From: Bacilli bacterium
GTDB taxonomy: Bacteria > Bacillota_I > Bacilli_A > RF39 > UBA660
Length of the DNA: 64,000 nt
Direction of reading: 5' to 3'
Assembly (NCBI GenBank): GCA_017625395.1
Contig: JAGALD010000044.1
Span: 1,248-65,247, forward strand
A program made the translations under genes and the position numbers. The notes below the pieces were generated by a model. The model was given only the letters and a program-made list of their open reading frames with translations, searched no databases and was not told where the DNA came from. Shown piece after piece: positions 1 through 64,000 of this stretch (position 1 is the stretch's first letter; each line of letters opens with the position of its first letter).

Positions 1-1256
1 ATCAATTCTTTTAATTTATTTTCTAAATATATTTTTAATTTATTATTTGATATAATTAAAATTTCATTATAAAGTTTAATCATTTCATTAGAAACATCTC
101 TTACATATTCTTTCATATGATTATTTATTATATTATCCATTAATTCATCTAGTTTTTTTTCTCTAATAATTGGAGATTCACAAGTAAGTACTCCTTCATT
201 TTTATATTTCTTACATACCCAAGTAGGATTGCTTCTCCTATTTGATCCTGCACATCTAACAAATATTTCATTATGTTCACTACAGATTAGTTTAAATGTA
301 TATCTAGAATCATCAATTATTATTTGGCTTGCCATAATATGAGTATTTCTTGCTTTATGTTTTTTTTCATAAATTAAATTTGCTTTATCCCATAATTCTT
401 CAGATACTATTGGTTCAATCAAATCTGTTTTATAAATTATATGTTCTTCTTTTGGTACCTTAATTTTTTTATGAGTTTTATAACTTTCTACTTTTGTTAA
501 ATTAGCTGTATAATACCCCTTATATCTAGGGTTAGTTAGAAATTTTTTTAAGGTTGTCCCAGAATATGGCTTACCATTTTTATTTTTGTATCCTTTCTTA
601 TATAAAATATCCGCTATTTTTTCAAATGAATATTTTCCAGTTACATATAAACTAAATAATGTTTCAATAATTGGTCTTTCTTCTTCATTAATAATCATTT
701 TTCCATCTTTTCTATAATATCCAGTTAAATTACCACCAATAACTTTTCCATCTTTAATCATTCTTTTAATTCCAAATTTAACTCTTTCTGATAGTTTTCT
801 TACTTCATCTTGAGCAAGTGATGACATCAAGGTTAACCTAAATTCACTATCTGGATATATAGTATTAATATTATCACTTATAAAAAATACTACTGTTCCA
901 TTATTAAGTAGTTCTTCTGTATATTTTATACTATCTATTACATTCCTAGAAAATCTAGATATTTCTTTTGTAACTATTAAATCAAGTTTTCCAGTTTTAG
1001 AATCCTCAATCATTCTTAAAAAATTATCTCTATTTTTTATACTAGTTCCACTTATACCTTCATCTATGTATTCTCCAACTAATTTCCAATTCTTATTTTC
1101 ATTTATCATTTCTTTAAAATAATTAGATTGATTTTCTAAACTATTTAATTGATCATCTTTATCAGTAGATACTCTTGCATAATAACCAACATTTAAATTC
1201 ATATCAAAAATGGTTCTTCCAAGCAATAACTCACTTCTAGTTTTTACAATATTCAT
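1..1256 (-). CDS. large serine recombinase (5' end complete, 3' end runs off the window edge; absent from the ORF track because the frame is not closed in the window)
   Basis: I translated the minus strand from the ATG at 1256. It reads MNIVKTRSELLLGRTIFDMNLNVGYYARVSTDKDDQLNSLENQ (YxRVST catalytic-Ser motif), then LDLIVTKEISRFSRN. A recombinase-domain stretch follows: GKYSFEKIADILYKKGYKNKNGKPYSGTTLKKFLTNPRYKG. After that comes a Cys-containing zinc-ribbon-like region and a helical tail. The frame stays open to position 1. Confidence 0.85.
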   Translation of the reverse strand, partial: MNIVKTRSELLLGRTIFDMNLNVGYYARVSTDKDDQLNSLENQSNYFKEMINENKNWKLVGEYIDEGISGTSIKNRDNFLRMIEDSKTGKLDLIVTKEISRFSRNVIDSIKYTEELLNNGTVVFFISDNINTIYPDSEFRLTLMSSLAQDEVRKLSERVKFGIKRMIKDGKVIGGNLTGYYRKDGKMIINEEERPIIETLFSLYVTGKYSFEKIADILYKKGYKNKNGKPYSGTTLKKFLTNPRYKGYYTANLTKVESYKTHKKIKVPKEEHIIYKTDLIEPIVSEELWDKANLIYEKKHKARNTHIMASQIIIDDSRYTFKLICSEHNEIFVRCAGSNRRSNPTWVCKKYKNEGVLTCESPIIREKKLDELMDNIINNHMKEYVRDVSNEMIKLYNEILIISNNKLKIYLENKLKEL

Positions 1257-1374
1257 TTTCTTGCTCTTTCATTATTTTTTCGTTTGCTAACTTGAATTCT
1301 TCAAATGTTATTTTACCTTTTTGATATAACTCTTTATTGATTATTAATTTTAATTCTTTTAATATTTTTTTCAT
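1237..1374 (-). CDS. 45-aa protein with SHOCT-like motif, overlapping the recombinase start
   Basis: GGGAGG lies 5 nt upstream of the ATG at 1374. The longer 69-aa track ORF would start inside the upstream terminator hairpin. The motif LYQKGKITFEEFKLANEKIM resembles the SHOCT short C-terminal domain. The last 20 nt overlap the recombinase ATG at 1256. Confidence 0.45.
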   Translation of the reverse strand: MKKILKELKLIINKELYQKGKITFEEFKLANEKIMKEQENEYCKN

Positions 1375-1426
1375 ATATACCTCCCACTTAATTTTATTAA
1401 TTAATTTTATATTTATGTATATATAA

Positions 1427-1460
1427 ATTAAAAAAAGATGATTCACTATAAATCATCTTT
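1427..1460 (-). terminator. rho-independent terminator after the amidotransferase/GNAT/ASCH genes
   Basis: A 10-bp stem, aaagatgatt (1434-1443) pairing with aatcatcttt (1451-1460), has a 7-nt loop. On the minus strand it is followed by a T-run. Confidence 0.7.
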
Positions 1461-1481
1461 ATAATACAAATATTAAAATAA

Positions 1482-2201
1482 TTAATTATTTTTAATTAAA
1501 TAATCAATAAATTCTTTAAATATCTGATTTTCTTCTTCTTTATCAGTTATAAATTCTGGATGCCATTGAACACCAATATTAAATCCTTTTCCGTCTAACT
1601 CAAGTAATTCTATAATATTATCATTGGCAAATCCTTTTATTGAATAAGCACCCGGATTATCTATTTTACATTTATGAATGCTATTAACAACAAATTTTTC
1701 TTTTTTAATCATTGAATAAAGTTTAGAATCTTTATCAATAATTACATCATGCATTTCCATATTTGATAAACTAAAATGTTTTTCTTTTAAATAATTATAG
1801 TTTTCCAATGAAATACTTCCACCTGTTGCTAGAGCCATATTAATACATCCGCAACATATACCTAATAAAGGAATATTTTTTTCTATGCAATATTTGGCAA
1901 TCTCTTGTTCATAATCACAAATTGTAATTCCACCTTCTAATATAATACCATCGCATAAATCAATAGTTGAAAACAAATCACTTAATGATTTCTCATCTAA
2001 ATAATAATTTTGATAAGAAAAAGGTTTGCCTTCTTTTATTTGTTTTATTTTACTTTGAGGAATTATTCCAATAGCAACTCCACCATTTATATTAACAGCA
2101 TCTTTAATTTCATTACTAATACATATTTTATTCCAGATAACATCATCACATTGTGGTTTTCCAACAATTCCAATTATTGGCTTTTTTTTCAAATTAATCA
2201 C
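1482..2201 (-). CDS. class I glutamine amidotransferase / peptidase C26 (gamma-glutamyl hydrolase-like)
   Basis: A nucleophile-elbow-like GICCG motif and a C-terminal VQWHPEF motif. The length of 239 aa is typical of PuuD-like C26 enzymes. Confidence 0.65.
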   Translation of the reverse strand: MINLKKKPIIGIVGKPQCDDVIWNKICISNEIKDAVNINGGVAIGIIPQSKIKQIKEGKPFSYQNYYLDEKSLSDLFSTIDLCDGIILEGGITICDYEQEIAKYCIEKNIPLLGICCGCINMALATGGSISLENYNYLKEKHFSLSNMEMHDVIIDKDSKLYSMIKKEKFVVNSIHKCKIDNPGAYSIKGFANDNIIELLELDGKGFNIGVQWHPEFITDKEEENQIFKEFIDYLIKNN

Positions 2202-2793
2202 CTATTTTCTTAATTTTCTTTTTTAAAACTAAATTTCCATCTTTGTGCTTATTTCTTAATTCTTGAACTTCTTGTTCAGAAAGTGGAGTAAATCCATCGT
2301 ATATTTCTAATGCAACTTTTTGTTCATCAAGTTCTAATGATAAAACATTATTACATGCAACCCAATTATCTTTTAATTCAACAGGATGAAAATTCTTGCC
2401 AATTAGATTATAGCCTGTTTTATCAAATAAATGAACTACAGCATTATTATCTAACCTCGTTTGAACAAATATTAACTGTACATTCATTTTTTGTAATAAT
2501 TTAGTCAATTCGCTTATAGCCATAGTTGCAATTCCCTTACCCTTATTATTTTCAAAAACATAAATACCATTAATTTTTACAATTTTATCTGTGCAAAAAT
2601 GTAGCATTAAATAGCCTAGTAATTCATTTTCGTTATTAATAGATAAAATTTGTTTTTCGCCACTTTTAAATTGTTCCAAGTGATTACTTATCCATGTTGA
2701 ATAATAAGGATATTCTTCAATAAATATTGAAGTTAATGCTTCTACTCCCTTATCGAATTCTTCTTGCGTGCTAATTCTATTTAATTTTATCAT
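2194..2793 (-). CDS. GNAT family N-acetyltransferase
   Basis: Acetyl-CoA-binding-type motif VFENNKGKGIATMAISEL. Overlaps the downstream gene by 8 nt. Confidence 0.7.
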   Translation of the reverse strand: MIKLNRISTQEEFDKGVEALTSIFIEEYPYYSTWISNHLEQFKSGEKQILSINNENELLGYLMLHFCTDKIVKINGIYVFENNKGKGIATMAISELTKLLQKMNVQLIFVQTRLDNNAVVHLFDKTGYNLIGKNFHPVELKDNWVACNNVLSLELDEQKVALEIYDGFTPLSEQEVQELRNKHKDGNLVLKKKIKKIGD

Positions 2794-2851
2794 ACAAAAT
2801 CCCCCCTAAATCAATGATTGTTCTAGCACATAACAGCTATCATGTCAAAAT

Positions 2852-3277
2852 CTAGCGATGTTTTTTATTATTCATAATTTCATATTCGCCATCATAATTC
2901 CATATGTTTAATTGACCTTTCGCAGGTATAGGACATATTGGTTCAACATCTTCAAAAATCCAAGCATATCTACCAATCTCATATAGCCCTAAGTTATATT
3001 CTTTTTCTTCTTCCTTTATTGCATTTAAAAATGTTTCATCCATATAAATGCAATCAACTAAATTTCCTCTACAAATTATATTACCATAATTCATCTCTAA
3101 TCCATCAATTAAATTAACAACATAATCATTATTTAAAAACTCCTTAGCTAAATTTTTACCACTTGCATGTATAAACAATTCTCCTCTATAGTTCGTTTTC
3201 CAACTTCTGGTTTCAATTTTTTTATCACCATTCATAATTAGAGTAGCGAATGGTTCTTTTATACTAATAACCTTCAT
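2852..3277 (-). CDS. ASCH (PUA-like) domain protein
   Basis: N-terminus MKVISIKEPFATLIMNGDKKIETRSW is typical of ASCH domain proteins. Length 141 aa. Confidence 0.65.
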   Translation of the reverse strand: MKVISIKEPFATLIMNGDKKIETRSWKTNYRGELFIHASGKNLAKEFLNNDYVVNLIDGLEMNYGNIICRGNLVDCIYMDETFLNAIKEEEKEYNLGLYEIGRYAWIFEDVEPICPIPAKGQLNIWNYDGEYEIMNNKKHR

Positions 3278-3371
3278 TAATAATCCTCCATCTATACAAC
3301 ATTATTATATCACTAATTTTGTCACTTCTTTAATTATTTTATTAATAATTTAGTTTTAAAAATAACATATA

Positions 3372-4157
3372 TTATTCAAAATAATATAATTCAATAAAAT
3401 TATTTTTAAGATCTAATGGATTATATTTTGATATTTCATAACTTTTAATAATATATGGCATAATTAAATCTATGTCTTTTTCTTCTTTTATTTTAAAATA
3501 TCTACATAAGGGTCCATATGCAGTTCTGCCAACAACTTTAAGAATATTGTCATTATCTTCAACATTTAATAATCTGATATAAATACCATATTTCTTCTTT
3601 GAAATGATTGTAAAATTTCTTTTATTTTTAAACATAAGACCTTTTTTAGTGTAATGGGAAGTAACATTTGATCCAATAGAATTAATTTTAACTAATAACT
3701 TATTAAATAAAGTATCAACTGGATTAACTTTTAATTCAGTTAAATAATTATAAAGTTTATTACATAATCCAATTAAGTATGGTATTTCTTTCAAATCTGT
3801 TATTTTTATATAATGACATAGAGTAGAATTTTCATAACCTTTTCTTATAGATAATTTGTTGAAATTATCAAATTGCTTAATATCTTTATAAAAAGAGATT
3901 AATATATCAGATTGATTAACTTGTACTTCAATGATTTTTTTATTTAATTTATAGGCAACATTTTTCATTAAATAATTTCTTTTAATACTATTATTGATAT
4001 TTAATACTTGCTTATCAAATTCATCAAAAAGTTGTATAGCAATATCTTTTTTATTATAAATTATATTTTCATAACAACTTGTATCTACATTTAATAATTT
4101 TGATTTTCTCTTAGATGCTACTTTATCTACATTAGAAATAACATTAGTTTTAGACAT
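3372..4157 (-). CDS. hypothetical protein (possibly DUF5655-like, two similar halves)
   Basis: An ORF of 261 aa with no catalytic motif that I recognise. The halves NVAYKLNKKIIEVQV and NKRNFTIISKKKYGIYIRL recall DUF5655. Confidence 0.3.
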   Translation of the reverse strand: MSKTNVISNVDKVASKRKSKLLNVDTSCYENIIYNKKDIAIQLFDEFDKQVLNINNSIKRNYLMKNVAYKLNKKIIEVQVNQSDILISFYKDIKQFDNFNKLSIRKGYENSTLCHYIKITDLKEIPYLIGLCNKLYNYLTELKVNPVDTLFNKLLVKINSIGSNVTSHYTKKGLMFKNKRNFTIISKKKYGIYIRLLNVEDNDNILKVVGRTAYGPLCRYFKIKEEKDIDLIMPYIIKSYEISKYNPLDLKNNFIELYYFE

Positions 4158-4240
4158 ATCAATTACCTCACTATTAGAATATTGAACTCCATCATATATT
4201 AAATTATATGTAGAACAAACCTCTAGTTTGGTTGAGTAAT

Positions 4241-5344
4241 TTATATTATTTGCAAGTTTTTCTTCAAATTCAAATATGTTCCTGTATTTACTCCAAGATT
4301 ACAAGAGTTTTCTAATACTTGAAGAAAAGTTTGATGACCGTGACCTCCAGCTTTCCAACAACCAATCCTAGCACCACTTACAGTAACACTACCCGAATCA
4401 TAAAAAGTATCCTTCTCTAAGTCAACAACCCCTTCTTCAATTGCAGCAGCAGTAGTTATTATCTTAAAAGTACTTCCTGGCTCATATGACGCCCATATTG
4501 GAAGATTTCTATTAATCGCTTCAATACTATAATTTTGATAATTATTCGAGTCATATGTAGGTCTAGAACTCATACCTAATATTTCACCTGTATTAGGATC
4601 CATTACAACTGCAAGTGCCATATCAGGACTAAACATCGACACAATATTATTAAGCTCCCTTTCTAAAGACATTTGAATATTATAATCAATCGTTAATTCA
4701 AGATTCATTCCTTGCTGTGGTGCAACATATATATCTGACAATTTAAGACTATTGCCCTTAGCATCAGAAAAATACTTAATCGCACCATTCTCCCCAGTTA
4801 AATATTTATCATACTGTAATTCAATTCCAGAAAGCCCTTGGTTATCAATTCCAACATACCCTAAAACATGAGAAAGCATTTCCCCATATGGATAATATCT
4901 TTTAGATTCTTTAACCAAGTATACACCTTCAAACTCATAACTAGATATCTTATCTGCAACATCGTAAGATAATCCACGCCCTTCTGGATGAACTCTTTCA
5001 ATAGAAGTCTCTTTATAAACATGCTTATCCATTTCTTCTTTAGATACCCCTAATATCTGTGATAACGCACTAGAGACTTCTTCCTTATTATCAATCTGTC
5101 CAGGAATTAAAACTAAACTAGTAGTAGTAATATTATCTGCAAGAACTACACCATTTCTATCTAAAATTAATCCACGATCAGCAGCAAGAGGCAAATTCCT
5201 ACTCCACAAGTCATTAGCAAGTAACGTAAGTTTATCATATTCAAATAACTGTATATAAATCACTCTAACTATTACAAATACAAAAAGTAATACAACAATC
5301 AAAAAAACTACTCTTATTCTTTCATCAATCTTTTTCAAAAACAT
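4241..5344 (-). pseudogene. class B penicillin-binding protein (SpoVD/PBP2B/FtsI-like), truncated after the SxN motif
   Basis: An N-terminal TM helix and a PBP dimerisation region are present. The SxxK motif is in EPGSTFKIITTAAAIEEG and the SxN motif in LENSCN. The ORF stops 17 codons after SCN. The KTG box and the whole C-terminal part are missing, leaving 367 aa where class B PBPs are much longer. Confidence 0.7.
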
Positions 5345-5453
5345 AGCATCACCACTTAATAATATGTAAGAAAAAATAAATTATCTTATTCTTGACAATT
5401 TATCTAATTTTATTTATATTCAATTTGAACAAATTAGCTCTCAGGAGGCAGTT

Positions 5454-6920
5454 ATGTATATAAATAATAAAATTCTTGTAGGAAAAAACGAAACAACAGA
5501 AACAAACATTATACCAAAAATGGCAAATAGACACGGAATGATAAGTGGTGCTACCGGAAGTGGAAAAACAATAACATTAAAAGTTCTAGCAGAAAGTTTT
5601 TCCAGTGCAGGCATACCAGTTTTCCTAGTTGATATAAAAGGTGATTTAGCAGCAACAACAAAATCAGGTGTTACTAATTCAAATATAGAATCAAGACTAA
5701 CTAAACTGAATATAGAAAATTTTGAATTTAAAAAATTTCCAATAACATTTTGGGATGTATATGGAGAATTTGGTCATCCAATAAGAACAACAGTATCATC
5801 AATTGGTTCAAGACTTCTATCTAAAATGCTTAATTTAAGTCCAGTTCAAGAAGGTGTATTAGCAATTATATTTAAAATTGCGGAAGATGAAAATCTTGAA
5901 ATAATTGATTTAAAAGATTTAAAATCAATTCTTAGCTATGTTGGTGACAAAAGAAAAGAATATACACTTGAATATGGAAATATAACAGTACAAAGCATTG
6001 GAGCAATACAAAGAAATATATTAACACTTGAAGAAGAAGGTGGAGACTATTTCTTTGGTAAACCATCACTAGAAATAAATGATTTTATTCGTTTTGACGG
6101 CGAAACAGGAAATGGATATATAAATATATTACATGCATCTAAATTATTCCAAAAACCTAATTTATACTCTACTTTCCTACTTTGGTTATTAACTGACTTA
6201 TATAATAAAATGCCAGAAGTTGGTGATTTAGAAAAACCAAAACTTGTCTTTTTCTTTGACGAAGCGCATTTACTTTTTGATGATATGCCAGAACATTTAC
6301 TTGAAAAAATAACTCAAATAGTAAAATTAATAAGATCAAAAGGAATAGGACTATATTTTATATCACAAAATCCAAGTGACGTACCAGACGAAATTTTATC
6401 TCAATTAGGTAATAGAATTCAACATGTATTAAGATATTATACAAAAAATGATGAAAAAGCTATCAAAGCAGCTGCTAACTCTTTTAGAATTAATCCAGCA
6501 TTCGATACAGAAGAAGAAATTAAAAACTTAGCAACTGGAGAAGCTTTAGTATCATTTCTTGATGAAAAAGGCCAACCTTCAATTGTAGAGAAAGTTACAA
6601 TTCTTCCACCACAAAGTTTAATGGGAGCAATAACAGATGAAGAAAGAAAAAAATTTATTGAAGAAAGTTACTTGTACAATAAATATGAAAAGAAAATAGA
6701 TGAAGAATCTGCATTTGAAAAAATTGAAAAAGAAAATGAAAAAAAACAAGAAGAATTAGAAGAAGAAAAAAAGAAAAAAGAAAAAGAAGAACAAGAAAAG
6801 AAAGAAAAAAAGAAGAAACCTAGCAAAATAGAAAAAGCAATAGATAAATTTACTAATAGTGCAATAAGTACTCTAGGAAGAAAAATCGGAAACTCAATAT
6901 TTAAAAAACTATTTAAATAA
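5454..6920 (+). CDS. DUF853/YjgR-family P-loop ATPase (HerA/FtsK-like)
   Basis: Walker A motif GATGSGKT and Walker B-like VFFFDEAHLLF. The C-terminal tail is K/E-rich. A GGAGG RBS precedes the ATG at 5454. Confidence 0.7.
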   Translation: MYINNKILVGKNETTETNIIPKMANRHGMISGATGSGKTITLKVLAESFSSAGIPVFLVDIKGDLAATTKSGVTNSNIESRLTKLNIENFEFKKFPITFWDVYGEFGHPIRTTVSSIGSRLLSKMLNLSPVQEGVLAIIFKIAEDENLEIIDLKDLKSILSYVGDKRKEYTLEYGNITVQSIGAIQRNILTLEEEGGDYFFGKPSLEINDFIRFDGETGNGYINILHASKLFQKPNLYSTFLLWLLTDLYNKMPEVGDLEKPKLVFFFDEAHLLFDDMPEHLLEKITQIVKLIRSKGIGLYFISQNPSDVPDEILSQLGNRIQHVLRYYTKNDEKAIKAAANSFRINPAFDTEEEIKNLATGEALVSFLDEKGQPSIVEKVTILPPQSLMGAITDEERKKFIEESYLYNKYEKKIDEESAFEKIEKENEKKQEELEEEKKKKEKEEQEKKEKKKKPSKIEKAIDKFTNSAISTLGRKIGNSIFKKLFK

Positions 6921-6953
6921 ACATTTCAAAACATACTAAAATAATATCAAAAA

Positions 6954-6982
6954 AGAGAATGATTTTTATCATTCTCTTATTT
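6954..6982. terminator. bidirectional rho-independent terminator
   Basis: A 10-bp stem, agagaatgat (6954-6963) pairing with atcattctct (6968-6977), has a tttt loop. It is flanked by an A-run on the left and a T-rich tail on the right. Confidence 0.75.
6975..6982. repeat. left 8-bp target site duplication TCTTATTT of the IS
   Basis: Identical to 8371-8378 and immediately outside the left inverted repeat. Confidence 0.8.
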
Positions 6983-8370
6983 GAGTGTGTAAATATTTCT
7001 GTGTAAATGGTCTAACCATGATATATGAAGCAAAATTACTTGCTTCTTTTTTGTTATTTAAATAATAACATATAAAATTAATTTTTCAAAGAACTTAAAT
7101 TCTACCATCAAACATGATAGATAATTCACTCAAAATCATGTCCCAATTGCCATATCTAGTAGTCCATTTTTTAATAATATTTTGAGTAGCTAAATATAAA
7201 CATTTCATTAATGATTCATCATTTGGAAATACAGATTTTGTTTTAGTGTATTTTCTAAATGAACGATTTAATGATTCTATTGTATTTGTGGTATACATTA
7301 TTTTTCTAAGTGGTTCAGAATAACTAAAGAATGGACATATGGCATCCCAATTATCTTCCCAATTTCTAAGTGAAGTTGGATATTTATCTTTCCATTTTTC
7401 TTTTACTTTTTGTAATTGTTCATATCCTAATTTTTCATTTTTTGCAGTATAAATAGTTTTTAAATCATTACAGAATGGCCTTAAATCTTTATAATATACA
7501 AATCTTACAGAATTTCTGATCATATGAACGATACATCTTTGTTGGATTGTTTTTGGAAAAGCTGCTTGTATCGCTTCTTTAATACCTGTTAACCCATCAG
7601 AACACATTATCAAAATATCTTTTATTCCTCTGCCTTTTAAATCGTTTAAAACACCTAACCAAAACTTAGCTGATTCGTTTTCTCCTATCCAAATACCTAA
7701 TATATCTTTTTCACCATTCTCCGTTACACCTAAAACAATATAAGCCGCTTTTTTAACCACAGTATGTTCTTGTCTTACACTGAAATGTACTGCATCTATA
7801 AAAACAATTGGATAAACACTATCTAATGGTCTTTCTTGCCATTCTTTTATTTTTAGTAATATTTGATCTGTTATATTACTTACCATTGTAGCAGATACTT
7901 CTATTCCATATAAATCTTGGATTTGTTCGTTTATTTCTCTAGTTGATAAACCTCTGCCATATAAAGATATTATCTTATCTTCTATACCTGAAACATCTCT
8001 TTTATTCTTAGGAACTATTTTGGGTTCAAATTCACCATTTCTATCTCTAGGTGTTTCAAACTCAAACTCACCAAATTCACTTTTTAATGTCTTTTTAGTT
8101 GAACCATTTCTATAATTTGTTTTATTAGTTGTTTTATCATATTTAGAATATCCCATAGATGAATCAAATTCTGCATTCATCATTTCCTGTAATGAGTCTT
8201 TAAATAAATCTTTTATAGCACTACTTAAATCTTGTGCACTTTCTATTTCATAATTTTCTTGTAATATTTTTAATAATTCTTTTCCTTTGCTTTCTTTCAT
8301 ATAAAAAATCCTTCCATTTCTATTTTATCATGGAAAGATTTCCTATTTACACAGATTTATTTACAGACTC
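6983..8370 (-). mobile_element. IS256-family insertion sequence, complete (1388 bp)
   Basis: The terminal inverted repeats are 6983-7010 GAGTGTGTAAATATTTCTGTGTAAATGG and the reverse complement of 8342-8370, GAGTCTGTAAATAAATCTGTGTAAATAGG. They match at 23 of the first 26 positions. A single 401-aa transposase ORF lies between them, and perfect 8-bp direct repeats flank the element. Confidence 0.9.
7095..8300 (-). CDS. IS256-family (Mutator-type) transposase
   Basis: Stretches typical of IS256 transposases: YPIVFIDAVHFSVR, ILIMCSDGLTGIKEAI, QRCIVHMIRNS and TTNTIESLNRSFRK. Length 401 aa. Confidence 0.9.
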   Translation of the reverse strand: MKESKGKELLKILQENYEIESAQDLSSAIKDLFKDSLQEMMNAEFDSSMGYSKYDKTTNKTNYRNGSTKKTLKSEFGEFEFETPRDRNGEFEPKIVPKNKRDVSGIEDKIISLYGRGLSTREINEQIQDLYGIEVSATMVSNITDQILLKIKEWQERPLDSVYPIVFIDAVHFSVRQEHTVVKKAAYIVLGVTENGEKDILGIWIGENESAKFWLGVLNDLKGRGIKDILIMCSDGLTGIKEAIQAAFPKTIQQRCIVHMIRNSVRFVYYKDLRPFCNDLKTIYTAKNEKLGYEQLQKVKEKWKDKYPTSLRNWEDNWDAICPFFSYSEPLRKIMYTTNTIESLNRSFRKYTKTKSVFPNDESLMKCLYLATQNIIKKWTTRYGNWDMILSELSIMFDGRI

Positions 8371-8378
8371 TCTTATTT
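8371..8378. repeat. right 8-bp target site duplication TCTTATTT
   Basis: Identical to 6975-6982. It contains the stop codon (8373-8375) of the radical SAM gene. Confidence 0.8.
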
Positions 8379-9770
8379 TTTTACAAACACACTACCTTTA
8401 AATTCAATCTTATTTGACTTAAAAATAGGATTTTCTAAAACTTTATCTAACTCACTTTTAGGTCTACCAAATTCATCATACATGCTTATATCATTAAATT
8501 GTGTAGAGGTATATGTTCCCCAATTATTAATTTTAGTTACATCAAACTTATCAAATCCCAACTTAATTGCAAGCTTAGCAGTATCAACTAATTCAGTATA
8601 ATTATCTTTTTGTAAAACAAATAATATACTAACTGACTTAACTCTTCCTTCTTTTCTCGCAATAGAAAGATTTACCAAATTCCTCATCAAAATATCGAAA
8701 TTACCACCTAATCTTAATGACTCATAAGTTTTTTTAGTACATGCATCTAAACTGATTAAAAACTCTATATCACTATATTTTTTACATAATTTATCTAAAG
8801 TATTTTTTGATAACAAAGTACCATTAGTATGAATAATTATTGAATTTCTCTTATTTATCTTTTCAGAAAACAATATTTCTTTATAAGATTTGCTAAAGAA
8901 AACTTCACCATTAGAAGCCATAATAAGTTCATCCGCTGAATTTAACCATTTAGATGATTTAAGTTTCTTTACAAGATTATTATGAATATATGAATATAGT
9001 TTTTTATTATTATTATTTAAAAAACAAGTTCTACAACTTTTACACTTTAAGTTACAACTTTCATCAAATGCAATACATACTGTTTTAGGATCATTACTTG
9101 CCACTAAATCATTAAATCTTGAATCTACTTTTTTCTTTTTCTTTAAAAGTGGACAGTTCTCAAAACTGCAAAAAGCATAAGTTTTATTTATTATTGATAA
9201 CCTAAATAGTCTAGCTCTTGTCGAATTCCAAACTTTTTTAGGATTACTATATAAAATATTACCAATATGTTGAGTAGCCCATCCTTCACAACAAGGAAAT
9301 ACAAAACCATATTTTTGTATTTGAACATAATCAAATGGTTTACTACATCTTACATCTTCCTGTGAATCAGTATATATCATTTTTTTAAACATTTCACTAT
9401 TAGAAAGACTATATAAATTGTATTCTTCTTTTTTACGTCTTTTATATAAAGAATCTAAAACTCTTGCCCTTAAAGACATTTTATCATCCAATATTTTACC
9501 AAAATCTTCTAAATAAATATAATCTTTAAATTCTCTAAAATTTAACTTATCAAACTGTTTAATATCAAAATTATCTTTCCTATCGCATATAACAATTATA
9601 TTATTTAATTTACGTGTTAATTTTTTAATATATATACACTCTTTATTATTATATTCATTGATTTTTCTATCAGTAATATATTTTTCAACTTTTATATTTG
9701 GAAACATGTATTCAAAATCTTCTTGAAATCTTCCTAGTTTATACAAAATAACTTTTTTATAGTACTTCAT
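8373..9770 (-). CDS. radical SAM enzyme with an N-terminal twitch/SPASM-like Cys motif
   Basis: The CxxxCxxC motif is CNLKCKSC. Upstream of it lies C-x12-G-x4-C (CSKPFDYVQIQKYGFVFPCC) followed by CSFENC. I place the start at the ATG at 9770, which follows a GTGAGGA RBS; the M at 9782 in the track is a GTG inside that RBS. Confidence 0.7.
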   Translation of the reverse strand: MKYYKKVILYKLGRFQEDFEYMFPNIKVEKYITDRKINEYNNKECIYIKKLTRKLNNIIVICDRKDNFDIKQFDKLNFREFKDYIYLEDFGKILDDKMSLRARVLDSLYKRRKKEEYNLYSLSNSEMFKKMIYTDSQEDVRCSKPFDYVQIQKYGFVFPCCEGWATQHIGNILYSNPKKVWNSTRARLFRLSIINKTYAFCSFENCPLLKKKKKVDSRFNDLVASNDPKTVCIAFDESCNLKCKSCRTCFLNNNNKKLYSYIHNNLVKKLKSSKWLNSADELIMASNGEVFFSKSYKEILFSEKINKRNSIIIHTNGTLLSKNTLDKLCKKYSDIEFLISLDACTKKTYESLRLGGNFDILMRNLVNLSIARKEGRVKSVSILFVLQKDNYTELVDTAKLAIKLGFDKFDVTKINNWGTYTSTQFNDISMYDEFGRPKSELDKVLENPIFKSNKIEFKGSVFVKK

Positions 9771-9844
9771 AAAAATCCTCACTCAATCAAAAAAATTATA
9801 TCATCTAAAAATCTATAAATCAAATAAACAACAATACTATCTAG

Positions 9845-9870
9845 AAAAAAAGAAATGCACAAAGCATTTC
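9845..9870 (-). terminator. rho-independent terminator after the surface protein gene
   Basis: The stem is gaaatgc (9852-9858) pairing with gcatttc (9864-9870). On the minus strand it is followed by T7. Confidence 0.65.
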
Positions 9871-9872
9871 AA

Positions 9873-11720
9873 TTATTTATTATTTTTATTATATTTTATA
9901 AGTCCAATTATAAATACTACAAATCCAATTATAAAAATAACAATTGAACTAATAAGCGTTAAATCAAGTTCTTCACTAGATTCTTTATTAACATCATCTT
10001 CTACTGCTATGTCTTCTTTCGTATCCTCATTATTTTTGTTAGTCTCATCAATAAATTTTACATTTATATTATACTCACGAGTTTCACTACCATCTTCTGA
10101 TACAACTTTTATAACAACAACACTACCATCTTGAAGATTTTCATTTCCAACTATTTCATAAGTAGCCTTATCATTTAATAAAGAAACTTGAATATCTAAT
10201 TTTTCAATTTTTTTAACTTCTAATTCATAACTAACAGGAATATTTGCTATCGCTTTTCCCTCTATAATTACTTGCTTGATTGTAGCATTAGACTTTAATT
10301 TTTCTTCCGTTACTTCTTTAAAAACATTAATTGTATAATATCTCTCATCTCCGCTTTCAGAAACAATACCAACTTTTATTACATTATCTCCATCAACTAA
10401 AGTAACTTTTCTATTTCCATATCCTTCAATATATTTAGATTTTGGATCAAAGAGCTCAGAAGAAACTTCAACTTCTTCAATATCACTTCCGACAGTAACA
10501 TTATAAGAAGTAGTAGCCGAATTAAATCTAAAAGAGGCTTTATCAATACTAAGTGATTTTAAAGTATTTGTCTTACTTCTATCATCTTCTCTTGTTATCT
10601 CTAAAAAATATGTATTTGTTTTACCACTTTCACTAGTAACATCTATTTTTAAATTATTTATACCATATTGAAGCTCTTTTACCCCAATATCTCCAGTAAC
10701 TTTTGATTTAGAATCTGTTTTTTCTACAGATACATTAATTGAAGATGCTTTAACACTTTGAGAATAAGATAGCCTATTGCTAGAAAAATCAGTTAAACCT
10801 ACTCCATCAATATTAATAACATTTAAAGTATTAACATCACTTTTTACAACAATTTCTTCTTCCTTTACAGTTATTGTCTTCTTTACAGAATCACTTTTAT
10901 AAATAACATCCGCTACCTTACTATATCCAATTTCAATATCTTTTAATAAAATATCTTTACTTGTAGCAACACCAGATTTTAATGTTATTTTTCCGATTTT
11001 AGTACCAGATTCAAATGCATCAAAATTTGAAATTGAAACACGTGTAACATGATCATCATCAACAACACTATTATTTAAATTAACATTTGCAATCTCATAT
11101 ATAACATTACTCTTAGCACTTCCATCTAAAGTAAATTTAACATAATCTACAATAGTATTAGTAAAATTTAAACTAACATCACATACTAGACTTTCATTAA
11201 CTAAGATAACATCCTTTGGACAATTAATACTAACAGTAGCACTACTTGTATCATCAACAGTAACACTACCAAGAACTTTAACATTTTTAGAAAGTGACGC
11301 TTCCGTTGTCTTATTAACCCCAAGAGACATCAATTTTATATCAGAAAAAACAATTTCATCATTAACTGAAATAGAATTCTTTGGTGCTGTCAAAGTTACA
11401 CCCGCAATTTTAGTAGTCGTTGTAATTGGATTTTCAAATTTACATTCACTAACTTGAATTTGATTACTTCCACTACTAGCTTTAATACAAGAAGATAAAT
11501 CAACTAAATCAACCTTATCAAGTGACACATTCAAAGTTTTTGTATTAGCATTAAACTGAACACTTTCAACAGAATCATCAACCACTTCTACTATTACATC
11601 ACACTTCAAAGATTCCCCTGCTTTAATTTCTTCTTTAGGACATTCAAATTTTAAAGTACTTGCATCAACATTAATCATAAATCCTAAAAAAGCAAAAATT
11701 AAAAACGAAATTTTCTTCAT
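9873..11720 (-). CDS. cell-surface protein: signal peptide, two cohesin-like modules, three cadherin-like beta-sandwich modules, C-terminal TM anchor
   Basis: Signal peptide MKKISFLIFAFLGFMINVDA. Modules beginning CPKEEIKAGESLKCDV and CPKDVILVNESLVCDV look cohesin-like. Three modules of the type LKSLSIDKASFRFNSATTSYNVTV look cadherin-like. The C-terminus has a hydrophobic helix followed by KYNKNNK. Confidence 0.55.
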   Translation of the reverse strand: MKKISFLIFAFLGFMINVDASTLKFECPKEEIKAGESLKCDVIVEVVDDSVESVQFNANTKTLNVSLDKVDLVDLSSCIKASSGSNQIQVSECKFENPITTTTKIAGVTLTAPKNSISVNDEIVFSDIKLMSLGVNKTTEASLSKNVKVLGSVTVDDTSSATVSINCPKDVILVNESLVCDVSLNFTNTIVDYVKFTLDGSAKSNVIYEIANVNLNNSVVDDDHVTRVSISNFDAFESGTKIGKITLKSGVATSKDILLKDIEIGYSKVADVIYKSDSVKKTITVKEEEIVVKSDVNTLNVINIDGVGLTDFSSNRLSYSQSVKASSINVSVEKTDSKSKVTGDIGVKELQYGINNLKIDVTSESGKTNTYFLEITREDDRSKTNTLKSLSIDKASFRFNSATTSYNVTVGSDIEEVEVSSELFDPKSKYIEGYGNRKVTLVDGDNVIKVGIVSESGDERYYTINVFKEVTEEKLKSNATIKQVIIEGKAIANIPVSYELEVKKIEKLDIQVSLLNDKATYEIVGNENLQDGSVVVIKVVSEDGSETREYNINVKFIDETNKNNEDTKEDIAVEDDVNKESSEELDLTLISSIVIFIIGFVVFIIGLIKYNKNNK

Positions 11721-11778
11721 TACTTACACTACCATCCCTTATCATCGTCTAATATAAATTATAGCACCAATAAATTAC

Positions 11779-12474
11779 TTATTCAATAGAAGATTTGTTC
11801 ATTAATTCATAATAAACTTTTTCAGCTAATACAAAAAATATATCTTTATGCTCAATTAAATATTGTATATCACGTAAAAATTTCTCATATTTATCATCAT
11901 TAACATAAAACTTAGAAGTAGCATACCCATCTTTTCCAAACTTCTTTATCGCATGTCTATAAGAATCCTCAATTAAATCATCTTTTTCTAATTTTCCCAA
12001 ATTAAATCCTAAAGATGAAACTAAATAATCTTTAATTGAAACTTTTCTATCTGCAGAAGAAAGAATTCTTCCGTAAAAGTTTCTTGGCATTCTAGAAGAT
12101 GAAGCTCTATGATCCTCTATTGCATACCTTATTAAAAGCATATCTTCCCTATCAAAAAACTTATTAAGAAAAATATCATCATAAGCATATAAAGAAGATA
12201 AAATTTCATGTTTTTCTCTATCAACATGACACATTACATCATGAAACATTACACAAACATATAAAATATTATAATTAATATCATAATTTTTACTTATTTC
12301 AAATGACCTTTTCAACACATAATCAATGTGATTTTTACTATGTCCTTTATCATTTAACTCATAAATAGGAATAATATTATTAATACAATAATCTTTTAAC
12401 TCCAAACTAACTTTATCTAAACAACTATTTATATATAAATCATCAAATTGGCATTCTAAAAATTCATCTATCAT
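11779..12474 (-). CDS. HD-domain phosphohydrolase
   Basis: H...HD motif (KNHIDYV...MFHDV) and a later DH. I place the start at the ATG at 12474, which follows a TAGGAGTG RBS. Confidence 0.6.
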   Translation of the reverse strand: MIDEFLECQFDDLYINSCLDKVSLELKDYCINNIIPIYELNDKGHSKNHIDYVLKRSFEISKNYDINYNILYVCVMFHDVMCHVDREKHEILSSLYAYDDIFLNKFFDREDMLLIRYAIEDHRASSSRMPRNFYGRILSSADRKVSIKDYLVSSLGFNLGKLEKDDLIEDSYRHAIKKFGKDGYATSKFYVNDDKYEKFLRDIQYLIEHKDIFFVLAEKVYYELMNKSSIE

Positions 12475-12551
12475 AAACACTCCTAAAAACAATATAATCA
12501 TATTTTAACATTAAAAACTATTATCTTTATAATAATTTAATAATATTTAAC

Positions 12552-12580
12552 AAACAAAAAAGAAACACAAGTGTGTTTCT
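12552..12580 (-). terminator. rho-independent terminator after the kinase-like gene
   Basis: The stem is agaaacac (12561-12568) pairing with gtgtttct (12573-12580). On the minus strand it is followed by TTTTTGTTT. Confidence 0.7.
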
Positions 12581-12589
12581 TAAAATAAT

Positions 12590-13501
12590 TTAACTATTTG
12601 CTAAAGCATTTCTTTTATTAACAGCTTTTACTTTCTTATAAACTCTATCTTTGGCCCTACATATATTTTCATCAGTTAAACTATCCAAATAAGGCATTGG
12701 ATTCTCATTTTGCTGATTAGTAACAATTTTACTAAAGACATCAATTAACTTTCTATCTACTCCAATATAATCTAAATAGTTTAGATATTCATAAAACTCT
12801 TCTAGACTAAAATCATCTGCATCTTCACCTAAAAGATAATTTAATATCATTATTGTATAACAATATAAATCAGATTGTTCATCAGCAGTAACATACCCTA
12901 AATATGGTTCTTTATTAAATTGATACTTACCTTTAACTTTTGTAAGTAATGATAAAGGTGTTAAGTATCTTCCAGGCATTGACTGATTATTACCAATTTT
13001 ACAACTATCTAAATCAATAACATTTAATTGTCTCTTATCAGGATTAGCAATAAAATTAGAGTCATGCATATCACCAATATAAATATCTTTTAATGGAGTA
13101 TAACTTCTAATAGCTTTAAGCTGTTGAAGAATCTCCCCAATTTTTTTCAAATAATATATGTGTTCTTTTTTATCAAGAGATTTATCGTTTAAAATCGAAA
13201 CCAAAGGAATACCATCTATCTTCGGTAAAATAAATCCTTCAACATTACCACCAACAGTTACCAAAGCTTCTGGAATACAAAATTGATCAGGTAAATACCT
13301 TCTATTAGCATCAAGCATCTCAACAGTATAAAGTTTATTAGCAAATCTTTCTCCTTCTTGATGAAATAATCTTTTTAATACCTTTGGTGCACCCTTATAT
13401 CTAAAATCATACATTTCAGCTTCAGTACTCATAACATCACGAGATAACACTAAAGGTTCTAAAGTTTCAAATTTTTTTCTTGATAATTGGATAACATTCA
13501 T
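12590..13501 (-). CDS. protein-kinase-like fold protein (atypical kinase/phosphotransferase)
   Basis: Catalytic-loop-like GDMHDSNF (D...N) and DFG-like VIDLDS. I saw no canonical GxGxxG loop. Confidence 0.45.
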   Translation of the reverse strand: MNVIQLSRKKFETLEPLVLSRDVMSTEAEMYDFRYKGAPKVLKRLFHQEGERFANKLYTVEMLDANRRYLPDQFCIPEALVTVGGNVEGFILPKIDGIPLVSILNDKSLDKKEHIYYLKKIGEILQQLKAIRSYTPLKDIYIGDMHDSNFIANPDKRQLNVIDLDSCKIGNNQSMPGRYLTPLSLLTKVKGKYQFNKEPYLGYVTADEQSDLYCYTIMILNYLLGEDADDFSLEEFYEYLNYLDYIGVDRKLIDVFSKIVTNQQNENPMPYLDSLTDENICRAKDRVYKKVKAVNKRNALANS

Positions 13502-13555
13502 AATACCACCCCTAATTTGGGCATATTATATCACATTTTTACAAAAAAATCTAGT

Positions 13556-14206
13556 CTAAAGTTTTATAAACATATCTTTACCTACACCACACCTTGGACA
13601 TTTCCAATCGTCTGGCAAATCTGAAAATTTAACACTTTCCTTTGAATCATCATAAATATATCCACAAACACTACATTGATACTTATTAGATCCTTCTAAA
13701 ACCACTTCTTCTTCTACATAAGTAGGAGCTTTTTTAGGTGATTTTCCCTTTAAAACTTCATGATAATATTTATAAGTCATTGGACTTTCATCACTTAATT
13801 TAACAGAATCAATAACTTTTCCAATAAATAAATCATGACTACCACAATCAACAACATTAATAACATCACAAACAATATAACTAATCATATCTTCTTTTAC
13901 TACAGGAACATCTAAAACTTCTTCATATAAAATATTTTCAAACTTATCTACATCTTTTGAAGAATGATATCCAAAAACAGATATAACTTTATCACTAGCA
14001 CTCTCTTTTAAAATTGAAACAGAAAATCTCTTTTTATTTTTTATAACCTCATTAGTATAATTTTCCTTATTTACACTTATTGCTACAGTAGGATTACTAG
14101 ATGTAATTTGTATTAATGTATTTATAAAACAACCAACATTTTTTTCATTACTTGTTGAAACTACATACATACCATAGCTTATATCTCTAAAAACCTTTAA
14201 ATCCAT
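13556..14206 (-). CDS. flavin reductase-like domain fused to a C-terminal rubredoxin (high-molecular-weight rubredoxin type)
   Basis: The N-terminal region, with YGMYVVST, is flavin-reductase-like. The C-terminus [12 protein letters not shown]...DWKCPRCG has the two CxxC pairs of rubredoxin. The start ATG at 14206 follows an AAGAGG RBS. Confidence 0.75.
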
Positions 14207-14326
14207 ATTAACCTCTTTTCTATAAATGTACACTTATTATTTTAAGATATTTTTTGTCGAAAAAGAAGATATTTTTATATTTATAAAATTAAAACTATAA
14301 AAATAAAATTTTATAGGAGGAAATAT

Positions 14327-16933
14327 ATGATTTCAAATAGCACTAATGGATTAAATAATGATGAAGTAATAAAAAGTCGTGAAAAATATGGTAACAATTC
14401 ACTAAAAGAAATCAAAACTAATAGCTTTTTACATTTATTTTTAGAGTCACTTGGAGACCCAATAATTAAAATTTTACTTATAGCACTTGCTATTAAAGTA
14501 ATTTTTTTGATAAAAGATTTTGATTGGTATGAAACAATTGGGATTGTTATTGCAATATTTGTAGCATCCTTTATATCATCAATATCAGAATACGGAAGCG
14601 AAAAGTCATTTAAAAGAATGCAAGATGAAGCAACTAAACTTAGTTGTAAAGTAAAAAGAAATAATAAAACAGTTTCTATTCCTATTGAAGACATAGTAGT
14701 AAATGACATTGTAGTATTAGAATCAGGTGATAAAATCCCAGCAGACGGAATTATTGTTGAAGGAAACATTTCAGTAGACGAATCATCACTAAATGGCGAA
14801 GCAAGAGAGATAGAAAAATATGCAGTAACAAAAAACATAGCTGAAGAAAACAAAGTATTTAGAGGAACTACTGTATACTCCAAAAGAGCATTAATGAAAG
14901 TAACTTCTGTTGGAAATAACACTGTATATGGAAAAATGAATTTGGAACTTAGTGAATCTTCCCCTACTAGTCCCCTAAAATTAAAACTTAAAGATTTAGC
15001 AATGACCATTAGCAAAATTGGTTATGTTGGAGCAGTACTCGTTTCACTATCATATATTTTTTCAATGATTTTTATAAAAAACAATTTTAATAAAGAATTA
15101 ATATTAGAAACAATAACTAATTTTCCTTTAATGTTTAGCTACATTCTACATGCACTAACACTATCTGTTACAATTATCGTAGTAGCAGTACCTGAAGGTC
15201 TACCTATGATGATAACACTTGTTCTATCATCTAATATGAAAAGAATGTTAAAAAATAATGTATTAGTTAGAAAAATGATAGGTATTGAAACAGCAGGAAG
15301 CATAAACATACTTTTTACAGATAAAACAGGAACATTGACAAAAGGAAAACTTGAAGTAATTGAATTATTAGATGGAACGCTTAAAAGTTACCACTCAGAA
15401 GAAGAATTATTAAAATATCCAAAATATCATGAAATAGTTAGAACAAGTATTATTTATAATACAGACAGTTTCTATGATAATAATAAAATTATAGGTGGAA
15501 ACATAACAGATAGAGCAATATTTGCATTTATACATACAAAACCAAACAAAAAAATTACTACAATAAATAAAATACCATTCGATAGTAAAAATAAATATTC
15601 TAAAACAACTGTCGACTATAATGGAAAATTAAATCTAATTAAGGGTGCACCTGAAAAAATAATTCCACATTGCACTCACTATTACAACCAATATCAAGAA
15701 AAAAAATCATTAACAAACAAAATAAAAATAGATGATTATATAAAAAATATTACAAAAAATGGTATAAGAGTAATAGTTTTAGCAACATCTGAAAAAGATA
15801 CTTTCGATAATCTAACGTTAGTAAGCATTATTGCAATTAAAGATGATATAAGAAAAGAAGCAATCACTGGATTACAACTAGTAAAAAAAGCAGGTATTCA
15901 AACTGTCATGATAACAGGAGATAACAAAGATACCGCAACATCAATTGGAAAAGAATTAGGTCTTGTAGAAAATAATAATGATATCATAATTACATCATCA
16001 GAACTCAATGAAATGACTGATGAAGAAGTAATAAAAATTCTTCCAAAATTAAAAATTGTAGCACGTGCCCTTCCAAACGATAAAACAAGATTAGTAAAAT
16101 TAGCACGAAAGATAAACTTAGTAGTTGGAATGACAGGAGATGGTGTAAACGATGCACCTGCCCTAAAAAATGCAGATGTAGGATTTGCAATGGGAAGCGG
16201 AACAGAAGTTGCAAAAGAAGCATCTGACATAGTAATACTAGATGATAATTTCTTATCCATATCAAAAGCCATACTTTACGGGCGAACAATTTTTAAAAGC
16301 ATTAGAAAATTTATTATATGCCAATTAACAATTAATTTATGTGCTATTGGTCTTTCATTCATCGGATCATTTATAGGAATTGATACACCTGTTACTGTAA
16401 TCCAAATGCTATGGATAAACATGATAATGGATACATTAACCGGTCTTGCATTTGCATTTGAACCACCACTATTAGAATATATGAACGAATCACCCAAAAA
16501 GAAGGATGAGCCAATTATAAATAAATATATGCTTGGAGAAATAACTTTCACAGGCCTTTATTCTTTTATATTATGTATATTATTTTTAAAATTACCATTT
16601 TTTAATAATTTTTATAGACACGATTCAAAATACTTAATGTCTGCGTTCTTTGGATTATTCATATTCATTGATATTTTTAACAGTTTTAATGCAAGAACAC
16701 ATAGATTAAATTTATTTTCAAATATTTTAAAAAACAAAGTATTCTTAACTATAGTAATAATAATAACTATAATTCAAATTATCTTAATATACTATGGTGG
16801 AAGTTTATTTAGAACAATAGGATTAAGTTTTATAGAACTACAATTAATGATTTTAATAGCAAGCACAGTAATTCCAATAGATTTTCTAAGAAAAATATAT
16901 CTAAGAAAAAAAGGAATAATTGGCGGAGTTTAA
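14327..16933 (+). CDS. P2-type (Ca2+-transporting) P-type ATPase
   Basis: Phosphorylation site DKTGTLT, TM4 motif VPEGLP, plus TGDN and GDGVNDAPALK. Length 868 aa. Confidence 0.85.
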   Translation: MISNSTNGLNNDEVIKSREKYGNNSLKEIKTNSFLHLFLESLGDPIIKILLIALAIKVIFLIKDFDWYETIGIVIAIFVASFISSISEYGSEKSFKRMQDEATKLSCKVKRNNKTVSIPIEDIVVNDIVVLESGDKIPADGIIVEGNISVDESSLNGEAREIEKYAVTKNIAEENKVFRGTTVYSKRALMKVTSVGNNTVYGKMNLELSESSPTSPLKLKLKDLAMTISKIGYVGAVLVSLSYIFSMIFIKNNFNKELILETITNFPLMFSYILHALTLSVTIIVVAVPEGLPMMITLVLSSNMKRMLKNNVLVRKMIGIETAGSINILFTDKTGTLTKGKLEVIELLDGTLKSYHSEEELLKYPKYHEIVRTSIIYNTDSFYDNNKIIGGNITDRAIFAFIHTKPNKKITTINKIPFDSKNKYSKTTVDYNGKLNLIKGAPEKIIPHCTHYYNQYQEKKSLTNKIKIDDYIKNITKNGIRVIVLATSEKDTFDNLTLVSIIAIKDDIRKEAITGLQLVKKAGIQTVMITGDNKDTATSIGKELGLVENNNDIIITSSELNEMTDEEVIKILPKLKIVARALPNDKTRLVKLARKINLVVGMTGDGVNDAPALKNADVGFAMGSGTEVAKEASDIVILDDNFLSISKAILYGRTIFKSIRKFIICQLTINLCAIGLSFIGSFIGIDTPVTVIQMLWINMIMDTLTGLAFAFEPPLLEYMNESPKKKDEPIINKYMLGEITFTGLYSFILCILFLKLPFFNNFYRHDSKYLMSAFFGLFIFIDIFNSFNARTHRLNLFSNILKNKVFLTIVIIITIIQIILIYYGGSLFRTIGLSFIELQLMILIASTVIPIDFLRKIYLRKKGIIGGV

Positions 16934-16937
16934 AAAA

Positions 16938-16960
16938 AAATACTCATAGAGTATTTTTTT
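16938..16960. terminator. bidirectional terminator between convergent genes
   Basis: The stem is aaatactc (16938-16945) pairing with gagtattt (16949-16956). An A-run lies on the left and a T-run on the right. Confidence 0.65.
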
Positions 16961-17813
16961 AAATTAACAATTCAATCATTTCAATAATAACACCTGATAT
17001 AACACCCATAGCATATACTAATGATAAAATAATTAAATTTTCTTTTAAATTTTTATTTGACTTAAATAATACTAATATAGCAACTCCACTACCAGTTAAC
17101 AAACCTGCCATTGCAGTTCCTAAAGATATTGCATTACTTAAATAAAGTTCAGTTATTATAACACTTGCTGCACAGTTTGGAATTAAACCAACCAGACTTG
17201 AAACAAAAGGTCCAAAAATACTATTCTTAAAAAATATTTTAGAAATATTTTTTTCACCTAAAGTCTCTATAAAAAAAGTCAAAATAAATGTTGCAATAAA
17301 AATAAATAAAAATGTACTTAATGTATGTTTTAAGCTAGAAAGAAAAATACCTTTTTCACAATGACAATCATCATCATCACAAATATGATAATCAACTTTT
17401 TCTTTCTTTCTTTTTCTCAAAAATAAATCTATCAAGAATCCAAAAAACAATCCAAAGAATAATTTAATACCCAATAGTTTTAAAATAAGAGAGATTTCTA
17501 CATTACTAGATAATAATATAGGTAACATTTCATCACTAGTAGACAAATAAATAGCAATTAATGTACCTAAACTAATTATTCTAGTCACATATAAATTAGT
17601 AGCCATAACACTAAAACCACATTGTGGAAAAAGTCCCAAAACGCCACCTAACAAAGGCCCCATATTACCTGATTTTGCGATAATTTTTTTCGCCTTTTTA
17701 TTAAATTTATGCTCTATTAACTCAATAATTAAGAAAGCTAAAAATAAAAAAGGAAATAATTTAATAACATCTTTTATTGAATGTATTAAAGTATGAACTA
17801 ATATCTCTTTCAT
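16959..17813 (-). CDS. polytopic membrane protein, putative heavy-metal exporter (ArsP_2-like) with internal two-fold repeat
   Basis: Two similar halves carry GLFPQCGFSVMATNLY and GLIPNCAASVIITELY. The central loop is YHICDDDDCHCEKG. Confidence 0.45.
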   Translation of the reverse strand: MKEILVHTLIHSIKDVIKLFPFLFLAFLIIELIEHKFNKKAKKIIAKSGNMGPLLGGVLGLFPQCGFSVMATNLYVTRIISLGTLIAIYLSTSDEMLPILLSSNVEISLILKLLGIKLFFGLFFGFLIDLFLRKRKKEKVDYHICDDDDCHCEKGIFLSSLKHTLSTFLFIFIATFILTFFIETLGEKNISKIFFKNSIFGPFVSSLVGLIPNCAASVIITELYLSNAISLGTAMAGLLTGSGVAILVLFKSNKNLKENLIILSLVYAMGVISGVIIEMIELLI

Positions 17814-17868
17814 AAATATTCACCGTCAACATTATATTATTAGATTAAATGTCAGTCAAGATACTTAA

Positions 17869-19485
17869 CTATTCAACTTCCATTATAAGTGGTATTACTT
17901 GTTTTTTTCTAGAAACAACACCATCTAAAAATAATCCTTCATATATATTTTGATTAAAAGCCCTTTGTAATATATTAAATGTCAAAGTAGATTGATCATA
18001 TAAAATATATGAACCATTTGTCAAAATATCAGTTATCATCAATATAACAAAATCGCTTTTATTATTAATTTTAAATTTATTTAATTCTTTTATAATACTA
18101 TCTTTTCTATCCAATATTTTTTGAACTCCTGTAGTAATAATTTGAGAAACCTTAAATGTATGTCCATTATTATGAAAAGTTTTAATATCAATATTTATTA
18201 ATTCTAATTCACTTTTCTTATCAAAATTTACACTAGAATTAAATAATTCTTTAGAAAAAACTAAATAATCTAGTCCACTAATTTTTTCAAGTTCAAAAAT
18301 TACTTCCCTATCTTTATCAGTAGTAGTAGGACTTGTTAATGCTAAGGTATCTGAAATAATTCCAGAAAGCATAATTGAAGCAATTTCTTTAGGAATTTCC
18401 ACTCTATTTTCCTTAAACAAATGATAAACGATTGTATTAGTACTACCTACAGCCATATTTCTAAAATTTATTGGATTATTAGTAGATATATCCCCTATTT
18501 TATGATGATCTATAACTTCTAAGATTTCTGCTTCATCAAGACCAATAGCACTTTGTTCTGATTCATTGTGATCAACCAAAATAACCTTCTTTCTATTCTT
18601 TTTATTAATATCAGTTATTCGAATTAACCCTTTACACACATTTTTCTTATCAACAACAGGATAATTATTAAAACCAAGACTATTTGTCATTTCTAAAAAA
18701 TCATCATAATAGTCACTCTCAAAAACAGTATAAGGTCTTTCACCAGTACATAAAGTTTTAACATAATTACTTAATGATATCTTCTTTACCGTCTTAAATG
18801 TACTAAGAGGTGTTCTAATTATATTAACATTATTTTTTCTAGCAATCTCAATATGTTCATCCTTTACTAAACCATTTCCAGTAATTACAAGTAACTTAAC
18901 ACCTTTATTTACTGCTGCTTCAATAATGCTATGTCTATCACCAACTATTAAAATATCATTTGCAGTAAAATTAAAAGTTTCTATAAAAGTAGTACTTTTA
19001 TAAGATACAGCAGTTATAATTCCCTTAATCTCATCATTAAACCTTAATATCTCCGTACCATTTAAAGTTTTAAGCAAATTGTCATAAGATGTACATAAAT
19101 TATCATTTTCATCATTAAAAATATTTTTTAATATAACTTTAGCGGTAACAATATCAGTAAATTTATTTAAATTATTCACTAAAGGGATTCCTGTTGTATT
19201 ATTATCATTCATATAGTGATATGCATCTTCAATAGAAGAATCTTCATTTATATACAAATCTTTATGATAAATTATATCTTTAATCTGAAGTTTAACATCA
19301 TTTAAATATTTAGGGTATTTTATATTAAACTTATCTAATACAAATCTAGTTTCATCATTTATTTCACCTAATACTCTAGCTTCTGCATATACCCCTAATG
19401 ATTTCTTAAGATACTCCAAAGCAATTGCACTAGTAACAGAATCTGTATCTGGTGTTCTATGTCCAAATATAAAAGTTTTATCCAT
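17869..19485 (-). CDS. ppaC: family II (DHH) inorganic pyrophosphatase with CBS-domain insertion
   Basis: N-terminus FGHRTPDTDSVTSAIA (DHH family), then LVDHNE and VIDHHKIG. An insert of about 250 aa between the DHH motifs gives a 538-aa protein, as in CBS-PPases. Confidence 0.8.
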   Translation of the reverse strand: MDKTFIFGHRTPDTDSVTSAIALEYLKKSLGVYAEARVLGEINDETRFVLDKFNIKYPKYLNDVKLQIKDIIYHKDLYINEDSSIEDAYHYMNDNNTTGIPLVNNLNKFTDIVTAKVILKNIFNDENDNLCTSYDNLLKTLNGTEILRFNDEIKGIITAVSYKSTTFIETFNFTANDILIVGDRHSIIEAAVNKGVKLLVITGNGLVKDEHIEIARKNNVNIIRTPLSTFKTVKKISLSNYVKTLCTGERPYTVFESDYYDDFLEMTNSLGFNNYPVVDKKNVCKGLIRITDINKKNRKKVILVDHNESEQSAIGLDEAEILEVIDHHKIGDISTNNPINFRNMAVGSTNTIVYHLFKENRVEIPKEIASIMLSGIISDTLALTSPTTTDKDREVIFELEKISGLDYLVFSKELFNSSVNFDKKSELELINIDIKTFHNNGHTFKVSQIITTGVQKILDRKDSIIKELNKFKINNKSDFVILMITDILTNGSYILYDQSTLTFNILQRAFNQNIYEGLFLDGVVSRKKQVIPLIMEVE

Positions 19486-19548
19486 AAATATCTACTCCAT
19501 TCCATTTAGCTAAGGTATTATAACACAATAACTATTTTTTTTCAATGT

Positions 19549-19570
19549 TAAAAAAAAGCCATAAGGCTTT
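19549..19570 (-). terminator. rho-independent terminator after the zinc-ribbon repeat gene
   Basis: The stem is aaagcc (19555-19560) pairing with ggcttt (19565-19570). On the minus strand it is followed by a T-run. Confidence 0.6.
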
Positions 19571-19581
19571 AATTTAATAAC

Positions 19582-21027
19582 TTAAGGTAACATTTCCATA
19601 ATATCATCATAAACACTAGATTTAACCTCTGAATAATCTAGATTCATAATAGTAATCTGAAGTGGTGTTGATGAATTTAAATCAACAAAAATAAATGACG
19701 CATTAAATGAATTTATAACACCTTCAACTATAAAACAATCATAACCATTTAATCTCTTATTATAGTAGTCAGAAACACTACCTGTTTCATTTAATTTAGC
19801 AATGAATTCTTCCTTAACAGATTGAAGTTGACTATAAGTTAAAGCATATTTATTAATTTGTGTATACCATGTTCCACTAGTAACAGTTAATTTATCATTA
19901 GATATTTGATATTGATATTTACTAGGAATAACAAAGTTTTCACCTAAAAATTTAACTTTTCCACCTTGATCAGTAGATGCATTACCACCATCATCATTAT
20001 CCTCATCGTCATCTTCTTCATCGTCTTCTTTATCTTCTTTTTTATCATTTTCTTTTTCTTCAGTTTCATCAGATTGAGTAAAATAATAAATTGCAAATCC
20101 ACCAGCACCAAGTATTGCAACAATTAATAACACTAACACAATAATAAGTCCAACACTCTTCTTTTTAGGTTGTTGATTCATTTGATTATTTACAGGTTGA
20201 ACATTTACCATCTCGTTTGCAGGATTTATAGGCATACCGTACATATTTTGTTGTGGTGTATTATTCATTCCACCAAACATTGGTTGTGGTGTTTCTTGTG
20301 TATTATTCATTCCACCAAACGCTGGTTGTGATGCTTCAGGAGCACTATTCATTCCACCAAACACTGGTTGAGGTGTTTCTTGTGCATTATTCATTCCACC
20401 GAACATTGGCTGTGGTGCTTCAGGTGTATTATTCATCCCACCAAACATTGGTTGTGATGCTTCAGGAGCACTATTCATTCCACCGAACATTGGTTGAGGT
20501 GTTTCTGGTGTATTATTCATTCCGCCAAACATTGGTTGAGATGCTTCTGGTATATTGTTCATTCCACCAAACATTGGTTGTGATGCTTCAGGTGTATTAT
20601 TCATTCCGACAAACATTGGTTGAGGTGTTTCTTGTGCACTATTCATTCCACCGAACATTGGTTGAGGTGTTTCTGGTGTATTATTCATTCCGCCAAACAT
20701 TGGTTGAGATGCTTCTGGTATATTGTTCATTCCACCAAACATTGGCTGTGATGCTTCAGGTGTATTATTCATCCCACCAAACACTGGTTGTTGTGCTTCT
20801 TGTGCACTATTCATTCCACCAAACACAGGTTGTGACATTTGAGAAGTATTTACTCCGCCAAAAATTGATTGTTGATTATTAAAATTATTATCAAAGCCCA
20901 TATTATTAATAACAGAATTATTAGCTACAACGTTACCATTATCAAATTCAACAGGACTTCCGCATTTATCACAAAATTTTTCATTCCCTTTTAAAGGATC
21001 TCCACATTTTTTACAAAACATATTCAT
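19582..21027 (-). CDS. single-pass membrane protein: N-terminal zinc ribbon, about 15 tandem QPMFGGMNNxPExx repeats, TM helix, acidic linker, C-terminal domain
   Basis: Zinc ribbon CKKCG...CDKCG, then 14-aa repeats. The TM helix is VGLIIVLVLLIVAILGAGGFAIYYF. The acidic linker is a D/E-rich run, EDKEDDEEDDDEDNDD. Confidence 0.75.
   Translation of the reverse strand: MNMFCKKCGDPLKGNEKFCDKCGSPVEFDNGNVVANNSVINNMGFDNNFNNQQSIFGGVNTSQMSQPVFGGMNSAQEAQQPVFGGMNNTPEASQPMFGGMNNIPEASQPMFGGMNNTPETPQPMFGGMNSAQETPQPMFVGMNNTPEASQPMFGGMNNIPEASQPMFGGMNNTPETPQPMFGGMNSAPEASQPMFGGMNNTPEAPQPMFGGMNNAQETPQPVFGGMNSAPEASQPAFGGMNNTQETPQPMFGGMNNTPQQNMYGMPINPANEMVNVQPVNNQMNQQPKKKSVGLIIVLVLLIVAILGAGGFAIYYFTQSDETEEKENDKKEDKEDDEEDDDEDNDDGGNASTDQGGKVKFLGENFVIPSKYQYQISNDKLTVTSGTWYTQINKYALTYSQLQSVKEEFIAKLNETGSVSDYYNKRLNGYDCFIVEGVINSFNASFIFVDLNSSTPLQITIMNLDYSEVKSSVYDDIMEMLP
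20240..20871 (-). repeat. in-frame 42-nt tandem repeat array (about 15 units) with a 168-nt higher-order unit
   Basis: The unit encodes QPMFGGMNN(T/I/A)(P/Q)E(A/T)(S/P). A stretch of about 95 nt at 20481-20576 recurs at 20649-20744, an offset of 168 nt. Confidence 0.85.
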
Positions 21028-21048
21028 ACACTCCCATATTGTAAAAAT

Positions 21049-21076
21049 AGTATACCACTAATATTAATTTAAGCAA
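21049..21076 (-). promoter_or_regulatory. sigma-A-type promoter with extended -10 for the zinc-ribbon repeat gene
   Basis: On the minus strand: TTGCTT (21076-21071), a 16-nt spacer ending in TGG, then TATACT (21054-21049). A GGGAG RBS lies downstream. Confidence 0.5.
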
Positions 21077-21168
21077 AGTCATTTTTGAAAAAAAGAAAAA
21101 AAGTATTAGTTTACAATTACAAACACTAACACTTTTATATATTAAATTTCTAAAAAATAATTATTTTT

Positions 21169-21789
21169 TTATATAAGATTACTCAATACATTTACACAAT
21201 AATTACTAGCATCTTCAATAAACTTTTTAACATTATTTATATCAAATACTAGAGATTTTTCTAATTTTGAGTTAAGAGAAATAATACCAATTTTTTTAAC
21301 AATTATATTTAGTAAATTATTAGGTATTTCATCTATATGTATAACAGGATATTCAAACTCTTCATAAAAAAGAGATAAATCCATATTATATTCCTCTAAT
21401 AATAAAATATTCATATTAGAATAATCATTATATATAACTTTTCTAATATCTTCTTTCGACAAATTTAAAACAGTACCATCAATAAATTTAACTTGATTAT
21501 CATATACAAAATTATCTAAAAAATTACTATTCCAAATTGCATCAGTACATAAATGAATCAAATAACCAATCTCAAAAGCATTATTTAAGAATAAACGATA
21601 CTTACTAATAAAATCATCTACGCATATGTTACCATTTTTAATAAAGTGACTTTCGTCCCTTGACCTATTAATCTCTTTACTAATATCCGGTGCAATTGTT
21701 CCAAGATAATACTCTTTCTCATTTAACGACAAATTCATTTTTTCTTTAACAACTTTAGCAACCGCCATATGAATTATTGCACTAGCCAT
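21169..21789 (-). CDS. zinc-dependent phospholipase C-like metal hydrolase family protein
   Basis: N-terminus MASAIIHMAVAKVV...LGTIAPDI...SHF is typical of this family. The start ATG at 21789 follows a GGGTGAT RBS. Confidence 0.4.
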   Translation of the reverse strand: MASAIIHMAVAKVVKEKMNLSLNEKEYYLGTIAPDISKEINRSRDESHFIKNGNICVDDFISKYRLFLNNAFEIGYLIHLCTDAIWNSNFLDNFVYDNQVKFIDGTVLNLSKEDIRKVIYNDYSNMNILLLEEYNMDLSLFYEEFEYPVIHIDEIPNNLLNIIVKKIGIISLNSKLEKSLVFDINNVKKFIEDASNYCVNVLSNLI

Positions 21790-21857
21790 ATTATCACCCA
21801 CATATTTTCTATATTAATTTTACACTTATTAATAAAAAGAAACAACAAAAAAAGAAG

Positions 21858-22301
21858 TCAGACCTTCTTTTTAAAACACAAAATACCAATTAAACTACCG
21901 AAAGTATCTAATAAAACATCTTTAACACTACCACATCTACCAGCAACAAACAACTGATGAAATTCATCACTTACCGCATACAAAAAACAAAGAAGTAAAG
22001 AATAAATTATTAAATCATTTTTAACATCATATGCTTTCAATGTAAATAATATTAAAATACCTAATACAAAATACACAACAAAATGAGCAGATTTTCTAAC
22101 TGGAACAAAAAATATATCAACAATTTCCTTAACTTGTTCCTCGGTTGCATCTTCATCAAAAAACCTATAAATTTTAATAATTGTATTATCAATAAATGAA
22201 TTACTCATTTCAGTTGAATCAATAGCCTCCTGATTAGAAAAACAAAATATAATTATCATCCATGTTATAGATAAAAAAGTAAATATAAATTTCTTATTCA
22301 T
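21858..22301 (-). CDS. VanZ family membrane protein
   Basis: RKSAHFVVYFVLGILI and SDEFHQLFVAGRCGSVKDVLLDTFGSLIG are VanZ signatures. Confidence 0.75.
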   Translation of the reverse strand: MNKKFIFTFLSITWMIIIFCFSNQEAIDSTEMSNSFIDNTIIKIYRFFDEDATEEQVKEIVDIFFVPVRKSAHFVVYFVLGILILFTLKAYDVKNDLIIYSLLLCFLYAVSDEFHQLFVAGRCGSVKDVLLDTFGSLIGILCFKKKV

Positions 22302-22303
22302 AA

Positions 22304-23113
22304 TTATTTCTTTTTGCTTTTATTATCGTCAACTTTTTTTGACTTTTCGCTTTTCCTTTTCATTGAATCTTTCTGAGTCTCTCCCATTTGTGATAAATAA
22401 TATTCATCACAAATTTCTTCAGCAGATCCAATTTTTACAACATTACCATGATCTAGCCACACTACTTTATCACAAATCTCTTTAATACTATTAATAGAGT
22501 GTGAAACATATAAAACAGTTGTACCACCTTTTATCAATTCCATCATTTTATTATGACTTTTTTCTTGAAACTTCAAATCACCCACTGATAAAATTTCATC
22601 TACTATCAAAATCTCTGGATCTACAACAGTAGATATAGAAAAAGCAAGCTTTGCAATCATACCAGAAGAAAAATTCTTAACAGGAACATCTAAGAAATCT
22701 TTAAGTTCAGAAAACTCAACAATATCATCAAACTTTTCATTTAAAAACTTCTCACTATAACCTAAAACAGCTCCATTTAAATAAATATTCTCACGAGCAG
22801 TAAGTTCTAAGTCGAAACCAGCACCTAATTCAATCATTGGTGCAATACTACCATTAACAGTGACTTTTCCCTTAGTAGGTTTCATAACACCACTTACTAC
22901 TTTAAGTAAAGTACTCTTACCTGCACCATTACTTCCTATTAGCCCAACAACTTCACCTTTGTTTATCTCAAAATTAACATCTTTTAAAGCCCAAAAATAT
23001 TCTTTTTTTCTTCTTCTTTTTTTATCAAAAATAGCAATAAACATATTTTTAAATGATGACCCTTTATCTATACCAAGGTCAAACTTCATTGATACATTAT
23101 TTACACTTATCAT
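22304..23113 (-). CDS. ABC transporter ATP-binding protein, polysaccharide/teichoic-acid export type (TagH/Wzt-like)
   Basis: Walker A motif GSNGAGKST, signature FSSGM and Walker B ILIVDE. It is paired with an ABC-2 permease. Confidence 0.75.
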   Translation of the reverse strand: MISVNNVSMKFDLGIDKGSSFKNMFIAIFDKKRRRKKEYFWALKDVNFEINKGEVVGLIGSNGAGKSTLLKVVSGVMKPTKGKVTVNGSIAPMIELGAGFDLELTARENIYLNGAVLGYSEKFLNEKFDDIVEFSELKDFLDVPVKNFSSGMIAKLAFSISTVVDPEILIVDEILSVGDLKFQEKSHNKMMELIKGGTTVLYVSHSINSIKEICDKVVWLDHGNVVKIGSAEEICDEYYLSQMGETQKDSMKRKSEKSKKVDDNKSKKK

Positions 23114-23125
23114 AATATAACCTTC

Positions 23126-23917
23126 CTATACATAATAAATAAATTTATCTTGATTCTTTTTAAATACAATCGAACCAATAGCAAGCACACCAATTCCAAT
23201 TGCACCCATTGATAAAAGCTCAACTACTGATGGTAATTGACCATAAAGTATTATTGAACGAGCTCCATTAATAAAAATATATAAAGGATTTAACTTAAAT
23301 AATGATTGCAATGCTTCAGGTATAATTGATATATCATAAAATACAGGAGTCATATAATTCCATATAGTAATTATAATTCCATATATATAAAACATATCTC
23401 TTAAAAATACTGATATAGTAGATAACAATAAACCAATTCCCATAGTAAATAAAAGTAAACAAATAAATATATACGGCAAGAATATATACCATATATTAAT
23501 TGAACAACCAGTTATCAAAATAATAACTAGTAATGGAATCAATGTAAGTAAAAAGTTAATTCCTACAAATAATGTCTTAGCAATCGGAAATATATATTTA
23601 GGAATATATACTTTATTTATTAATGGAAAATTAACAACAACAGAAGACATCGCTACATTACTTGCTTCACTAAAATAATTAAACATAACAAGTCCTGTCA
23701 TTAAATAAACTAAATAGTTAACCCCTTCCATCCTAAACTTAAACATTTGAGAAAAAACCATAGCCATTACTATCATCATCAAAACAGGATAAAGCAAACT
23801 CCACACAATTCCCAAAACACTTCTTTTATATTTAACTTTAAAATCTCTCATGATTAATTGTTTCATCAAAAAACCATATCTATTGAAATTAGCAATTATA
23901 TTCTTTATAACCTTCAT
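23126..23917 (-). CDS. ABC-2 type permease (TagG/Wzm-like)
   Basis: A membrane protein with six predicted TM helices, beginning RDFKVKYKRSVLGIVWSLLYP, typical of ABC-2 exporters. Confidence 0.7.
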   Translation of the reverse strand: MKVIKNIIANFNRYGFLMKQLIMRDFKVKYKRSVLGIVWSLLYPVLMMIVMAMVFSQMFKFRMEGVNYLVYLMTGLVMFNYFSEASNVAMSSVVVNFPLINKVYIPKYIFPIAKTLFVGINFLLTLIPLLVIILITGCSINIWYIFLPYIFICLLLFTMGIGLLLSTISVFLRDMFYIYGIIITIWNYMTPVFYDISIIPEALQSLFKLNPLYIFINGARSIILYGQLPSVVELLSMGAIGIGVLAIGSIVFKKNQDKFIYYV

Positions 23918-23979
23918 ACTTCCTCCTAAAGATTAATATTAACATAGAAAATTGTAACATATATTTAATATTTTAACAA

Positions 23980-24831
23980 TTAATTATTTATAACCAACTG
24001 TTCGAATTCAACAGGAACACTAGATACAAATTTCATTTTTTTATTTGTAATTGGATGAATTATTTCTAATGACTCCGCATGCAACATCATACGTCTAAAC
24101 TTATTATCTTTAACGCCATATTTATTATCTCCTAAAATAGAGTGACCAATATCATTTAATTGAACTCTTATCTGATTCTTTCTACCAGTTTTTATGTCTA
24201 TTTTTAACAATGAATGTTTTTTATTAGACTTAACTCGTTCATAACAAGTAATTGCTAAATCACCACGACTTGAAGAATATGTAATTAAATCTTTATTTTC
24301 TTTTAAATAAGACTTAAGTATTTCTTTATCTTTAGTAATACCTACTACAACAGCATAATAAATCCTTTTAGTTATATCATTCCATTTATCTTGTAAAAGA
24401 AATTTAAGTTTTTCATTCTTAGAAAACAAAACTACACCAGAAGTATCTTTATCTAACCTATGAACAATAAAAATCTTATTATTTTTATTTTTTTCTTTAA
24501 CATAACTTTTAACAATATTATATAAAGTTTTCTCTTTTTCCTTATCAGTTGCAACAGTAAGCAAACCACTAGGTTTATCAACTACTATGAAATCTTTATC
24601 TTCATAAATTATTTTTATATCTTTTAAATCATTATTAATTAAAGTATTTCTAATTTCTACAACATCTTCTTCTTTTAATTCATAATCATACTTTGTTACA
24701 ACATTATTATTTACATGTATTTTATTTTTTAAAAGCAAACTTTTAATATTATTCTTAGACAAACTTTTCAAATTTAATCTTAAAAAATCAAATAATAACA
24801 TTTTTTCTTTAACTACATATCTTTTATTCAT
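23980..24831 (-). CDS. RluA-family pseudouridine synthase with N-terminal S4-like domain
   Basis: Catalytic motif HRLDKDTSG and C-terminal GRKNQIRVQL. Confidence 0.8.
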   Translation of the reverse strand: MNKRYVVKEKMLLFDFLRLNLKSLSKNNIKSLLLKNKIHVNNNVVTKYDYELKEEDVVEIRNTLINNDLKDIKIIYEDKDFIVVDKPSGLLTVATDKEKEKTLYNIVKSYVKEKNKNNKIFIVHRLDKDTSGVVLFSKNEKLKFLLQDKWNDITKRIYYAVVVGITKDKEILKSYLKENKDLITYSSSRGDLAITCYERVKSNKKHSLLKIDIKTGRKNQIRVQLNDIGHSILGDNKYGVKDNKFRRMMLHAESLEIIHPITNKKMKFVSSVPVEFEQLVINN

Positions 24832-24877
24832 AAAAACTCCTACTAAAAAAATAAATATGGTTATCCATATTTAAATT

Positions 24878-25225
24878 TTATATTAAAACTTTTTTCTTAA
24901 CAGGAAATGAAGACACTTTATTTTCTTCCTTATCATTATCATAGTCTACTATTTCAGTTGTACCATCTTCATTATATATCTCTATATAATCGATTTTCTC
25001 TTCTCTTTCTTCAACATATGCATCTTCTTCCATCCCTGGAAAATCCATTAAAAAACGCATACTACCATCTGTATATACAATTACTCTTTCTATTCTAGGA
25101 TCTCCTGTTTTCTTTTCTGGTTCTTTTTTATTCATATTATGTTTTAAAACAACTGTACCAGTCGATAATAAAACAGTTACAATAGCACCAATAATCAAAT
25201 TTCTAGCTTCTTTATTCACACTCAT
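24878..25225 (-). CDS. small single-pass membrane protein, hypothetical
   Basis: An N-terminal TM helix (LIIGAIVTVLLSTGTVVL) followed by an acidic ectodomain. Confidence 0.4.
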   Translation of the reverse strand: MSVNKEARNLIIGAIVTVLLSTGTVVLKHNMNKKEPEKKTGDPRIERVIVYTDGSMRFLMDFPGMEEDAYVEEREEKIDYIEIYNEDGTTEIVDYDNDKEENKVSSFPVKKKVLI

Positions 25226-25282
25226 ATCCCCTTACAGCTTTGTAATTATAACATTTAACAATAAAGTTGTCAAATATACTAA

Positions 25283-26764
25283 CTAAACACGTTCATACAA
25301 AGAAAAATAATCATCTTCATATAATTCTTTATATCCATCATCTAAATCTAAAACAACTTTTAATTTATTAGTATTATAAATCACAACATGGCTTATATCA
25401 TATTTATCAAAAATAACATTATAACTTTTATATAATCCAACCGCATCCCTAAAAATAGTACACGAAGGATTAAACTCTTCTAAATAAAGATCTGCTCTTG
25501 AATCAATAAAAACAGGTATATTTTTATATAATAGATAACTTCCAAAATTATACTCATTAAATAATTTAATATTATCTAAATCTAAATTATTAATTATATA
25601 ATCAGAAAGTTCCACTGGATATTTTTTACTATTAATGAAATCTTTTTTATTATTAGATGATAAAATTGCAAAAGAAGTACTTAAAAACAAACAAATAAAA
25701 ATAACAAATATAATATTATTTAATAATACCTTCTCTACTGTCAAAGGACTTGATTTACCAATATACATTACTAAAAGTCTAGCAATACTAAAAATAGCTA
25801 AAACTGCAAATAAAGCATAACTTCTTCTAGACATAAATGCAAGTAATGCAAGCCCACCTAGCAAGAAAAGATCTTTAAGTTTTATTTTCATATTCTTTTT
25901 TAACATAAAAATAATCAAAATAGAAAGAATCACAAATAATTGTGGTCTCTCATTTATAGTAATAGGCAAATGTTCACTAATATGTGACATAGAAACACCC
26001 ATTTTAGTTTTTATCAAATAAGTAAATGGAACAAATCTATTAGGTGTTAAAAAACCAGTAAAAATAGAAATAATCATTACTATCAAAGTAGATTTAAAAT
26101 TACTACCATTTTCTATATCAACCCTATCTAAAGAAACCCAATTATCAAAATATTTAGAATTAACAAAGAAAATAATATCTGACACTAAATAAGGAAGAAA
26201 TAATACAAATATAAAAGGCCAAACAGCACAGTGTAAATTTGCAATCAACAAAGAACACAAAATTATATATAGAGAATATCTCTTATTTTTAGTATCTCTA
26301 AACATTTCTATTGAATATAAAATAATTAAAAAGAGAATATAAGTTACAAGTTGTGCTCTTGCAGCAATAAAACTACTCATAGTAAGAGATAAGATAACAC
26401 TTAAAATATAGGATATTCCCCTATCTTTAGTAATCTTATTACATGTAAAATACATAGTACTAATTAAAATAAAAGATAAAATTATTGTAGATATATATAT
26501 ACCATTTAATCCAAAAAAATTATAAATCAAATAAATAAAAACATCATACAACCAATGAGGATATGTATATTCTAATCCTTCAGTCCATGCAAAATGTTCC
26601 TTCATATCTACTCCATTTTCTATAATACTCTCACCTACTTTAATAGTATAAAAAGTATCATTTTGAAACACTTTAGGAGTAATAATTATAGCAATGCAAA
26701 TAAATGATATTATTAAAAGTATTTTAAATTTCAAATTATTTTTCTTATTCTTCATATTCATCAC
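25283..26764 (-). CDS. polytopic membrane protein with C-terminal soluble domain (GT-C/ArnT-like glycosyltransferase suspected)
   Basis: More than 10 hydrophobic helices, with an N-terminal loop NDTFYTIKVGESIIENG...YPHWLYDV. It sits next to the TagGH-like exporter. The functional call is weak. Confidence 0.3.
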   Translation of the reverse strand: MMNMKNKKNNLKFKILLIISFICIAIIITPKVFQNDTFYTIKVGESIIENGVDMKEHFAWTEGLEYTYPHWLYDVFIYLIYNFFGLNGIYISTIILSFILISTMYFTCNKITKDRGISYILSVILSLTMSSFIAARAQLVTYILFLIILYSIEMFRDTKNKRYSLYIILCSLLIANLHCAVWPFIFVLFLPYLVSDIIFFVNSKYFDNWVSLDRVDIENGSNFKSTLIVMIISIFTGFLTPNRFVPFTYLIKTKMGVSMSHISEHLPITINERPQLFVILSILIIFMLKKNMKIKLKDLFLLGGLALLAFMSRRSYALFAVLAIFSIARLLVMYIGKSSPLTVEKVLLNNIIFVIFICLFLSTSFAILSSNNKKDFINSKKYPVELSDYIINNLDLDNIKLFNEYNFGSYLLYKNIPVFIDSRADLYLEEFNPSCTIFRDAVGLYKSYNVIFDKYDISHVVIYNTNKLKVVLDLDDGYKELYEDDYFSLYERV

Positions 26765-26800
26765 AAAACAAGTATACTAGATAACATATTTTTTTTCAAA

Positions 26801-26824
26801 TTAAAAAGAGAATCAAGTTCTCTT
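26801..26824 (-). terminator. terminator after the 1620-aa repeat gene
   Basis: The stem is aagagaa (26806-26812) pairing with ttctctt (26818-26824). On the minus strand it is followed by TTTAATTT. Confidence 0.55.
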
Positions 26825-26835
26825 AATAATTAATA

Positions 26836-29800
26836 TTATTCTTTCTTCTTAGCTTTTACTTTTCCAATAACTTTTTTTTCAATACCAATTTTTTTAAGTA
26901 ATAACCCTAGATTATCTTTAAGTTCTAACAACTTATCTTCAATATTTAAAAGACCACATGATACTTCATAATCATTATTTTGAACAAGACTTTCAAAAGT
27001 ATTATTAAGTTTAGCCAACTCTTCCGGACTTGGAATTAAAACACTTGAAGGAAGATTTGCTAAAGGTGCAATCTTTTTCTTTCGTATAGTAAACCTGGTA
27101 GGTACATCAAATACTTTAAAATTACTAATTTTTCTTTTTTTAGTTTCTTTAGAGTCACTTTTTATCCCAACTGCAGAAACACTTACTGGAACCTTTTTTA
27201 ATAAATATTTACCTGCCACAACTTTTGTAGCAAGATTATTTATCTTTATCGCTTGTTTTTTATCTTCAATTCTATGAAATTCATCAAAATCTTCACCATA
27301 TCTACTTTTAAGTAATTCAATTTGTTTTGGAGTTAAAGAACTAAAAATTTCTTTAATTTGTGCATCAGAATACTTTTCTTTTAATCTTTCAATTAATACT
27401 TTATTTCTAGTTTGTGCAACACGAGTCGCCACACATTCAAAACCAAATTTATTTTTTATTAAAGAATTAATTCTAGCAACAATTCTTATATCGCTAATAG
27501 GAATTATTTCATCAAAAGATTCACCATAACGAGATACTAATAACGCTCTTTCTTCACTAGATAAATTATCAAGTAATAATGAAATCTGTTCTAAAGAATT
27601 TCTTTTCCTTAAACTCTCCATTAAAGTACAAACTCTTAAAGATCCATTATTTTCTTGTTTAATAGATTCTAATTTTTTCTTAAACTTACCTTTAATCAAT
27701 GTATAAGTTTTCTTTCTCAAAGAAGCATCAACAAAAATATCAGTATTAGTTAAATCATCACCATATTCTTTTTGCAACAAAGAAAGTTCTTCTTCTGTGA
27801 TATAAGAGAAAATACACTGAATTTCTTCTTCGCTATAGTATTTTAATAATCTTTTATATAATGAAAGTCCTTTTTCCTCTTTATGTTTAATTGAAGGATT
27901 TCTATAATCTTCAACTCTTTTAGGTATAGCAGAATACAAAAGATAATTAATTCTACTTATAACTTTTTCATCTTCAACTGAATTATATTCATCAAAGTTT
28001 TCACCAAAGCGTAATGTTAAATCTTTTCTTTCAGACTCACTTAAATTATCTAAAATATATTTTATTTCAGAATCATTATACTTTTCTTTTAACTTATCAA
28101 TAAAAGATGCTCTTATTTTAACTGAATCTTTTTTTCTTTTAGATTTTCCTACCTCCACTATATGAGATTCTACAATTGAATTAATTTTAGCAACAATTCT
28201 TATATCACTAATAGAAGTTATTTCATCAAAGTCATCTCCATAACGTGATACTAACAATTCTCTTTCTTCACTAGATAAACTATCAAAAAACAGTTTAATT
28301 TGGTCTAAAGAAATTCTTTTCCTTAAATTTTCCATTAAAGTACAAGTTCTTAAAACACCATTATTCTCTTTTTTAATAGAATCAAGTTTTTTCCTAAATC
28401 CACTATTTATTAATCTATAAGTTTTACATCTTAAAGAAGTATCATTGCTAATACCAATCCCCGATAAATCATCACCATACCCCTTTTGTAATAAAGAAAG
28501 CTCTTCTTCTGTAATATAAGAAAATATACACTCAATTTCTTCTTTACTATAATAGTTTGATAACCTTTCAGATAAAGAAAGAGATTTTTTCTTAACTGAC
28601 TCGCTTGAAGGATTTCTATTTTTTTCAATTCGTCTTAAAAGAGTATTATTAACAAAATTATGAATTCTAAATGCCAACTTTTTATCTTCTAACATATTAT
28701 ATTGATCAAAATTCCCACCATATCTAAGAGCTAACATTTCTCTTTCAGACTCACTTAAATTATCCAAAATATATTTTATTTCAGAATCACTATACTTCCT
28801 TTTTAATTTATCAATAAGAGAAAGATATATTTTTGATGACTCTTTTTTCATAGTTGCTTTATCTCTTCTATATTCCTTTATTTTAGCTTGAACTAGTGAA
28901 TTAATTTTAGCAACTACACTTATATCATCAATAGAAATAATTTCATCAAGCGACTTACCATAACGAGATTCTAATAAAACTTTATCTTCATCAGTTAAAT
29001 TTTCTAAGAAAGAAACTATTTCTTCATCACTCAAATTATGTGTTAACACTTCCATTAAAGTATAAATTTTTAATGAACCATTATTTTCCTGCCTAATATA
29101 TTCGATTTTTCTTCTAAAACCATGACTAATCAACCTATAAAGCTTATTTTTCAAAGACTTATCAAGATTAGCCTTACAACAAGTTAAATCATCACCATAT
29201 CCCATTTGTAACAAAGCCAACTCTTCTTGATTAATTAATTCAAATATAAATCGTATTTCATCATCACTATATTGATTTTTTAATCTAGAGACCAATGTTC
29301 TATTGGAAAGAACTTTTCTCTTTTCTTTTTCTTTAATTACAGGAGGATTTCTATACTTCTCAACCCTTTTAGGAATACTACCATAATAAAGAAAATTAAT
29401 CCTATTTATTAATTTTTGATCATCAAGAGAAAAGAACTCATCAAAATTTTCTCCATAACGTAAAGTTAATAATTTTCTTTCAGACTCACTTAAATTATCT
29501 AAAATATATTTTATTTCATCATCTGTATATTTCTCTTTAAGCTTTATAATGAAGTTTTTAGCCCTATCTTTCCGTTGTGAAATAGTCTTTTTCTTTAACA
29601 AAGTAGAAACAAGATAATTAATATGCTTAATTTGAGCTTTATCATCAATTTTTAAAAATTGATCAAAATTTTCTCCATATCTTAACTTAAGTAAAGTTCT
29701 TTCTTCATCAGTTAAAGAAGAAATTATCTCCTTAATTTCATCAAGATTATATACCCTACCTAATTTTTCAATAAGACTTAACTTTTTTTGTTTAACTTTA

Positions 29801-31698
29801 ACCTCGTTTTTTGCAACATCAGAATTTCTTAACTCATCTACTCTCACTGGAATAACTTTACTAACTAAATTATAAATTTCATTTCGAGTCTCAATACTTG
29901 AAACAAAACACAAAGTATCAAAACTTTCTCCATAACGTAGTTTCAAAAGATTTGCTTCTTCTTCTGTTAAATTAGTAAGAATATAAGTAATTTCATCGTC
30001 AGAATAATTTTCTTTTAAAATTTGCAGAAATGTTTTAGACTTACTATTTAGCATTCTCTTTGAAAAATTACCTTTAGCAAGAGATAATACCAATGAATTA
30101 ACTCTTGCAATATCACTTAAATCATCTAAATCAAAAACTTTATCTAAATCTTCGCCAAAACGTCTAATCAATAAATCTTTTTTCTCCAAAGGTAATAAAT
30201 CAATTATCGCATCAATTTGCTCATCACAATATTTTTCTCTTAAAATTTCTTTAAAAGACTCAACTTTAAGTTCACCATTATTCTTTTCTCTAGAGTCATC
30301 AATCGCTCTTTTCAAAGTAGAATTAATTAAAATATTTATCTTTTGTTGAACACCACTATCAACACCACAAACAACTTCATCCAACTTATCACCATAGCTT
30401 AGACGTAACAATTGAAGTTGCGACTCGTTTAATATATTAAAAATATATTTAATTTCTTCTTCATTATATTTTTCCTTAAGCCTATCATTAAAACTACGTT
30501 TTTTAGTTTTTCTTGCATCCTTACTATTAAAAAGACTAACGCTTTGTGGAACTACTTTAGTAAATATTTCTAAAGAATCCATACCTAAATCCAAATCTGC
30601 TGCTCTTTCTTGCAAACTCATTCCATAATACAATGCTAATGTATTTTTTTCTTCTTCTGTTAATGAAGAAAGAACATGACTTATTTCATTCTCATTATAC
30701 TTACAACTAACTAATTTTTCATATAAAGTTAATCCTCTAACATTATATTTATCAATATTTGGTTCCTTTATCTTCATTTCTTTTCCAAGAAGTCTAGGAA
30801 CCTTCACTAATACAATTTTAGAAATATCATCAGTATCTTTAAAACTTTTCTTTGCAATCAATTGATTAAAATCAGTTCCATATCTAGTTTGCAATAATTC
30901 TTTATCATCATCTGAAAGTAGTTTTAAAACTTTTGCAATATCATCAACAGAATAACTATGAGATAATAAATCTAAAAAAGTCTTTCTACCAAGCATTAAA
31001 TTTCTTCTTGAAACCTCTTCTAAAACTATCTCATTTACTAAAGTATTAATTTTAGCAATAGTATTAATATCATCAACTTCATATACTTTATCAAAATTTA
31101 TTCCACCATAACGTTTAGATAATAGTCTTCTTTCATTAGGTGTTAAAGATTTCAAAACTTGTTCAACACGTTCTAAAGAACATTCACAACTTAAAATCTC
31201 TTTTAAACTTCTTACTTTTAAAGTAGCATCATCAAAATTCTTTCTAGCATCATTTACTCTTTTTTGAAATGTAACAGAAAATAAATACCCAATACTTGAA
31301 TTAATTCTATCATCATACATATTTGCTGTAAGCTGTTCACCAAAAGCTTCTTTTAAAAGACTCAAATCTTTTTCTGTAATCGTATTAATTATATAATTAT
31401 TCTCTTCAGAAGAAAACTTTTTACTAAGCCTAGATATAAGTGGGGACTTTTCATCAATCAAACTACTAATACTAACATCATCTATTTTTTCAGAAACTTC
31501 TAAATTAGTACTTTGTAATCTTTCTGGTATCACTTTATAAATTAAATCTCTAATCTCTTGAATAACACTTTTATCATCAAGTTCAATAAATTCATCTAAA
31601 TTAGCTCCATACCTACTTCTTAACAACTCAATCTCAGAATCATTTAAAAGTCTCATTATTAAATCTTGAGTACTATCATCATACCTATCATTTAACAA
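26836..31698 (-). CDS. 1620-aa protein of about 19 tandem sigma-70 region-4-like modules plus a basic C-terminal tail
   Basis: The (R/G/E/S)(Y/F)G motif recurs at aa 31, 120, 198, 264, 359, 436, 515, 590, 675, 749, 835, 914, 994, 1075, 1154, 1232, 1313, 1392 and 1468. A typical module is DDEIKYILDNLSESERKLLTLRYGENFDEFFSLDDQKLINRINFL. No SD sequence is present. The first in-frame start is TTG at 31698, which overlaps the sigma stop. The first in-frame ATG is at 31656. Confidence 0.8.
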   Translation of the reverse strand: MLNDRYDDSTQDLIMRLLNDSEIELLRSRYGANLDEFIELDDKSVIQEIRDLIYKVIPERLQSTNLEVSEKIDDVSISSLIDEKSPLISRLSKKFSSEENNYIINTITEKDLSLLKEAFGEQLTANMYDDRINSSIGYLFSVTFQKRVNDARKNFDDATLKVRSLKEILSCECSLERVEQVLKSLTPNERRLLSKRYGGINFDKVYEVDDINTIAKINTLVNEIVLEEVSRRNLMLGRKTFLDLLSHSYSVDDIAKVLKLLSDDDKELLQTRYGTDFNQLIAKKSFKDTDDISKIVLVKVPRLLGKEMKIKEPNIDKYNVRGLTLYEKLVSCKYNENEISHVLSSLTEEEKNTLALYYGMSLQERAADLDLGMDSLEIFTKVVPQSVSLFNSKDARKTKKRSFNDRLKEKYNEEEIKYIFNILNESQLQLLRLSYGDKLDEVVCGVDSGVQQKINILINSTLKRAIDDSREKNNGELKVESFKEILREKYCDEQIDAIIDLLPLEKKDLLIRRFGEDLDKVFDLDDLSDIARVNSLVLSLAKGNFSKRMLNSKSKTFLQILKENYSDDEITYILTNLTEEEANLLKLRYGESFDTLCFVSSIETRNEIYNLVSKVIPVRVDELRNSDVAKNEVKVKQKKLSLIEKLGRVYNLDEIKEIISSLTDEERTLLKLRYGENFDQFLKIDDKAQIKHINYLVSTLLKKKTISQRKDRAKNFIIKLKEKYTDDEIKYILDNLSESERKLLTLRYGENFDEFFSLDDQKLINRINFLYYGSIPKRVEKYRNPPVIKEKEKRKVLSNRTLVSRLKNQYSDDEIRFIFELINQEELALLQMGYGDDLTCCKANLDKSLKNKLYRLISHGFRRKIEYIRQENNGSLKIYTLMEVLTHNLSDEEIVSFLENLTDEDKVLLESRYGKSLDEIISIDDISVVAKINSLVQAKIKEYRRDKATMKKESSKIYLSLIDKLKRKYSDSEIKYILDNLSESEREMLALRYGGNFDQYNMLEDKKLAFRIHNFVNNTLLRRIEKNRNPSSESVKKKSLSLSERLSNYYSKEEIECIFSYITEEELSLLQKGYGDDLSGIGISNDTSLRCKTYRLINSGFRKKLDSIKKENNGVLRTCTLMENLRKRISLDQIKLFFDSLSSEERELLVSRYGDDFDEITSISDIRIVAKINSIVESHIVEVGKSKRKKDSVKIRASFIDKLKEKYNDSEIKYILDNLSESERKDLTLRFGENFDEYNSVEDEKVISRINYLLYSAIPKRVEDYRNPSIKHKEEKGLSLYKRLLKYYSEEEIQCIFSYITEEELSLLQKEYGDDLTNTDIFVDASLRKKTYTLIKGKFKKKLESIKQENNGSLRVCTLMESLRKRNSLEQISLLLDNLSSEERALLVSRYGESFDEIIPISDIRIVARINSLIKNKFGFECVATRVAQTRNKVLIERLKEKYSDAQIKEIFSSLTPKQIELLKSRYGEDFDEFHRIEDKKQAIKINNLATKVVAGKYLLKKVPVSVSAVGIKSDSKETKKRKISNFKVFDVPTRFTIRKKKIAPLANLPSSVLIPSPEELAKLNNTFESLVQNNDYEVSCGLLNIEDKLLELKDNLGLLLKKIGIEKKVIGKVKAKKKE
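27229..31656 (-). repeat. in-frame tandem array of modules of about 240 nt (about 80 aa), about 19 copies
   Basis: The spacing of the RYG motif is 66-95 aa, mostly 75-86 aa. Confidence 0.8.
27379..29541 (-). repeat. higher-order super-repeat: three copies of a three-module unit (714 and 735 nt periods)
   Basis: tcagactcacttaaattatc recurs at 28031, 28745 and 29480. The protein triplets A (DNLSESER..LRYGENFDE), B (ITEEELSLLQKGYGDDL) and C (LSSEERELLVSRYGDDFDEI) each occur three times, in that order. Confidence 0.85.
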
Positions 31699-33035
31699 AT
31701 CTTTAAAAGATTTAAATTTAAATCCATATTATTTAGTGACTTAAAATATGGATGTTTTCCTAGCTTTTTACACGCCTTAACTTCTAATTGTCTAATTCTC
31801 TCACGAGTTACACCAAATTCAGCTCCTATTTCTTCTAATGTATAAATTCTACCATCTAAAAGACCTGTTCTAAGTAACATTATTCTATAAGCTCTAGGAT
31901 CTAATATTTCTTTTAAAATTTCCTTAAGAGCTTCATTAGACATATCATTTAAAAGAGCATCATAAGAATCAGTCGGATCAGCAACAAAATCTCCAATTTC
32001 AGTATCTTTATCTCCGCCTCTTCCTTCAACAATCGAATTTAAACTACCAACATTTTGATTTAAATCCAAATATTCCTGAAATTGATTTAAAGAAATTCCT
32101 AACTTTTCAGCGATCTCTTCATTACTTAAGTTACCTCCAAATTTTAGTTCTATTTCCTTCAACTTTTGTGATATTTTATATATCCATTCTCTTTTATGAA
32201 CTGGTATCCTAATAACTCTAGAATAATCATCAACATACCTTCTAATAGCTTGTCTAATCCAATGAGTAGCATAAGTAGAAAATGCAAAGTCCTTCTCTGA
32301 ATCAAATCTATCAATTGCAGTATTAAGACCAATTACACCTTCTTGCACTAAATCTTCATAATCTACTCCACTAAACAAATAACGATATGCAATCTTTTTA
32401 ACTAGTCTCATATTATGAATAATAAGCTGTTCCTTAGCATCATTATCTCCTAATTTAATTCTTTTATATAAATTTTTAATTTCATCACGAGAAAGAATTC
32501 TTCTCTCATCAGAAGGATCAAGCACATCTACACAAAAACTTATATTTTTTTCTTTAACATATGCACTATATAATCTCATAAGTTTTGGAAATGCTTCTTT
32601 GAGCTCATCATTTTCATAAATATTATCGTCAATATCAATAAAAAAAGGAGATAAAATATCTGAAAGATATTTATTATTACGTACTATTTTTCTATAAAAA
32701 TCTAAATCTATCTCTTCATTAATTGAACCAATTAATATAGATAACATTTTTATCTTTTCAACTTCAGAATAATCAGAGGAAGCTATTTTCTTAAATGAAG
32801 ACTTAAATAAACTTTCCCTATCTTTTGAATATAATTCATTTATTCTTCCTTTAATTAGTTTTTTTAAAGAACTTAATGCTTGCTTTTGATAAGTTTCAAC
32901 ATCATCTAAATCATTATTTAAAGAAGAATTCAATGCTAAGTCAACCATCTCTTCTTGCAACTTTAAATCAGGTATAACATATGAAAAATTATCTATAAAC
33001 TTAAGTAATTTTATTCGCAATTCTTCCCTATTCAT
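31692..33035 (-). CDS. sigma-70 family RNA polymerase sigma factor (group 1/2-like core, atypical ~180-aa N-terminus)
   Basis: Region 2 is DLVQEGVIGLNTAIDRFD and FSTYATHWIRQAIRRYV. Region 3 is VIRIPVH. Region 4 is YRIMLLRTGLLDGRIYTLEEIGAEFGVTRERIRQLEVKA. A strong AGGAGG RBS precedes the start. Confidence 0.9.
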   Translation of the reverse strand: MNREELRIKLLKFIDNFSYVIPDLKLQEEMVDLALNSSLNNDLDDVETYQKQALSSLKKLIKGRINELYSKDRESLFKSSFKKIASSDYSEVEKIKMLSILIGSINEEIDLDFYRKIVRNNKYLSDILSPFFIDIDDNIYENDELKEAFPKLMRLYSAYVKEKNISFCVDVLDPSDERRILSRDEIKNLYKRIKLGDNDAKEQLIIHNMRLVKKIAYRYLFSGVDYEDLVQEGVIGLNTAIDRFDSEKDFAFSTYATHWIRQAIRRYVDDYSRVIRIPVHKREWIYKISQKLKEIELKFGGNLSNEEIAEKLGISLNQFQEYLDLNQNVGSLNSIVEGRGGDKDTEIGDFVADPTDSYDALLNDMSNEALKEILKEILDPRAYRIMLLRTGLLDGRIYTLEEIGAEFGVTRERIRQLEVKACKKLGKHPYFKSLNNMDLNLNLLKIC

Positions 33036-33066
33036 AAAAGCCTCCTAAAGAGTTATATATCACATT

Positions 33067-33095
33067 ATTATAATGTTTTTTAAAAAAAATGAAAA
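33067..33095 (-). promoter_or_regulatory. sigma-A-type promoter of the sigma/repeat-protein operon
   Basis: On the minus strand: TTTTCA (33095-33090), a 17-nt spacer, then TATAAT (33072-33067). The sigma ATG is about 30 nt downstream. Confidence 0.5.
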
Positions 33096-33120
33096 GAAGA
33101 ATTTAATAATAAACTCTTCT
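33085..33120 (-). terminator. terminator between the HExxH gene and the sigma gene
   Basis: A 10-bp stem (one G-U pair) joins aaactcttct (33111-33120) and agaagaattt (33095-33104), with a 6-nt loop. On the minus strand it is followed by TTTTCATTTTTTTT. Confidence 0.6.
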
Positions 33121-33127
33121 AAAAAAC

Positions 33128-34612
33128 TTATTTTTTTATACCTACACAAGAACTTAAATTTTGAGGTACCTCATCACTTTCAATAAATTTTAAATTAATT
33201 GCATATCCTCTAAGTTCTTCAAGCTGTTCTTTTCTACTTAAAACCACATTTTTATCCTGCAAAATCATATCATCAACTAATTGATTAGATTTCAAAATTT
33301 CATCTTTTGATATTTCTGGAACAAAAGATGGATCAATCATAATTTGCTTAATTATTTTCCTACTAACCCCACTAACAAAATCAACATATGTGCGAAACTT
33401 TTCCTTATCTAAAACACTATACAGCAAATTACTATTTTCAGTAATTCTTGCTTCAATAATTAAATCTTTAAATTGTTGATAAAATCTTTCAATTAAAGGA
33501 AAACAATAACTATATGCGCTATGATTTTTTGAATAATGATAGTGATCAAATACTCTACCATTTTTTCTCTTAAAAATTTCTGCAATCTCAGATGAAATCT
33601 TATCATTTAAAAGTTCATCAAACACCCCAAATTCATCATTAGGCAAAACAGTTAGACCATTCTTATTAATAGGCTCCATATACGTCTTTCTCTCAATTGC
33701 CCCTAAAACAGAATTATTTAAAGAATGATTTATCTCATGAAAAAAACTATAATCATCTACAAAAAAATAAGGCATATATATTGCTGTATTCTCTTCATTT
33801 ATAGATATTGAAAAACACGAAAAAGCACTATCTTTTTGAATTTCACTAATATTACTTTCTAATTCTCTTCTATGTTTTCTTAACAAACATTTATCAGTTG
33901 ATCCAATAATACGAGCTTCCCTATCAATTGCATCATTTAAAAATCTATCAAATGGACTTTTATAAAGATAAGAATTGATTAAAGAAAGATCAACTAATCT
34001 CTTTTCTTTTTCATTAAGTTTTTCGGAATATGGTTTAATTTCATCCATATAAGAAATAGCACTTTGTATTTTTTCTAAAACATCAGGAGTAATTTCATTT
34101 TGATTAAAGTATTTTCTTACAAAAGATAATTTTTCTTCACTGCTCAAAAAGAAAAAATTATATAACGGACTAGAATCATACTCAAAATTAAAAATTCTAT
34201 TTTTTCCAAATAACATTTCAAGAAATCCATCCATAGAAACATCATAACCATTTTCTTCACAAAAAACATTATAAATTCTACCTGGATAAACCACAACTTC
34301 ATCATTTTTTAACGTTATACTTCCACTAACAGTATCCAAAAAAGGAATTGAATTAAATCCTAATCTATTTAATATTTGAATAGTAATATTTAATCTTTCA
34401 TTTAGTATATCATCACAAACTTTTTTATATCTTTCACCAGTTTTATTACTAAAATTCCAACAAAAAAATATATTATTATATTTTCTTGTAATTAATTCTC
34501 TATACTTTTCTCCATAATATTCAACAAAAACCTCAATAATTGCATCTTTATTATCATTAATCCTTCTATTGTAATCATCATTACACTTAGAAATAAACTT
34601 TCTATTACTCAT
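33128..34612 (-). CDS. uncharacterised 494-aa protein with a single HExxH motif (putative metallopeptidase)
   Basis: FFHEINHSL is the only HExxH motif. No TM helix or signal peptide is present. The start lies 5 nt after the hlyIII stop and has no SD sequence. Confidence 0.35.
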   Translation of the reverse strand: MSNRKFISKCNDDYNRRINDNKDAIIEVFVEYYGEKYRELITRKYNNIFFCWNFSNKTGERYKKVCDDILNERLNITIQILNRLGFNSIPFLDTVSGSITLKNDEVVVYPGRIYNVFCEENGYDVSMDGFLEMLFGKNRIFNFEYDSSPLYNFFFLSSEEKLSFVRKYFNQNEITPDVLEKIQSAISYMDEIKPYSEKLNEKEKRLVDLSLINSYLYKSPFDRFLNDAIDREARIIGSTDKCLLRKHRRELESNISEIQKDSAFSCFSISINEENTAIYMPYFFVDDYSFFHEINHSLNNSVLGAIERKTYMEPINKNGLTVLPNDEFGVFDELLNDKISSEIAEIFKRKNGRVFDHYHYSKNHSAYSYCFPLIERFYQQFKDLIIEARITENSNLLYSVLDKEKFRTYVDFVSGVSRKIIKQIMIDPSFVPEISKDEILKSNQLVDDMILQDKNVVLSRKEQLEELRGYAINLKFIESDEVPQNLSSCVGIKK

Positions 34613-34617
34613 AATTA

Positions 34618-35274
34618 TTAAATTACATATAAAAGAATAGAGAAAAACTGTAAAATAGATCCTGCAAGTACAAACAAGTGAAAAATTGAATGCATATATT
34701 TTACCTTTCTACCAAAACCATAAAATACAGCACCTAAAGTATAACTAATACCACCTGCTAAAAGTAATATAAATCCACCAGTTTCAAGATTATTCATTAA
34801 AGGCTTAAATGCAAAAATTACAAGCCATCCCAAAATTAAATAACTAATAAAAGAAATCACTTTATATTTTTTTAAATCTATCGCATTTAATACAATACCA
34901 AGAATTGTAATAGACCAAATTATTATAAACATCGGAATTCCTACATTTTTAGGTAAAACTAACAATGTATAAGGTGTATATGTTCCGGCAATTAATAAAT
35001 AAATACTACAATGATCAATAATCCTAAATACTCTTTTAGCATTATTAACTTTTAAAGAATGATAAAGAGTTGACATAGTATACAAAATAATCAAAGTAAC
35101 CCCATATATACAACTACTAACAACTGATACCCAAGTACCATTTATAGCACTAAAAATAATACATAAAACAAGTGCTGCAACTGACAACAAAGCACCAACA
35201 CCATGAGAAACAGAACTCATTATTTCTTCTCCTAAAGTATATTTAGGTATTTCAATTTTATCTTTTAATCTCAT
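34618..35274 (-). CDS. hemolysin III / PAQR family membrane protein
   Basis: SHGVGALLS, IDHCSIYLLIAGTYTPY and HLFVLAGSILQF. The start ATG at 35274 follows a GGAGG RBS; the M at 35286 in the track is a TTG within that RBS. Confidence 0.8.
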   Translation of the reverse strand: MRLKDKIEIPKYTLGEEIMSSVSHGVGALLSVAALVLCIIFSAINGTWVSVVSSCIYGVTLIILYTMSTLYHSLKVNNAKRVFRIIDHCSIYLLIAGTYTPYTLLVLPKNVGIPMFIIIWSITILGIVLNAIDLKKYKVISFISYLILGWLVIFAFKPLMNNLETGGFILLLAGGISYTLGAVFYGFGRKVKYMHSIFHLFVLAGSILQFFSILLYVI

Positions 35275-35306
35275 ATGTACCTCCAACTAAATTTTACTAT
35301 AATTTT

Positions 35307-35335
35307 AAAAAAATAAAAAGATGCTTTAGCATCTT
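35307..35335 (-). terminator. rho-independent terminator
   Basis: The stem is aagatgc (35318-35324) pairing with gcatctt (35329-35335). On the minus strand it is followed by TTTATTTTTTT. Confidence 0.65.
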
Positions 35336-35352
35336 CTATATATTATTATTCA

Positions 35353-36330
35353 TTAAAAATTAAATGTTGATGGATCAAGTGCCATAAATTCATCATAACT
35401 TATACCGTCGGTACTGAAAATATTGCTATCTAAAATAATTGTTTTATCATACAAATCATCATTAAATGAATCATATATATCTTTCCCATATTTTAAACGA
35501 ATTATTCCTCCCATTGAATATTCAATATATCTATTACCATTATTAAATTGAATTAAAACATCATCCACTTCAATCAAATATCCATTTGGAACAAATGAAG
35601 TGTTTTTTATAGTTGTAACAATACTTTGAAAATTATCTTTCGTAATTTCTTGATCAACTTTTATTAAAATACTTAAGTCATTTTCCATACTATCTAAATT
35701 AGCAACAAAATCATTTAAACTAATTTCTTTATCAGTAAATACTTGCATATCTTTTCCTAAATTTTCGTATGCATTGCTATGACTAATATTAGAAATACCC
35801 AAACCATCAAATATTTCTACAATTACATTTCCTCCCAAATAAGAACTGTACAAAGGTTCCAATTCTCTTGCTAACTTATTAGCAACTATAAAACTAATAT
35901 AATTATCATACAATCCAACACTTTGAGTGTTTATAGCATCTTCATCAGTTAAATTAATTTTAGTTGTATCATAAGAAACTTTTTTAACATAAAAGCTAAG
36001 ATCATTAGAATTTTTAACTTCAAATATTTCATTTTTTATATTATTGTCTGTACAATTAGTACCATATAACTCAACACCATCTAAACAAAATGTTTTAACA
36101 AGTTTAACAACTTCAAAATCCTCATTATATTTATCTTTTAAATATGTTTGAATCTCAGACTTAACTTCTTCTAAATTTTCTTCCTTTTTATCTTCTTCTT
36201 TCTTATCATTTTCCTTTTTTTCTTCTTCATCTGAAGAATCAAAAGTAACAATCTTATATCCACCAAAACCTACAAAAGCTAATCCCAATACTAAACATAT
36301 AATAGCAATTATTTTTTTAATATCTTTCAT
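35353..36330 (-). CDS. membrane-anchored extracytoplasmic protein, hypothetical
   Basis: An N-terminal TM helix, an E/K-rich linker (EEKKENDKKEEDKKEE) and then a domain of about 270 aa that I do not recognise. Confidence 0.4.
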   Translation of the reverse strand: MKDIKKIIAIICLVLGLAFVGFGGYKIVTFDSSDEEEKKENDKKEEDKKEENLEEVKSEIQTYLKDKYNEDFEVVKLVKTFCLDGVELYGTNCTDNNIKNEIFEVKNSNDLSFYVKKVSYDTTKINLTDEDAINTQSVGLYDNYISFIVANKLARELEPLYSSYLGGNVIVEIFDGLGISNISHSNAYENLGKDMQVFTDKEISLNDFVANLDSMENDLSILIKVDQEITKDNFQSIVTTIKNTSFVPNGYLIEVDDVLIQFNNGNRYIEYSMGGIIRLKYGKDIYDSFNDDLYDKTIILDSNIFSTDGISYDEFMALDPSTFNF

Positions 36331-36401
36331 ATTTTATTCTCCTTTTTATTCTACACTAAAAGAATAACATGAACACATCAAAAAATAAAGAAATTTATAA
36401 C

Positions 36402-36425
36402 AAAAAAGAGCATTTTACATGCTCT
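36402..36425 (-). terminator. terminator after lysS
   Basis: The stem is agagcat (36407-36413) pairing with atgctct (36419-36425). On the minus strand it is followed by a T-run. Confidence 0.6.
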
Positions 36426-36428
36426 ATA

Positions 36429-37907
36429 TTATTTTAATTTCATTGTAGGGAAAAGAATAACTTCTCTAATAGTCTCTGAATTAGTAAGTAACATTACCAA
36501 TCTATCAATTCCCATACCCATACCACCAGTTGGAGGCATTCCATATTCTAATGCTTCTACATAATCAATATCCATCTCATTAGCTTCTTCATTACCAAGT
36601 TCTTTTTCCTTCAATTGATTTTCAAATCTTTCATATTGATCAATTGGATCATTTAACTCAGTATATGCATTAGCATATTCTCCACCTGCTATAAATAATT
36701 CAAATCTTTGAGTAAATCTAGGATCATTAGGTTCTTTCTTAGCAAGAGGTGTAATTTCAATTGGATATTCATATACAAATGTTGGTTCAATTAAAGTTTC
36801 TTCAACATACTTTTCAAAGAAAGCATTTACTATATGCCCATAACCAAAGTGAGCTTCTACTTCAACTCCATGTTCTTCAGCAATTTTCTTAGCTTCTTCA
36901 AAAGTTTTAACTTCTTTAAAATCTACACCAGTTTCTCTTTTAATACCTTCACACATAGAAAGCTTTTTAAATCCAGGAGCTAAAGATATTTTATTTCCTC
37001 TAAACTCAATATCATAAGTACCATTTAATTCCATACAAGCATTACAAATAATTCCTTCTGTTAACTCCATCATCCCTTCTAGATCACTATAAGCTTTATA
37101 CACTTCAATAGTAGTAAATTCAGGATTATGATTTTTATCCATTCCTTCATTTCTAAAAAGTCTTCCTATTTCATAAACTGCATCCATTCCACCTACAATA
37201 AGTCTCTTAAGAGGAAGTTCTGTTGCAATTCTTAAATACATATCTATATCTAGTGTATTATGATGAGTAACAAACGGTCTAGCACTTGCACCACCCAAAA
37301 TAGTACCAAGAACAGGAGTTTCAACTTCAGTATATCCTAAATTATCTAAATAATGCTGAATAGATCTAATTATCTTTGGTCTAGCAAATGCTACCCTTCT
37401 AGCATCTTCATTTACTATTAAATCAACATATCTTCTTCTAAATCTTTCTTCAACATCAACTAAACCATGGAATTTATCAGGAAGAGGTCTTAATGCTTTT
37501 ACTAAATGAGTAAATTCGATAGCTCTTATACTTAATTCCCCCATATGTGTACGCATTACTGTACCCTTAATACCAACTATATCTCCTAAATCAGATTTAT
37601 CAAAAATTGAATATGCTTCTTCTCCAACATTATCTAATTTTATATATATTTGAATTTGTCCATATTTATCTTGAAGATTAATAAATCCAGCTTTTCCTTT
37701 TCCACGCTTAGTCATTATTCTACCAGCAATAGATACTTCTTTTTTTAACTCATCAAGTTCTTCCACAGTACTATCAGCAAATTCTTCTTTTATATCTTTA
37801 CTAGTAGCAGTAATATCAAACTTTTGTCCAAATGGATCTATTCCTTTTTCTTTTAAAAAGTCAAGTTTTTCCCTTCTAACTAATTCTTGTTCTGTAAACT
37901 CTCTCAT
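36429..37907 (-). CDS. lysS: lysyl-tRNA synthetase, class II
   Basis: N-terminus [27 protein letters not shown], then class II motifs ([19 protein letters not shown]). I place the start at the ATG at 37907. The 44-codon N-terminal extension in the track covers the promoter region. Confidence 0.9.
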
Positions 37908-37949
37908 AATAAAACCTACTTTCACACAAATAATCATTTTAATGCATTT

Positions 37950-37978
37950 ATTATATAGTAATTCTTGAAATAAGTAAA
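37950..37978 (-). promoter_or_regulatory. sigma-A-type promoter of lysS
   Basis: On the minus strand: TTTACT (37978-37973), a 17-nt spacer, then TATAAT (37955-37950). Confidence 0.45.
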
Positions 37979-38038
37979 TATATTTAAAAAAGATAAAATA
38001 AAAAGTATTTACAGTAAAACCATAAATACTTATAATCA

Positions 38039-39016
38039 TTATTTCTTATTAATTAAAAATTTAGGTAACTCTTCTACATCTTTTTTATTCTCAATAATAT
38101 CATGAATTAAATTAATTATAGGAATTTTTACTTTCTTATTTTTTAATAGCTTATAAATAGATTTAATTGTATATAATCCCTCAATTGTTGTATTAGAAAC
38201 ATACTCTTCAATCTTTTTACTTGATTCTTTTCTACCTATCAAATACCCATAAGAAAAGTTCCTACTTTTTTTACTAGTTGCAGTAAGCAACAAATCACCA
38301 AATCCCGCATAAGAAAGAATTGTATTCTTATCTCCACCTAATTTTTTAATTAACTCTTTTATATCATGTAAAGATTCTGTTATAAACATTGCTTGCGTAG
38401 ACTCAGGATAACCCATACCGTCTAGAATACCTGCAGCAATAGCAATAACATTCTTAATAGCACCACATATTTCTACACCAATAATATCTTTTGTTTGTCT
38501 AAGTTTTAAAGAATCATTTTCGAGTGTTTTCTTAACAATTGAAATAGTTCTTTTGCTAGCACTAGCAAGTGAAAGACCAATAGGACAATTAGTAACCATG
38601 TCTATTGCAAAAGAAGGTCCAGAAATAACCGCATATTTTTTAGTTTTAATATGTTTTCTAAATATATCAGAAACAAAAAGACAACTATCTCTTTCAATAC
38701 CTTTAGAAGCTAAAATTACATACTGATCTTTTTTAATAAATTCTTTTAATAGAATACTAACGTCATCAACAAAACCAGCAGGTACCGCAATAACAATTAT
38801 ATTAGCATCACTAACTACTTTTTCAAAATTTGTAGATATAACAATATCTTCTGGTATCTTTATATTAGGTAATACTTTTTCATTTATCCTATTTTTTAAA
38901 ATACTATCTTTCTCTTCTTTAAACTTAGTCCACATCTTAATTTTATTATTATTTTTATGAAACATAAGAGCAAGAGCAATTCCATAAGCACCTGTTCCAA
39001 GTATTGCTATATTCAT
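38039..39016 (-). CDS. gpsA: NAD(P)H-dependent glycerol-3-phosphate dehydrogenase
   Basis: N-terminal Rossmann motif [16 protein letters not shown], then SKGIE and [12 protein letters not shown]. Confidence 0.85.
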
Positions 39017-39028
39017 TTTTCCTCCAAT

Positions 39029-39748
39029 TTATTCACTTAAATTATGATAAACATTTTGTACATCATCAATATCTTCTAATTGAGCAACTAAATCTAATAC
39101 TTTTTCAGTTGTTTCGTCATCAAGTTCTACCAAATTATTTGCAACAAAAGTTATTTCACTTGTAATAAATTCTTTAACACCAATTTCTGTTAAAGCATCT
39201 TTAACTTTTAAGAAAGAATCAGTAGTTGTATAAATTTCATAATTTTCATCATTAACAATTACATCTTCTGCGCCATTATCAAGAGCACTCATCATTACTG
39301 TATCTTCATCAACAGACTTATCAATAACAATAACACCTTTTCTTTCAAACATATAAGAAACAGATCCATCAGTTCCTAAGTTTCCTCCACGTTTAGTTAA
39401 AGTGCTTCTAACAAGCATAGCAGTTCTATTACGATTATCTGTAAGACAATCAATCATCAATGCTACACCGCCACTAGCATAACCTTCATAACGAATTTGT
39501 TCATAGTCTTCTCCACCTTGACCACCAACAGCTTTTTCTATTGCCTTTTGAATATTATCTTTAGGCATATTATTACCTCTTGCTTTTTCTATTACAGCAC
39601 GAAGTGAAGGATTAGAATCAGGATCCCCATTTGTTCCTCTAGCTGCTACATAGATTTCTTTAGCAAGCTTTTGAAAAACCTTACCCCTTGCAGCATCAAG
39701 TTCCCCTTTTTTTCTATGAATTGTTGCCCACTTTGAATGTCCACTCAT
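39029..39748 (-). CDS. yebC: YebC/PmpR family DNA-binding transcriptional regulator
   Basis: MSGHSKWATIHRKKG is the family N-terminus. The start ATG at 39748 follows an AAGAGGTG RBS. Confidence 0.85.
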   Translation of the reverse strand: MSGHSKWATIHRKKGELDAARGKVFQKLAKEIYVAARGTNGDPDSNPSLRAVIEKARGNNMPKDNIQKAIEKAVGGQGGEDYEQIRYEGYASGGVALMIDCLTDNRNRTAMLVRSTLTKRGGNLGTDGSVSYMFERKGVIVIDKSVDEDTVMMSALDNGAEDVIVNDENYEIYTTTDSFLKVKDALTEIGVKEFITSEITFVANNLVELDDETTEKVLDLVAQLEDIDDVQNVYHNLSE

Positions 39749-39829
39749 TTTATACACCTCTTTTAATTAATATTTCCTATATAATTGTATAACAAAATCC
39801 TATATATTATCAATATTTTTTGTTATATA

Positions 39830-39867
39830 TACAAAAAGTAAAAAAAGTAGTAAACAACACTACTTTT
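39830..39867 (-). terminator. terminator after the PGM/PMM gene
   Basis: The stem is aaaagtagt (39843-39851) pairing with actactttt (39859-39867). On the minus strand it is followed by a T-rich tail. Confidence 0.6.
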
Positions 39868-39871
39868 TAAG

Positions 39872-41245
39872 TTAACTATTATACAATTTTATTAAATTAG
39901 TAAATTCATTTTGTAACATCACAAGTTGTTCTTTCGTTTTTGCTTCAAATCTAGCAGTTATATTAGGACCTGTATTACTAGCTCTAACAAGAGCCCAACC
40001 ATAGTCAAATGTTATTCTTACACCATCTATTGTTAACGAATTATATCCCATTTCATCAGCATATTCCTTGATATGATTTACTACTTTAAACTTTCTATCA
40101 TCACTAGATTTGAACTTTAATTCGGAAGTGGAATAATACTCATTAATACCATTTAACAATTCACTAACTTTCTTATCAGAATTAGAAAGTATTTCCAATA
40201 GTCTTAACCCAGCATAAAGTCCTGAATCAAAACCAGGCCACTTATCATTGAAATAAACATGTCCTGATAATTCTCCACCAAATGGTAATTTATCATCTAA
40301 AACCTTTGCTTTAGTATAAGAATTACCAGTTCTATAACAAATTCCCTCTGCACCAAGTCTTTCTATCTCATCACTTAATGATTTAGAACATTTAACATCA
40401 TACAAAAACTTTTTCTTTTCCACTTTATTAATTATATCTCTTATAATCATTATCATATATTTATCAGTTGCAATATAATTACCATTTTCATCAATTACAC
40501 CAAGTCTATCACCATCACCATCAAAACCTAAACCTAAATCAGCATTAGTTTCTAATACCTTTTTCTTTAATGCATCAAGATTTGCTTCAACACAAGGATC
40601 TGGATGATGGTTTGGAAAATTAGGATCACTTTCTCCAAAAATAACTTCTACATCAATTGGAAACATTTCATATAACTCTTTAGCAATAATTGAAGTGGTT
40701 CCATTTCCTGGATCAATTACAACCTTAATTCTTCTATTACCAAAGTCTAGTGACCTCTTATGAAGTTCTATATACTCATCCCTAATATCATATGTACTTA
40801 AAGCCCCATTACCTTCTTCAAAATCCATCTTAAAAGTGAAATCTCTAAATTCTTCAATCATTTCTCCACGAGCATTTCCTCTTTCATCAAATGCAAACTT
40901 GAAACCATTATCATCCTTTGGATTATGACTAGCAGTAACCATTACACCCGTAGGATTTCCTAGTTTAATACAAGCATAATAATACATTGGAGTTGTAACT
41001 AAACCTAAATCTATAACATTAATACCTGTACTTAATATTCCTTGAATTAAAGAATTTGCTAGTTCTAAAGAAGAATATCTATTATCTCTTCCAACTACTG
41101 CACTACTTTTTCCAAGTCTCTTAACATAACTACCAAAACTTTTTCCAATAGTATATGCAACATCACTATTTAAATCAGTAGGATAAACACCTCTAATATC
41201 ATATCCTCTAAAAATAAATTTATTTATTTTGTTTGTCAAGTTCAT
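39872..41245 (-). CDS. phosphoglucomutase/phosphomannomutase family protein
   Basis: FRGYDIRG, active-site loop TASHNPKDDNGFKF and metal site GFDGDGDR. Confidence 0.85.
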   Translation of the reverse strand: MNLTNKINKFIFRGYDIRGVYPTDLNSDVAYTIGKSFGSYVKRLGKSSAVVGRDNRYSSLELANSLIQGILSTGINVIDLGLVTTPMYYYACIKLGNPTGVMVTASHNPKDDNGFKFAFDERGNARGEMIEEFRDFTFKMDFEEGNGALSTYDIRDEYIELHKRSLDFGNRRIKVVIDPGNGTTSIIAKELYEMFPIDVEVIFGESDPNFPNHHPDPCVEANLDALKKKVLETNADLGLGFDGDGDRLGVIDENGNYIATDKYMIMIIRDIINKVEKKKFLYDVKCSKSLSDEIERLGAEGICYRTGNSYTKAKVLDDKLPFGGELSGHVYFNDKWPGFDSGLYAGLRLLEILSNSDKKVSELLNGINEYYSTSELKFKSSDDRKFKVVNHIKEYADEMGYNSLTIDGVRITFDYGWALVRASNTGPNITARFEAKTKEQLVMLQNEFTNLIKLYNS

Positions 41246-41849
41246 CTCTTGTCATCTCCACTCTTTCAGTAGTTGATTCAGATTCACAAATAAATCCTTT
41301 ATCTTTATAATAATTCATTTGTGCAGGTGCAGCATGTTTATAATCGGCTAATTCTGGAATAGTAAATAAATTTTTATCAGAAAAATCCATAGTAAATTTA
41401 TATCCATCAACAATTTTTTCATATTTGAACCCAGGAGACTCAATTGACATAAAATCTTCTGCTTCAGGAATAACTTCATCCTCTTTTAATTCAGCCCATG
41501 TATACTCAAATGTTGAAGATAATACTTCACCATCTTTGTATTTACTATATATTTTAGTATTAAAAAGTCTACCCCCTCTATATATACCTTTTCTACATTC
41601 TAAATTTAAATGAACAACATCTACTTCAACAATTTCTTTTGCTGGATCATAAAATACTACACGAAATATTGGAGGAACAAATATCATTAAAAAAGCAACT
41701 ACCATAAAAATAACATAAACCATATCTGCCTTAGGATTAAATTTTAACCCATCTTTAATTATTTGATCTTCAGATAAAGTATCCTCTTCTATTCCATTTA
41801 CTGCAAATTCATTTTTTTCATTTTCATTTTGTACTTGATTTTCATTCAT
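41220..41849 (-). CDS. single-pass membrane protein, hypothetical
   Basis: A TM helix (VYVIFMVVAFLMIFVPPIF) is present. The start ATG at 41849 follows an AGAGGGTGA RBS. The 3' end overlaps the PGM start by 26 nt. Confidence 0.4.
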   Translation of the reverse strand: MNENQVQNENEKNEFAVNGIEEDTLSEDQIIKDGLKFNPKADMVYVIFMVVAFLMIFVPPIFRVVFYDPAKEIVEVDVVHLNLECRKGIYRGGRLFNTKIYSKYKDGEVLSSTFEYTWAELKEDEVIPEAEDFMSIESPGFKYEKIVDGYKFTMDFSDKNLFTIPELADYKHAAPAQMNYYKDKGFICESESTTERVEMTRDELDKQNK

Positions 41850-41902
41850 AGAAATCACCCTCTATTCTATTATTTATATATTAAATATAACACATAAATA
41901 AA

Positions 41903-41929
41903 CAAAAAAAAAGTTCTTAATGAACTTTT
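41903..41929 (-). terminator. terminator after tig
   Basis: The stem is aaaagttc (41909-41916) pairing with gaactttt (41922-41929). On the minus strand it is followed by T5. Confidence 0.65.
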
Positions 41930-41934
41930 AATTT

Positions 41935-43197
41935 TTATTTATTATATTCTTTTAATAATTCAATTACTTTTCTCATTTCAAGATCATATTGAATCATTTC
42001 TAATCCACCAAATACCTTTAATAATTCTTCTTTATTCATATGGTATTTTTCTGCAAGAGTATCAGCTTCCTTATTTGCTTCTTCTTCAGATATTTCAACT
42101 TTTTCTTCTTTAGAAATTTCTTCAAGCATTAAACGATATAATACATGGTTATATGCTTCTTTTTCCATTTTTTCTCTTAAATCTTTTTCAGTTGTCTTAG
42201 TAAATGCATAATACATATCAAGTGAAGTTCCTTGCATTTTCAATTGTTCATCATATCTTTGAACTAATCTATCAATTTCTTCTTCAACCATTTCTTCTGG
42301 AATATCTACTTCAACATTTTTAGCAATTGCTTCTAATAATTCATCTACATATTTATTTTCAGCATCCATCTCTTTATGAGCTTTGATATCTTCTTCAATA
42401 TGTTTATCTAGACTTTCTTTAGAATCAACACCATCAATTGCTAAATCTTCAAATAATTCTTTATCAAATTCTCTTTGAACTTTTTCTTTAATTTCATTTA
42501 CTTTAACTTTAAATACTACTGGTGCACCTTTTAGTTTTTTAACTGGATAATCTTTAGGGAACTCTAAATTAATATCTTTTTCTTCACCATTCTTCATTCC
42601 AACTAATTGTTCTTCAAATCCAGGAATAAAAGTATTGCTTCCGATTTCTAATTCGTAATTTTCTGCTTTCCCACCTTCAAATGGAACTTCATCTTTAAAT
42701 CCTTCAAAATCAATTATAGCAATATTTCCATTTTCTACAGCACCATCTTCTTTTACTCTAGTTTCAGTAAATCTTTCTAGAAGATGTCCTATTTCATGTT
42801 CAATTTCTTCTTTTGTAACTTTAACTTCTTCCGGTTTAACACCTAAACCTTTATATTTTTTAATTTTCATTTCAGGCTTAGTAATAATTTTGAATACAAA
42901 TTCAATACCTTCATCATTAACATCTTTTACATCTAACTTAGGTTGTACAACAGGTACTAATCCAGATTCATCTAATGCTTTCTTATATGCATCTTCAATT
43001 ACAAAATCAATTGCATTTTGATATAAACTTTCTTTACCAAATTTCTTTTCAAATATATCACGAGGAACTTTCCCCTTTCTAAAACCATCAACTGAAACAG
43101 TTTTAACTTTTTCTTTAAATGCTTTATCAAGAGCTTTTTGCCATTCAGTTCCTTCTATTTTAACAGTTACTTCTTTTACGTTTTTTTCTTTTGCCAT
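41935..43197 (-). CDS. tig: trigger factor
   Basis: GFRKGKVPR ribosome-binding signature, an FKBP-type middle domain and a length of about 420 aa. The start ATG at 43197 follows a GGAGG RBS. Confidence 0.9.
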   Translation of the reverse strand: MAKEKNVKEVTVKIEGTEWQKALDKAFKEKVKTVSVDGFRKGKVPRDIFEKKFGKESLYQNAIDFVIEDAYKKALDESGLVPVVQPKLDVKDVNDEGIEFVFKIITKPEMKIKKYKGLGVKPEEVKVTKEEIEHEIGHLLERFTETRVKEDGAVENGNIAIIDFEGFKDEVPFEGGKAENYELEIGSNTFIPGFEEQLVGMKNGEEKDINLEFPKDYPVKKLKGAPVVFKVKVNEIKEKVQREFDKELFEDLAIDGVDSKESLDKHIEEDIKAHKEMDAENKYVDELLEAIAKNVEVDIPEEMVEEEIDRLVQRYDEQLKMQGTSLDMYYAFTKTTEKDLREKMEKEAYNHVLYRLMLEEISKEEKVEISEEEANKEADTLAEKYHMNKEELLKVFGGLEMIQYDLEMRKVIELLKEYNK

Positions 43198-43300
43198 AAC
43201 TACCTCCACATTTCTTCTATATTATATAATATTAGTCAAATTTTAACAAGAAAAAAGTATTATAAGACTATACTTTAAATTAAAAAAGCAGTTAAACTGC

Positions 43301-43768
43301 TTATTTAATTTCTGTTATTTGAATTTTATATACTCCATTTGGACTATCAACTTCAACTATATCTCCAACTTTTCTATTAAGTAATGCCTTAGCGATTGGA
43401 GATTCATTTGAAATTTTACTCATAAATGGATCAGCCTCTTGGCTTCCAACTATTTTATATTCATCTATTTCATCATCATCAACATACTTAATTTCTACAG
43501 TTGAACCTAATCCAACTTTATCAGATGTTGTTTTTTCAATGATTTCATAGTTTTCTAACATTTTTTCAATTTTCTTTATTCTTCCTTCTAATTCAGCTTG
43601 GTCATTTTTAGCTGCATCATAGTCAGCATTTTCTGACAAATCACCTAAAGCTCTTGCTTCTTTAATAGCCTTTAAATTAGCAGGTCTTTTTACATTTATT
43701 AATTCACTAAGTTCTTTTTTTAACTCAGCTAACCCTTCCTCTGTTAATAGTGTTTTCTTTTCTCTCAT
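43301..43768 (-). CDS. greA: transcription elongation factor GreA
   Basis: LTEEGLAELKKEL...GDLSENADYDAAK is the coiled-coil signature. The start ATG at 43768 follows an AAGAGGTGA RBS. Confidence 0.9.
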   Translation of the reverse strand: MREKKTLLTEEGLAELKKELSELINVKRPANLKAIKEARALGDLSENADYDAAKNDQAELEGRIKKIEKMLENYEIIEKTTSDKVGLGSTVEIKYVDDDEIDEYKIVGSQEADPFMSKISNESPIAKALLNRKVGDIVEVDSPNGVYKIQITEIK

Positions 43769-43841
43769 GATAAAATCACCTCTTTTTTTCAAATCAAGCA
43801 TAATAATAGCATAAATAGTATCTTCTGTCAATATTATTTTG

Positions 43842-44951
43842 TTAACACATTTCTAACATGCTAACAAAATAATCATCAGTCATACCTGCTATAAAATCAA
43901 TCACTATTTTTTTATTATCATTTTTACTAATATATTCATCTGGCATATTATTAATGAATACTTTATATATTATGCTTTCCTTATTATTTGTTTCAATATC
44001 TTCTAAATATTTATAAAATAATTTATTAATTCCTTTTTCATAATATTCTAAATCTTCACTAGTATTAGCCTTATCATATATTTCTTTATAATTAAATTTT
44101 TTTAATTCATTAAGCGCATTAAACACTTCACTACTTAAGTTTATTGAATCTTTACCATAACTATTTTTTACAATATCGATTATTATATTATTAATTATAT
44201 CTCTATTATTATCACCTAAAACATCCACAATGTTTTGAGGAATAGTTTTTCTATCTAACCTACCAAGCCTTATCGCATCTTCTATATCTCTACCAATATA
44301 TGCAATTATATCTGATATTCTAACAACACAACCTTCTAGCGTCATTGGTCTTAACTTCTTTGCATAAGAAGAATCTAAAGATGACTTTTCATAATCTTCC
44401 AAAAATTCTTCCTTAGTCTTCTTCTTTGGCTTATAACAATTATTAATCATTTCACCATTATGACACATAATTCCATCTAACACTTGAATAGATAAATTAT
44501 CATTATTTAATACTATAAAAGTTCTAACACTTTGTAAATTATGCATAAAAGGAATACCAAGTTCCTTCATCGAAATATCGTTCAGTATTTTTTCCCCTGT
44601 ATGTCCTAAAGGAGTATGTCCAATATCATGCCCAAGTGCTATCGCTTCAATTAAATCTTCATTTAAATTTAAACATCTTCCTATTGTTCTAGCAACTTTG
44701 CTAACTAATTGAACATGTAAAACTCTCTTTGATACATTATCATTTTCAAAAAAAGAAAAAACCTGTGTCTTATCAATATATCTAGTATAAGAGGTACTAT
44801 GAATAATAGTATCAATATCATGAAAAAAAGCAGGACGTATATCTTCTTTCTTTGGAAAAAGTCTTATTACATCTTCACTTTTAGTAGCATAACAAGATAA
44901 ATTATCTTCTTTTTTTAATAAATCAGATTTTATTTTTGATAATATTTCCAA
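43842..44951 (-). CDS. dGTPase-family HD-domain triphosphohydrolase-like protein
   Basis: HVQLVSKVARTIG...ALGHDIGHTPLGHTGE. Confidence 0.7.
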   Translation of the reverse strand: MEILSKIKSDLLKKEDNLSCYATKSEDVIRLFPKKEDIRPAFFHDIDTIIHSTSYTRYIDKTQVFSFFENDNVSKRVLHVQLVSKVARTIGRCLNLNEDLIEAIALGHDIGHTPLGHTGEKILNDISMKELGIPFMHNLQSVRTFIVLNNDNLSIQVLDGIMCHNGEMINNCYKPKKKTKEEFLEDYEKSSLDSSYAKKLRPMTLEGCVVRISDIIAYIGRDIEDAIRLGRLDRKTIPQNIVDVLGDNNRDIINNIIIDIVKNSYGKDSINLSSEVFNALNELKKFNYKEIYDKANTSEDLEYYEKGINKLFYKYLEDIETNNKESIIYKVFINNMPDEYISKNDNKKIVIDFIAGMTDDYFVSMLEMC

Positions 44952-46133
44952 TTAATCCACCTTCACTCTCATCATTGAATCCTTCTCAACAGGAATATCA
45001 AATTTTAACTTAATGATTTCCTCAGGATGTCTTGCTACTTCAATTCTCTCCATCTTTTCATTGTATACTTCATCTATTATAAAAGAATAAGTATTACCAC
45101 TAGGAGTAAATATTTCAACATAATCTCCTTCTTTAAAATAATTTCTTTGTGTAAGTGTCAAAATCTTGTTTTCTTTATCGTAAGATATTATTTGTCCTAA
45201 AAAATCTTGATTAGATAACTCTTGTCTACCAGTATAATATTGATCATTATGATCAGCTTCTTTCAAATAATAATGAGTACTAGTCTCACGATTAGCAACA
45301 CGTGATAATATCTTTTCTTCTCTATCAATTATTTCCTCAGTAAGATTTCCTTCATAATAGTTATCAATAATCTTTCTATAAGATGACATAACTGTAGCAA
45401 GATAATAAGGAGATCTCATTCTTCCTTCCACTTTAAGAGATTTTACACCAGCTTCTATTAATTTATCTATATGTCTTGCCATATTCAAGTCTTTAGTAGC
45501 CATTGTAAACTTTTTTTCATTATCCTCAATATCAAAAGCAAATCTACATATTTGAGCACAACCTCCACGGTTAGAATCCCTATTAGTAAAATAATTAGAT
45601 AAACAACATCTACCACTATAAAAAGTACACATTGCGCCATGAATAAATACCTCAATATCTATTCCTGTCTCGTCATAAATTTCTTTTATCTCTTTAATAG
45701 ACACTTCTCTAGCAAGAACTACTCGATCAATTCTTTCATTCTTCCAAAACTTAACTGATTCCAAATTAGTAGTAGACCCTTGAGTACTTAAATGAACTTC
45801 TACATCAAAATTATCTTTTATATATTTAATTATAAACGGATCACTTACTATAAAAGCATCTATTTTAGCATCTACTACCTGTTTTATAAAATCATAAACA
45901 CCATTTAAATCTTCATTATGAAACACAATATTTAAAGTTAAATATACTTTTTTACCAAGAGAATGTGCAAAATCACAAGCTTCTTTTATTTCTTCAATAC
46001 TAAAATTATTAGCATTTGCTCTTAAACTATATTCTTGTCCACCAATATATACAGCATCAGCACCATATAATAATGCAATCTTTAATCTTTCCAAGTCACC
46101 TGCTGGAGATAACAACTCAACTTTTTTAACCAT
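44952..46133 (-). CDS. peptidase U32 family protein (B. subtilis YrrO/TrhP2-like)
   Basis: The U32 N-terminus is VELLSPAGDLERLKIALLYGADAVYIGG. A Cys cluster is present (CTFYSGRCCLS...GGCAQICR). Its position in the yrr-type block supports the call. Confidence 0.75.
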   Translation of the reverse strand: MVKKVELLSPAGDLERLKIALLYGADAVYIGGQEYSLRANANNFSIEEIKEACDFAHSLGKKVYLTLNIVFHNEDLNGVYDFIKQVVDAKIDAFIVSDPFIIKYIKDNFDVEVHLSTQGSTTNLESVKFWKNERIDRVVLAREVSIKEIKEIYDETGIDIEVFIHGAMCTFYSGRCCLSNYFTNRDSNRGGCAQICRFAFDIEDNEKKFTMATKDLNMARHIDKLIEAGVKSLKVEGRMRSPYYLATVMSSYRKIIDNYYEGNLTEEIIDREEKILSRVANRETSTHYYLKEADHNDQYYTGRQELSNQDFLGQIISYDKENKILTLTQRNYFKEGDYVEIFTPSGNTYSFIIDEVYNEKMERIEVARHPEEIIKLKFDIPVEKDSMMRVKVD

Positions 46134-46980
46134 TTTTCTTCACCTTATAAATAGTCTTTTGAAAGAAAAATCCTCTATAATCTCCAACTAAACTATCTAT
46201 TTCCTTTACTAAATTAACATCCTTTGTATCAACTAGTTTTCTAAACAAATCTAAAACCTTAGAGAATAATTCTACATCAACACATTCATTTAAAACAACA
46301 TAATCCAAAGAAACTAAAGGAATAATAATACTACCATTTAGTAATTTACCATAAAAAATACTATTTCCATTTTCTTCTTCACTTATCTTATATTCTTCAT
46401 TATTGTTAGTAATCAAATATTCTGTTTTATTCATTTCCTTACCATTTGAAATAAAATAATTTTTTAATAAGTGACGTCTAGTATATGACATTAATGGATA
46501 ACCAAAGACATTAGCAAAAAGCCCCATATGAGTCTTAGCCTTTATCTCTTTAATCTCATCTAAAGTAATCTCACCAGCTAAAAAACCATACTTAACACCT
46601 TTATCAAAATAATAATTACAAGTATCATAATTTGTTACCATATGTGTTTGATTCCATACTAAATCAATATTCAAATTAAGTCTTTGCTTAATATTTAATA
46701 TTGATAAATCATAAAACAAAATTCCTTGTATATTAAATTTATCAAGCTCAATCAACTTTTCTTCTAAAGACTTTAATTCACCATTAAATATATTTTTATT
46801 AACTGCAACAAAAATATCAATATCTTTATATGTATCTCTTATATCTTTAATTTCATCTAATGTTAATTCCAAATTATAACCACTACAATAACCTTTTAAA
46901 GCAAAAATAAAGGCATCTGCCCCTATTTTTATATACTCATCAAGATTATTTAAACTATTAGGTACTACTGTTAATTTCAT
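46126..46980 (-). CDS. peptidase U32 family protein (YrrN/TrhP1-like)
   Basis: A shorter U32 paralog immediately upstream of the other, as in the B. subtilis yrrN-yrrO pair. The start is uncertain, at either 46980 or 46992. Confidence 0.6.
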   Translation of the reverse strand: MKLTVVPNSLNNLDEYIKIGADAFIFALKGYCSGYNLELTLDEIKDIRDTYKDIDIFVAVNKNIFNGELKSLEEKLIELDKFNIQGILFYDLSILNIKQRLNLNIDLVWNQTHMVTNYDTCNYYFDKGVKYGFLAGEITLDEIKEIKAKTHMGLFANVFGYPLMSYTRRHLLKNYFISNGKEMNKTEYLITNNNEEYKISEEENGNSIFYGKLLNGSIIIPLVSLDYVVLNECVDVELFSKVLDLFRKLVDTKDVNLVKEIDSLVGDYRGFFFQKTIYKVKKNG

Positions 46981-46984
46981 TAAA

Positions 46985-47590
46985 TCACCCATTTTCTCTT
47001 CGTGAGGTAACTGCTATCCCATCACCTTTATCATAAAACTTAGTATGATATTCTTTTGAATTTTTTAAATATTCTATATAGTTTTTTATTTTACGAACCA
47101 AGGCACGTAAATTTTTACTTTTAATTTCAAATTCATCTTTTTCTACATACCCATGAAAACCAATATTATCAGTTATAAAATAACCATTATGTGATAAGTT
47201 TCTTTCAAAATGTTCAAAAAATTCGATATTTTTACCTTTAGCACCATCTAAAAATATTAAATCAAATTCACCATCCAAAACAACATCTAAAGCATCACTA
47301 AATATTAAAGTAACTCTATCTTCTAAATTAAACTTCTTAATATTCTTCAAAGCTTCTAAATATCTTTCTTCGTCACGTTCAATTGTAACAACTTTCAAGT
47401 TTGAATTAGTAAGTGCCATTCTAATAGCAGAATATCCAATAGCTGTTCCAACTTCCAAAACTTTTTCTATTTGATTTTTCATAATAAATGTAGTTAAAAA
47501 TTCAATTCCTTCTTTTTGCATAATAGGAACATTATTTTCTTCTGCATATTCTTCCATTTCCCTTATCATCAAAGAGAGGTTTGTATCCAT
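46985..47590 (-). CDS. class I SAM-dependent O-methyltransferase (YrrM/TrmR-like)
   Basis: SAM-binding motif VLEVGTAIGYSA, then FIFLDGAKG. Its position between mltG and the U32 pair supports the call. Confidence 0.7.
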   Translation of the reverse strand: MDTNLSLMIREMEEYAEENNVPIMQKEGIEFLTTFIMKNQIEKVLEVGTAIGYSAIRMALTNSNLKVVTIERDEERYLEALKNIKKFNLEDRVTLIFSDALDVVLDGEFDLIFLDGAKGKNIEFFEHFERNLSHNGYFITDNIGFHGYVEKDEFEIKSKNLRALVRKIKNYIEYLKNSKEYHTKFYDKGDGIAVTSRRENG

Positions 47591-47606
47591 TATATCTACT
47601 CCTTAA

Positions 47607-48674
47607 TTATCTTTCCCATTTTCCTTGAGCTCTTAATTCACGCTCTTTTTTCTGATGTTCTGCATATGTTTTAAAGAAATAAGTATTTCCCTGATTATCA
47701 GATAAGAAATATAAGTTCTCCGTATCTTTCGGATTAATTGCTGCATCTATCGCATTTTTTGAAGGAAGCGCAATAGGTCCAACCGGTAGCGATGTTAATT
47801 TATATGTATTATATGCATTAACGTTTGCAAGCATCTCACTATTTGCAATACCAACTTCATTAAAGTCCATACCCATTCCATAAAATGCAGTAGCACAACT
47901 ACTCAAACTCATATTTACTTTAAGCCTATTATGAAAAACCGAAGAAATATCATAGAAATCTCTTGTTTTTCCTTCTTTTTCTATAATAGACGCAAGAGTT
48001 AAAATCTCATGAACAGAATAATTAGATGCCTTAATATCTACTACATATTCATCTAAAACATCTTCCATTCTATCTAACATCTTAGTTAATATTTCCTTAA
48101 TAGAAACATCTTTATTATTAAAATAATAAGTATCTGGAAATAAATATCCTTCTAATGAATAATATAATTTTTCATTATTTACATCTTCTTTTATAAACCA
48201 ATACTTTTCTTTTAATTCATTTAAGTAATCTTTATTATTTATAAGAGAAATAACATCATCATAACTATTATTAGTATTGTCTTTTATAAGTGTTGCAACT
48301 TCTCTTATATTTATACCTTCTTTAAAGGTAATTTTAATTTGATTAGGATTATATGAGTTTCCCTCTTCAAGTATAGAAATAATTTCTTTTAAATCCATAC
48401 TTTTTGATAATCCATAAACTGATGCTTTAAAGTCACCAACTTCAAATAATTTAACATATATATTAAAAAATGTACTGCTCCTAATTAATTCTTTTTCTTC
48501 TAAAATTTCTCCAACTTTCCTTTTTGAAGTTCCACTAGGTATTAAAACCTCGATAATAGAATTATCATTTTCATCTACTGGCTTTATATTTGTATTATAA
48601 ATATAACAAACAGAACCAATTGCTATTATCACAAGAACTAAAAAAGTAATTGCTATATTTCTAAATAATTTCAT
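47607..48674 (-). CDS. mltG: endolytic murein transglycosylase MltG (YceG family)
   Basis: An N-terminal TM helix, then LASIIEKEG and YNTYKLTSLPVGPIALPS, the YceG signatures. Confidence 0.85.
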   Translation of the reverse strand: MKLFRNIAITFLVLVIIAIGSVCYIYNTNIKPVDENDNSIIEVLIPSGTSKRKVGEILEEKELIRSSTFFNIYVKLFEVGDFKASVYGLSKSMDLKEIISILEEGNSYNPNQIKITFKEGINIREVATLIKDNTNNSYDDVISLINNKDYLNELKEKYWFIKEDVNNEKLYYSLEGYLFPDTYYFNNKDVSIKEILTKMLDRMEDVLDEYVVDIKASNYSVHEILTLASIIEKEGKTRDFYDISSVFHNRLKVNMSLSSCATAFYGMGMDFNEVGIANSEMLANVNAYNTYKLTSLPVGPIALPSKNAIDAAINPKDTENLYFLSDNQGNTYFFKTYAEHQKKERELRAQGKWER

Positions 48675-48695
48675 CTTTTTCTCAAAAAACGAGCA

Positions 48696-49019
48696 TTATT
48701 GCTCGTCATTTCCTTCACTATCAGCAGCTTCTTCCATTTTCTTTTTAATTTCTTCTTGTAAAGTATTTAATATTGTTTCTATTACTTTCCACTCTTGTTC
48801 AGTAGTAATAGGCTCTAATTTTTGATTTTCTTGATTTGGATCATAAATAGAAGCATATACTTGTACATTTCCACTTTCATCCTTAGAATTATCTGTGTAA
48901 ACTATATAACTCTTTTTTGTTTCTTCAGAATCAAATGTAAATAATACATCGCACATTATTTCCTCGCCTTGATCGTTTATCACTTTGAATGTATTTTCCA
49001 TATTATTTTGATTTTCCAT
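48696..49019 (-). CDS. DUF1292 (YrzB) family protein
   Basis: A small acidic protein with DQGEEIMCDVLFTFDSEETKKSYIVYTD. It sits at the position that yrzB occupies in B. subtilis. Confidence 0.7.
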   Translation of the reverse strand: MENQNNMENTFKVINDQGEEIMCDVLFTFDSEETKKSYIVYTDNSKDESGNVQVYASIYDPNQENQKLEPITTEQEWKVIETILNTLQEEIKKKMEEAADSEGNDEQ

Positions 49020-49034
49020 ATTATCTTCTCCTTT

Positions 49035-49451
49035 TTATTTTTTTACTATATCTAAATACGATTGCAATATAATTGTCGCTGCTAAACTATCAACAACTTG
49101 TTTTCTTTTCTTTCTAGAAGTATCATTTTCTAAAAGAATATTAGTAGCAACTTTAGTAGTTAATCTCTCATCAACCAATATTACTTCCAATCCTAAAGCA
49201 CTCTCCAACATATCTTTAAATTTGTATGATAATTCACCTTTAAACCCAATCGTATTGTTCATATTTTTAGGTAAACCTAATACAATCTTTTCGACTTTTT
49301 TTTCTAAAACAATTTCTTTTACTTCATTTACTAATCGTTCATATTCTTCGTTATGTCTTATAACTTTATAACTAGACGCAATAAATCCTGTTGGATCTGA
49401 TAAAGAAACACCTAAAGTTCTACTTCCTAAATCTAATCCTAAATATCTCAT
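49035..49451 (-). CDS. ruvX: Holliday-junction-resolvase-like nuclease RuvX/YqgF
   Basis: MRYLGLDLGSRTLGVSLSD and VDERLTT. Confidence 0.85.
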   Translation of the reverse strand: MRYLGLDLGSRTLGVSLSDPTGFIASSYKVIRHNEEYERLVNEVKEIVLEKKVEKIVLGLPKNMNNTIGFKGELSYKFKDMLESALGLEVILVDERLTTKVATNILLENDTSRKKRKQVVDSLAATIILQSYLDIVKK

Positions 49452-49453
49452 AT

Positions 49454-49726
49454 TTATAACTTACTAACATAATTTCTCAAAAGAACTTCTATAATAGTAC
49501 TTCTTTCAATACTAGTCATCTTAGTTCTCGCATCATTATGCGAAGAAATATATCCTGGATCTCCACTCATTATATATCCAACAATTTGATTTATTTCATT
49601 ATATCCCTTCTCCTTTAAAGAAGCACAAACCTCTTTCAAAGTAGAACTAACTAAGGAATCTTCAAATGCATCTATAGAATACATTGTAGTCTCTTCTATA
49701 TCTTTACCTTTTAAAGATTCATTCAC
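49454..49726 (-). CDS. IreB/YrzL family (UPF0297) regulatory protein
   Basis: LKEKGYNEINQIVGYIMSGDPGYISSHNDAR is the family core. Confidence 0.8.
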   Translation of the reverse strand: MNESLKGKDIEETTMYSIDAFEDSLVSSTLKEVCASLKEKGYNEINQIVGYIMSGDPGYISSHNDARTKMTSIERSTIIEVLLRNYVSKL

Positions 49727-49778
49727 ATTATCACCTCTATTACCTATAGAACAATTTTAGCATTAAATTGTTAACTAA

Positions 49779-50960
49779 TCAACTAAATTTAACATAATTA
49801 AATGCAATAAATAACATTAATAATACATAAATAACTGACACAATTAAGCCATTTACTTTTTCAAAATTAGAACTCTTATATTTAACACCTAAACCAGTAG
49901 TAATTAAAACACCACCGATTAATCCACCAATATGAGCCCAATTGTCTATTGAGCCATTAGACATAAATCCAATAATTAAATTCAAAATAATTATAGGAAT
50001 AATTTGACTTTTAATAACTCCACCTAGATATACTCTATAGTGATATCCAAAATAAAGCATAGCACCTAAAAGCCCAAATATTGCACCACTTGCACCAATT
50101 GACGCACTATTAGCATTAAGCACAATTGATAAAAGACTAGCAGCAAGTATACTAAACAAATAAATTATTATATATTTAGTTTTACCTAAAAAACTTTCAA
50201 TTTGTGTACCAATAACATATAAAGAATACATATTACACAAAAAATGAAGAAAACCAACATGTAGAAAAGCACCAGTAAATAATCTATAAAATTCCTTATA
50301 TACAACAACACCATAACCCCAAGTTGAAAAATTTTGTACAAAGGACTCATATTTATCAAAGAAAAACATTACTACAAACATAATAGCATTAATCAAAATA
50401 ATACCATATGTTACTACCGGTGTCTTTGGTTTAAAAACTTCATCAACCTTAACAGCATCTTCCTTATTTTTCTTATTTATATCAGAAGTAATTTTCATAA
50501 ATAACTGAAATCCTTCTTCAGAAAATTTCATTTTATTATTCATATCAGGAAAATACTCATCTAAAAATTTATATTTTTCTAAATCATTTTCATCATATAA
50601 AGATATACAATCTATATTTTTAACTTTTTCAATTTCTACATCGTCTTCTAAGTCAGTAAATATACTTAAAACATTCATTTTAAATGAAAAAGTTTTCTTT
50701 TTTATTTTCTTAACAACATGTCTTGTTTTAAATAAATCAAAATTAAGCTGTTCTTCATTGATAATATGATTAGATACAATTCTAATAATCTTATAATCAC
50801 TATTCAAGTTCTCTAACCAAATTTCATCTTCTGCACCTTGAAGAATAATAGGATTATAATTCTTCTCAGTAATAAAATAATGAAGAAGTTTCATTGCTAT
50901 TAAATTTTTTCTATCTAATGAATCTTGCAACGTTAATCTCTCCTTTTTAATTAATAACAT
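49779..50960 (-). CDS. rhomboid family intramembrane serine protease (GluP/YqgP-like)
   Basis: GASGAIFGLLGA contains the catalytic Ser and AHIGGLIGG the catalytic His. HFLCNM is also present, along with an N-terminal cytoplasmic domain. Confidence 0.8.
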   Translation of the reverse strand: MLLIKKERLTLQDSLDRKNLIAMKLLHYFITEKNYNPIILQGAEDEIWLENLNSDYKIIRIVSNHIINEEQLNFDLFKTRHVVKKIKKKTFSFKMNVLSIFTDLEDDVEIEKVKNIDCISLYDENDLEKYKFLDEYFPDMNNKMKFSEEGFQLFMKITSDINKKNKEDAVKVDEVFKPKTPVVTYGIILINAIMFVVMFFFDKYESFVQNFSTWGYGVVVYKEFYRLFTGAFLHVGFLHFLCNMYSLYVIGTQIESFLGKTKYIIIYLFSILAASLLSIVLNANSASIGASGAIFGLLGAMLYFGYHYRVYLGGVIKSQIIPIIILNLIIGFMSNGSIDNWAHIGGLIGGVLITTGLGVKYKSSNFEKVNGLIVSVIYVLLMLFIAFNYVKFS

Positions 50961-51000
50961 TATACATTATAACATAAAATTAATAAAGAGGTGTAAAAAT

Positions 51001-51456
51001 ATGAAATATGTAATTTTTTTCATTTTTTTAATACTGCTACTCTTTACTAATATTTTTATAATAAAGGATTCATATAAATTTATCATTCCTATTTTTATGG
51101 TTAATCCAGCAATATATAAAATAATAAGCATTTTTCTATTATTTATATTAATGATAGCACTCTTTATTTATATAATAAAAAATCACTTTAAATTAGAATT
51201 AATTGGAACACGCCTAATAATAATATTAATAATAAATTATTTATTATATACTTGCTATAACATTTTTACTTTCATATTAATAAGTCCTTTTCTTTTATTT
51301 GCAACCAAACTATTTCATTTTATTTCAACTTTATATTTAAATGAAGAAATTGTGGCACAAAATAAGATAAGTGCAAATATACTAATTCCATATATAATAT
51401 GGACCTTTTATTTAACACTTACCTCTATATCAATATTTTTTATAAATAATTGTTAA
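51001..51456 (+). CDS. small polytopic membrane protein, hypothetical
   Basis: A 151-aa protein with about five hydrophobic helices. It is the only plus-strand gene in this region, and its 3' end overlaps the rluD 3' end by 4 nt. Confidence 0.4.
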   Translation: MKYVIFFIFLILLLFTNIFIIKDSYKFIIPIFMVNPAIYKIISIFLLFILMIALFIYIIKNHFKLELIGTRLIIILIINYLLYTCYNIFTFILISPFLLFATKLFHFISTLYLNEEIVAQNKISANILIPYIIWTFYLTLTSISIFFINNC

Positions 51457-52331
51457 TCAAGAGAATCTATATATTCTTGAAATTCAACAGGAACCTCTTT
51501 TTCAAAATAGATTTCTTCTTTTGTGATTGGATGAATAAACCTAATACTTTTAGAATGAAGAAATTGCCCAAAATCAGTAGTTTTTTTACTCTTACCATAA
51601 ACAGGATCATTAACAATCGGATAATTAATATATTGCATATGAACTCTGATTTGATGAGTTCTACCAGTATCTAAAGTACATTCAATAAGAGTATTGTTGC
51701 TAAATCTTTTTAACACTCTAAAATGTGTTATAGCATCTTTTGAATTTTCAGCTGTAATCATCATTTTTTGTCTATTAACCTGATCTCTTCCAATTGGAGC
51801 ATCAATAGTTGCAGTATCATGCTTAATAACACCATGTACCAAAGCCAAATATTTTCTTTCAACTTCTTTATTTTTTATCATTTCACTAAGAAGTTCATGT
51901 GTCTTATCATCTTTTGCAACTACCATAAGACCAGATGTATCTTTATCAATTCTATGAACTATTCCAGGACGAATATTACTCTCACCACTACTCAAATTAA
52001 ATTTATACAAAAGAGCATTAACAAGAGTACCACTATAATTTCCAGCAGCAGGATGAACAACCATTCCACTCTTTTTATTTACTATAATTAAATAATCATC
52101 CTCATAAACAATATCAAGAGGAATATCTTCAGGTTCAACATTAATCTCATAATTCATTTCATCATTTATTTCAATATTATCATTTAAATGCAAAAGATAA
52201 TTAGATGACACAACATTTCCATTAACCAAAACCTTTTCATCTTTTATAAGTTTTTGAATTTTACTTCTAGAAATATCCAACTTTTCGCTTAAATATAAAT
52301 CAATTCTTTTTTTCTCTTCGTCTGCTATCAA
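51453..52331 (-). CDS. rluD: 23S rRNA pseudouridine synthase RluD family
   Basis: An S4 domain (RIDLYLSE), catalytic motif HRLDKDTSGL and GRTHQIRVH. It lies downstream of lspA, as in other Bacillota. Confidence 0.85.
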   Translation of the reverse strand: MIADEEKKRIDLYLSEKLDISRSKIQKLIKDEKVLVNGNVVSSNYLLHLNDNIEINDEMNYEINVEPEDIPLDIVYEDDYLIIVNKKSGMVVHPAAGNYSGTLVNALLYKFNLSSGESNIRPGIVHRIDKDTSGLMVVAKDDKTHELLSEMIKNKEVERKYLALVHGVIKHDTATIDAPIGRDQVNRQKMMITAENSKDAITHFRVLKRFSNNTLIECTLDTGRTHQIRVHMQYINYPIVNDPVYGKSKKTTDFGQFLHSKSIRFIHPITKEEIYFEKEVPVEFQEYIDSLD

Positions 52332-52785
52332 CTTTATCCCCTCCTATAAAACTATCTATAATTAAAAATATAACTGCAACAACAATTAATACATCAGCAA
52401 TATTAAATATTGGAAAATAATAACCAAATATATTAAAACTAAAGAAATCTATTACAAATCTTCTTAACAATCTATCAATTAAATTCCCTATAATTCCACC
52501 TACTATAAATCCAAAAGATATAATATTTAACTTATTCATAGTAGAATTCTCATTAATATACTTTATAACAAAAAATAAAAATATTAAACTAACTATTGCA
52601 AGAATAAATGTATTATTTGAAAACATTCCCCAAGCAGCACCAGTATTTCTAATATATCTAATAGAAAAAAAATTAGGAACAATGGAAATATTTTCACCTA
52701 AATTCATTAAACAATCAACTAAAATCTTACTTATTTGATCAATTAAAACACCAATTATTGCAATTATATATACTAGTTTTTTCAC
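52300..52785 (-). CDS. lspA: lipoprotein signal peptidase II
   Basis: NTGAAWG, GNLIDR and FNIAD motifs. Confidence 0.9.
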   Translation of the reverse strand: MKKLVYIIAIIGVLIDQISKILVDCLMNLGENISIVPNFFSIRYIRNTGAAWGMFSNNTFILAIVSLIFLFFVIKYINENSTMNKLNIISFGFIVGGIIGNLIDRLLRRFVIDFFSFNIFGYYFPIFNIADVLIVVAVIFLIIDSFIGGDKVDSRRREKKN

Positions 52786-52822
52786 ACTATCACCAAAATT
52801 ATTTTAACAAATAAATAATTCT

Positions 52823-53056
52823 TTATAAAGATATATTTACCAAAATAACATCTTCCCCAATTTTTTCAATACATTTCCAATTTATTTCAGTATCTATTTT
52901 TCCTTTTGTAAATGAAAAGAAATTCTTATTAGGATCAATAACTAAAGATTCAATTTCTCCAGTATTCTCATTTATCTTAGCATCAATTATATTTCCGATA
53001 TTCTTTCCATCTTGAACATTAACAATATATTTAGTTTGTAAATCTGATAATCTCAT
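52823..53056 (-). CDS. YlmC/YmxH family PRC-barrel protein
   Basis: MRLSDLQTKYIVNVQDGKNIGNIIDAKIN. The start ATG at 53056 follows a GGGAGG RBS. Confidence 0.75.
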   Translation of the reverse strand: MRLSDLQTKYIVNVQDGKNIGNIIDAKINENTGEIESLVIDPNKNFFSFTKGKIDTEINWKCIEKIGEDVILVNISL

Positions 53057-53111
53057 AATTCCTCCCATTAAATTATACTTAATAGATAGAAAAGAATTAC
53101 TACTTTAAATA

Positions 53112-54497
53112 TTATATTTTCAGTTTTAATTCCATTTGTTTTTCTTTATCAATTCTAAACCCAATTCTTCTCAAATCAGAAAAAGGAATACTACTACCAT
53201 TTTCTCTAAAGAAACAGCACGATTCATCAAATGTTGCACCATCTATTCTATCTCTAGATGGCGTTATAAAAATACAAGTTCCCTTAAAATTAGCACCATC
53301 TGCAACAATACCATTTAATTCTTGTCTTAAAAGAGGAACATTTTCTAAATCAGTATTTTTAAGAGTAAAACCAGTTTTACTATATTCAAGCAAATTAAGT
53401 CTTATATTAGAATTAGACAAATCCAATCCTTCAAGATTATAATGTGAAAAATCAATTCTTTCCAAATTTAGAAAAGGAATTAATCCCATTTTCTTAAAAA
53501 AATCATAATATTCAAAAAAGAAATCAGACTCGACTTTAGGTTTTAGTGAACACGCAACAACACTATCATAATCTAATCCAGAATCTCTTATACGCACTGC
53601 TTGCTTTACAACAGGATTATCTAAAAAATGCTCCTTAATTTTTCGATTTTGTAATATTTCTTCCTGTTTTTTCTTTTCATCTGCTTTTGTAGAATATGCA
53701 ATCTTAACTATTTCATTTACAATATCAATATTTTCATAAAGAAAATTTAAATTTTGAGCCACTTCATCAGATAAAGGAATAGGAAGTCGATTAAGAACTA
53801 CATTATTTTCTAAATCTATTTTATAAGTATCTCCATTCATATCAAAAACAACACTTACATGATTTTCATCATCTATTTCTATGTTATAATCCCTGTGTGA
53901 AAAGCTACTCTGCCATAAAGCACCATTTTCCAAAACACTTCTCAATGTACGAATAACCATTAAAGTACGTTTTTCTTGAGTAATAGGTAATAATTTATTT
54001 TGTTTACCTTCAACTTTTTCTTTTAAACTTGATTCAATCAAATCTAGCCAATCTAAACCTAGAAAAGATTTACATAAATCTAGTAATTTTCTCTTAACAC
54101 AAGAAAGTGCAAATAATTCCGAATACTTTAAAACACCTTCACCATTAATATATAACTTATCACTAAAATAGTTTTCTTTAATACCACCAAGTACTCTTCT
54201 AATAAAATCTTCCAAAACATAAATATTATTATAATTATTTGGAACATTAAATTCTCTTAAACCACAATCTCCCATGCTAAATACATATTCAGCACCAGTA
54301 TTCATATAAGAATATAAAACAAAACGTTCTTGGGGAAAAATAATTTTTTTTACTTCACAACCAGACAAGGCATTACATCTAATTCCTTTGACTCTAGTTT
54401 TTAAAGAACTTAAATCAAGTACTCCACCATTAATGTCATCTTGATAAATCTTTTCTATAATAGTTCCATCCTGATTATATTTCATCATATCACTCAT
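53112..54497 (-). CDS. uncharacterised protein with C-terminal pentapeptide-repeat region
   Basis: The C-terminal ~100 aa (FSHYNLEGLDLSNSNIRLNLLEY...ADGANFKGTCIF...IDGATFDESCCF) look like pentapeptide repeats. I do not recognise the N-terminal ~360 aa. The start could be at 54497, 54488 or 54485. The ATG at 54521 in the track lies inside the promoter -10 region. Confidence 0.5.
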   Translation of the reverse strand: MSDMMKYNQDGTIIEKIYQDDINGGVLDLSSLKTRVKGIRCNALSGCEVKKIIFPQERFVLYSYMNTGAEYVFSMGDCGLREFNVPNNYNNIYVLEDFIRRVLGGIKENYFSDKLYINGEGVLKYSELFALSCVKRKLLDLCKSFLGLDWLDLIESSLKEKVEGKQNKLLPITQEKRTLMVIRTLRSVLENGALWQSSFSHRDYNIEIDDENHVSVVFDMNGDTYKIDLENNVVLNRLPIPLSDEVAQNLNFLYENIDIVNEIVKIAYSTKADEKKKQEEILQNRKIKEHFLDNPVVKQAVRIRDSGLDYDSVVACSLKPKVESDFFFEYYDFFKKMGLIPFLNLERIDFSHYNLEGLDLSNSNIRLNLLEYSKTGFTLKNTDLENVPLLRQELNGIVADGANFKGTCIFITPSRDRIDGATFDESCCFFRENGSSIPFSDLRRIGFRIDKEKQMELKLKI

Positions 54498-54509
54498 TTC
54501 TAGTTGGTG

Positions 54510-54538
54510 ATTATACCACAAAAAATCGAAATTATCAA
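54510..54538 (-). promoter_or_regulatory. strong sigma-A-type promoter with TRTG extended -10
   Basis: On the minus strand: TTGATA (54538-54533), a 17-nt spacer ending in TGTGG, then TATAAT (54515-54510). The first ATG is only 12 nt after the -10 element. Confidence 0.65.
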
Positions 54539-54565
54539 TATTAAGACATAATAAAAACCTATAAT

Positions 54566-55216
54566 TTATAGGTTCTTATTTCCAGCATTTTTTCTAAGTA
54601 TATTAATACTTTCTTCAAAATCATCACTTGATGTAACATAACTTCCACTAACAATTATATCAACGAAATCAAGTCTCTTAGCTATTTCAGCATTAATTCC
54701 ACCATCTACACTTATTTTAGCTTTAGATTTTTTACTGACAATCATCTTTTTAACTTTAAGTATTTTCTTAATAGTATCATCAATAAAAGTTTGACCACCC
54801 AGTCCAGGATGAACACTCATTATCAATACTAAATCTATCTTTGAAATATAAGGAAGCAAAATAGAAATATCAGTATCAGGATTTATAGCAAGACCACATT
54901 TAATCCCATATTGTTTTATTAAATCTAAATATTTATCAACTTTCTCAAGTTCTGCATGAATAGTTATATATTCCGTATTAAGTGATGCATAATAATTTAT
55001 ATTCTTTAATGGATTTTTTTCCATCAAGTGAACATCAAGACGCTTTCCTATCTGATTAGAAAGCTTCGATAACTTTTTATATGGATTATGTTTCTTTTTA
55101 ACAAACTTTCCATCCATAACATCTACATGTATATAATCAGCATTAGTTCTAGCTAATTTTAATAAATCTTTTTCTTCATTTTTACTACTTAAAAACGATA
55201 CAGATATTCTTTTCAT
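54566..55216 (-). CDS. rpe: ribulose-phosphate 3-epimerase
   Basis: HVDVMDGKFV, VHLM, MSVHPGLGGQ and VDGGIN. Confidence 0.85.
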   Translation of the reverse strand: MKRISVSFLSSKNEEKDLLKLARTNADYIHVDVMDGKFVKKKHNPYKKLSKLSNQIGKRLDVHLMEKNPLKNINYYASLNTEYITIHAELEKVDKYLDLIKQYGIKCGLAINPDTDISILLPYISKIDLVLIMSVHPGLGGQTFIDDTIKKILKVKKMIVSKKSKAKISVDGGINAEIAKRLDFVDIIVSGSYVTSSDDFEESINILRKNAGNKNL

Positions 55217-55224
55217 AATACCTC

Positions 55225-56067
55225 CTAAGAATACTTATCTTTATTTAAAAATTTAATGTAATTTTCATATCGTGAAGAAAGTATTCCACCGTTTAAAACA
55301 GCCTCTTTTACCTTACAATCACATGCACCCTCATTAGTATGAGTACAATCTTTATATTTACATTCATATTCACCAAATTCAACAAAAGATTTTCTTATAT
55401 CATCATTATCTATATTTGTTAAATCAATACTAGAAAAACCAGGCGTATCTACTAACTTTCCATCAAAAAGATTAACTAATTCAACACATCTAGTAGTATG
55501 TTTTCCCCTTCCTAATGCCATAGATACTTCACCAACATCAAAATTTAAATTCCTATCAAGCTTATTAAAAAGACTAGACTTCCCAGCACCAGTCTGGCCT
55601 GTAAATACAGTAGTTTTATCCTTGAATATTTTCTTAATCTTCTCAATCTCACTATTATAAAAAACATCATACCCAATAGATTGATAATAATCTATTATAG
55701 GTCTAGTCTCATCTTTTTCAGAGTCAGAAAGCAAATCTTCTTTAGTAATACATATAATTGGTTTTATATTATTTACTTCCATTATTAAGATAAGCTTATC
55801 AAGTAAATTAGTTGAAAAATCAGGAGTTTTAAGACTTGTCACAATTAGGCCTTGATCTATATTTGCAACTTGTGGTCTTACAAGAACATTTTTTCTTGGT
55901 AATATTTCTAATATGTAATTATCTTTTTCATTTATAACACAATAGTCCCCCACAACAGGAGTTATCTTTTTATTACGAAAATTCCCCCTACTGTGGCATT
56001 GATAAATTACACCATCACAACTAACAAAATATAAATTACTTATAATCTTAATTATTTGACCTTTCAT
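55225..56067 (-). CDS. rsgA: ribosome small-subunit-dependent GTPase A
   Basis: A circularly permuted GTPase with TKEDL, GQTGAGKSSL and DTPG, plus a C-terminal zinc motif (CKYKDCTHTNEGACDC). The start ATG at 56067 follows a GGGGGAG RBS. Confidence 0.85.
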   Translation of the reverse strand: MKGQIIKIISNLYFVSCDGVIYQCHSRGNFRNKKITPVVGDYCVINEKDNYILEILPRKNVLVRPQVANIDQGLIVTSLKTPDFSTNLLDKLILIMEVNNIKPIICITKEDLLSDSEKDETRPIIDYYQSIGYDVFYNSEIEKIKKIFKDKTTVFTGQTGAGKSSLFNKLDRNLNFDVGEVSMALGRGKHTTRCVELVNLFDGKLVDTPGFSSIDLTNIDNDDIRKSFVEFGEYECKYKDCTHTNEGACDCKVKEAVLNGGILSSRYENYIKFLNKDKYS

Positions 56068-56081
56068 AAAACTCCCCCACA

Positions 56082-57878
56082 TTATTCATTTTCATTAGAA
56101 TCAGTATTATTAGTAGTATCATTATTAGAATTATTATCTTCTACTTCTTCTTTCTCTGTTTCATCTTCACTAGGTTGAATCACTTCAGGTAAAACAGTTA
56201 CTCTTATATTAAATGATGCTCCCTCAACAATTCTTCCAGTTCTTGACTGACTAATAATTGTACCTTCTGGAAATTCTGTAGAAGGAACTTTTATAATATC
56301 TAAATTTAAATTATATTTATTAGCAAACTCTTGTATTTCTTCAATAGTCCATCCTTCCGAAACAAAATCAGGATATTGCTCATAAACATCAGGAATATAA
56401 AGAATTATCTCTGTTGGATTATCTTCCGAAACAATAATTTCAGTTCCTTTTGCTAAACTTTGTCCAACAATTGCCTGTAAATCCATGTCATCAGTTATTT
56501 CAACATCTTTCTTTTCAACAACAACTTTCATCTTATAAAGTTTTTCTAAAGTTGTTTGAACAGTAAGATAATTTTTTCCAGTGTAGTCTTCAATAATATA
56601 AGTATCATTTTTTCCAAGTGACTCACACACTTTAACAGTTGTACCTTCAGGTCTCAAAGAACCAATTTTAGGCTCAGTTCTAATTACCTTACCAGCAGGT
56701 ACTGTCTCACTATACTCTTGACACACTTCATCAGATATCTTAAACCCTTCACTAACTAGTGCTTTTTCTGCTTGTAATAAAGTTAAATCACTTACATCAG
56801 GAATCTTAATATCATCAGAACCTTTGAAAGTTGGATATAAAATAACAACTAATCCAACAATACCTGCTAAGAAAATAATAACTAAAATCCAAATAATAAC
56901 ATTAAATCCAGTACTTTTTTCTTCTTCAGTTATCTGTTTTGCAACAGGTTCTTCTTTTTCTTCTTTATCATTTTTCTCTTCTTGTAAAGATATCTCTTTC
57001 TCTTCTATATCATGCTCAGGAAATTTATATTCATACTTAGGTTGATTTAAATTTTCTTCATTTAATGCTACCTTCAAATCATTATACATTTCCTTAACAT
57101 CATTGTATCTATTTTTAGGATTCTTTGCTGTTGACTTAAGCACAATATTCTCAATACTTTGTGGCAAATTCGGATTAATTTTTCTTACACTTGGAATATC
57201 ATCTTTCATATGTTTAAGGGCTATTTCAACAGCATTATCACCTTTAAAAGGAAGCTTTCCCGTAATAAGCTCAAAAAACATAATTCCCATTGAATAAATA
57301 TCAGATTTTATTGTAGAACCTTTACCACTTGCTTGTTCAGGCGGAAGATAATGAACAGATCCCATTACAGAATTAGTTTGTGTTAATTGAGTAGAATTAA
57401 GCGCCATAGCTATTCCAAAATCTGTAATTTTAATAGCACCGTCATCTGCAATCATAATATTTTGCGGTTTCAAATCTCTATGGATTATATAACTATCATG
57501 TGCATGAGCAATACCATCTGTTAATTGAAGCATTATATCAATTACTTCAGAAGTAGTTAAATTACCTCTTTTCTTAAGAAGTTGTTTTAACGTTCTTCCC
57601 TCAACATACTCCATTACAATGTAATATGTACCGTTATCTTCACCAACATCATACATCTCAACTATATTTGGATGTGATAGTGACGAAGCAGCAATTGCTT
57701 CTCTTTGAAATCTTCTAATAAACTTCTCATCATTAGCAAGATCCCCTCTTAAAACTTTTATTGCTACTTTTCTATTAAGAATAATATCATATGCTAAATA
57801 AACATTAGCCATACCACCTTCGCCAATACTTTTTACAATCTCGTAGCGATCATTAATTTTTTGCCCCTTTGTTATCAA
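56082..57878 (-). CDS. prkC: Ser/Thr protein kinase with three extracellular PASTA domains
   Basis: GEGGMANVY, VAIK, HRDLKPQN and DFG. A TM helix and three PASTA-like modules follow. Confidence 0.9.
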   Translation of the reverse strand: MITKGQKINDRYEIVKSIGEGGMANVYLAYDIILNRKVAIKVLRGDLANDEKFIRRFQREAIAASSLSHPNIVEMYDVGEDNGTYYIVMEYVEGRTLKQLLKKRGNLTTSEVIDIMLQLTDGIAHAHDSYIIHRDLKPQNIMIADDGAIKITDFGIAMALNSTQLTQTNSVMGSVHYLPPEQASGKGSTIKSDIYSMGIMFFELITGKLPFKGDNAVEIALKHMKDDIPSVRKINPNLPQSIENIVLKSTAKNPKNRYNDVKEMYNDLKVALNEENLNQPKYEYKFPEHDIEEKEISLQEEKNDKEEKEEPVAKQITEEEKSTGFNVIIWILVIIFLAGIVGLVVILYPTFKGSDDIKIPDVSDLTLLQAEKALVSEGFKISDEVCQEYSETVPAGKVIRTEPKIGSLRPEGTTVKVCESLGKNDTYIIEDYTGKNYLTVQTTLEKLYKMKVVVEKKDVEITDDMDLQAIVGQSLAKGTEIIVSEDNPTEIILYIPDVYEQYPDFVSEGWTIEEIQEFANKYNLNLDIIKVPSTEFPEGTIISQSRTGRIVEGASFNIRVTVLPEVIQPSEDETEKEEVEDNNSNNDTTNNTDSNENE

Positions 57879-57880
57879 TC

Positions 57881-58621
57881 TTAATCACCACTTTCCACAA
57901 AATCCATATATGCTATAGATATATTATCATTACCCCCGCGGTTATTACTCTTTCTTATAAGACGAATAACTTTATCTTCTATCCCTGAATCACTTAATAA
58001 AACTTTCTCTATTTGATCATAATCTAACATAGTAGTAAGTCCATCACTACATAAAAGTATTGAAGAAATATCCATATCACAATCAAAAATATCAATATCG
58101 ATTGGATCATTTGCACCAAGCGCCTTCATCAATACATTTTTCTTTGGATGATCTTTTGCTTCTTCTTCTGTTAATTCACCAGCTTTAAGTAATAAATTAA
58201 CTAATGTATGGTCATATGTAACCTTATGAAGCTTATCATTCTTTACAACAAAACCAGATGAATCTCCAATATTTCCAATTAAAACATAATCTTTAGTAAC
58301 TAAAGCCACTACCAAAGTTGTCCCCATCCCCTTACTTTCAGGATGTTCATCAACATAATTGAATATAAGCTCGTTTACTTCTGTTGCCATTTCTCTAAGC
58401 CAATTAACGGCCTTTGACTTTTCCATATTGCAAAAAGACTCATTAAAGCATTTACTAATATGAGTTATTGTTATTGACGATGCAACCTCACCAGCAGAAT
58501 GACCTCCCATTCCATCAGCAACAGCCATCAAATAATCACCACTTTGATTTTTTGTAATAATAACACTATCTTCATTGTGTGATCTAACTTTTCCAGCGTC
58601 TGTTAAATAAAATGTTTTCAT
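57881..58621 (-). CDS. prpC: PP2C-family Ser/Thr phosphatase
   Basis: TDAGKVRSHNEDS, ADGMGGH and SDGL. The start ATG at 58621 follows a GAGGGAGGA RBS and forms an ATGA overlap with the rlmN stop. Confidence 0.85.
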   Translation of the reverse strand: MKTFYLTDAGKVRSHNEDSVIITKNQSGDYLMAVADGMGGHSAGEVASSITITHISKCFNESFCNMEKSKAVNWLREMATEVNELIFNYVDEHPESKGMGTTLVVALVTKDYVLIGNIGDSSGFVVKNDKLHKVTYDHTLVNLLLKAGELTEEEAKDHPKKNVLMKALGANDPIDIDIFDCDMDISSILLCSDGLTTMLDYDQIEKVLLSDSGIEDKVIRLIRKSNNRGGNDNISIAYMDFVESGD

Positions 58622-59640
58622 AAATCCTCCCTCTTGCTTCTTAATTGTCCACAAGCAGCACTAATATTAGTTCCAAATTCTCTTCTTATTGTTACATTCA
58701 TATTATTCTTTTTTATTATATCATAAAATTTCATAATACTATCTTTTTTACTTCTTTTATATTCAATATTATTAGTTTCATTATAAGGAATTAAATTAAC
58801 ATAACAATTTAATCCTCTAAGAAGCCTAACAAGTTCATTAGCACAATCAACCGTATCATTAATTCCTTGTAACATAATATATTCAAAAGTTATTCTTCTA
58901 TTTGTTTTTTTATAATAAATTTTTAAGGCATCTATTACCTTTTCTATAGGATATGCTTTATTTATAGGCATTATCTTATTTCTAATTTCATTATTAGGAG
59001 CATGTAAACTTATTGCCAAATTAACTTGATAAGGAAAATCAGCAAATTCAAGTATCTTAGGAACCAGTCCAGAAGTAGATACTGTTATATGTCTACTACC
59101 AATACTTAACCCCTTAGGATGATTAATTATTTTAATAAAATCAGTAACATTTTTATAATTATCGAAAGGTTCACCAATTCCCATTATAACGACATGACTA
59201 ATTCTTGTCTTGATATCTTCTTCTACCATCAAAATTTGTAAAACCATCTCGTAACTAGATAAATCCCTTACTTTCTTAAGTCTTCCACTCTCACAAAACT
59301 TGCATCCCATATTACAGCCAACTTGACTTGAAATACAAATACTAGTTCCATAATCATGTCTCATTAAAACACTTTCAACACACGAACCATCCTCTAAGTC
59401 AAATAAATATTTATTAACTTCAATATCTCTTTCTACTTTTGCTAAATTTAATTTATCTAAACGAAAATCTTCTTTAAGCCTCTCAATTACAGTCTTTTTC
59501 ATATCCGTAATTTCATCAAAACTTTTTATTCTTTTTTCATAAAGCCAAGTAAATAACTGAACAGCTTTAAACTTTTTCTCTCCAATGGATAAAAAGTACC
59601 CTTCTAAATCTTCAATTGTTAATCCATATATATTTCTCAT
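58618..59640 (-). CDS. rlmN: 23S rRNA/tRNA adenine-C2 methyltransferase RlmN (radical SAM)
   Basis: FKAVQLFTWLY, the radical SAM motif CNMGCKFC and a C-terminal AACGQL. I place the start at the ATG at 59640. Confidence 0.9.
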   Translation of the reverse strand: MRNIYGLTIEDLEGYFLSIGEKKFKAVQLFTWLYEKRIKSFDEITDMKKTVIERLKEDFRLDKLNLAKVERDIEVNKYLFDLEDGSCVESVLMRHDYGTSICISSQVGCNMGCKFCESGRLKKVRDLSSYEMVLQILMVEEDIKTRISHVVIMGIGEPFDNYKNVTDFIKIINHPKGLSIGSRHITVSTSGLVPKILEFADFPYQVNLAISLHAPNNEIRNKIMPINKAYPIEKVIDALKIYYKKTNRRITFEYIMLQGINDTVDCANELVRLLRGLNCYVNLIPYNETNNIEYKRSKKDSIMKFYDIIKKNNMNVTIRREFGTNISAACGQLRSKREDL

Positions 59641-59665
59641 AAAATCCACTTCCACTAATAACATT

Positions 59666-59693
59666 ATTATATCATGTAGCAATTTTCCTGCAA
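59666..59693 (-). promoter_or_regulatory. sigma-A-type promoter of the rlmN operon
   Basis: On the minus strand: TTGCAG (59693-59688), a 16-nt spacer ending in TGA, then TATAAT (59671-59666). Confidence 0.5.
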
Positions 59694-59720
59694 AAAAAAA
59701 GAAACGAGTTTACGTTTCTT
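59692..59720 (-). terminator. terminator after the paralog pair
   Basis: The stem is aagaaacg (59699-59706) pairing with cgtttctt (59713-59720). On the minus strand it is followed by T7. Confidence 0.7.
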
Positions 59721-59730
59721 TACAGCAATA

Positions 59731-60672
59731 TTATAAATTACCAGGAATTAATCTCCTAATTTTTTCATCTTCACGAGAATCTTCAAGTGCATCACGATAA
59801 GTAGATTCTATAGCTCTAACACTTAAATTAGGAAAACCATACTGATTTTTCTTTTTAAATTCTTGATATAAACTTTCAATTTCTTCCGGTGGTAATAAAG
59901 AGATAAATGGCCTTAAAATAACCGATAGCTCAAATCTAGTTTCTTCTATTTCTGAATCATCTTTTCCTACAAAATGATTTTCTACACCAAAAACACGTTT
60001 TTTTACTGCATTTTGTTTTCTCCTAATATATTCCTCAACCGGAATTTCTAAAAATCTAGCCATTATCTCATCATCATCTATTAAATATGCATCAACATTA
60101 TTTCCAAGTCCAAAATACCATTGTTCTAAATCTCCACTTTTAGATATAATATTATTTTTAAAATCTATTAGCATCATACGTTTTTGTTCATCAGTTTCAG
60201 TACCAATTTTCTTATCTATCAAAGATATCCTTTTTCTATCACCAAGAAGTAAATATATAACTTCTATTAAATTATCTATTTTCTTCTCATTAATTAAATT
60301 ACAAATATCTCTAGATAAGGAATATTCATTACCAGCAAATTGATTAACAGAATTTGCAAGTAACACATCATATTGTAACGAGCAATCTTTTTCTAATCTT
60401 TTCTTTATTCTAAATGCTCCATTTTGCATTCCGCCACAATTTTCAAGACAAAACATAATATTATCATATAAAATTGGATTTTCAAGAATCTCCTCACTTA
60501 CTTCTTTTTCCGTATCCAATTTAATTCTAATATCTCTTAATGCTCTTTGATATTCTCTAGAATCTCTTCCATACATTACTTCAGCATTAATTAATTCATT
60601 ATATGACTTGCAAATCATCTCTGAAATAGTAATCCAACTTTCTAATTTTTGCATTTGTTCTTGACTTAACAT
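59731..60672 (-). CDS. uncharacterised helical protein, paralog A of tandem pair
   Basis: A 313-aa protein preceded by a GGAGGGG RBS. It shares motifs with the upstream gene: YGRDSREYQ/YGKESVEYQ, NPILYDN/DPLIYQE and LEQWYFG/LEQWYLS. Confidence 0.6.
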   Translation of the reverse strand: MLSQEQMQKLESWITISEMICKSYNELINAEVMYGRDSREYQRALRDIRIKLDTEKEVSEEILENPILYDNIMFCLENCGGMQNGAFRIKKRLEKDCSLQYDVLLANSVNQFAGNEYSLSRDICNLINEKKIDNLIEVIYLLLGDRKRISLIDKKIGTETDEQKRMMLIDFKNNIISKSGDLEQWYFGLGNNVDAYLIDDDEIMARFLEIPVEEYIRRKQNAVKKRVFGVENHFVGKDDSEIEETRFELSVILRPFISLLPPEEIESLYQEFKKKNQYGFPNLSVRAIESTYRDALEDSREDEKIRRLIPGNL

Positions 60673-60705
60673 TTTAACCCCTCCAAATTATTAACATCAA
60701 ATATT

Positions 60706-61566
60706 TTATTTTTTCTTTTTAAAGTCATTTTCTTCACTACTTAACATAGACAAAACATTTAAAACACCAGGCAACGAGCATCTTTCTTCACCACAAAATT
60801 CTACAATGCCAGCTTTAATTTCTTCTTTTTCAGAAGTACTTAACATTCTTGATAAAGCACCAATATTCATTTCTAAAGCTTCACAATCGATATACTCTTT
60901 TCCACTTAATACAACTTGTAAATAACCATAAACATTCTTTGCCATATCAGCTACTACAAAACCTTTAATATCTGTTTTATATTGCTCTAAAGAAATTCCT
61001 AACATTTTAGCCATTTCTTCATCATTTTCCAACAACATAAAATCTCTATCTTTTTTTCCACTTAAATACCATTGTTCTAAAGATCTATTATGGGCCAAAA
61101 TATGTGCTTTACTAAAAATCAATAATTCTCTTTTATCAATATCTTTTTCATGCTCTAATTCATTATCAATAAATTCAACCATACTTTTATCTCGTAAATT
61201 AGAAAAAACTACTTCCTCAGTATTTCCTCTTACATATTCATAATTTTCACATCTAATAGTGCTATCATATGTACCAAGAACACTGTTAGAATCTCTTAAA
61301 ACAATTCTTTCAAATCCTAAAGATGAATCATTTATATAAGAAATTGCTTCTTGATAAATTAAAGGGTCACCCTTAAATTTCTTTAAAATATCATCTTCCA
61401 TTTCTACACATGTTTCTATATATTCTCTTCTCTTTTGATATTCTACAGACTCTTTACCATATAAAAATTCATCACGACACAAAAGATTATAAAGAGATAA
61501 TATATCCTTAGATATTTTTCTTAAATATCTCAAATCATCAGTTTGTTTATTAGTAAAATCCAACAT
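60706..61566 (-). CDS. uncharacterised helical protein, paralog B of tandem pair
   Basis: The start ATG at 61566 follows an AAAGGGGGA RBS. The ATG at 61617 in the track lies inside the promoter -10 region. Confidence 0.6.
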   Translation of the reverse strand: MLDFTNKQTDDLRYLRKISKDILSLYNLLCRDEFLYGKESVEYQKRREYIETCVEMEDDILKKFKGDPLIYQEAISYINDSSLGFERIVLRDSNSVLGTYDSTIRCENYEYVRGNTEEVVFSNLRDKSMVEFIDNELEHEKDIDKRELLIFSKAHILAHNRSLEQWYLSGKKDRDFMLLENDEEMAKMLGISLEQYKTDIKGFVVADMAKNVYGYLQVVLSGKEYIDCEALEMNIGALSRMLSTSEKEEIKAGIVEFCGEERCSLPGVLNVLSMLSSEENDFKKKK

Positions 61567-61605
61567 AAAAATCCCCCTTTTTACTAGACTTCCAAGTTGT
61601 GCTAC

Positions 61606-61634
61606 ATTATACCACAAAATTTAAAAAAATGCAA
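61606..61634 (-). promoter_or_regulatory. sigma-A-type promoter with TRTG extended -10 for the paralog pair
   Basis: On the minus strand: TTGCAT (61634-61629), a 17-nt spacer ending in TGTGG, then TATAAT (61611-61606). Confidence 0.6.
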
Positions 61635-61667
61635 GAAAAAAGCCTAGTACAATACTAAGCCAATATA

Positions 61668-63701
61668 TTATTTCTTAAATTTATACATAATTCTTAAAGT
61701 ATTTAAAATTGTTATTAAAGTAACACCAGTATCAGCAAAAACAGCAAACCACATAGAAATAGAACCTAAAACACTAAGCAATAAGATTGATAATTTTACA
61801 CCAATTGCAAAAATTAAATTTTCTTTAATAATCTTATTAGTATATTTAGAAATCCTAATCATCAAAGGAATCTTCTTTAAATCATCATTAACAATTACTA
61901 TATCTGATGCTTCAATTGCTGCTTCAGTTCCAATATTCCCCATTGAAATTCCAATATCTGCTCGTTTCAATGTAGGTGCATCATTAATACCATCACCAAC
62001 AAATATAACAACATCACCATTCTTCTTAACTTCTTCATATCGCGCATATTTATCAGTAGGTAACATTTCATATTCAACTTCATCAAGAGATAACTTTTTA
62101 CTAAGTTCTAAAGCATTTTTCTTCTTATCACCAGTGAACATATATGTTCTAATATTTATATCTTTTAATTCATTAATAACGTCAACTGATTCTTTCTTTA
62201 TACCATCATCCAATGTTATAGATGCAACATGATGCCCATTAATATTAACATGTAAACTTGCATTATAATCACAATTACAAATCTTACTATTTCCAACTTT
62301 TATTTTATAGTCATTAACTGAATAAGATATTCCCCCACCTGATATTTCTTTATAGTTTTTAACATCACTATTATCAATATCATTATTACCTAAATTAATA
62401 ATTGCATCTGCTATCGGATGATTTGAATTCATCTCACCCTTAATTAATAACTCAGTTAACATCTCTAAAGAATACTTATCATCAATTATTTCTATATTTG
62501 ATATATTAAAACTACCATTTGTAAGTGTACCTGTCTTATCAAAAATTATCTTATTTGTTTTACTTAAATTATCTAAATAATTACTACCCTTTATCAAAAT
62601 ACCATTTTTAGAAGATACACCAATACCAGTAAAATATGAAAGTGGAACTGATATGGCAATCGCACATGGACAAGAAATAACTAAAAAAGTTAATGCTCTA
62701 TAAAAGCTTTCTTCATAATTAACATTACTTATAATTGGCAACAAAACACATACCAAAATTGCTAGCAATAATATCAATGGAGTATAAACTTTACTTAATT
62801 TAGATACCGTCGTTTCTATATTTGCTTTTTTATCAGTTGCATCTTCAATAAGTGATAATATTCTAGAAACAGTGGAATCTTCATATTTTTTAGTTACTAT
62901 TACTTCAATTACTTCACCCTTATTTATTGTACCTGATAAAATTTCATCCTTTACCCTTACTTTGATAAGCTCACTTTCACCAGTTAACATTGAATAATCT
63001 ATAAGTGATTCACCATTTTTTATAACACCGTCTACAGGAATTCTACTTCCCTTTTTTACAATAATAATATCATTTTCTATCAAAGACTCTACTTCCGTTT
63101 TAACAACTTTATCCCCAACCTTTTTATAAGCAAACTTCTCTTTTAAATCAATTAAATCCTCAACAGATCCTCTAGTATTATTAATTGCTTTCTCTTCTAA
63201 AATTTTTCCTAACAAATAAAGAGAAACAACCATAATGCCTTCAAAATTTTCACCAATTATATAAGCACCAACACAAGATATAACAATAAGCAAATTTTCA
63301 TTAATTGTTTTATTCTTAATTATCATTGATACTGCATTCATAAAAGGCTTATATAAAAGAATAAGATAAGAAAATAAAATAAATATCTCACTTAAAATAT
63401 TATTATTTAGAAAAACTCCTAAAACACCAAATAAAAAACCAATTAACAATATAACAAAATGATATTCTTTATTCTTATTTTTATTTGAATTATCAGAAAC
63501 ACTAACCTTTGAATCAATTTTAGAAATAACTGAATTCAATTCCTTTAATGAAATATCACTTTCTGCATCAAACGATAACTTTAACGTAGAAAAATTAACT
63601 ATAACATTTTTTAATCTATTATCTTTACTTAATTCATCTTCTATCTTTTTAGCACAATGTGCACAATCTAAATTGTTAATACTATACTTATATCTTTTCA
63701 T
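61668..63701 (-). CDS. P1B-type heavy-metal ATPase, Zn/Cd/Pb-type signature
   Basis: An N-terminal HMA domain with CAHC, a CPC motif (VISCPCAIAISVP), DKTGTLT and GDGINDAP. The last TM helix has ADTG (DxG) and a preceding conserved Lys, rather than the YN and MxxSS motifs of Cu pumps. Confidence 0.8.
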   Translation of the reverse strand: MKRYKYSINNLDCAHCAKKIEDELSKDNRLKNVIVNFSTLKLSFDAESDISLKELNSVISKIDSKVSVSDNSNKNKNKEYHFVILLIGFLFGVLGVFLNNNILSEIFILFSYLILLYKPFMNAVSMIIKNKTINENLLIVISCVGAYIIGENFEGIMVVSLYLLGKILEEKAINNTRGSVEDLIDLKEKFAYKKVGDKVVKTEVESLIENDIIIVKKGSRIPVDGVIKNGESLIDYSMLTGESELIKVRVKDEILSGTINKGEVIEVIVTKKYEDSTVSRILSLIEDATDKKANIETTVSKLSKVYTPLILLLAILVCVLLPIISNVNYEESFYRALTFLVISCPCAIAISVPLSYFTGIGVSSKNGILIKGSNYLDNLSKTNKIIFDKTGTLTNGSFNISNIEIIDDKYSLEMLTELLIKGEMNSNHPIADAIINLGNNDIDNSDVKNYKEISGGGISYSVNDYKIKVGNSKICNCDYNASLHVNINGHHVASITLDDGIKKESVDVINELKDINIRTYMFTGDKKKNALELSKKLSLDEVEYEMLPTDKYARYEEVKKNGDVVIFVGDGINDAPTLKRADIGISMGNIGTEAAIEASDIVIVNDDLKKIPLMIRISKYTNKIIKENLIFAIGVKLSILLLSVLGSISMWFAVFADTGVTLITILNTLRIMYKFKK

Positions 63702-63979
63702 ATCAATTTTCTACATAAGTCCATAACTTCATCAATGGAATTATACCTTTCATTTTTTATATCATCTACCATACAAGTTTTCATATGATTTACCAAAATC
63801 TCTTGTCCTAAAGACTTTAAAGCTTTGTCAACTGCAGATATTTGAATTAAAATATCACTGCAATGACGATCATCATCTATCATCTTATTTATGCCATTTA
63901 CTTGACCAATAATTATATTAAGTCTCTTCTTATAATTATTTTTATCATCATCACAACGAATTACTAACTTATCACTCAT
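63698..63979 (-). CDS. CsoR/RcnR-family (DUF156) metal-sensing repressor with the C-H-C fingerprint
   Basis: RLNIIIGQVNGINKMI is present. In the stretch HCSDILIQISAV...NHMKTC, Cys, His(+25) and Cys(+29) are spaced as the Cu(I) ligands of CsoR are. The start ATG at 63979 follows a TAGGTGAT RBS. The stop overlaps the ATPase start by 4 nt. Confidence 0.75.
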   Translation of the reverse strand: MSDKLVIRCDDDKNNYKKRLNIIIGQVNGINKMIDDDRHCSDILIQISAVDKALKSLGQEILVNHMKTCMVDDIKNERYNSIDEVMDLCRKLI

Positions 63980-64000
63980 TAACATCACCTAATATCATTA

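Follow-up and report, generated by a model that had tools for sequence, protein, structure and literature searches.

Intervening elements such as skin (in sigK), SPbeta (in spsM), vfbin, gin and yin are excised in the mother cell and kept in the spore chromosome. The sporulation genes known to be rejoined by DNA excision are sigK, spsM, spoVFB, spoVR, gerE and yabG, and no element intervening in spoVD was reported in the open literature that we searched. All of the known elements lie in mother-cell genes (PMC4191935, PMC5595907, PMC10747680). With regard to their organization, skin is a serine-recombinase element (SpoIVCA and Skr in B. subtilis; CD1231 and the recombination directionality factor (RDF) CD1234 in C. 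difficile), whose recombinase gene lies at the element edge, directly upstream of the 3' fragment (bioRxiv 10.1101/2022.02.25.481979). In Bacillus cereus ATCC 10987, gin interrupts gerE and uses the GirC recombinase and the 42-aa RDF GirX (PMC5595907).

Here we analyzed a 64,000-bp stretch (the window) of contig C11 from a Bacilli bacterium, in which spoVD is split by an element with a large serine recombinase (LSR). Like skin, this is a serine-recombinase element inside a gene that would be a mother-cell gene; its recombinase occupies the same edge position, its size is within the reported 2.6-48 kb and its precise excision would restore the ORF. Unlike skin, its target is a cortex transpeptidase, so that an enzyme and not a sigma-factor regulon would be gated; moreover, it sits in a catalytic-motif codon, carries no phage-like genes and moves between genera, and its excision is a prediction from sequence. 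It shares with gin the non-prophage nature, the serine recombinase, the short core and, putatively, a tiny accessory protein (42 aa in gin, 45 aa in our candidate), whereas gin has a length of 28.6 kb and three recombinases, against 4.7 kb and one here, and only in the spoVD element does the small ORF overlap the recombinase gene translationally. LSR interruption with in-frame rebuilding on excision is also common to yin in yabG of Clostridium botulinum V73 (PMC10747680), SPbeta in spsM (SprA/SprB; PMC4191935), vfbin in spoVFB and vrin in spoVR, but these are prophages or prophage-like elements in other genes. In addition, yin is confined to a single strain, but the spoVD family occupies one codon across dozens of species. 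The SCCmec Ccr and TnpX-type transposon recombinases have the same LSR domain architecture and gave the best NCBIfam and PDB sequence matches (CcrB, 116.9 bits, far below the 900-bit cut-off; N-terminal domain 3G13, 4.6e-40), though their target sites and biology differ from those of the spoVD element.

The split spoVD gene and its natural empty site

The features of the locus are collected in Table 1. The truncated penicillin-binding protein (PBP) ORF starts with an N-terminal hydrophobic helix and continues with PBP_dimer (aa 54-201); of the Transpeptidase domain it has the first third (profile positions 2-107 of 299), with STFK (SxxK) at aa 291 and SCN (SxN) at aa 347-349; domain profiles and motifs thus agree with the initial annotation of this DNA, except that the ORF stops 18 codons past SCN instead of the 17 given there. 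The part upstream of this tail matches codons 1-349 of uninterrupted conspecific genes at 99-100% identity, and the GC content changes from ~0.33 to ~0.20 near ~4240. It had been suggested that the KTG and C-terminal half, absent from the window, lay to its left. It was indeed found nowhere in the window, and the KTG/PASTA half with GGKTGTAQK is on the same contig to the left, where the attR core and the spoVD 3' part begin 46 nt past the LSR stop codon.

Table 1. Features of the spoVD locus (window positions unless prefixed with C11; negative window positions lie to the left of the window)
Feature	Position	Strand	Description
spoVD 5' part	4297..5344	(-)	codons 1-349 and first base of Pro350
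Truncated PBP ORF	4241-5344	(-)	367 aa
Element-derived tail of truncated ORF	4241..4296	(-)	18 codons (LGVNTGTYLNLKKNLQII) and stop; P' arm of attL
attL	4272..4322	(-)	shared core AATC at 4297-4300; gene strand ...TCTTGTAATC / TTGGAGTAAATAC...
Intervening element	C11:870-5543 = -377 to 4296; in window 1..4296	(-)	4,674 bp
Cargo gene 1, DUF5655 protein	3372..4157	(-)	261 aa, attL end; Pfam PF18899, 9.3e-13
Cargo gene 2, ASCH-domain protein	2852..3277	(-)	141 aa; PF04266; phrog_3193 (function unknown), 1e-33
Cargo gene 3, GNAT acetyltransferase	2194..2793	(-)	199 aa; PF00583, 1.5e-12
Cargo gene 4, Peptidase_C26 / class-I glutamine amidotransferase-like	1482..2201	(-)	239 aa; PF07722, 3.8e-24
Intrinsic terminator	1427..1460	(-)	12-bp stem, U7; -10.3 kcal/mol, z -2.86; between cargo and recombinase module
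Recombinase-module upstream region	1375..1426	(-)	candidate promoter and GGGAGG ribosome-binding site; conserved
Conserved small ORF	1237..1374	(-)	45 aa (MKKILKELKLIINKELYQKGKITFEEFKLANEKIMKEQENEYCKN); overlaps LSR start by 20 nt
LSR gene	1..1256 in window; end at C11:920	(-)	418 of 527 aa in window
attR core	C11:870-873 = -377 to -374	(-)	...CCCGAGAATC / CTGGATTTG; outside window
spoVD 3' part	C11:10-873; aa 350-635 at C11:10-869	(-)	KTG and PASTA; outside window, left

attL and attR have a common core of 4 bp, AATC, in line with the short repeats that had been expected at the element ends; it covers the Asn codon of SxN, the catalytic motif, and one base of the codon that comes next. The crossover should be within the core and probably at AA, which was read by hand as the dyad centre in the reconstructed attP of a related element (G002), symmetric around AA at 20 of 23 positions; our own reconstructed attP has weak symmetry, and only the 4-bp shared core is definable here. 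Homologous P' arms adjoin the N half of the gene in G024, G002, G010 and G013. When the element was compared with its copies in three other hosts, identity was 80-99% inside it and ~60-75% in the flanking spoVD, with steps at the 100-nt bins containing attL and attR.

Joining the halves in silico at AATC removed 4,674 bp and gave an in-frame 635-aa protein, which scored 710.5 bits against the SpoVD equivalog TIGR02214 of NCBIfam (cut-off 688) and has a TM anchor, PBP_dimer, a transpeptidase domain with SxxK, SxN and KTG, and one PASTA domain. Excision could thus rebuild a full SpoVD, as was first proposed. A natural protein identical to the join (P0001) has PF03717, PF00905 and PF03793 on record. 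The only other clear class B PBP in the genome is a 32%-identical paralogue on another contig (C13).

Conspecific strains from other metagenomes have an uninterrupted spoVD with the predicted attB, at 98.8-99.5% nucleotide identity and between the same neighbours (HerA upstream, M48 peptidase downstream). Our model of the empty site aligned to their contigs without a gap across the junction, and their genes encode proteins ~100% identical to the join. Relative to the empty site, the occupied site has exactly one extra block, of 4,674 bp, with both LSR and cargo in it. Thus, the element is an insertion with exact ends and a natural empty site in conspecifics. The inserted allele was found on nine contigs from at least six samples, with 99.9% or more identity, as one clone, which therefore spreads between samples; in this clone, an IS element has also inserted freshly, and the adjoining M48 peptidase gene is split. 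The empty alleles, with 18-38 mismatches over 3.6 kb, belong to other strains and by this comparison are not excision products of the inserted clone. Occupied and empty alleles coexist in the species and in one cohort study. Judging from the empty-site strains, which differ by only 0.5-1.2%, this species acquired the insertion recently, and therefore the intact halves in this genome are uninformative on selection after insertion. Neither the excised circle (attP) nor a rejoined attB of the same background was found in the assembly of this genome. Junctions resembling attP in other contigs were rejected as circles, since they belong to tandem arrays of different elements.

Cargo and recombinase module

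In gene orientation, the order is attL, DUF5655, ASCH, GNAT, C26 amidotransferase, terminator, 45-aa ORF, LSR, attR and the spoVD 3' half. Profile searches identified the four same-strand genes past the break much as the initial annotation had named them, with DUF5655 for its hypothetical gene. The DUF5655 gene is a weak PADLOC candidate (PDC-S18) and is common to several related elements (L059, L061 and L083), and the Peptidase_C26 protein is called as 236 aa on other contigs. The terminator noticed after these genes was recovered by folding as a hairpin with U7 at about 1434-1460, and it was overlooked by a simple terminator scan because its stem is AT-rich. Folding covered our element and G024; by eye, most of the aligned related elements have a different hairpin with a T-run at this place.

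The region upstream of the recombinase module is conserved in an alignment of 26 elements (TTTTTTCATATTTA...TAATAAAATTA..GGGAGGTatatATG), and by hand reading of this alignment it may be taken as a sigmaA-like promoter (TTCATA, 17 nt, TAAAAT). An ORF of 42-47 aa is present at the same position in 26 loci including our own, and a shorter variant in L100. Its pairwise dN/dS is mostly 0.1-0.5, which suggests purifying selection. The overlap of this small ORF with the LSR gene had been seen correctly, but the frame chosen then (69 aa, GTG-started) is not the conserved one, and the SHOCT-like label was dropped, as the 45-aa ORF matched no family in Pfam (E <= 0.01), NCBIfam, PADLOC or PHROGs. Its size and position make it a candidate, as our guess, for a recombination directionality factor.

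The recombinase that crosses the window edge proved to be a large serine recombinase, as first read, with Resolvase (PF00239, 1.6e-31), Recombinase (PF07508, 3.5e-21) and Zn_ribbon_recom (PF13408, 7.7e-06) all above cut-offs. Its nucleophile is Ser30 in YARVSTD (conserved RVS motif), and it matches the phrog_95 integrase at 4.9e-103. PHROGs and PADLOC searches detected no phage structural, lysis, replication or conjugation genes in the element; the PHROGs matches were an integrase, an acetyltransferase, an amidotransferase and the unknown ASCH family only. No relative was found in IMG/VR, and the best match in the phage collections had 40.6% identity. A prophage or prophage remnant was rejected on these grounds.

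Relatives of the element in gut Bacilli

Related elements sit in the same SxN Asn codon in many uncultured gut Bacilli of dozens of species. They are non-phage cassettes of 2-17 kb with a common layout of variable cargo, terminator, conserved 45-aa ORF, LSR and attR. Of the 72 related loci with enough flank, nearly all have the LSR at the element edge, co-oriented with and 35-130 bp before the 3' fragment. The recombinases are 96-99% identical in hosts whose SpoVD are only 57-79% identical, and therefore the element moves horizontally; comparison of the loci has shown both this mobility of the family and its fixed targeting of the codon. Such transfer is frequent in the family. Among the 15 species of the genus having spoVD, seven are split, at the SxN site or a second site. 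Small, horizontally spreading LSR cassettes occupy conserved spoVD codons in the STFK and SCN motifs and in a conserved TPIQQ stretch; a single gene can contain as many as three of them, sometimes in tandem. Moreover, spoIVA is split by similar elements in relatives.

Consequences for sporulation

The spoVD of B. subtilis is a sigmaE-dependent mother-cell gene that is needed for the cortex (PMC517825, PMC3906833), and by analogy our element would lie in the coding sequence of a mother-cell sporulation gene. We consider, with moderate confidence, that it resembles skin and undergoes excision in the mother cell. The 4,674-bp non-phage cassette would have been integrated into spoVD by its own LSR, with crossover in AATC, and the gene would stay split in vegetative cells and in the forespore. 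In a mother cell during sporulation, the LSR and the 45-aa protein as candidate directionality factor would recombine attL with attR, which would free a 4.7-kb circle and rebuild spoVD, so that cortex synthesis could proceed, and the spore's own chromosome would retain the element. An element without transfer genes probably must cost its host little in order to persist.

Alternatively, the SxN codons may be a mere landing site and the insertion a dead end, where spoVD is knocked out, proper cortex or sporulation is lost and the pieces will decay. Decay is not yet expected in so young an insertion as ours, and the fresh IS insertion and the split adjoining peptidase gene of the clone fit with this idea. 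Sporulation genes have been lost altogether in some relatives (G006, G014 and G023), and so selection on sporulation is not universal in the lineage. Moreover, the 3' piece of L031 has a nonsense codon, and G016 and L066 look partly decayed. On the other hand, 69 of the 70 complete pieces (stops in 1 of 49 3' pieces and 0 of 20 5' pieces) are open in hosts with SpoVD 47% to 89% identical to the query, and spoVD dN/dS is equally low in split and intact hosts (0.02-0.17; 0.03 at dS 0.3-0.5 in the split species G002, G010 and G013), though with such frequent horizontal transfer the intact pieces elsewhere could also mean young insertions. Almost half of the gene-bearing species of the genus are split but have retained Spo0A and SpoIVA. 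The genome under study has Spo0A over the cut-off and uninterrupted sigK/sigE-like, spoIIGA-like, SpoVAD-like, SpoIIID-like and SpoVE-like genes. A transfer-gene-free element that kills spore transmission should also be less common, and the clone is present in several samples. We therefore regard a dead end as unlikely.

We give a rather small chance to a reversible switch, in which excision and reintegration at low frequency during growth, independent of development, would maintain a mixed population of sporulation-proficient and -deficient cells, like the phage regulatory switches of active lysogeny. The coexistence of both alleles in the species and cohort, the possible sigmaA-like reading of the upstream region and the excision of yin at all growth phases (PMC10747680) are consistent with such a switch, but the empty alleles belong to different backgrounds and not to this clone, of which all nine contigs carry the insert. 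Finally, the absence of any insertion, with a PBP that is short by nature, an assembly error or a recombinase of a separate neighbouring element, is scarcely credible and was refuted, as the same junctions occur on nine independently assembled contigs, the 3' half is on the same contig, orthologues continue past the break and the recombinase is part of the block by which empty and occupied sites differ.

Excision in the mother cell being our preferred explanation, spoVD is likely a further sporulation gene that is rejoined when DNA is excised, as far as the sequences tell. It would exemplify the early (sigmaE) class of mother-cell genes, with the split inside the catalytic motif of an enzyme, and the element family is small, does not derive from phage, moves horizontally and is common among uncultured bacteria of the gut. 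The present locus is a clean case with its natural empty site, and a panel of LSRs with known attB/attP pairs and the candidate 45-aa directionality factor should be useful for recombinase biology. Hosts are usually annotated with a spoVD pseudogene and would be wrongly scored as non-sporulating. It is possible, though we propose it only tentatively, that spore formation in these reduced-genome gut Bacilli depends on a set of programmed mother-cell DNA excisions. If so, several independent pairs of recombinase and directionality factor would have to fire together, and the terminal mother cell would offer each cassette excision free of cost, a bacterial counterpart to the rearrangements of multiple elements in cyanobacterial heterocysts.

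Interrupted spoVD and its natural empty site

Of the transpeptidase domain, the truncated PBP gene of the window encodes the first third, corresponding to positions 2-107 of the 299-position profile and including the STFK and SCN motifs; at the break point, the GC content drops from about 0.33 to about 0.20. The early stop after SCN, reported in the initial annotation, is borne out, although we count 18 codons rather than 17. That annotation also suggested that the missing 3′ half may lie to the left of the window, and it is indeed present there: the window covers C11:1248-65247, the contig extends for 1,247 bases in this direction, and a same-strand frame opening 46 nt past the end of a large serine recombinase (LSR) gene encodes the KTG/PASTA half (...PGFVKLGNLLGKEKLF...GGKTGTAQK...(PASTA)...LLLGE*). 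The two ends of the intervening DNA, attL (...TCTTGTAATC|TTGGAG...) and attR (...CCCGAGAATC|CTGGAT...), have the common core AATC, the kind of short repeat that had been suggested as a check. When the ends are joined in silico at AATC, 4,674 bp are lost and the reading frame continues through a protein of 635 aa (...ENSCN|PGFVKLG...), which scores 710.5 bits against the SpoVD equivalog TIGR02214 (cut-off 688), in agreement with the earlier idea that excision could rebuild an intact gene. The predicted rejoined site attB is ...GAAAACTCTTGTAATCCTGGATTTGTAAAAC... and the predicted circle junction attP is ...CCCGCTCCCGAGAATCTTGGAGTAAATAC..., and neither was found in our assembly (1.49 Mb, 110 contigs, GC roughly 25%). 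No second SpoVD is encoded in this genome.

A search with the joined protein returned three 635-aa proteins at about 100% identity, whose genes are uninterrupted and lie on contigs from other metagenomes (L108, L109, L110 and L117). The neighboring genes on these contigs match our locus, with a HerA-like gene in divergent orientation upstream and a gene for an M48 peptidase downstream. The empty-site model aligns to these contigs without gaps across the junction at 98.8-99.5% nucleotide identity, and their attB is exactly as predicted (...GAAAACTCTTGTAATCCTGGATTTGTAAAACTTGG...). Thus, the uninterrupted relatives proposed for comparison do exist, even as conspecific strains. The occupied allele, recognized by the exact 367-aa truncated product, was found on nine contigs from at least six samples (ERZ28654259, ERZ28654397, ERZ28654337, SRR12529202, SRR12529165 and SRR36269568). 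These contigs represent one clone, because they are at least 99.9% identical to our genome over the compared stretch, and one of the nine carries the whole locus and the downstream genes in one piece. Therefore, the insertion is real, precise, variable between strains and evolutionarily recent in this species.

Two other differences between the strains were seen nearby. The M48 peptidase gene is a single ORF of 529-530 aa in the empty-site strains and is divided into 84-aa and 440-aa ORFs in the clone, probably by a recent frameshift or nonsense mutation. An IS256/Mutator-family transposase gene lies between herA and a radical-SAM gene as a strain-specific insertion: at this exact position, L108 and L109 are without a 1,386-bp block, which the clone contig L111 carries.

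Coordinates of the split genes, the recombinase and related features (plain numbers, window positions; C, contigs, of our genome unless prefixed by G; G, related species genomes; L, public loci or contigs)
Feature	Location	Strand	Remarks
Truncated PBP ORF	4241-5344	minus	367 aa; N-terminal membrane anchor, PBP dimerisation domain
LSR gene	ends C11:920	same as PBP gene	527 aa
Motif past LSR stop	C11:885-915		left of window
ASCH cargo gene	2852-3277		141 aa
ASCH copies called 98 aa	L111:10068-10364; L115:3185-3478		L115 call reaches contig end
Transposase gene	7095-8300		IS256/Mutator family
M48 peptidase gene	C34:215-1804		outside window
Second-site spoVD loci	G002:C1:1205405-1235982; L028/L029 (G009); L022/L023 (G010)
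Tandem array loci	L032, L035, L043, L063, L075 (= G010 C37), L078, L080, L084 (= G004 C5)
Split spoIVA	G010:C8:10657-11025 and G010:C32:7226-9974; also G004, G021

Composition and spread of the element family

Past the break, the cargo consists of same-strand genes for a DUF5655 protein, an ASCH protein, a GNAT acetyltransferase and a Peptidase_C26/amidotransferase, followed by an AT-rich hairpin with a U7 tail and then by a small ORF overlapping the LSR gene, whose product has Resolvase, Recombinase and Zn-ribbon domains. The label "SHOCT-like", formerly given to the small ORF, found no support in domain searches. A defence role of the cargo was set aside, as the defence search gave only a weak PADLOC candidate match. 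The ASCH gene has the same length in the other clone contigs as in ours except for two shorter calls, although the DNA differs by only 2-3 bases over the compared stretch. A conserved TCATATT...AATAAAAT upstream of the recombinase module may be read as a sigmaE-like or a sigmaA-like promoter, and a sigma-70 promoter scan showed no excess of sites. Just past the LSR stop, after a motif close to TATGTCGAAT, come a short AT stretch and a T-run; the motif recurs at the same place in most of the related loci compared, 35-45 nt from the crossover and beyond the usual LSR half-site.

The state of the spoVD orthologue was compared among 40 related species genomes. The gene is intact in 12 of them and split at the same codon in five of the same genus (G002, G003, G004, G010 and G013) and two of other genera (G022 and G024). 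Wherever the gene is split, an LSR orthologue lies directly before the downstream spoVD piece on the same strand. In public collections, scans with the recombinase yielded 29 metagenome and 45 genome loci, 72 of which encode a clear relative, and nearly all loci with enough flank have the same layout. Their source titles refer to uncultured Bacilli, "Tenericutes" and Erysipelotrichaceae MAGs and to the gut of goat, rumen, rabbit and human (Hadza and others). The conserved module comprises the terminator, a conserved upstream region, the 45-aa ORF, the LSR gene and the P arm, while the cargo is variable; the smallest element seen (G024) is about 2.8 kb.

Our complete cassette is also present in L033, L062, L065 and L086. 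Against L033, L065 and L086, the identity amounts to 80-99% within the element and to about 60-75% in the spoVD sequence on either side, changing stepwise in the 100-nt bins containing attL and attR. Moreover, recombinases are 96-99% identical between hosts whose SpoVD proteins are only 57-79% identical (L059, L030 and L060), which shows that the element moves between species. The family is not phage: the element has no phage genes, and nothing was found for attP or relatives of the recombinase in IMG/VR. A virome record of 7.1 kb titled "Bacteriophage sp.", whose recombinase is 40% identical, is unrelated in its DNA and lacks a spoVD piece.

Other target sites, tandem arrays and spoIVA

A second site in spoVD, near aa 415 (about aa 413-416) in the conserved ...GQGVSVTPIQQ... 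stretch, is split in G002, G009, G010 and G013 by elements of a different recombinase clade, 40-41% identical to ours, and in the complete genome of G002 spoVD is in three pieces. A third site lies in the SxxK (STFK) active-site codons at about aa 291-294 (L066, L089 and L098), with recombinases 42-44% identical to ours. Tandem arrays are common among the related loci, and in G004 the two spoVD halves seem to be separated by three recombinase modules. At the array junctions, the P arm that follows one recombinase runs straight into the P′ arm of another element, so that attP-like hybrids result. We rejected excised circles as the source of those at L032, L035, L043, L063, L075, L078 and L080, because the downstream arm comes from a different element (67-73% identical).

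In relatives, an interruption near aa 122 divides spoIVA, and the 3′ piece comes directly after an LSR gene; in G010 the interruption is internal and recombinase-flanked. In our genome, one spoIVA piece stops at the end of C97 (aa 121) and the other at the start of C74 (aa 361), so the gene could possibly be split here too.

Use of the split gene and possible mechanism

The cassette is an LSR-type insertion whose AATC core spans Asn349 and Pro350. The crossover probably takes place at the dinucleotide AA: in a hand analysis, the attP reconstructed for the G002 element shows symmetry around AA at 20 of 23 positions. We consider it fairly likely that the LSR would act together with the conserved 45-aa protein, a candidate directionality factor, and that excision would be confined to the mother cell, where spoVD would be rebuilt for cortex synthesis, while the spore chromosome would retain the element. 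In B. subtilis, spoVD is a sigmaE-dependent mother-cell cortex gene (PMC517825, PMC3906833), and the intervening elements known so far are all located in mother-cell genes (PMC4191935, PMC5595907, PMC10747680). In skin elements too, the recombinase gene occupies the element edge, directly upstream of the 3′ fragment (bioRxiv 10.1101/2022.02.25.481979).

Several observations speak for continued use of the split gene, and a dead-end knockout of spoVD by the cassette is unlikely in our view. Our genome keeps Spo0A (above its cut-off), two sigK/sigE-type sigma genes, one of them adjoined by a spoIIGA-like gene, and SpoVAD-like, SpoIIID-like and SpoVE-like genes. A stop was present in 1 of 49 complete 3′ pieces and in none of 20 complete 5′ pieces. 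For the 5′ piece, dN/dS is 0.02-0.17 in every comparison, whether the gene is split or not, and 0.03 among the split species G002, G010 and G013 (dS 0.3-0.5). Unlike these first pieces, the last spoVD piece of the three species (aa 412-635; L017, L023 and L025) is nearly identical (dS 0.01-0.02), which suggests a recent exchange of this piece, perhaps along with the site-2 element. Dating the split by co-divergence of element and host was abandoned, since the site-2 recombinases (dS 0.38-0.92) do not track the host pieces (dS 0.01-2.7), which indicates exchange. Given the young insertion in this species, the frequent exchange and the loss of sporulation in some relatives, the evolutionary argument is supportive and not decisive.

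A reversible switch independent of growth phase appears still less likely. An artefact or a naturally short protein is refuted by the 3′ half on the same contig, the uninterrupted orthologues, the empty-site alignment and the clone contigs.

Intervening elements have been published for sigK, spsM, spoVFB, spoVR, gerE and yabG, and no description of an element in spoVD was found in the full-text literature searched. On this literature, spoVD would be a new target gene and the cassette family a new one, within the already known kind of intervening elements of sporulation genes. What makes the present case unusually clean is the natural empty site in the same species.

Follow-up and report, generated by a model that had tools for sequence, protein, structure and literature searches.

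Our results indicate that the sigma factor gene and the adjoining open reading frame made of tandem modules are not a gene pair but one gene recently broken in two, whose intact form encodes 2,081 aa. The locus lies on the minus strand of the window, which is the whole 64,000-nt stretch of Bacilli DNA analysed here (contig JAGALD010000044.1 of assembly GCA_017625395.1). Judged from its sequence, the intact protein is composed of an acidic N-terminus, a SigA-like core, a short linker, 19 modules and a basic tail. As an explanation of the locus as a whole we favour, on balance, a split giant sigma factor in which an array derived from region 4.1 would serve as a docking platform. Few bacterial proteins have been studied as thoroughly as sigma factors, and to our knowledge no sigma whose tandem array derives from its own region 4 has been described. 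Note that the current annotation labels one half of the locus "hypothetical protein" and the other half "sigma-70 family"; these split labels hide a single domain architecture, which is a lesson for annotation. The features of the locus are collected in Table 1.

Table 1. Features of the split sigma locus, in the order in which they are transcribed (positions are those of the window)
Feature	Position	Strand	Details
Hairpin with U-run, likely intrinsic terminator	33082..33120	-	after the upstream 494-aa gene; -11.1 kcal/mol, z = -3.69
Promoter-like site, TTTTCA-17-TATAAT	33095-33067	-	upstream of the sigma ATG
GGAGG SD sequence	33045-33041	-	upstream of the sigma ATG
Sigma-70 family gene	31692..33035	-	447 aa; N-terminal part of the ancestral giant sigma
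Sigma N-terminus, acidic, clade-specific	32502-33035	-	aa 1-178
Sigma2	32217-32426	-	PF04542, 74.9 bits
Sigma3	31974-32183	-	PF04539, 39.6 bits
Sigma4	31761-31904	-	PF04545, 54.0 bits
Scar of the 46-nt deletion, in the sigma4-array linker	31721..31722	-	alignments with L001/L002 and L004/L005
T_TTA_AAG heptamer, in frame	31701..31707	-	two codons before the sigma stop
Overlap of the sigma stop and the first possible array start	31692..31698	-	TAA 31694-31692, TTG 31698-31696
Array ORF	26836..31698	-	1620 aa, TTG start
Module array, 19 tandem copies of ~79 aa	27163..31698	-	ORF aa 1-1512; module HMM, Pfam Sigma70_r4, hhalign, AlphaFold2
Basic non-repeat C-terminal tail	26839..27162	-	108 aa, pI 9.8; stop codon 26836-26838
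Weak hairpin AAGAGAA/TTCTCTT with T-rich run, possible terminator	26798..26824	-	after the array stop; -8.6 kcal/mol, z = -1.69

A giant sigma gene and its split allele

The syntenic locus carries fused alleles in which sigma and array form one in-frame gene, as in P0005 (2,081 aa) and P0002 (2,078 aa). The fused gene is present at this same place in strains that are 99.8% identical and also in a relative that is 89% identical. Outside a 46-nt deletion, the arrays of the window and of locus L004 share 99.8% identity and differ by just three amino acids in 1620 residues. The sequence deleted relative to the fused allele is AAACCTCAACAAGTACATATTTCTAAATGTAATAAAATTGGTGATG; its loss moves the array into the -1 frame, while the sigma part stays complete. 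These comparisons point to the fused form as the ancestral one in the lineage of the window, and to a very recent split. An assembly error was rejected as the origin of the split because at least four assemblies or samples contain this allele, each time with a complete array ORF. Thus, the two-gene operon described in the original prediction is strain-specific: the norm of the lineage is a single fused gene, and the split is a polymorphism caused by the 46-nt deletion.

In the window itself, both predicted ORFs (447-aa sigma and 1620-aa array) are real. The sigma stop does overlap the first possible start of the array, as a TAA/TTG overlap, and the predicted absence of an SD sequence ahead of this TTG was also found. 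The next ATG of the array ORF is codon 15, and one gene call (P0007) starts there. In the split strain, the 447-aa sigma would still work by itself, and synthesis of the array would be inefficient, depending on re-initiation at the TTG that lacks an SD or on slippage into the -1 frame at T_TTA_AAG.

The promoter and the two flanking terminators that had been proposed to delimit the operon fared unequally. The promoter-like site is present and the upstream hairpin folds well (z = -3.7), but promoter-like sites in this AT-rich region are not more frequent than in shuffled sequence, the downstream hairpin is weak (z = -1.7), and a consensus terminator scan detected neither of the two hairpins. 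Neither Rfam families nor tRNA genes were detected in the window.

The first ORF had been predicted to encode a sigma factor, and its regions 2, 3 and 4 all exceed the Pfam gathering scores; from these and the following matches, the sigma core is complete and SigA-like. The best PDB sequence matches are SigA of S. aureus, B. subtilis and C. difficile (169-176 bits), compared with 133-145 bits for group 2 sigmas and ~70 bits for group 3 sigmas. The protein shares sigma2-sigma3-sigma4 with the primary sigmas SigA/RpoD (groups 1-2), being close to them in region 2.4, in the IRIPVH segment and in region 4.2 (TRERIRQ), and it differs from them by its clade-specific N-terminus of 178 aa and, in the intact form, also by a C-terminal extension of 1,630 aa. 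The first ~180 aa were said to be unrelated; accordingly, aa 1-178 had no family match in Pfam, and this N-terminus is confined to the close clade. The sigma scores below the cut-offs of both the RpoD equivalog TIGR02393 (RpoD_Cterm; 212 bits, cut-off 354) and NF006666 (212 bits, cut-off 572). Region 1.2 (Pfam PF00140) was not detected in the window sigma and is present in the distant family members P0016, P0071 and P0029. Neither the window nor any of the related loci examined has dnaG beside the sigma gene. The sigma also matches MzaA, through its core only (123 bits in PADLOC; 207 bits in NCBIfam, cut-off 800), and no system-specific match to known anti-phage defence was found in PADLOC, MzaA-type sigma included, beyond this generic sigma core.

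The modules and their kinship to region 4

The module HMM matched 19 stretches of the array (median period, 79 aa), as expected from the predicted 19 modules of about 80 aa, and modules 10-18 constitute a three-module super-repeat. Tandem Repeats Finder detected no repeat in the DNA of the array, which means that the modules have diverged too far to be recognised at this level. The module core is a region-4.1-like motif, L(S/T)xxE(R/K)xLLxLRYG, followed by a loop and then by a long basic helix.

Profile comparisons relate this core to sigma region 4. The Pfam Sigma70_r4 profile matched the array with 59.7 bits over the whole protein (E 1.9e-16), every one of its matches being limited to profile positions ~2-20 of 50. 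When the module profile was compared by hhalign with the true region 4 of the family, the match (93.7% probability, E 1.9e-7) covered 35 columns, all of them in region 4.1, with module columns 10-44 set against region-4 columns 3-38; overall, the hhalign runs of module against region 4 gave 86-94% probability. Moreover, two independent module profiles had SigA/RpoD region 4.1 as their best matches among PDB sequences. Sigma70_r4 or r4_2 was the top Pfam match for the window array and for most array proteins tested, and across the family the array proteins match these profiles via their first 20-30 positions only. Module alignments never reached region 4.2 in Pfam or hhalign, no full-length region 4 domain match to the modules was obtained, and BLASTP showed no significant similarity between the array and region 4 of the sigma itself (E 0.1-0.5). 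On this profile evidence, the modules descend from sigma region 4 and retain only region 4.1, that is, the first two sigma4 helices.

The original prediction had aligned each module by eye with the whole of region 4. The part of this alignment that covers region 4.1 stands (Pfam E 1.9e-16; hhalign 93.7%), the part that covers the whole region-4 helix-turn-helix (HTH) does not, and no alignment supports the finer pairings of SLDD with TLEE and of INRINFL with RERIRQL. Its claim that the recognition-helix residues are lost in the modules agrees with our results, as no alignment enters region 4.2 and the predicted model contains no HTH. Compared with Sigma-70 region 4 (PF04545 / PF08281), therefore, the module core plus the preceding helix aligns to region 4.1, and the modules differ by the absence of an HTH or recognition helix, by a further helix at the N-terminus and a long one at the C-terminus, and by their occurrence in 2-19 tandem copies.

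AlphaFold2 folded a single module into four helices without an HTH (mean pLDDT 88), placing a loop of ~12 residues and one helix of ~23 residues where the region 4.2 HTH would sit. Since this loop and helix replace the HTH, the modules are devoid of the sigma's DNA-reading element. In the model of four modules (mean pLDDT 83), the modules were confident and two linkers had low pLDDT, with a pTM of 0.48; a rigid solenoid was rejected on account of these two low-confidence linkers and the pTM. Foldseek searches of the PDB with the one- and four-module models gave no significant match. With the one-module model the best E-value was 1, the TM-scores to sigma4 were 0.3-0.4, and the top matches were mostly sigma4. 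Of the comparisons suggested with the original prediction, those of profiles reach region 4.1, and those of structures by Foldseek have E-values of at least 1.

The net charge of the array is 0, with the N-terminal halves of the modules summing to -66 and the C-terminal halves plus linkers to +66; the idea of a strongly basic array was rejected. The last ~130 aa had been described as very basic and outside the repeats. This tail is indeed basic (pI 9.8, net charge +10) and non-repeat, but it is 108 aa long. It is conserved in the nearest relatives only, and its dN/dS of 0.70 indicates relaxed selection.

A family of array proteins

A word-indexed homolog search found just three proteins with the 1620-aa protein as query and none with the module alignment; it was an exhaustive profile search that revealed the family. 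With the module profile, this search identified 873 protein clusters (50% identity), and for 288 of these the E-value was <= 1e-10. The picture of an isolated oddity given by the original prediction is therefore replaced by one of a family with hundreds of clusters, stand-alone arrays included. All verified genome loci of the family are uncultured Bacilli MAGs, and this is apparently a large and undescribed protein family of uncultured gut Bacilli. The prediction that the module array was possibly undescribed was borne out: none of the characterised families in Pfam, NCBIfam, PADLOC, PHROGs and the PDB corresponds to the module, and no description of it was found in the literature. PADLOC and PHROGs gave no match for the flanking genes either. 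A locus search with P0005 found nothing in GTDB genomes and, in viral contigs, nothing beyond a plain sigma. A degenerate two-module DNA pattern hit 46 loci, 13 of which are true arrays and the rest chance matches.

The association of sigma and array is conserved, as the original prediction requires. A sigma core is present in the same protein in 69 of the best 150 module-profile matches, and the arrays are attached to SigA-like and also to group-3-like sigmas. Two loci (L006 and L007) have sigma and array as distinct, directly adjoining genes, and each gene starts with an SD and an ATG of its own. In four others (L020, L026, L032 and L050), the array stands alone with no sigma gene nearby, so the array is not strictly dependent on a sigma tether. 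Note that 56 of 149 family members finish in a full sigma4-like domain. The number of modules ranges from 2 to 19 across the family and varies within species, with a two-module polymorphism inside one 90% cluster; the syntenic ortholog L008/P0038 has 1007 aa and 5 modules only. The dN/dS values of the array (0.32) and of the sigma part (0.30) indicate that the array is under purifying selection.

Possible roles of the array

As to what the array does, we tentatively propose that it is a flexible, multivalent docking platform that is carried by the sigma and does not read DNA. In the intact protein, the array would project from sigma4 like beads on a string, on the upstream side of the promoter complex, and would present many copies of a sigma4.1-like surface. 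Candidate partners for this surface are the beta-flap tip of further RNA polymerases and sigma4-directed regulators and inhibitors; the DNA sequence itself would not be read by the array. That the array acts as a multivalent hub, which clusters RNA polymerases via their beta-flap tips or soaks up phage inhibitors directed at sigma4, seems doubtful to us. Either role, if true, would amount to a principle of transcription control in bacteria for which no precedent has been described; the Pol II CTD and decoy immunity offer loose parallels. Should the modules bind RNA polymerase or regulators directed at sigma4, the initiation of transcription would be organised or protected in a new way. The natural fused and split alleles are a ready-made comparison for the role of the array.

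Another possibility, in line with the original prediction, could be that sigma and array are a two-component system of separate, translationally coupled proteins, in which the free array would work in trans, as a decoy or sponge that binds the partners of region 4 (the beta-flap, activators, or anti-sigma proteins of phages). That the two act as separate proteins is plausible, because in the other lineages represented by L006 and L007 they are encoded by independently started genes. The stand-alone arrays and the persistence of the split allele with an intact 1620-aa ORF in several samples are also in line with it, and the fast change in module number and sequence fits an arms race. Phage proteins such as T4 AsiA and phage G1 gp67 are known to target sigma region 4. 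However, at this locus the fused form appears ancestral and the split very recent (99.8% identity), the array has no SD and only the TTG or the codon-15 ATG as candidate starts, it has no family match in PADLOC or PHROGs, and its dN/dS shows no overall diversifying selection, so we consider the two-component system unlikely here. The recent split and the missing SD would also suit a fresh pseudogene, in which the array has been cut from the sigma, is no longer usefully expressed and is intact only for lack of time, as its three differences from L004 would suggest; moreover, the ortholog L008/P0038 copes with 5 modules, so a long array is not essential. This we regard as somewhat unlikely, since the allele is found in several samples with the full ORF every time, separate array genes are functional arrangements elsewhere, and re-initiation or slippage could still allow some expression.

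The sequence around the sigma stop raises the question of programmed -1 frameshifting at T_TTA_AAG, which would yield the free 447-aa sigma and the full-length fusion in a fixed ratio. Four in-frame X_XXY_YYZ heptamers, from 31701 to 31722, lie in the last 12 sigma codons, against a background of 1.5% per codon (0.12% for the ..AAAG type), and a ribosome that moved back by one base at T_TTA_AAG would rejoin sigma and array (...NLNLLK|DLLNDRYDD...) in a sequence similar to ...SFKDLLNDRYDD, which the fused allele encodes. Nevertheless, the heptamers arise automatically because the ancestral FKFKSFK coding sequence (TTT-AAA, Phe-Lys codons) is read one base out of register; there is neither a stimulatory RNA structure in the 81 nt downstream (z = -0.63) nor an SD-like stimulator (GGAGG) upstream, and the arrangement is not conserved, the relatives being simply in frame. 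Programmed frameshifting is thus very improbable. We also find it decidedly unlikely that the basic C-terminal helices and Lys-rich linkers bind nucleic acid non-specifically and thereby fasten the holoenzyme to AT-rich DNA, in the way of a nucleoid or UP-element-like anchor. The charge of these parts (+66 in total) and of the tail (pI 9.8) would favour such binding, as would the position of the sigma C-terminus on the upstream, -35 side of the promoter complex, but the array as a whole is neutral, the part lost from the modules is exactly the DNA-reading HTH, and no nucleic-acid-binding family matches the array. Finally, the non-significant BLAST against the sigma's own region 4 and the Foldseek E-values are what would be expected of a generic helical repeat that resembles region 4 by chance or composition. 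This is scarcely credible in view of the top Pfam matches to Sigma70_r4 or r4_2, the PDB matches of both module profiles to SigA region 4.1, the hhalign probabilities, the physical joining of arrays to sigma factors, and the full sigma4-like domain in which part of the family ends.

A docking platform carried by a sigma factor can be compared with several known systems. Some ECF sigmas, such as ECF41/42/56, likewise have a fused C-terminal extension (for example SnoaL-like or TPR domains) that does not bind DNA and presumably modulates activity, according to general knowledge and to PMC7730460 and PMC9023288. These ECF sigmas belong to group 4 and carry a single sensor-type domain unrelated to sigma4, whereas here a SigA-like sigma (group-3-like in some relatives) carries a repeat array from its own region 4. 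T4 AsiA, Rsd, phage G1 gp67 and WhiB-like proteins are candidate ligands for the region-4.1-like surface, and among PDB entries the module comes closest to complexes of sigma4 with gp67 and with WhiB proteins; the array is not homologous to any of these proteins. The heptad repeats of the Pol II CTD offer an analogy from general knowledge only: like the array, they form a flexible, repetitive tail of variable copy number that may be a multivalent docking platform, although the two are unrelated in sequence, in their unit (7 aa vs ~79 aa of folded helices), in the subunit that carries them and in domain of life.

One gene, split in the window strain

In its ancestral form, the gene codes for a giant sigma factor, SigA-like and with a C-terminal array derived from region 4.1; in the window strain this gene has been split by a 46-nt deletion. 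In support of this, the first homolog search returned P0002, a 2,078-aa protein 89% identical to the window products, in which sigma and array form one protein; P0005, of 2,081 aa, lies within the 90% cluster. The fused forms occupy a syntenic locus, with the order HlyIII, a 494-aa gene without assigned role, the giant sigma and a 492-aa membrane protein. Compared with L004 and L005, two loci carrying the fused allele, 46 nt (AAACCTCAACAAGTACATATTTCTAAATGTAATAAAATTGGTGATG) are missing from the window immediately 3' of ...AATAATATGGAT, and since 46 = 3n + 1, the array is in the -1 frame. Outside the deletion, identity to both loci is 99.0-99.6% over the 23 kb compared, with 3 residue differences in the array. 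An assembly error was considered and rejected: the split allele is present in the NCBI MAG, SRR12529196, SAMN15830135 and ERZ28018764, and is therefore a real allele. The original prediction was largely right, with its region 4 claim narrowed to region 4.1: both reading frames exist as described, and the proposed two-gene operon is a strain-level break of a single gene.

Features of the window locus and its surroundings (all on the minus strand)
Feature	Position	Remarks
Sigma ORF	31692..33035	447 aa
Array ORF	26836..31698	1620 aa, TTG start
Array TTG	31698-31696	overlapped by the sigma stop
Sigma stop TAA	31694-31692	
46-nt deletion	between 31722 and 31721	relative to L004/L005
T_TTA_AAG heptamer	31707-31701	in the sigma frame
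GGAGG	33045-33041	upstream of sigma ATG
TTTTCA-17-TATAAT match	33095-33067	upstream of sigma ATG
Upstream flanking gene	33128-34612	494-aa soluble protein
Downstream flanking gene	25283-26764	493-aa multi-pass membrane protein
Zinc-ribbon protein gene	19582-21027	481 aa, N-terminal CxxC...CxxC
Repeat within zinc-ribbon gene	20254-20834	14-aa unit repeated ~14 times in tandem

The window DNA has about 25% G+C, and nearly all its genes lie on the minus strand. The predicted overlap of sigma stop and array start was confirmed, and inspection of the window sequence found nothing SD-like ahead of the array TTG. The promoter and flanking terminators fared less evenly: the promoter match is present and the hairpin with U-run 3' of the gene upstream of sigma folds convincingly (z = -3.7), but promoter-like sites around the locus are no more frequent than in shuffled sequence, the hairpin 3' of the array is weak (z = -1.7), and a simple terminator scan reported neither hairpin.

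Neither flanking protein matched a family in Pfam or PADLOC, nor did the 494-aa protein in NCBIfam or PHROGs. Both flanking genes are syntenic in close relatives; the 494-aa gene is missing at L008, a more distant syntenic locus. In the zinc-ribbon protein, elsewhere in the window, the 14-aa repeats (PEASQPMFGGMNNT; 42-nt period, 82% matches) are followed by a transmembrane segment and by highly acidic sequence.

Sigma core and module structure

Regions 2, 3 and 4 of the 447-aa sigma lie within residues 179-430, each over the Pfam threshold. Among proteins of solved structure, the highest sequence scores are those of Firmicutes primary sigmas (SigA of S. aureus, 176 bits; B. subtilis and C. 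difficile, 169 bits each), compared to 133-145 bits for group 2 sigmas and about 70 bits for RpoH and SigF. Its resemblance to primary sigmas is close in region 2.4, in the IRIPVH segment and in region 4.2 (TRERIRQ). The protein scores below the RpoD equivalog cut-off (212 vs 354 bits), and Pfam found no region 1.2 in it. In line with the prediction of an unrelated N-terminus, the first 178 aa matched no Pfam family; this acidic stretch is restricted to the closest clade (P0038, P0070, P0093, P0100). At the loci checked, dnaG was absent among the flanking genes, which are ordinary housekeeping genes.

Motif scan and module-built HMM alike divide the array into 19 units, repeating at a median of 79 aa, in agreement with the prediction. 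Pairwise identity between modules is 14-70%, a three-module super-repeat spans modules 10-18, and no DNA-level repeat was detected in the array, the modules being too diverged. The whole array is neutral in net charge and each module is a dipole: N-terminal halves sum to -66, C-terminal halves plus linkers to +66. The tail after the array is basic as claimed (pI 9.8), but is 108 aa long and not ~130.

The modules had been described as degenerate copies of region 4. Pfam Sigma70_r4 matched the 1620-aa protein with 59.7 bits over the whole protein (E 1.9e-16), all matches being confined to approximately positions 2-20 of the 50-position profile; only 4 of 27 single modules matched (best E 0.0014). 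The best matches of the module profiles A2 and A3 among PDB sequences were SigA/RpoD region 4.1 (E 0.003-0.03), and little else. Against A5, an alignment of true region 4 from sigmas of the module-array family built for hhalign, the module profile reached 93.7% probability (E 1.9e-7, 35 columns; 86.5% with the smaller profile A2), and the alignment stops just ahead of TLEE. The equivalences of SLDD with TLEE and of INRINFL with RERIRQL are unsupported. Searched against the array by BLASTP, the sigma's own region 4 gave no significant match.

AlphaFold2 modelled one module (27-sequence alignment, pLDDT 88) with helices at 4-9, 14-22 and 26-36, followed by a loop (37-48) and one long helix (49-71), and no helix-turn-helix. 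Foldseek with this model found no significant PDB match (E >= 1, TM-scores 0.3-0.4), although its top 40 were mostly sigma region 4. Since the profile matches are limited to region 4.1 and the model has no helix-turn-helix, the module is only half a region 4: helices 1-2 of sigma4 are retained and the DNA-reading motif is lost. In a four-module model (pLDDT 83, pTM 0.48) the modules were confident and two of three linkers were not, which points to predicted beads on a string and not a rigid rod.

Family, copy number and selection

When 1.84 billion representative proteins were searched exhaustively with a module profile, 873 relatives emerged at E <= 0.001 (288 at <= 1e-10, 74 at <= 1e-30), with 19 modules at most. 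The expected association with sigma factors was borne out: among the best 150 of these 873, 69 have a sigma core, N-terminal of the array in 62 and C-terminal in 7. Some of the N-terminal cores are SigA-like with regions 1.2 to 4, and others are short, group-3-like and start at about residue 15. Another 80 of the best 150 have no sigma core; some may be fragments.

Sigma genes also abut separate array genes. At L006 (GCA_017435485.1, a Bacilli MAG), the gene for a 949-aa sigma precedes two array genes. The first of these has 18 modules and an SD-preceded ATG that overlaps the sigma stop; the second has 16 modules. All three belong to a run of five consecutive genes (2162-18382), which opens with genes for a sigma-like protein of 381 aa and a 3-module protein of 595 aa; the sigma itself has 3 modules, and the arrays are 1862 and 1568 aa long. 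One genome can therefore carry several neighbouring sigma/array paralogs. At L007 (3447-7924), an array gene of 17 modules adjoins the gene for a 1,090-aa sigma, which has its own SD and ATG. A Tad/type-IV-pilus-like cluster (TadE, CpaE-like ATPase, T2SSE, two T2SSF) immediately precedes this pair, and FtsW/SpoVE and SpoIIP lie downstream of it, so some carriers seem to be walled spore formers. At L020, L026, L032 and L050, arrays stand alone, with no sigma in the vicinity. In L032 (2589-5955), the modules are spread, 2-3 apiece, over four ORFs of 262-334 aa that follow one another with slight overlaps; these are either a frameshift-broken array or several mini-array genes.

In 56 of 149 representatives (e.g. 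P0019, P0020, P0022, P0024, P0053, P0066, P0073) a complete sigma4-like domain follows the array, with the approximate consensus L(T/S)xKEAxIIxL(K/R)(F/L)G(Y/F)(V/I)DxK(Y/F)(Y/F)SxExIAxFLGI. Its would-be recognition helix is acidic, with SEEEV (...GISEEEV...) in place of TRERIRQ. This cap is absent from the window clade. A degenerate DNA pattern, searched in one genome per GTDB species, hit 46 loci, 13 of them with true arrays, all in records that bear the title "uncultured Bacilli bacterium" and are of human (Hadza) or rabbit gut origin. The family loci checked have 22-27% G+C.

Between the window and L001, another fused-allele locus, dN/dS was 0.30 for the sigma part, 0.32 for the array and 0.70 for the tail, values that show the array to be a maintained coding sequence. 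Identity between P0005 and P0002 (window 26836-33035 vs L001 7001-13237) is mosaic, 61-87% at residues 1-1000 and 95-100% at 1001-1900, and dS is 0.16 in the array vs 0.50 in the sigma part; together these suggest recent recombination across the distal two-thirds of the array. Module copy number changes quickly. The syntenic ortholog at L008 has 5 modules in 1,007 aa, and P0003 (9 modules) and P0012 (7 modules), from one 90% cluster, differ by a clean in-frame 172-aa block of two modules, so module number is polymorphic within a species-level cluster.

Possible roles of the array

We propose that the 447-aa sigma would be self-sufficient and that the array would not read DNA. The intact protein may carry it as a flexible, multivalent platform that extends from sigma4 at the upstream face of the promoter complex. 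Region 4.1 forms part of the sigma4 surfaces that hold the beta-flap tip and are used by anti-sigma proteins and activators, and because of this contribution the most economical guess is that the modules would bind protein ligands of these kinds.

The array could instead, in no firm order of likelihood, be a trans-acting decoy, a fresh pseudogene, a non-specific DNA anchor, or one of a frameshift-controlled pair of products. For the last, the final 12 sigma codons hold four in-frame X_XXY_YYZ heptamers, including T_TTA_AAG, against background rates per codon of 1.5% (all such heptamers) and 0.12% (..AAAG type), and a -1 slip there would restore the fused reading. However, the heptamers are no more than the ancestral Phe-Lys codons (TTT AAA) with the frame displaced by one base, no stimulatory RNA structure was found (z = -0.63), and the arrangement is not conserved in relatives; frameshifting is therefore regarded as possible, not programmed.

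The prediction that the system is possibly undescribed also stood within the libraries searched. In NCBI the window array is annotated as "hypothetical protein" and the sigma as "sigma-70 family"; no model of the module exists in Pfam, NCBIfam, PADLOC or PHROGs, and a full-text literature search found no description of the array. In its unsplit form the locus encodes a sigma-70 factor that bears an unprecedented repeat array derived from its own sequence and belongs to a large and apparently undescribed family.
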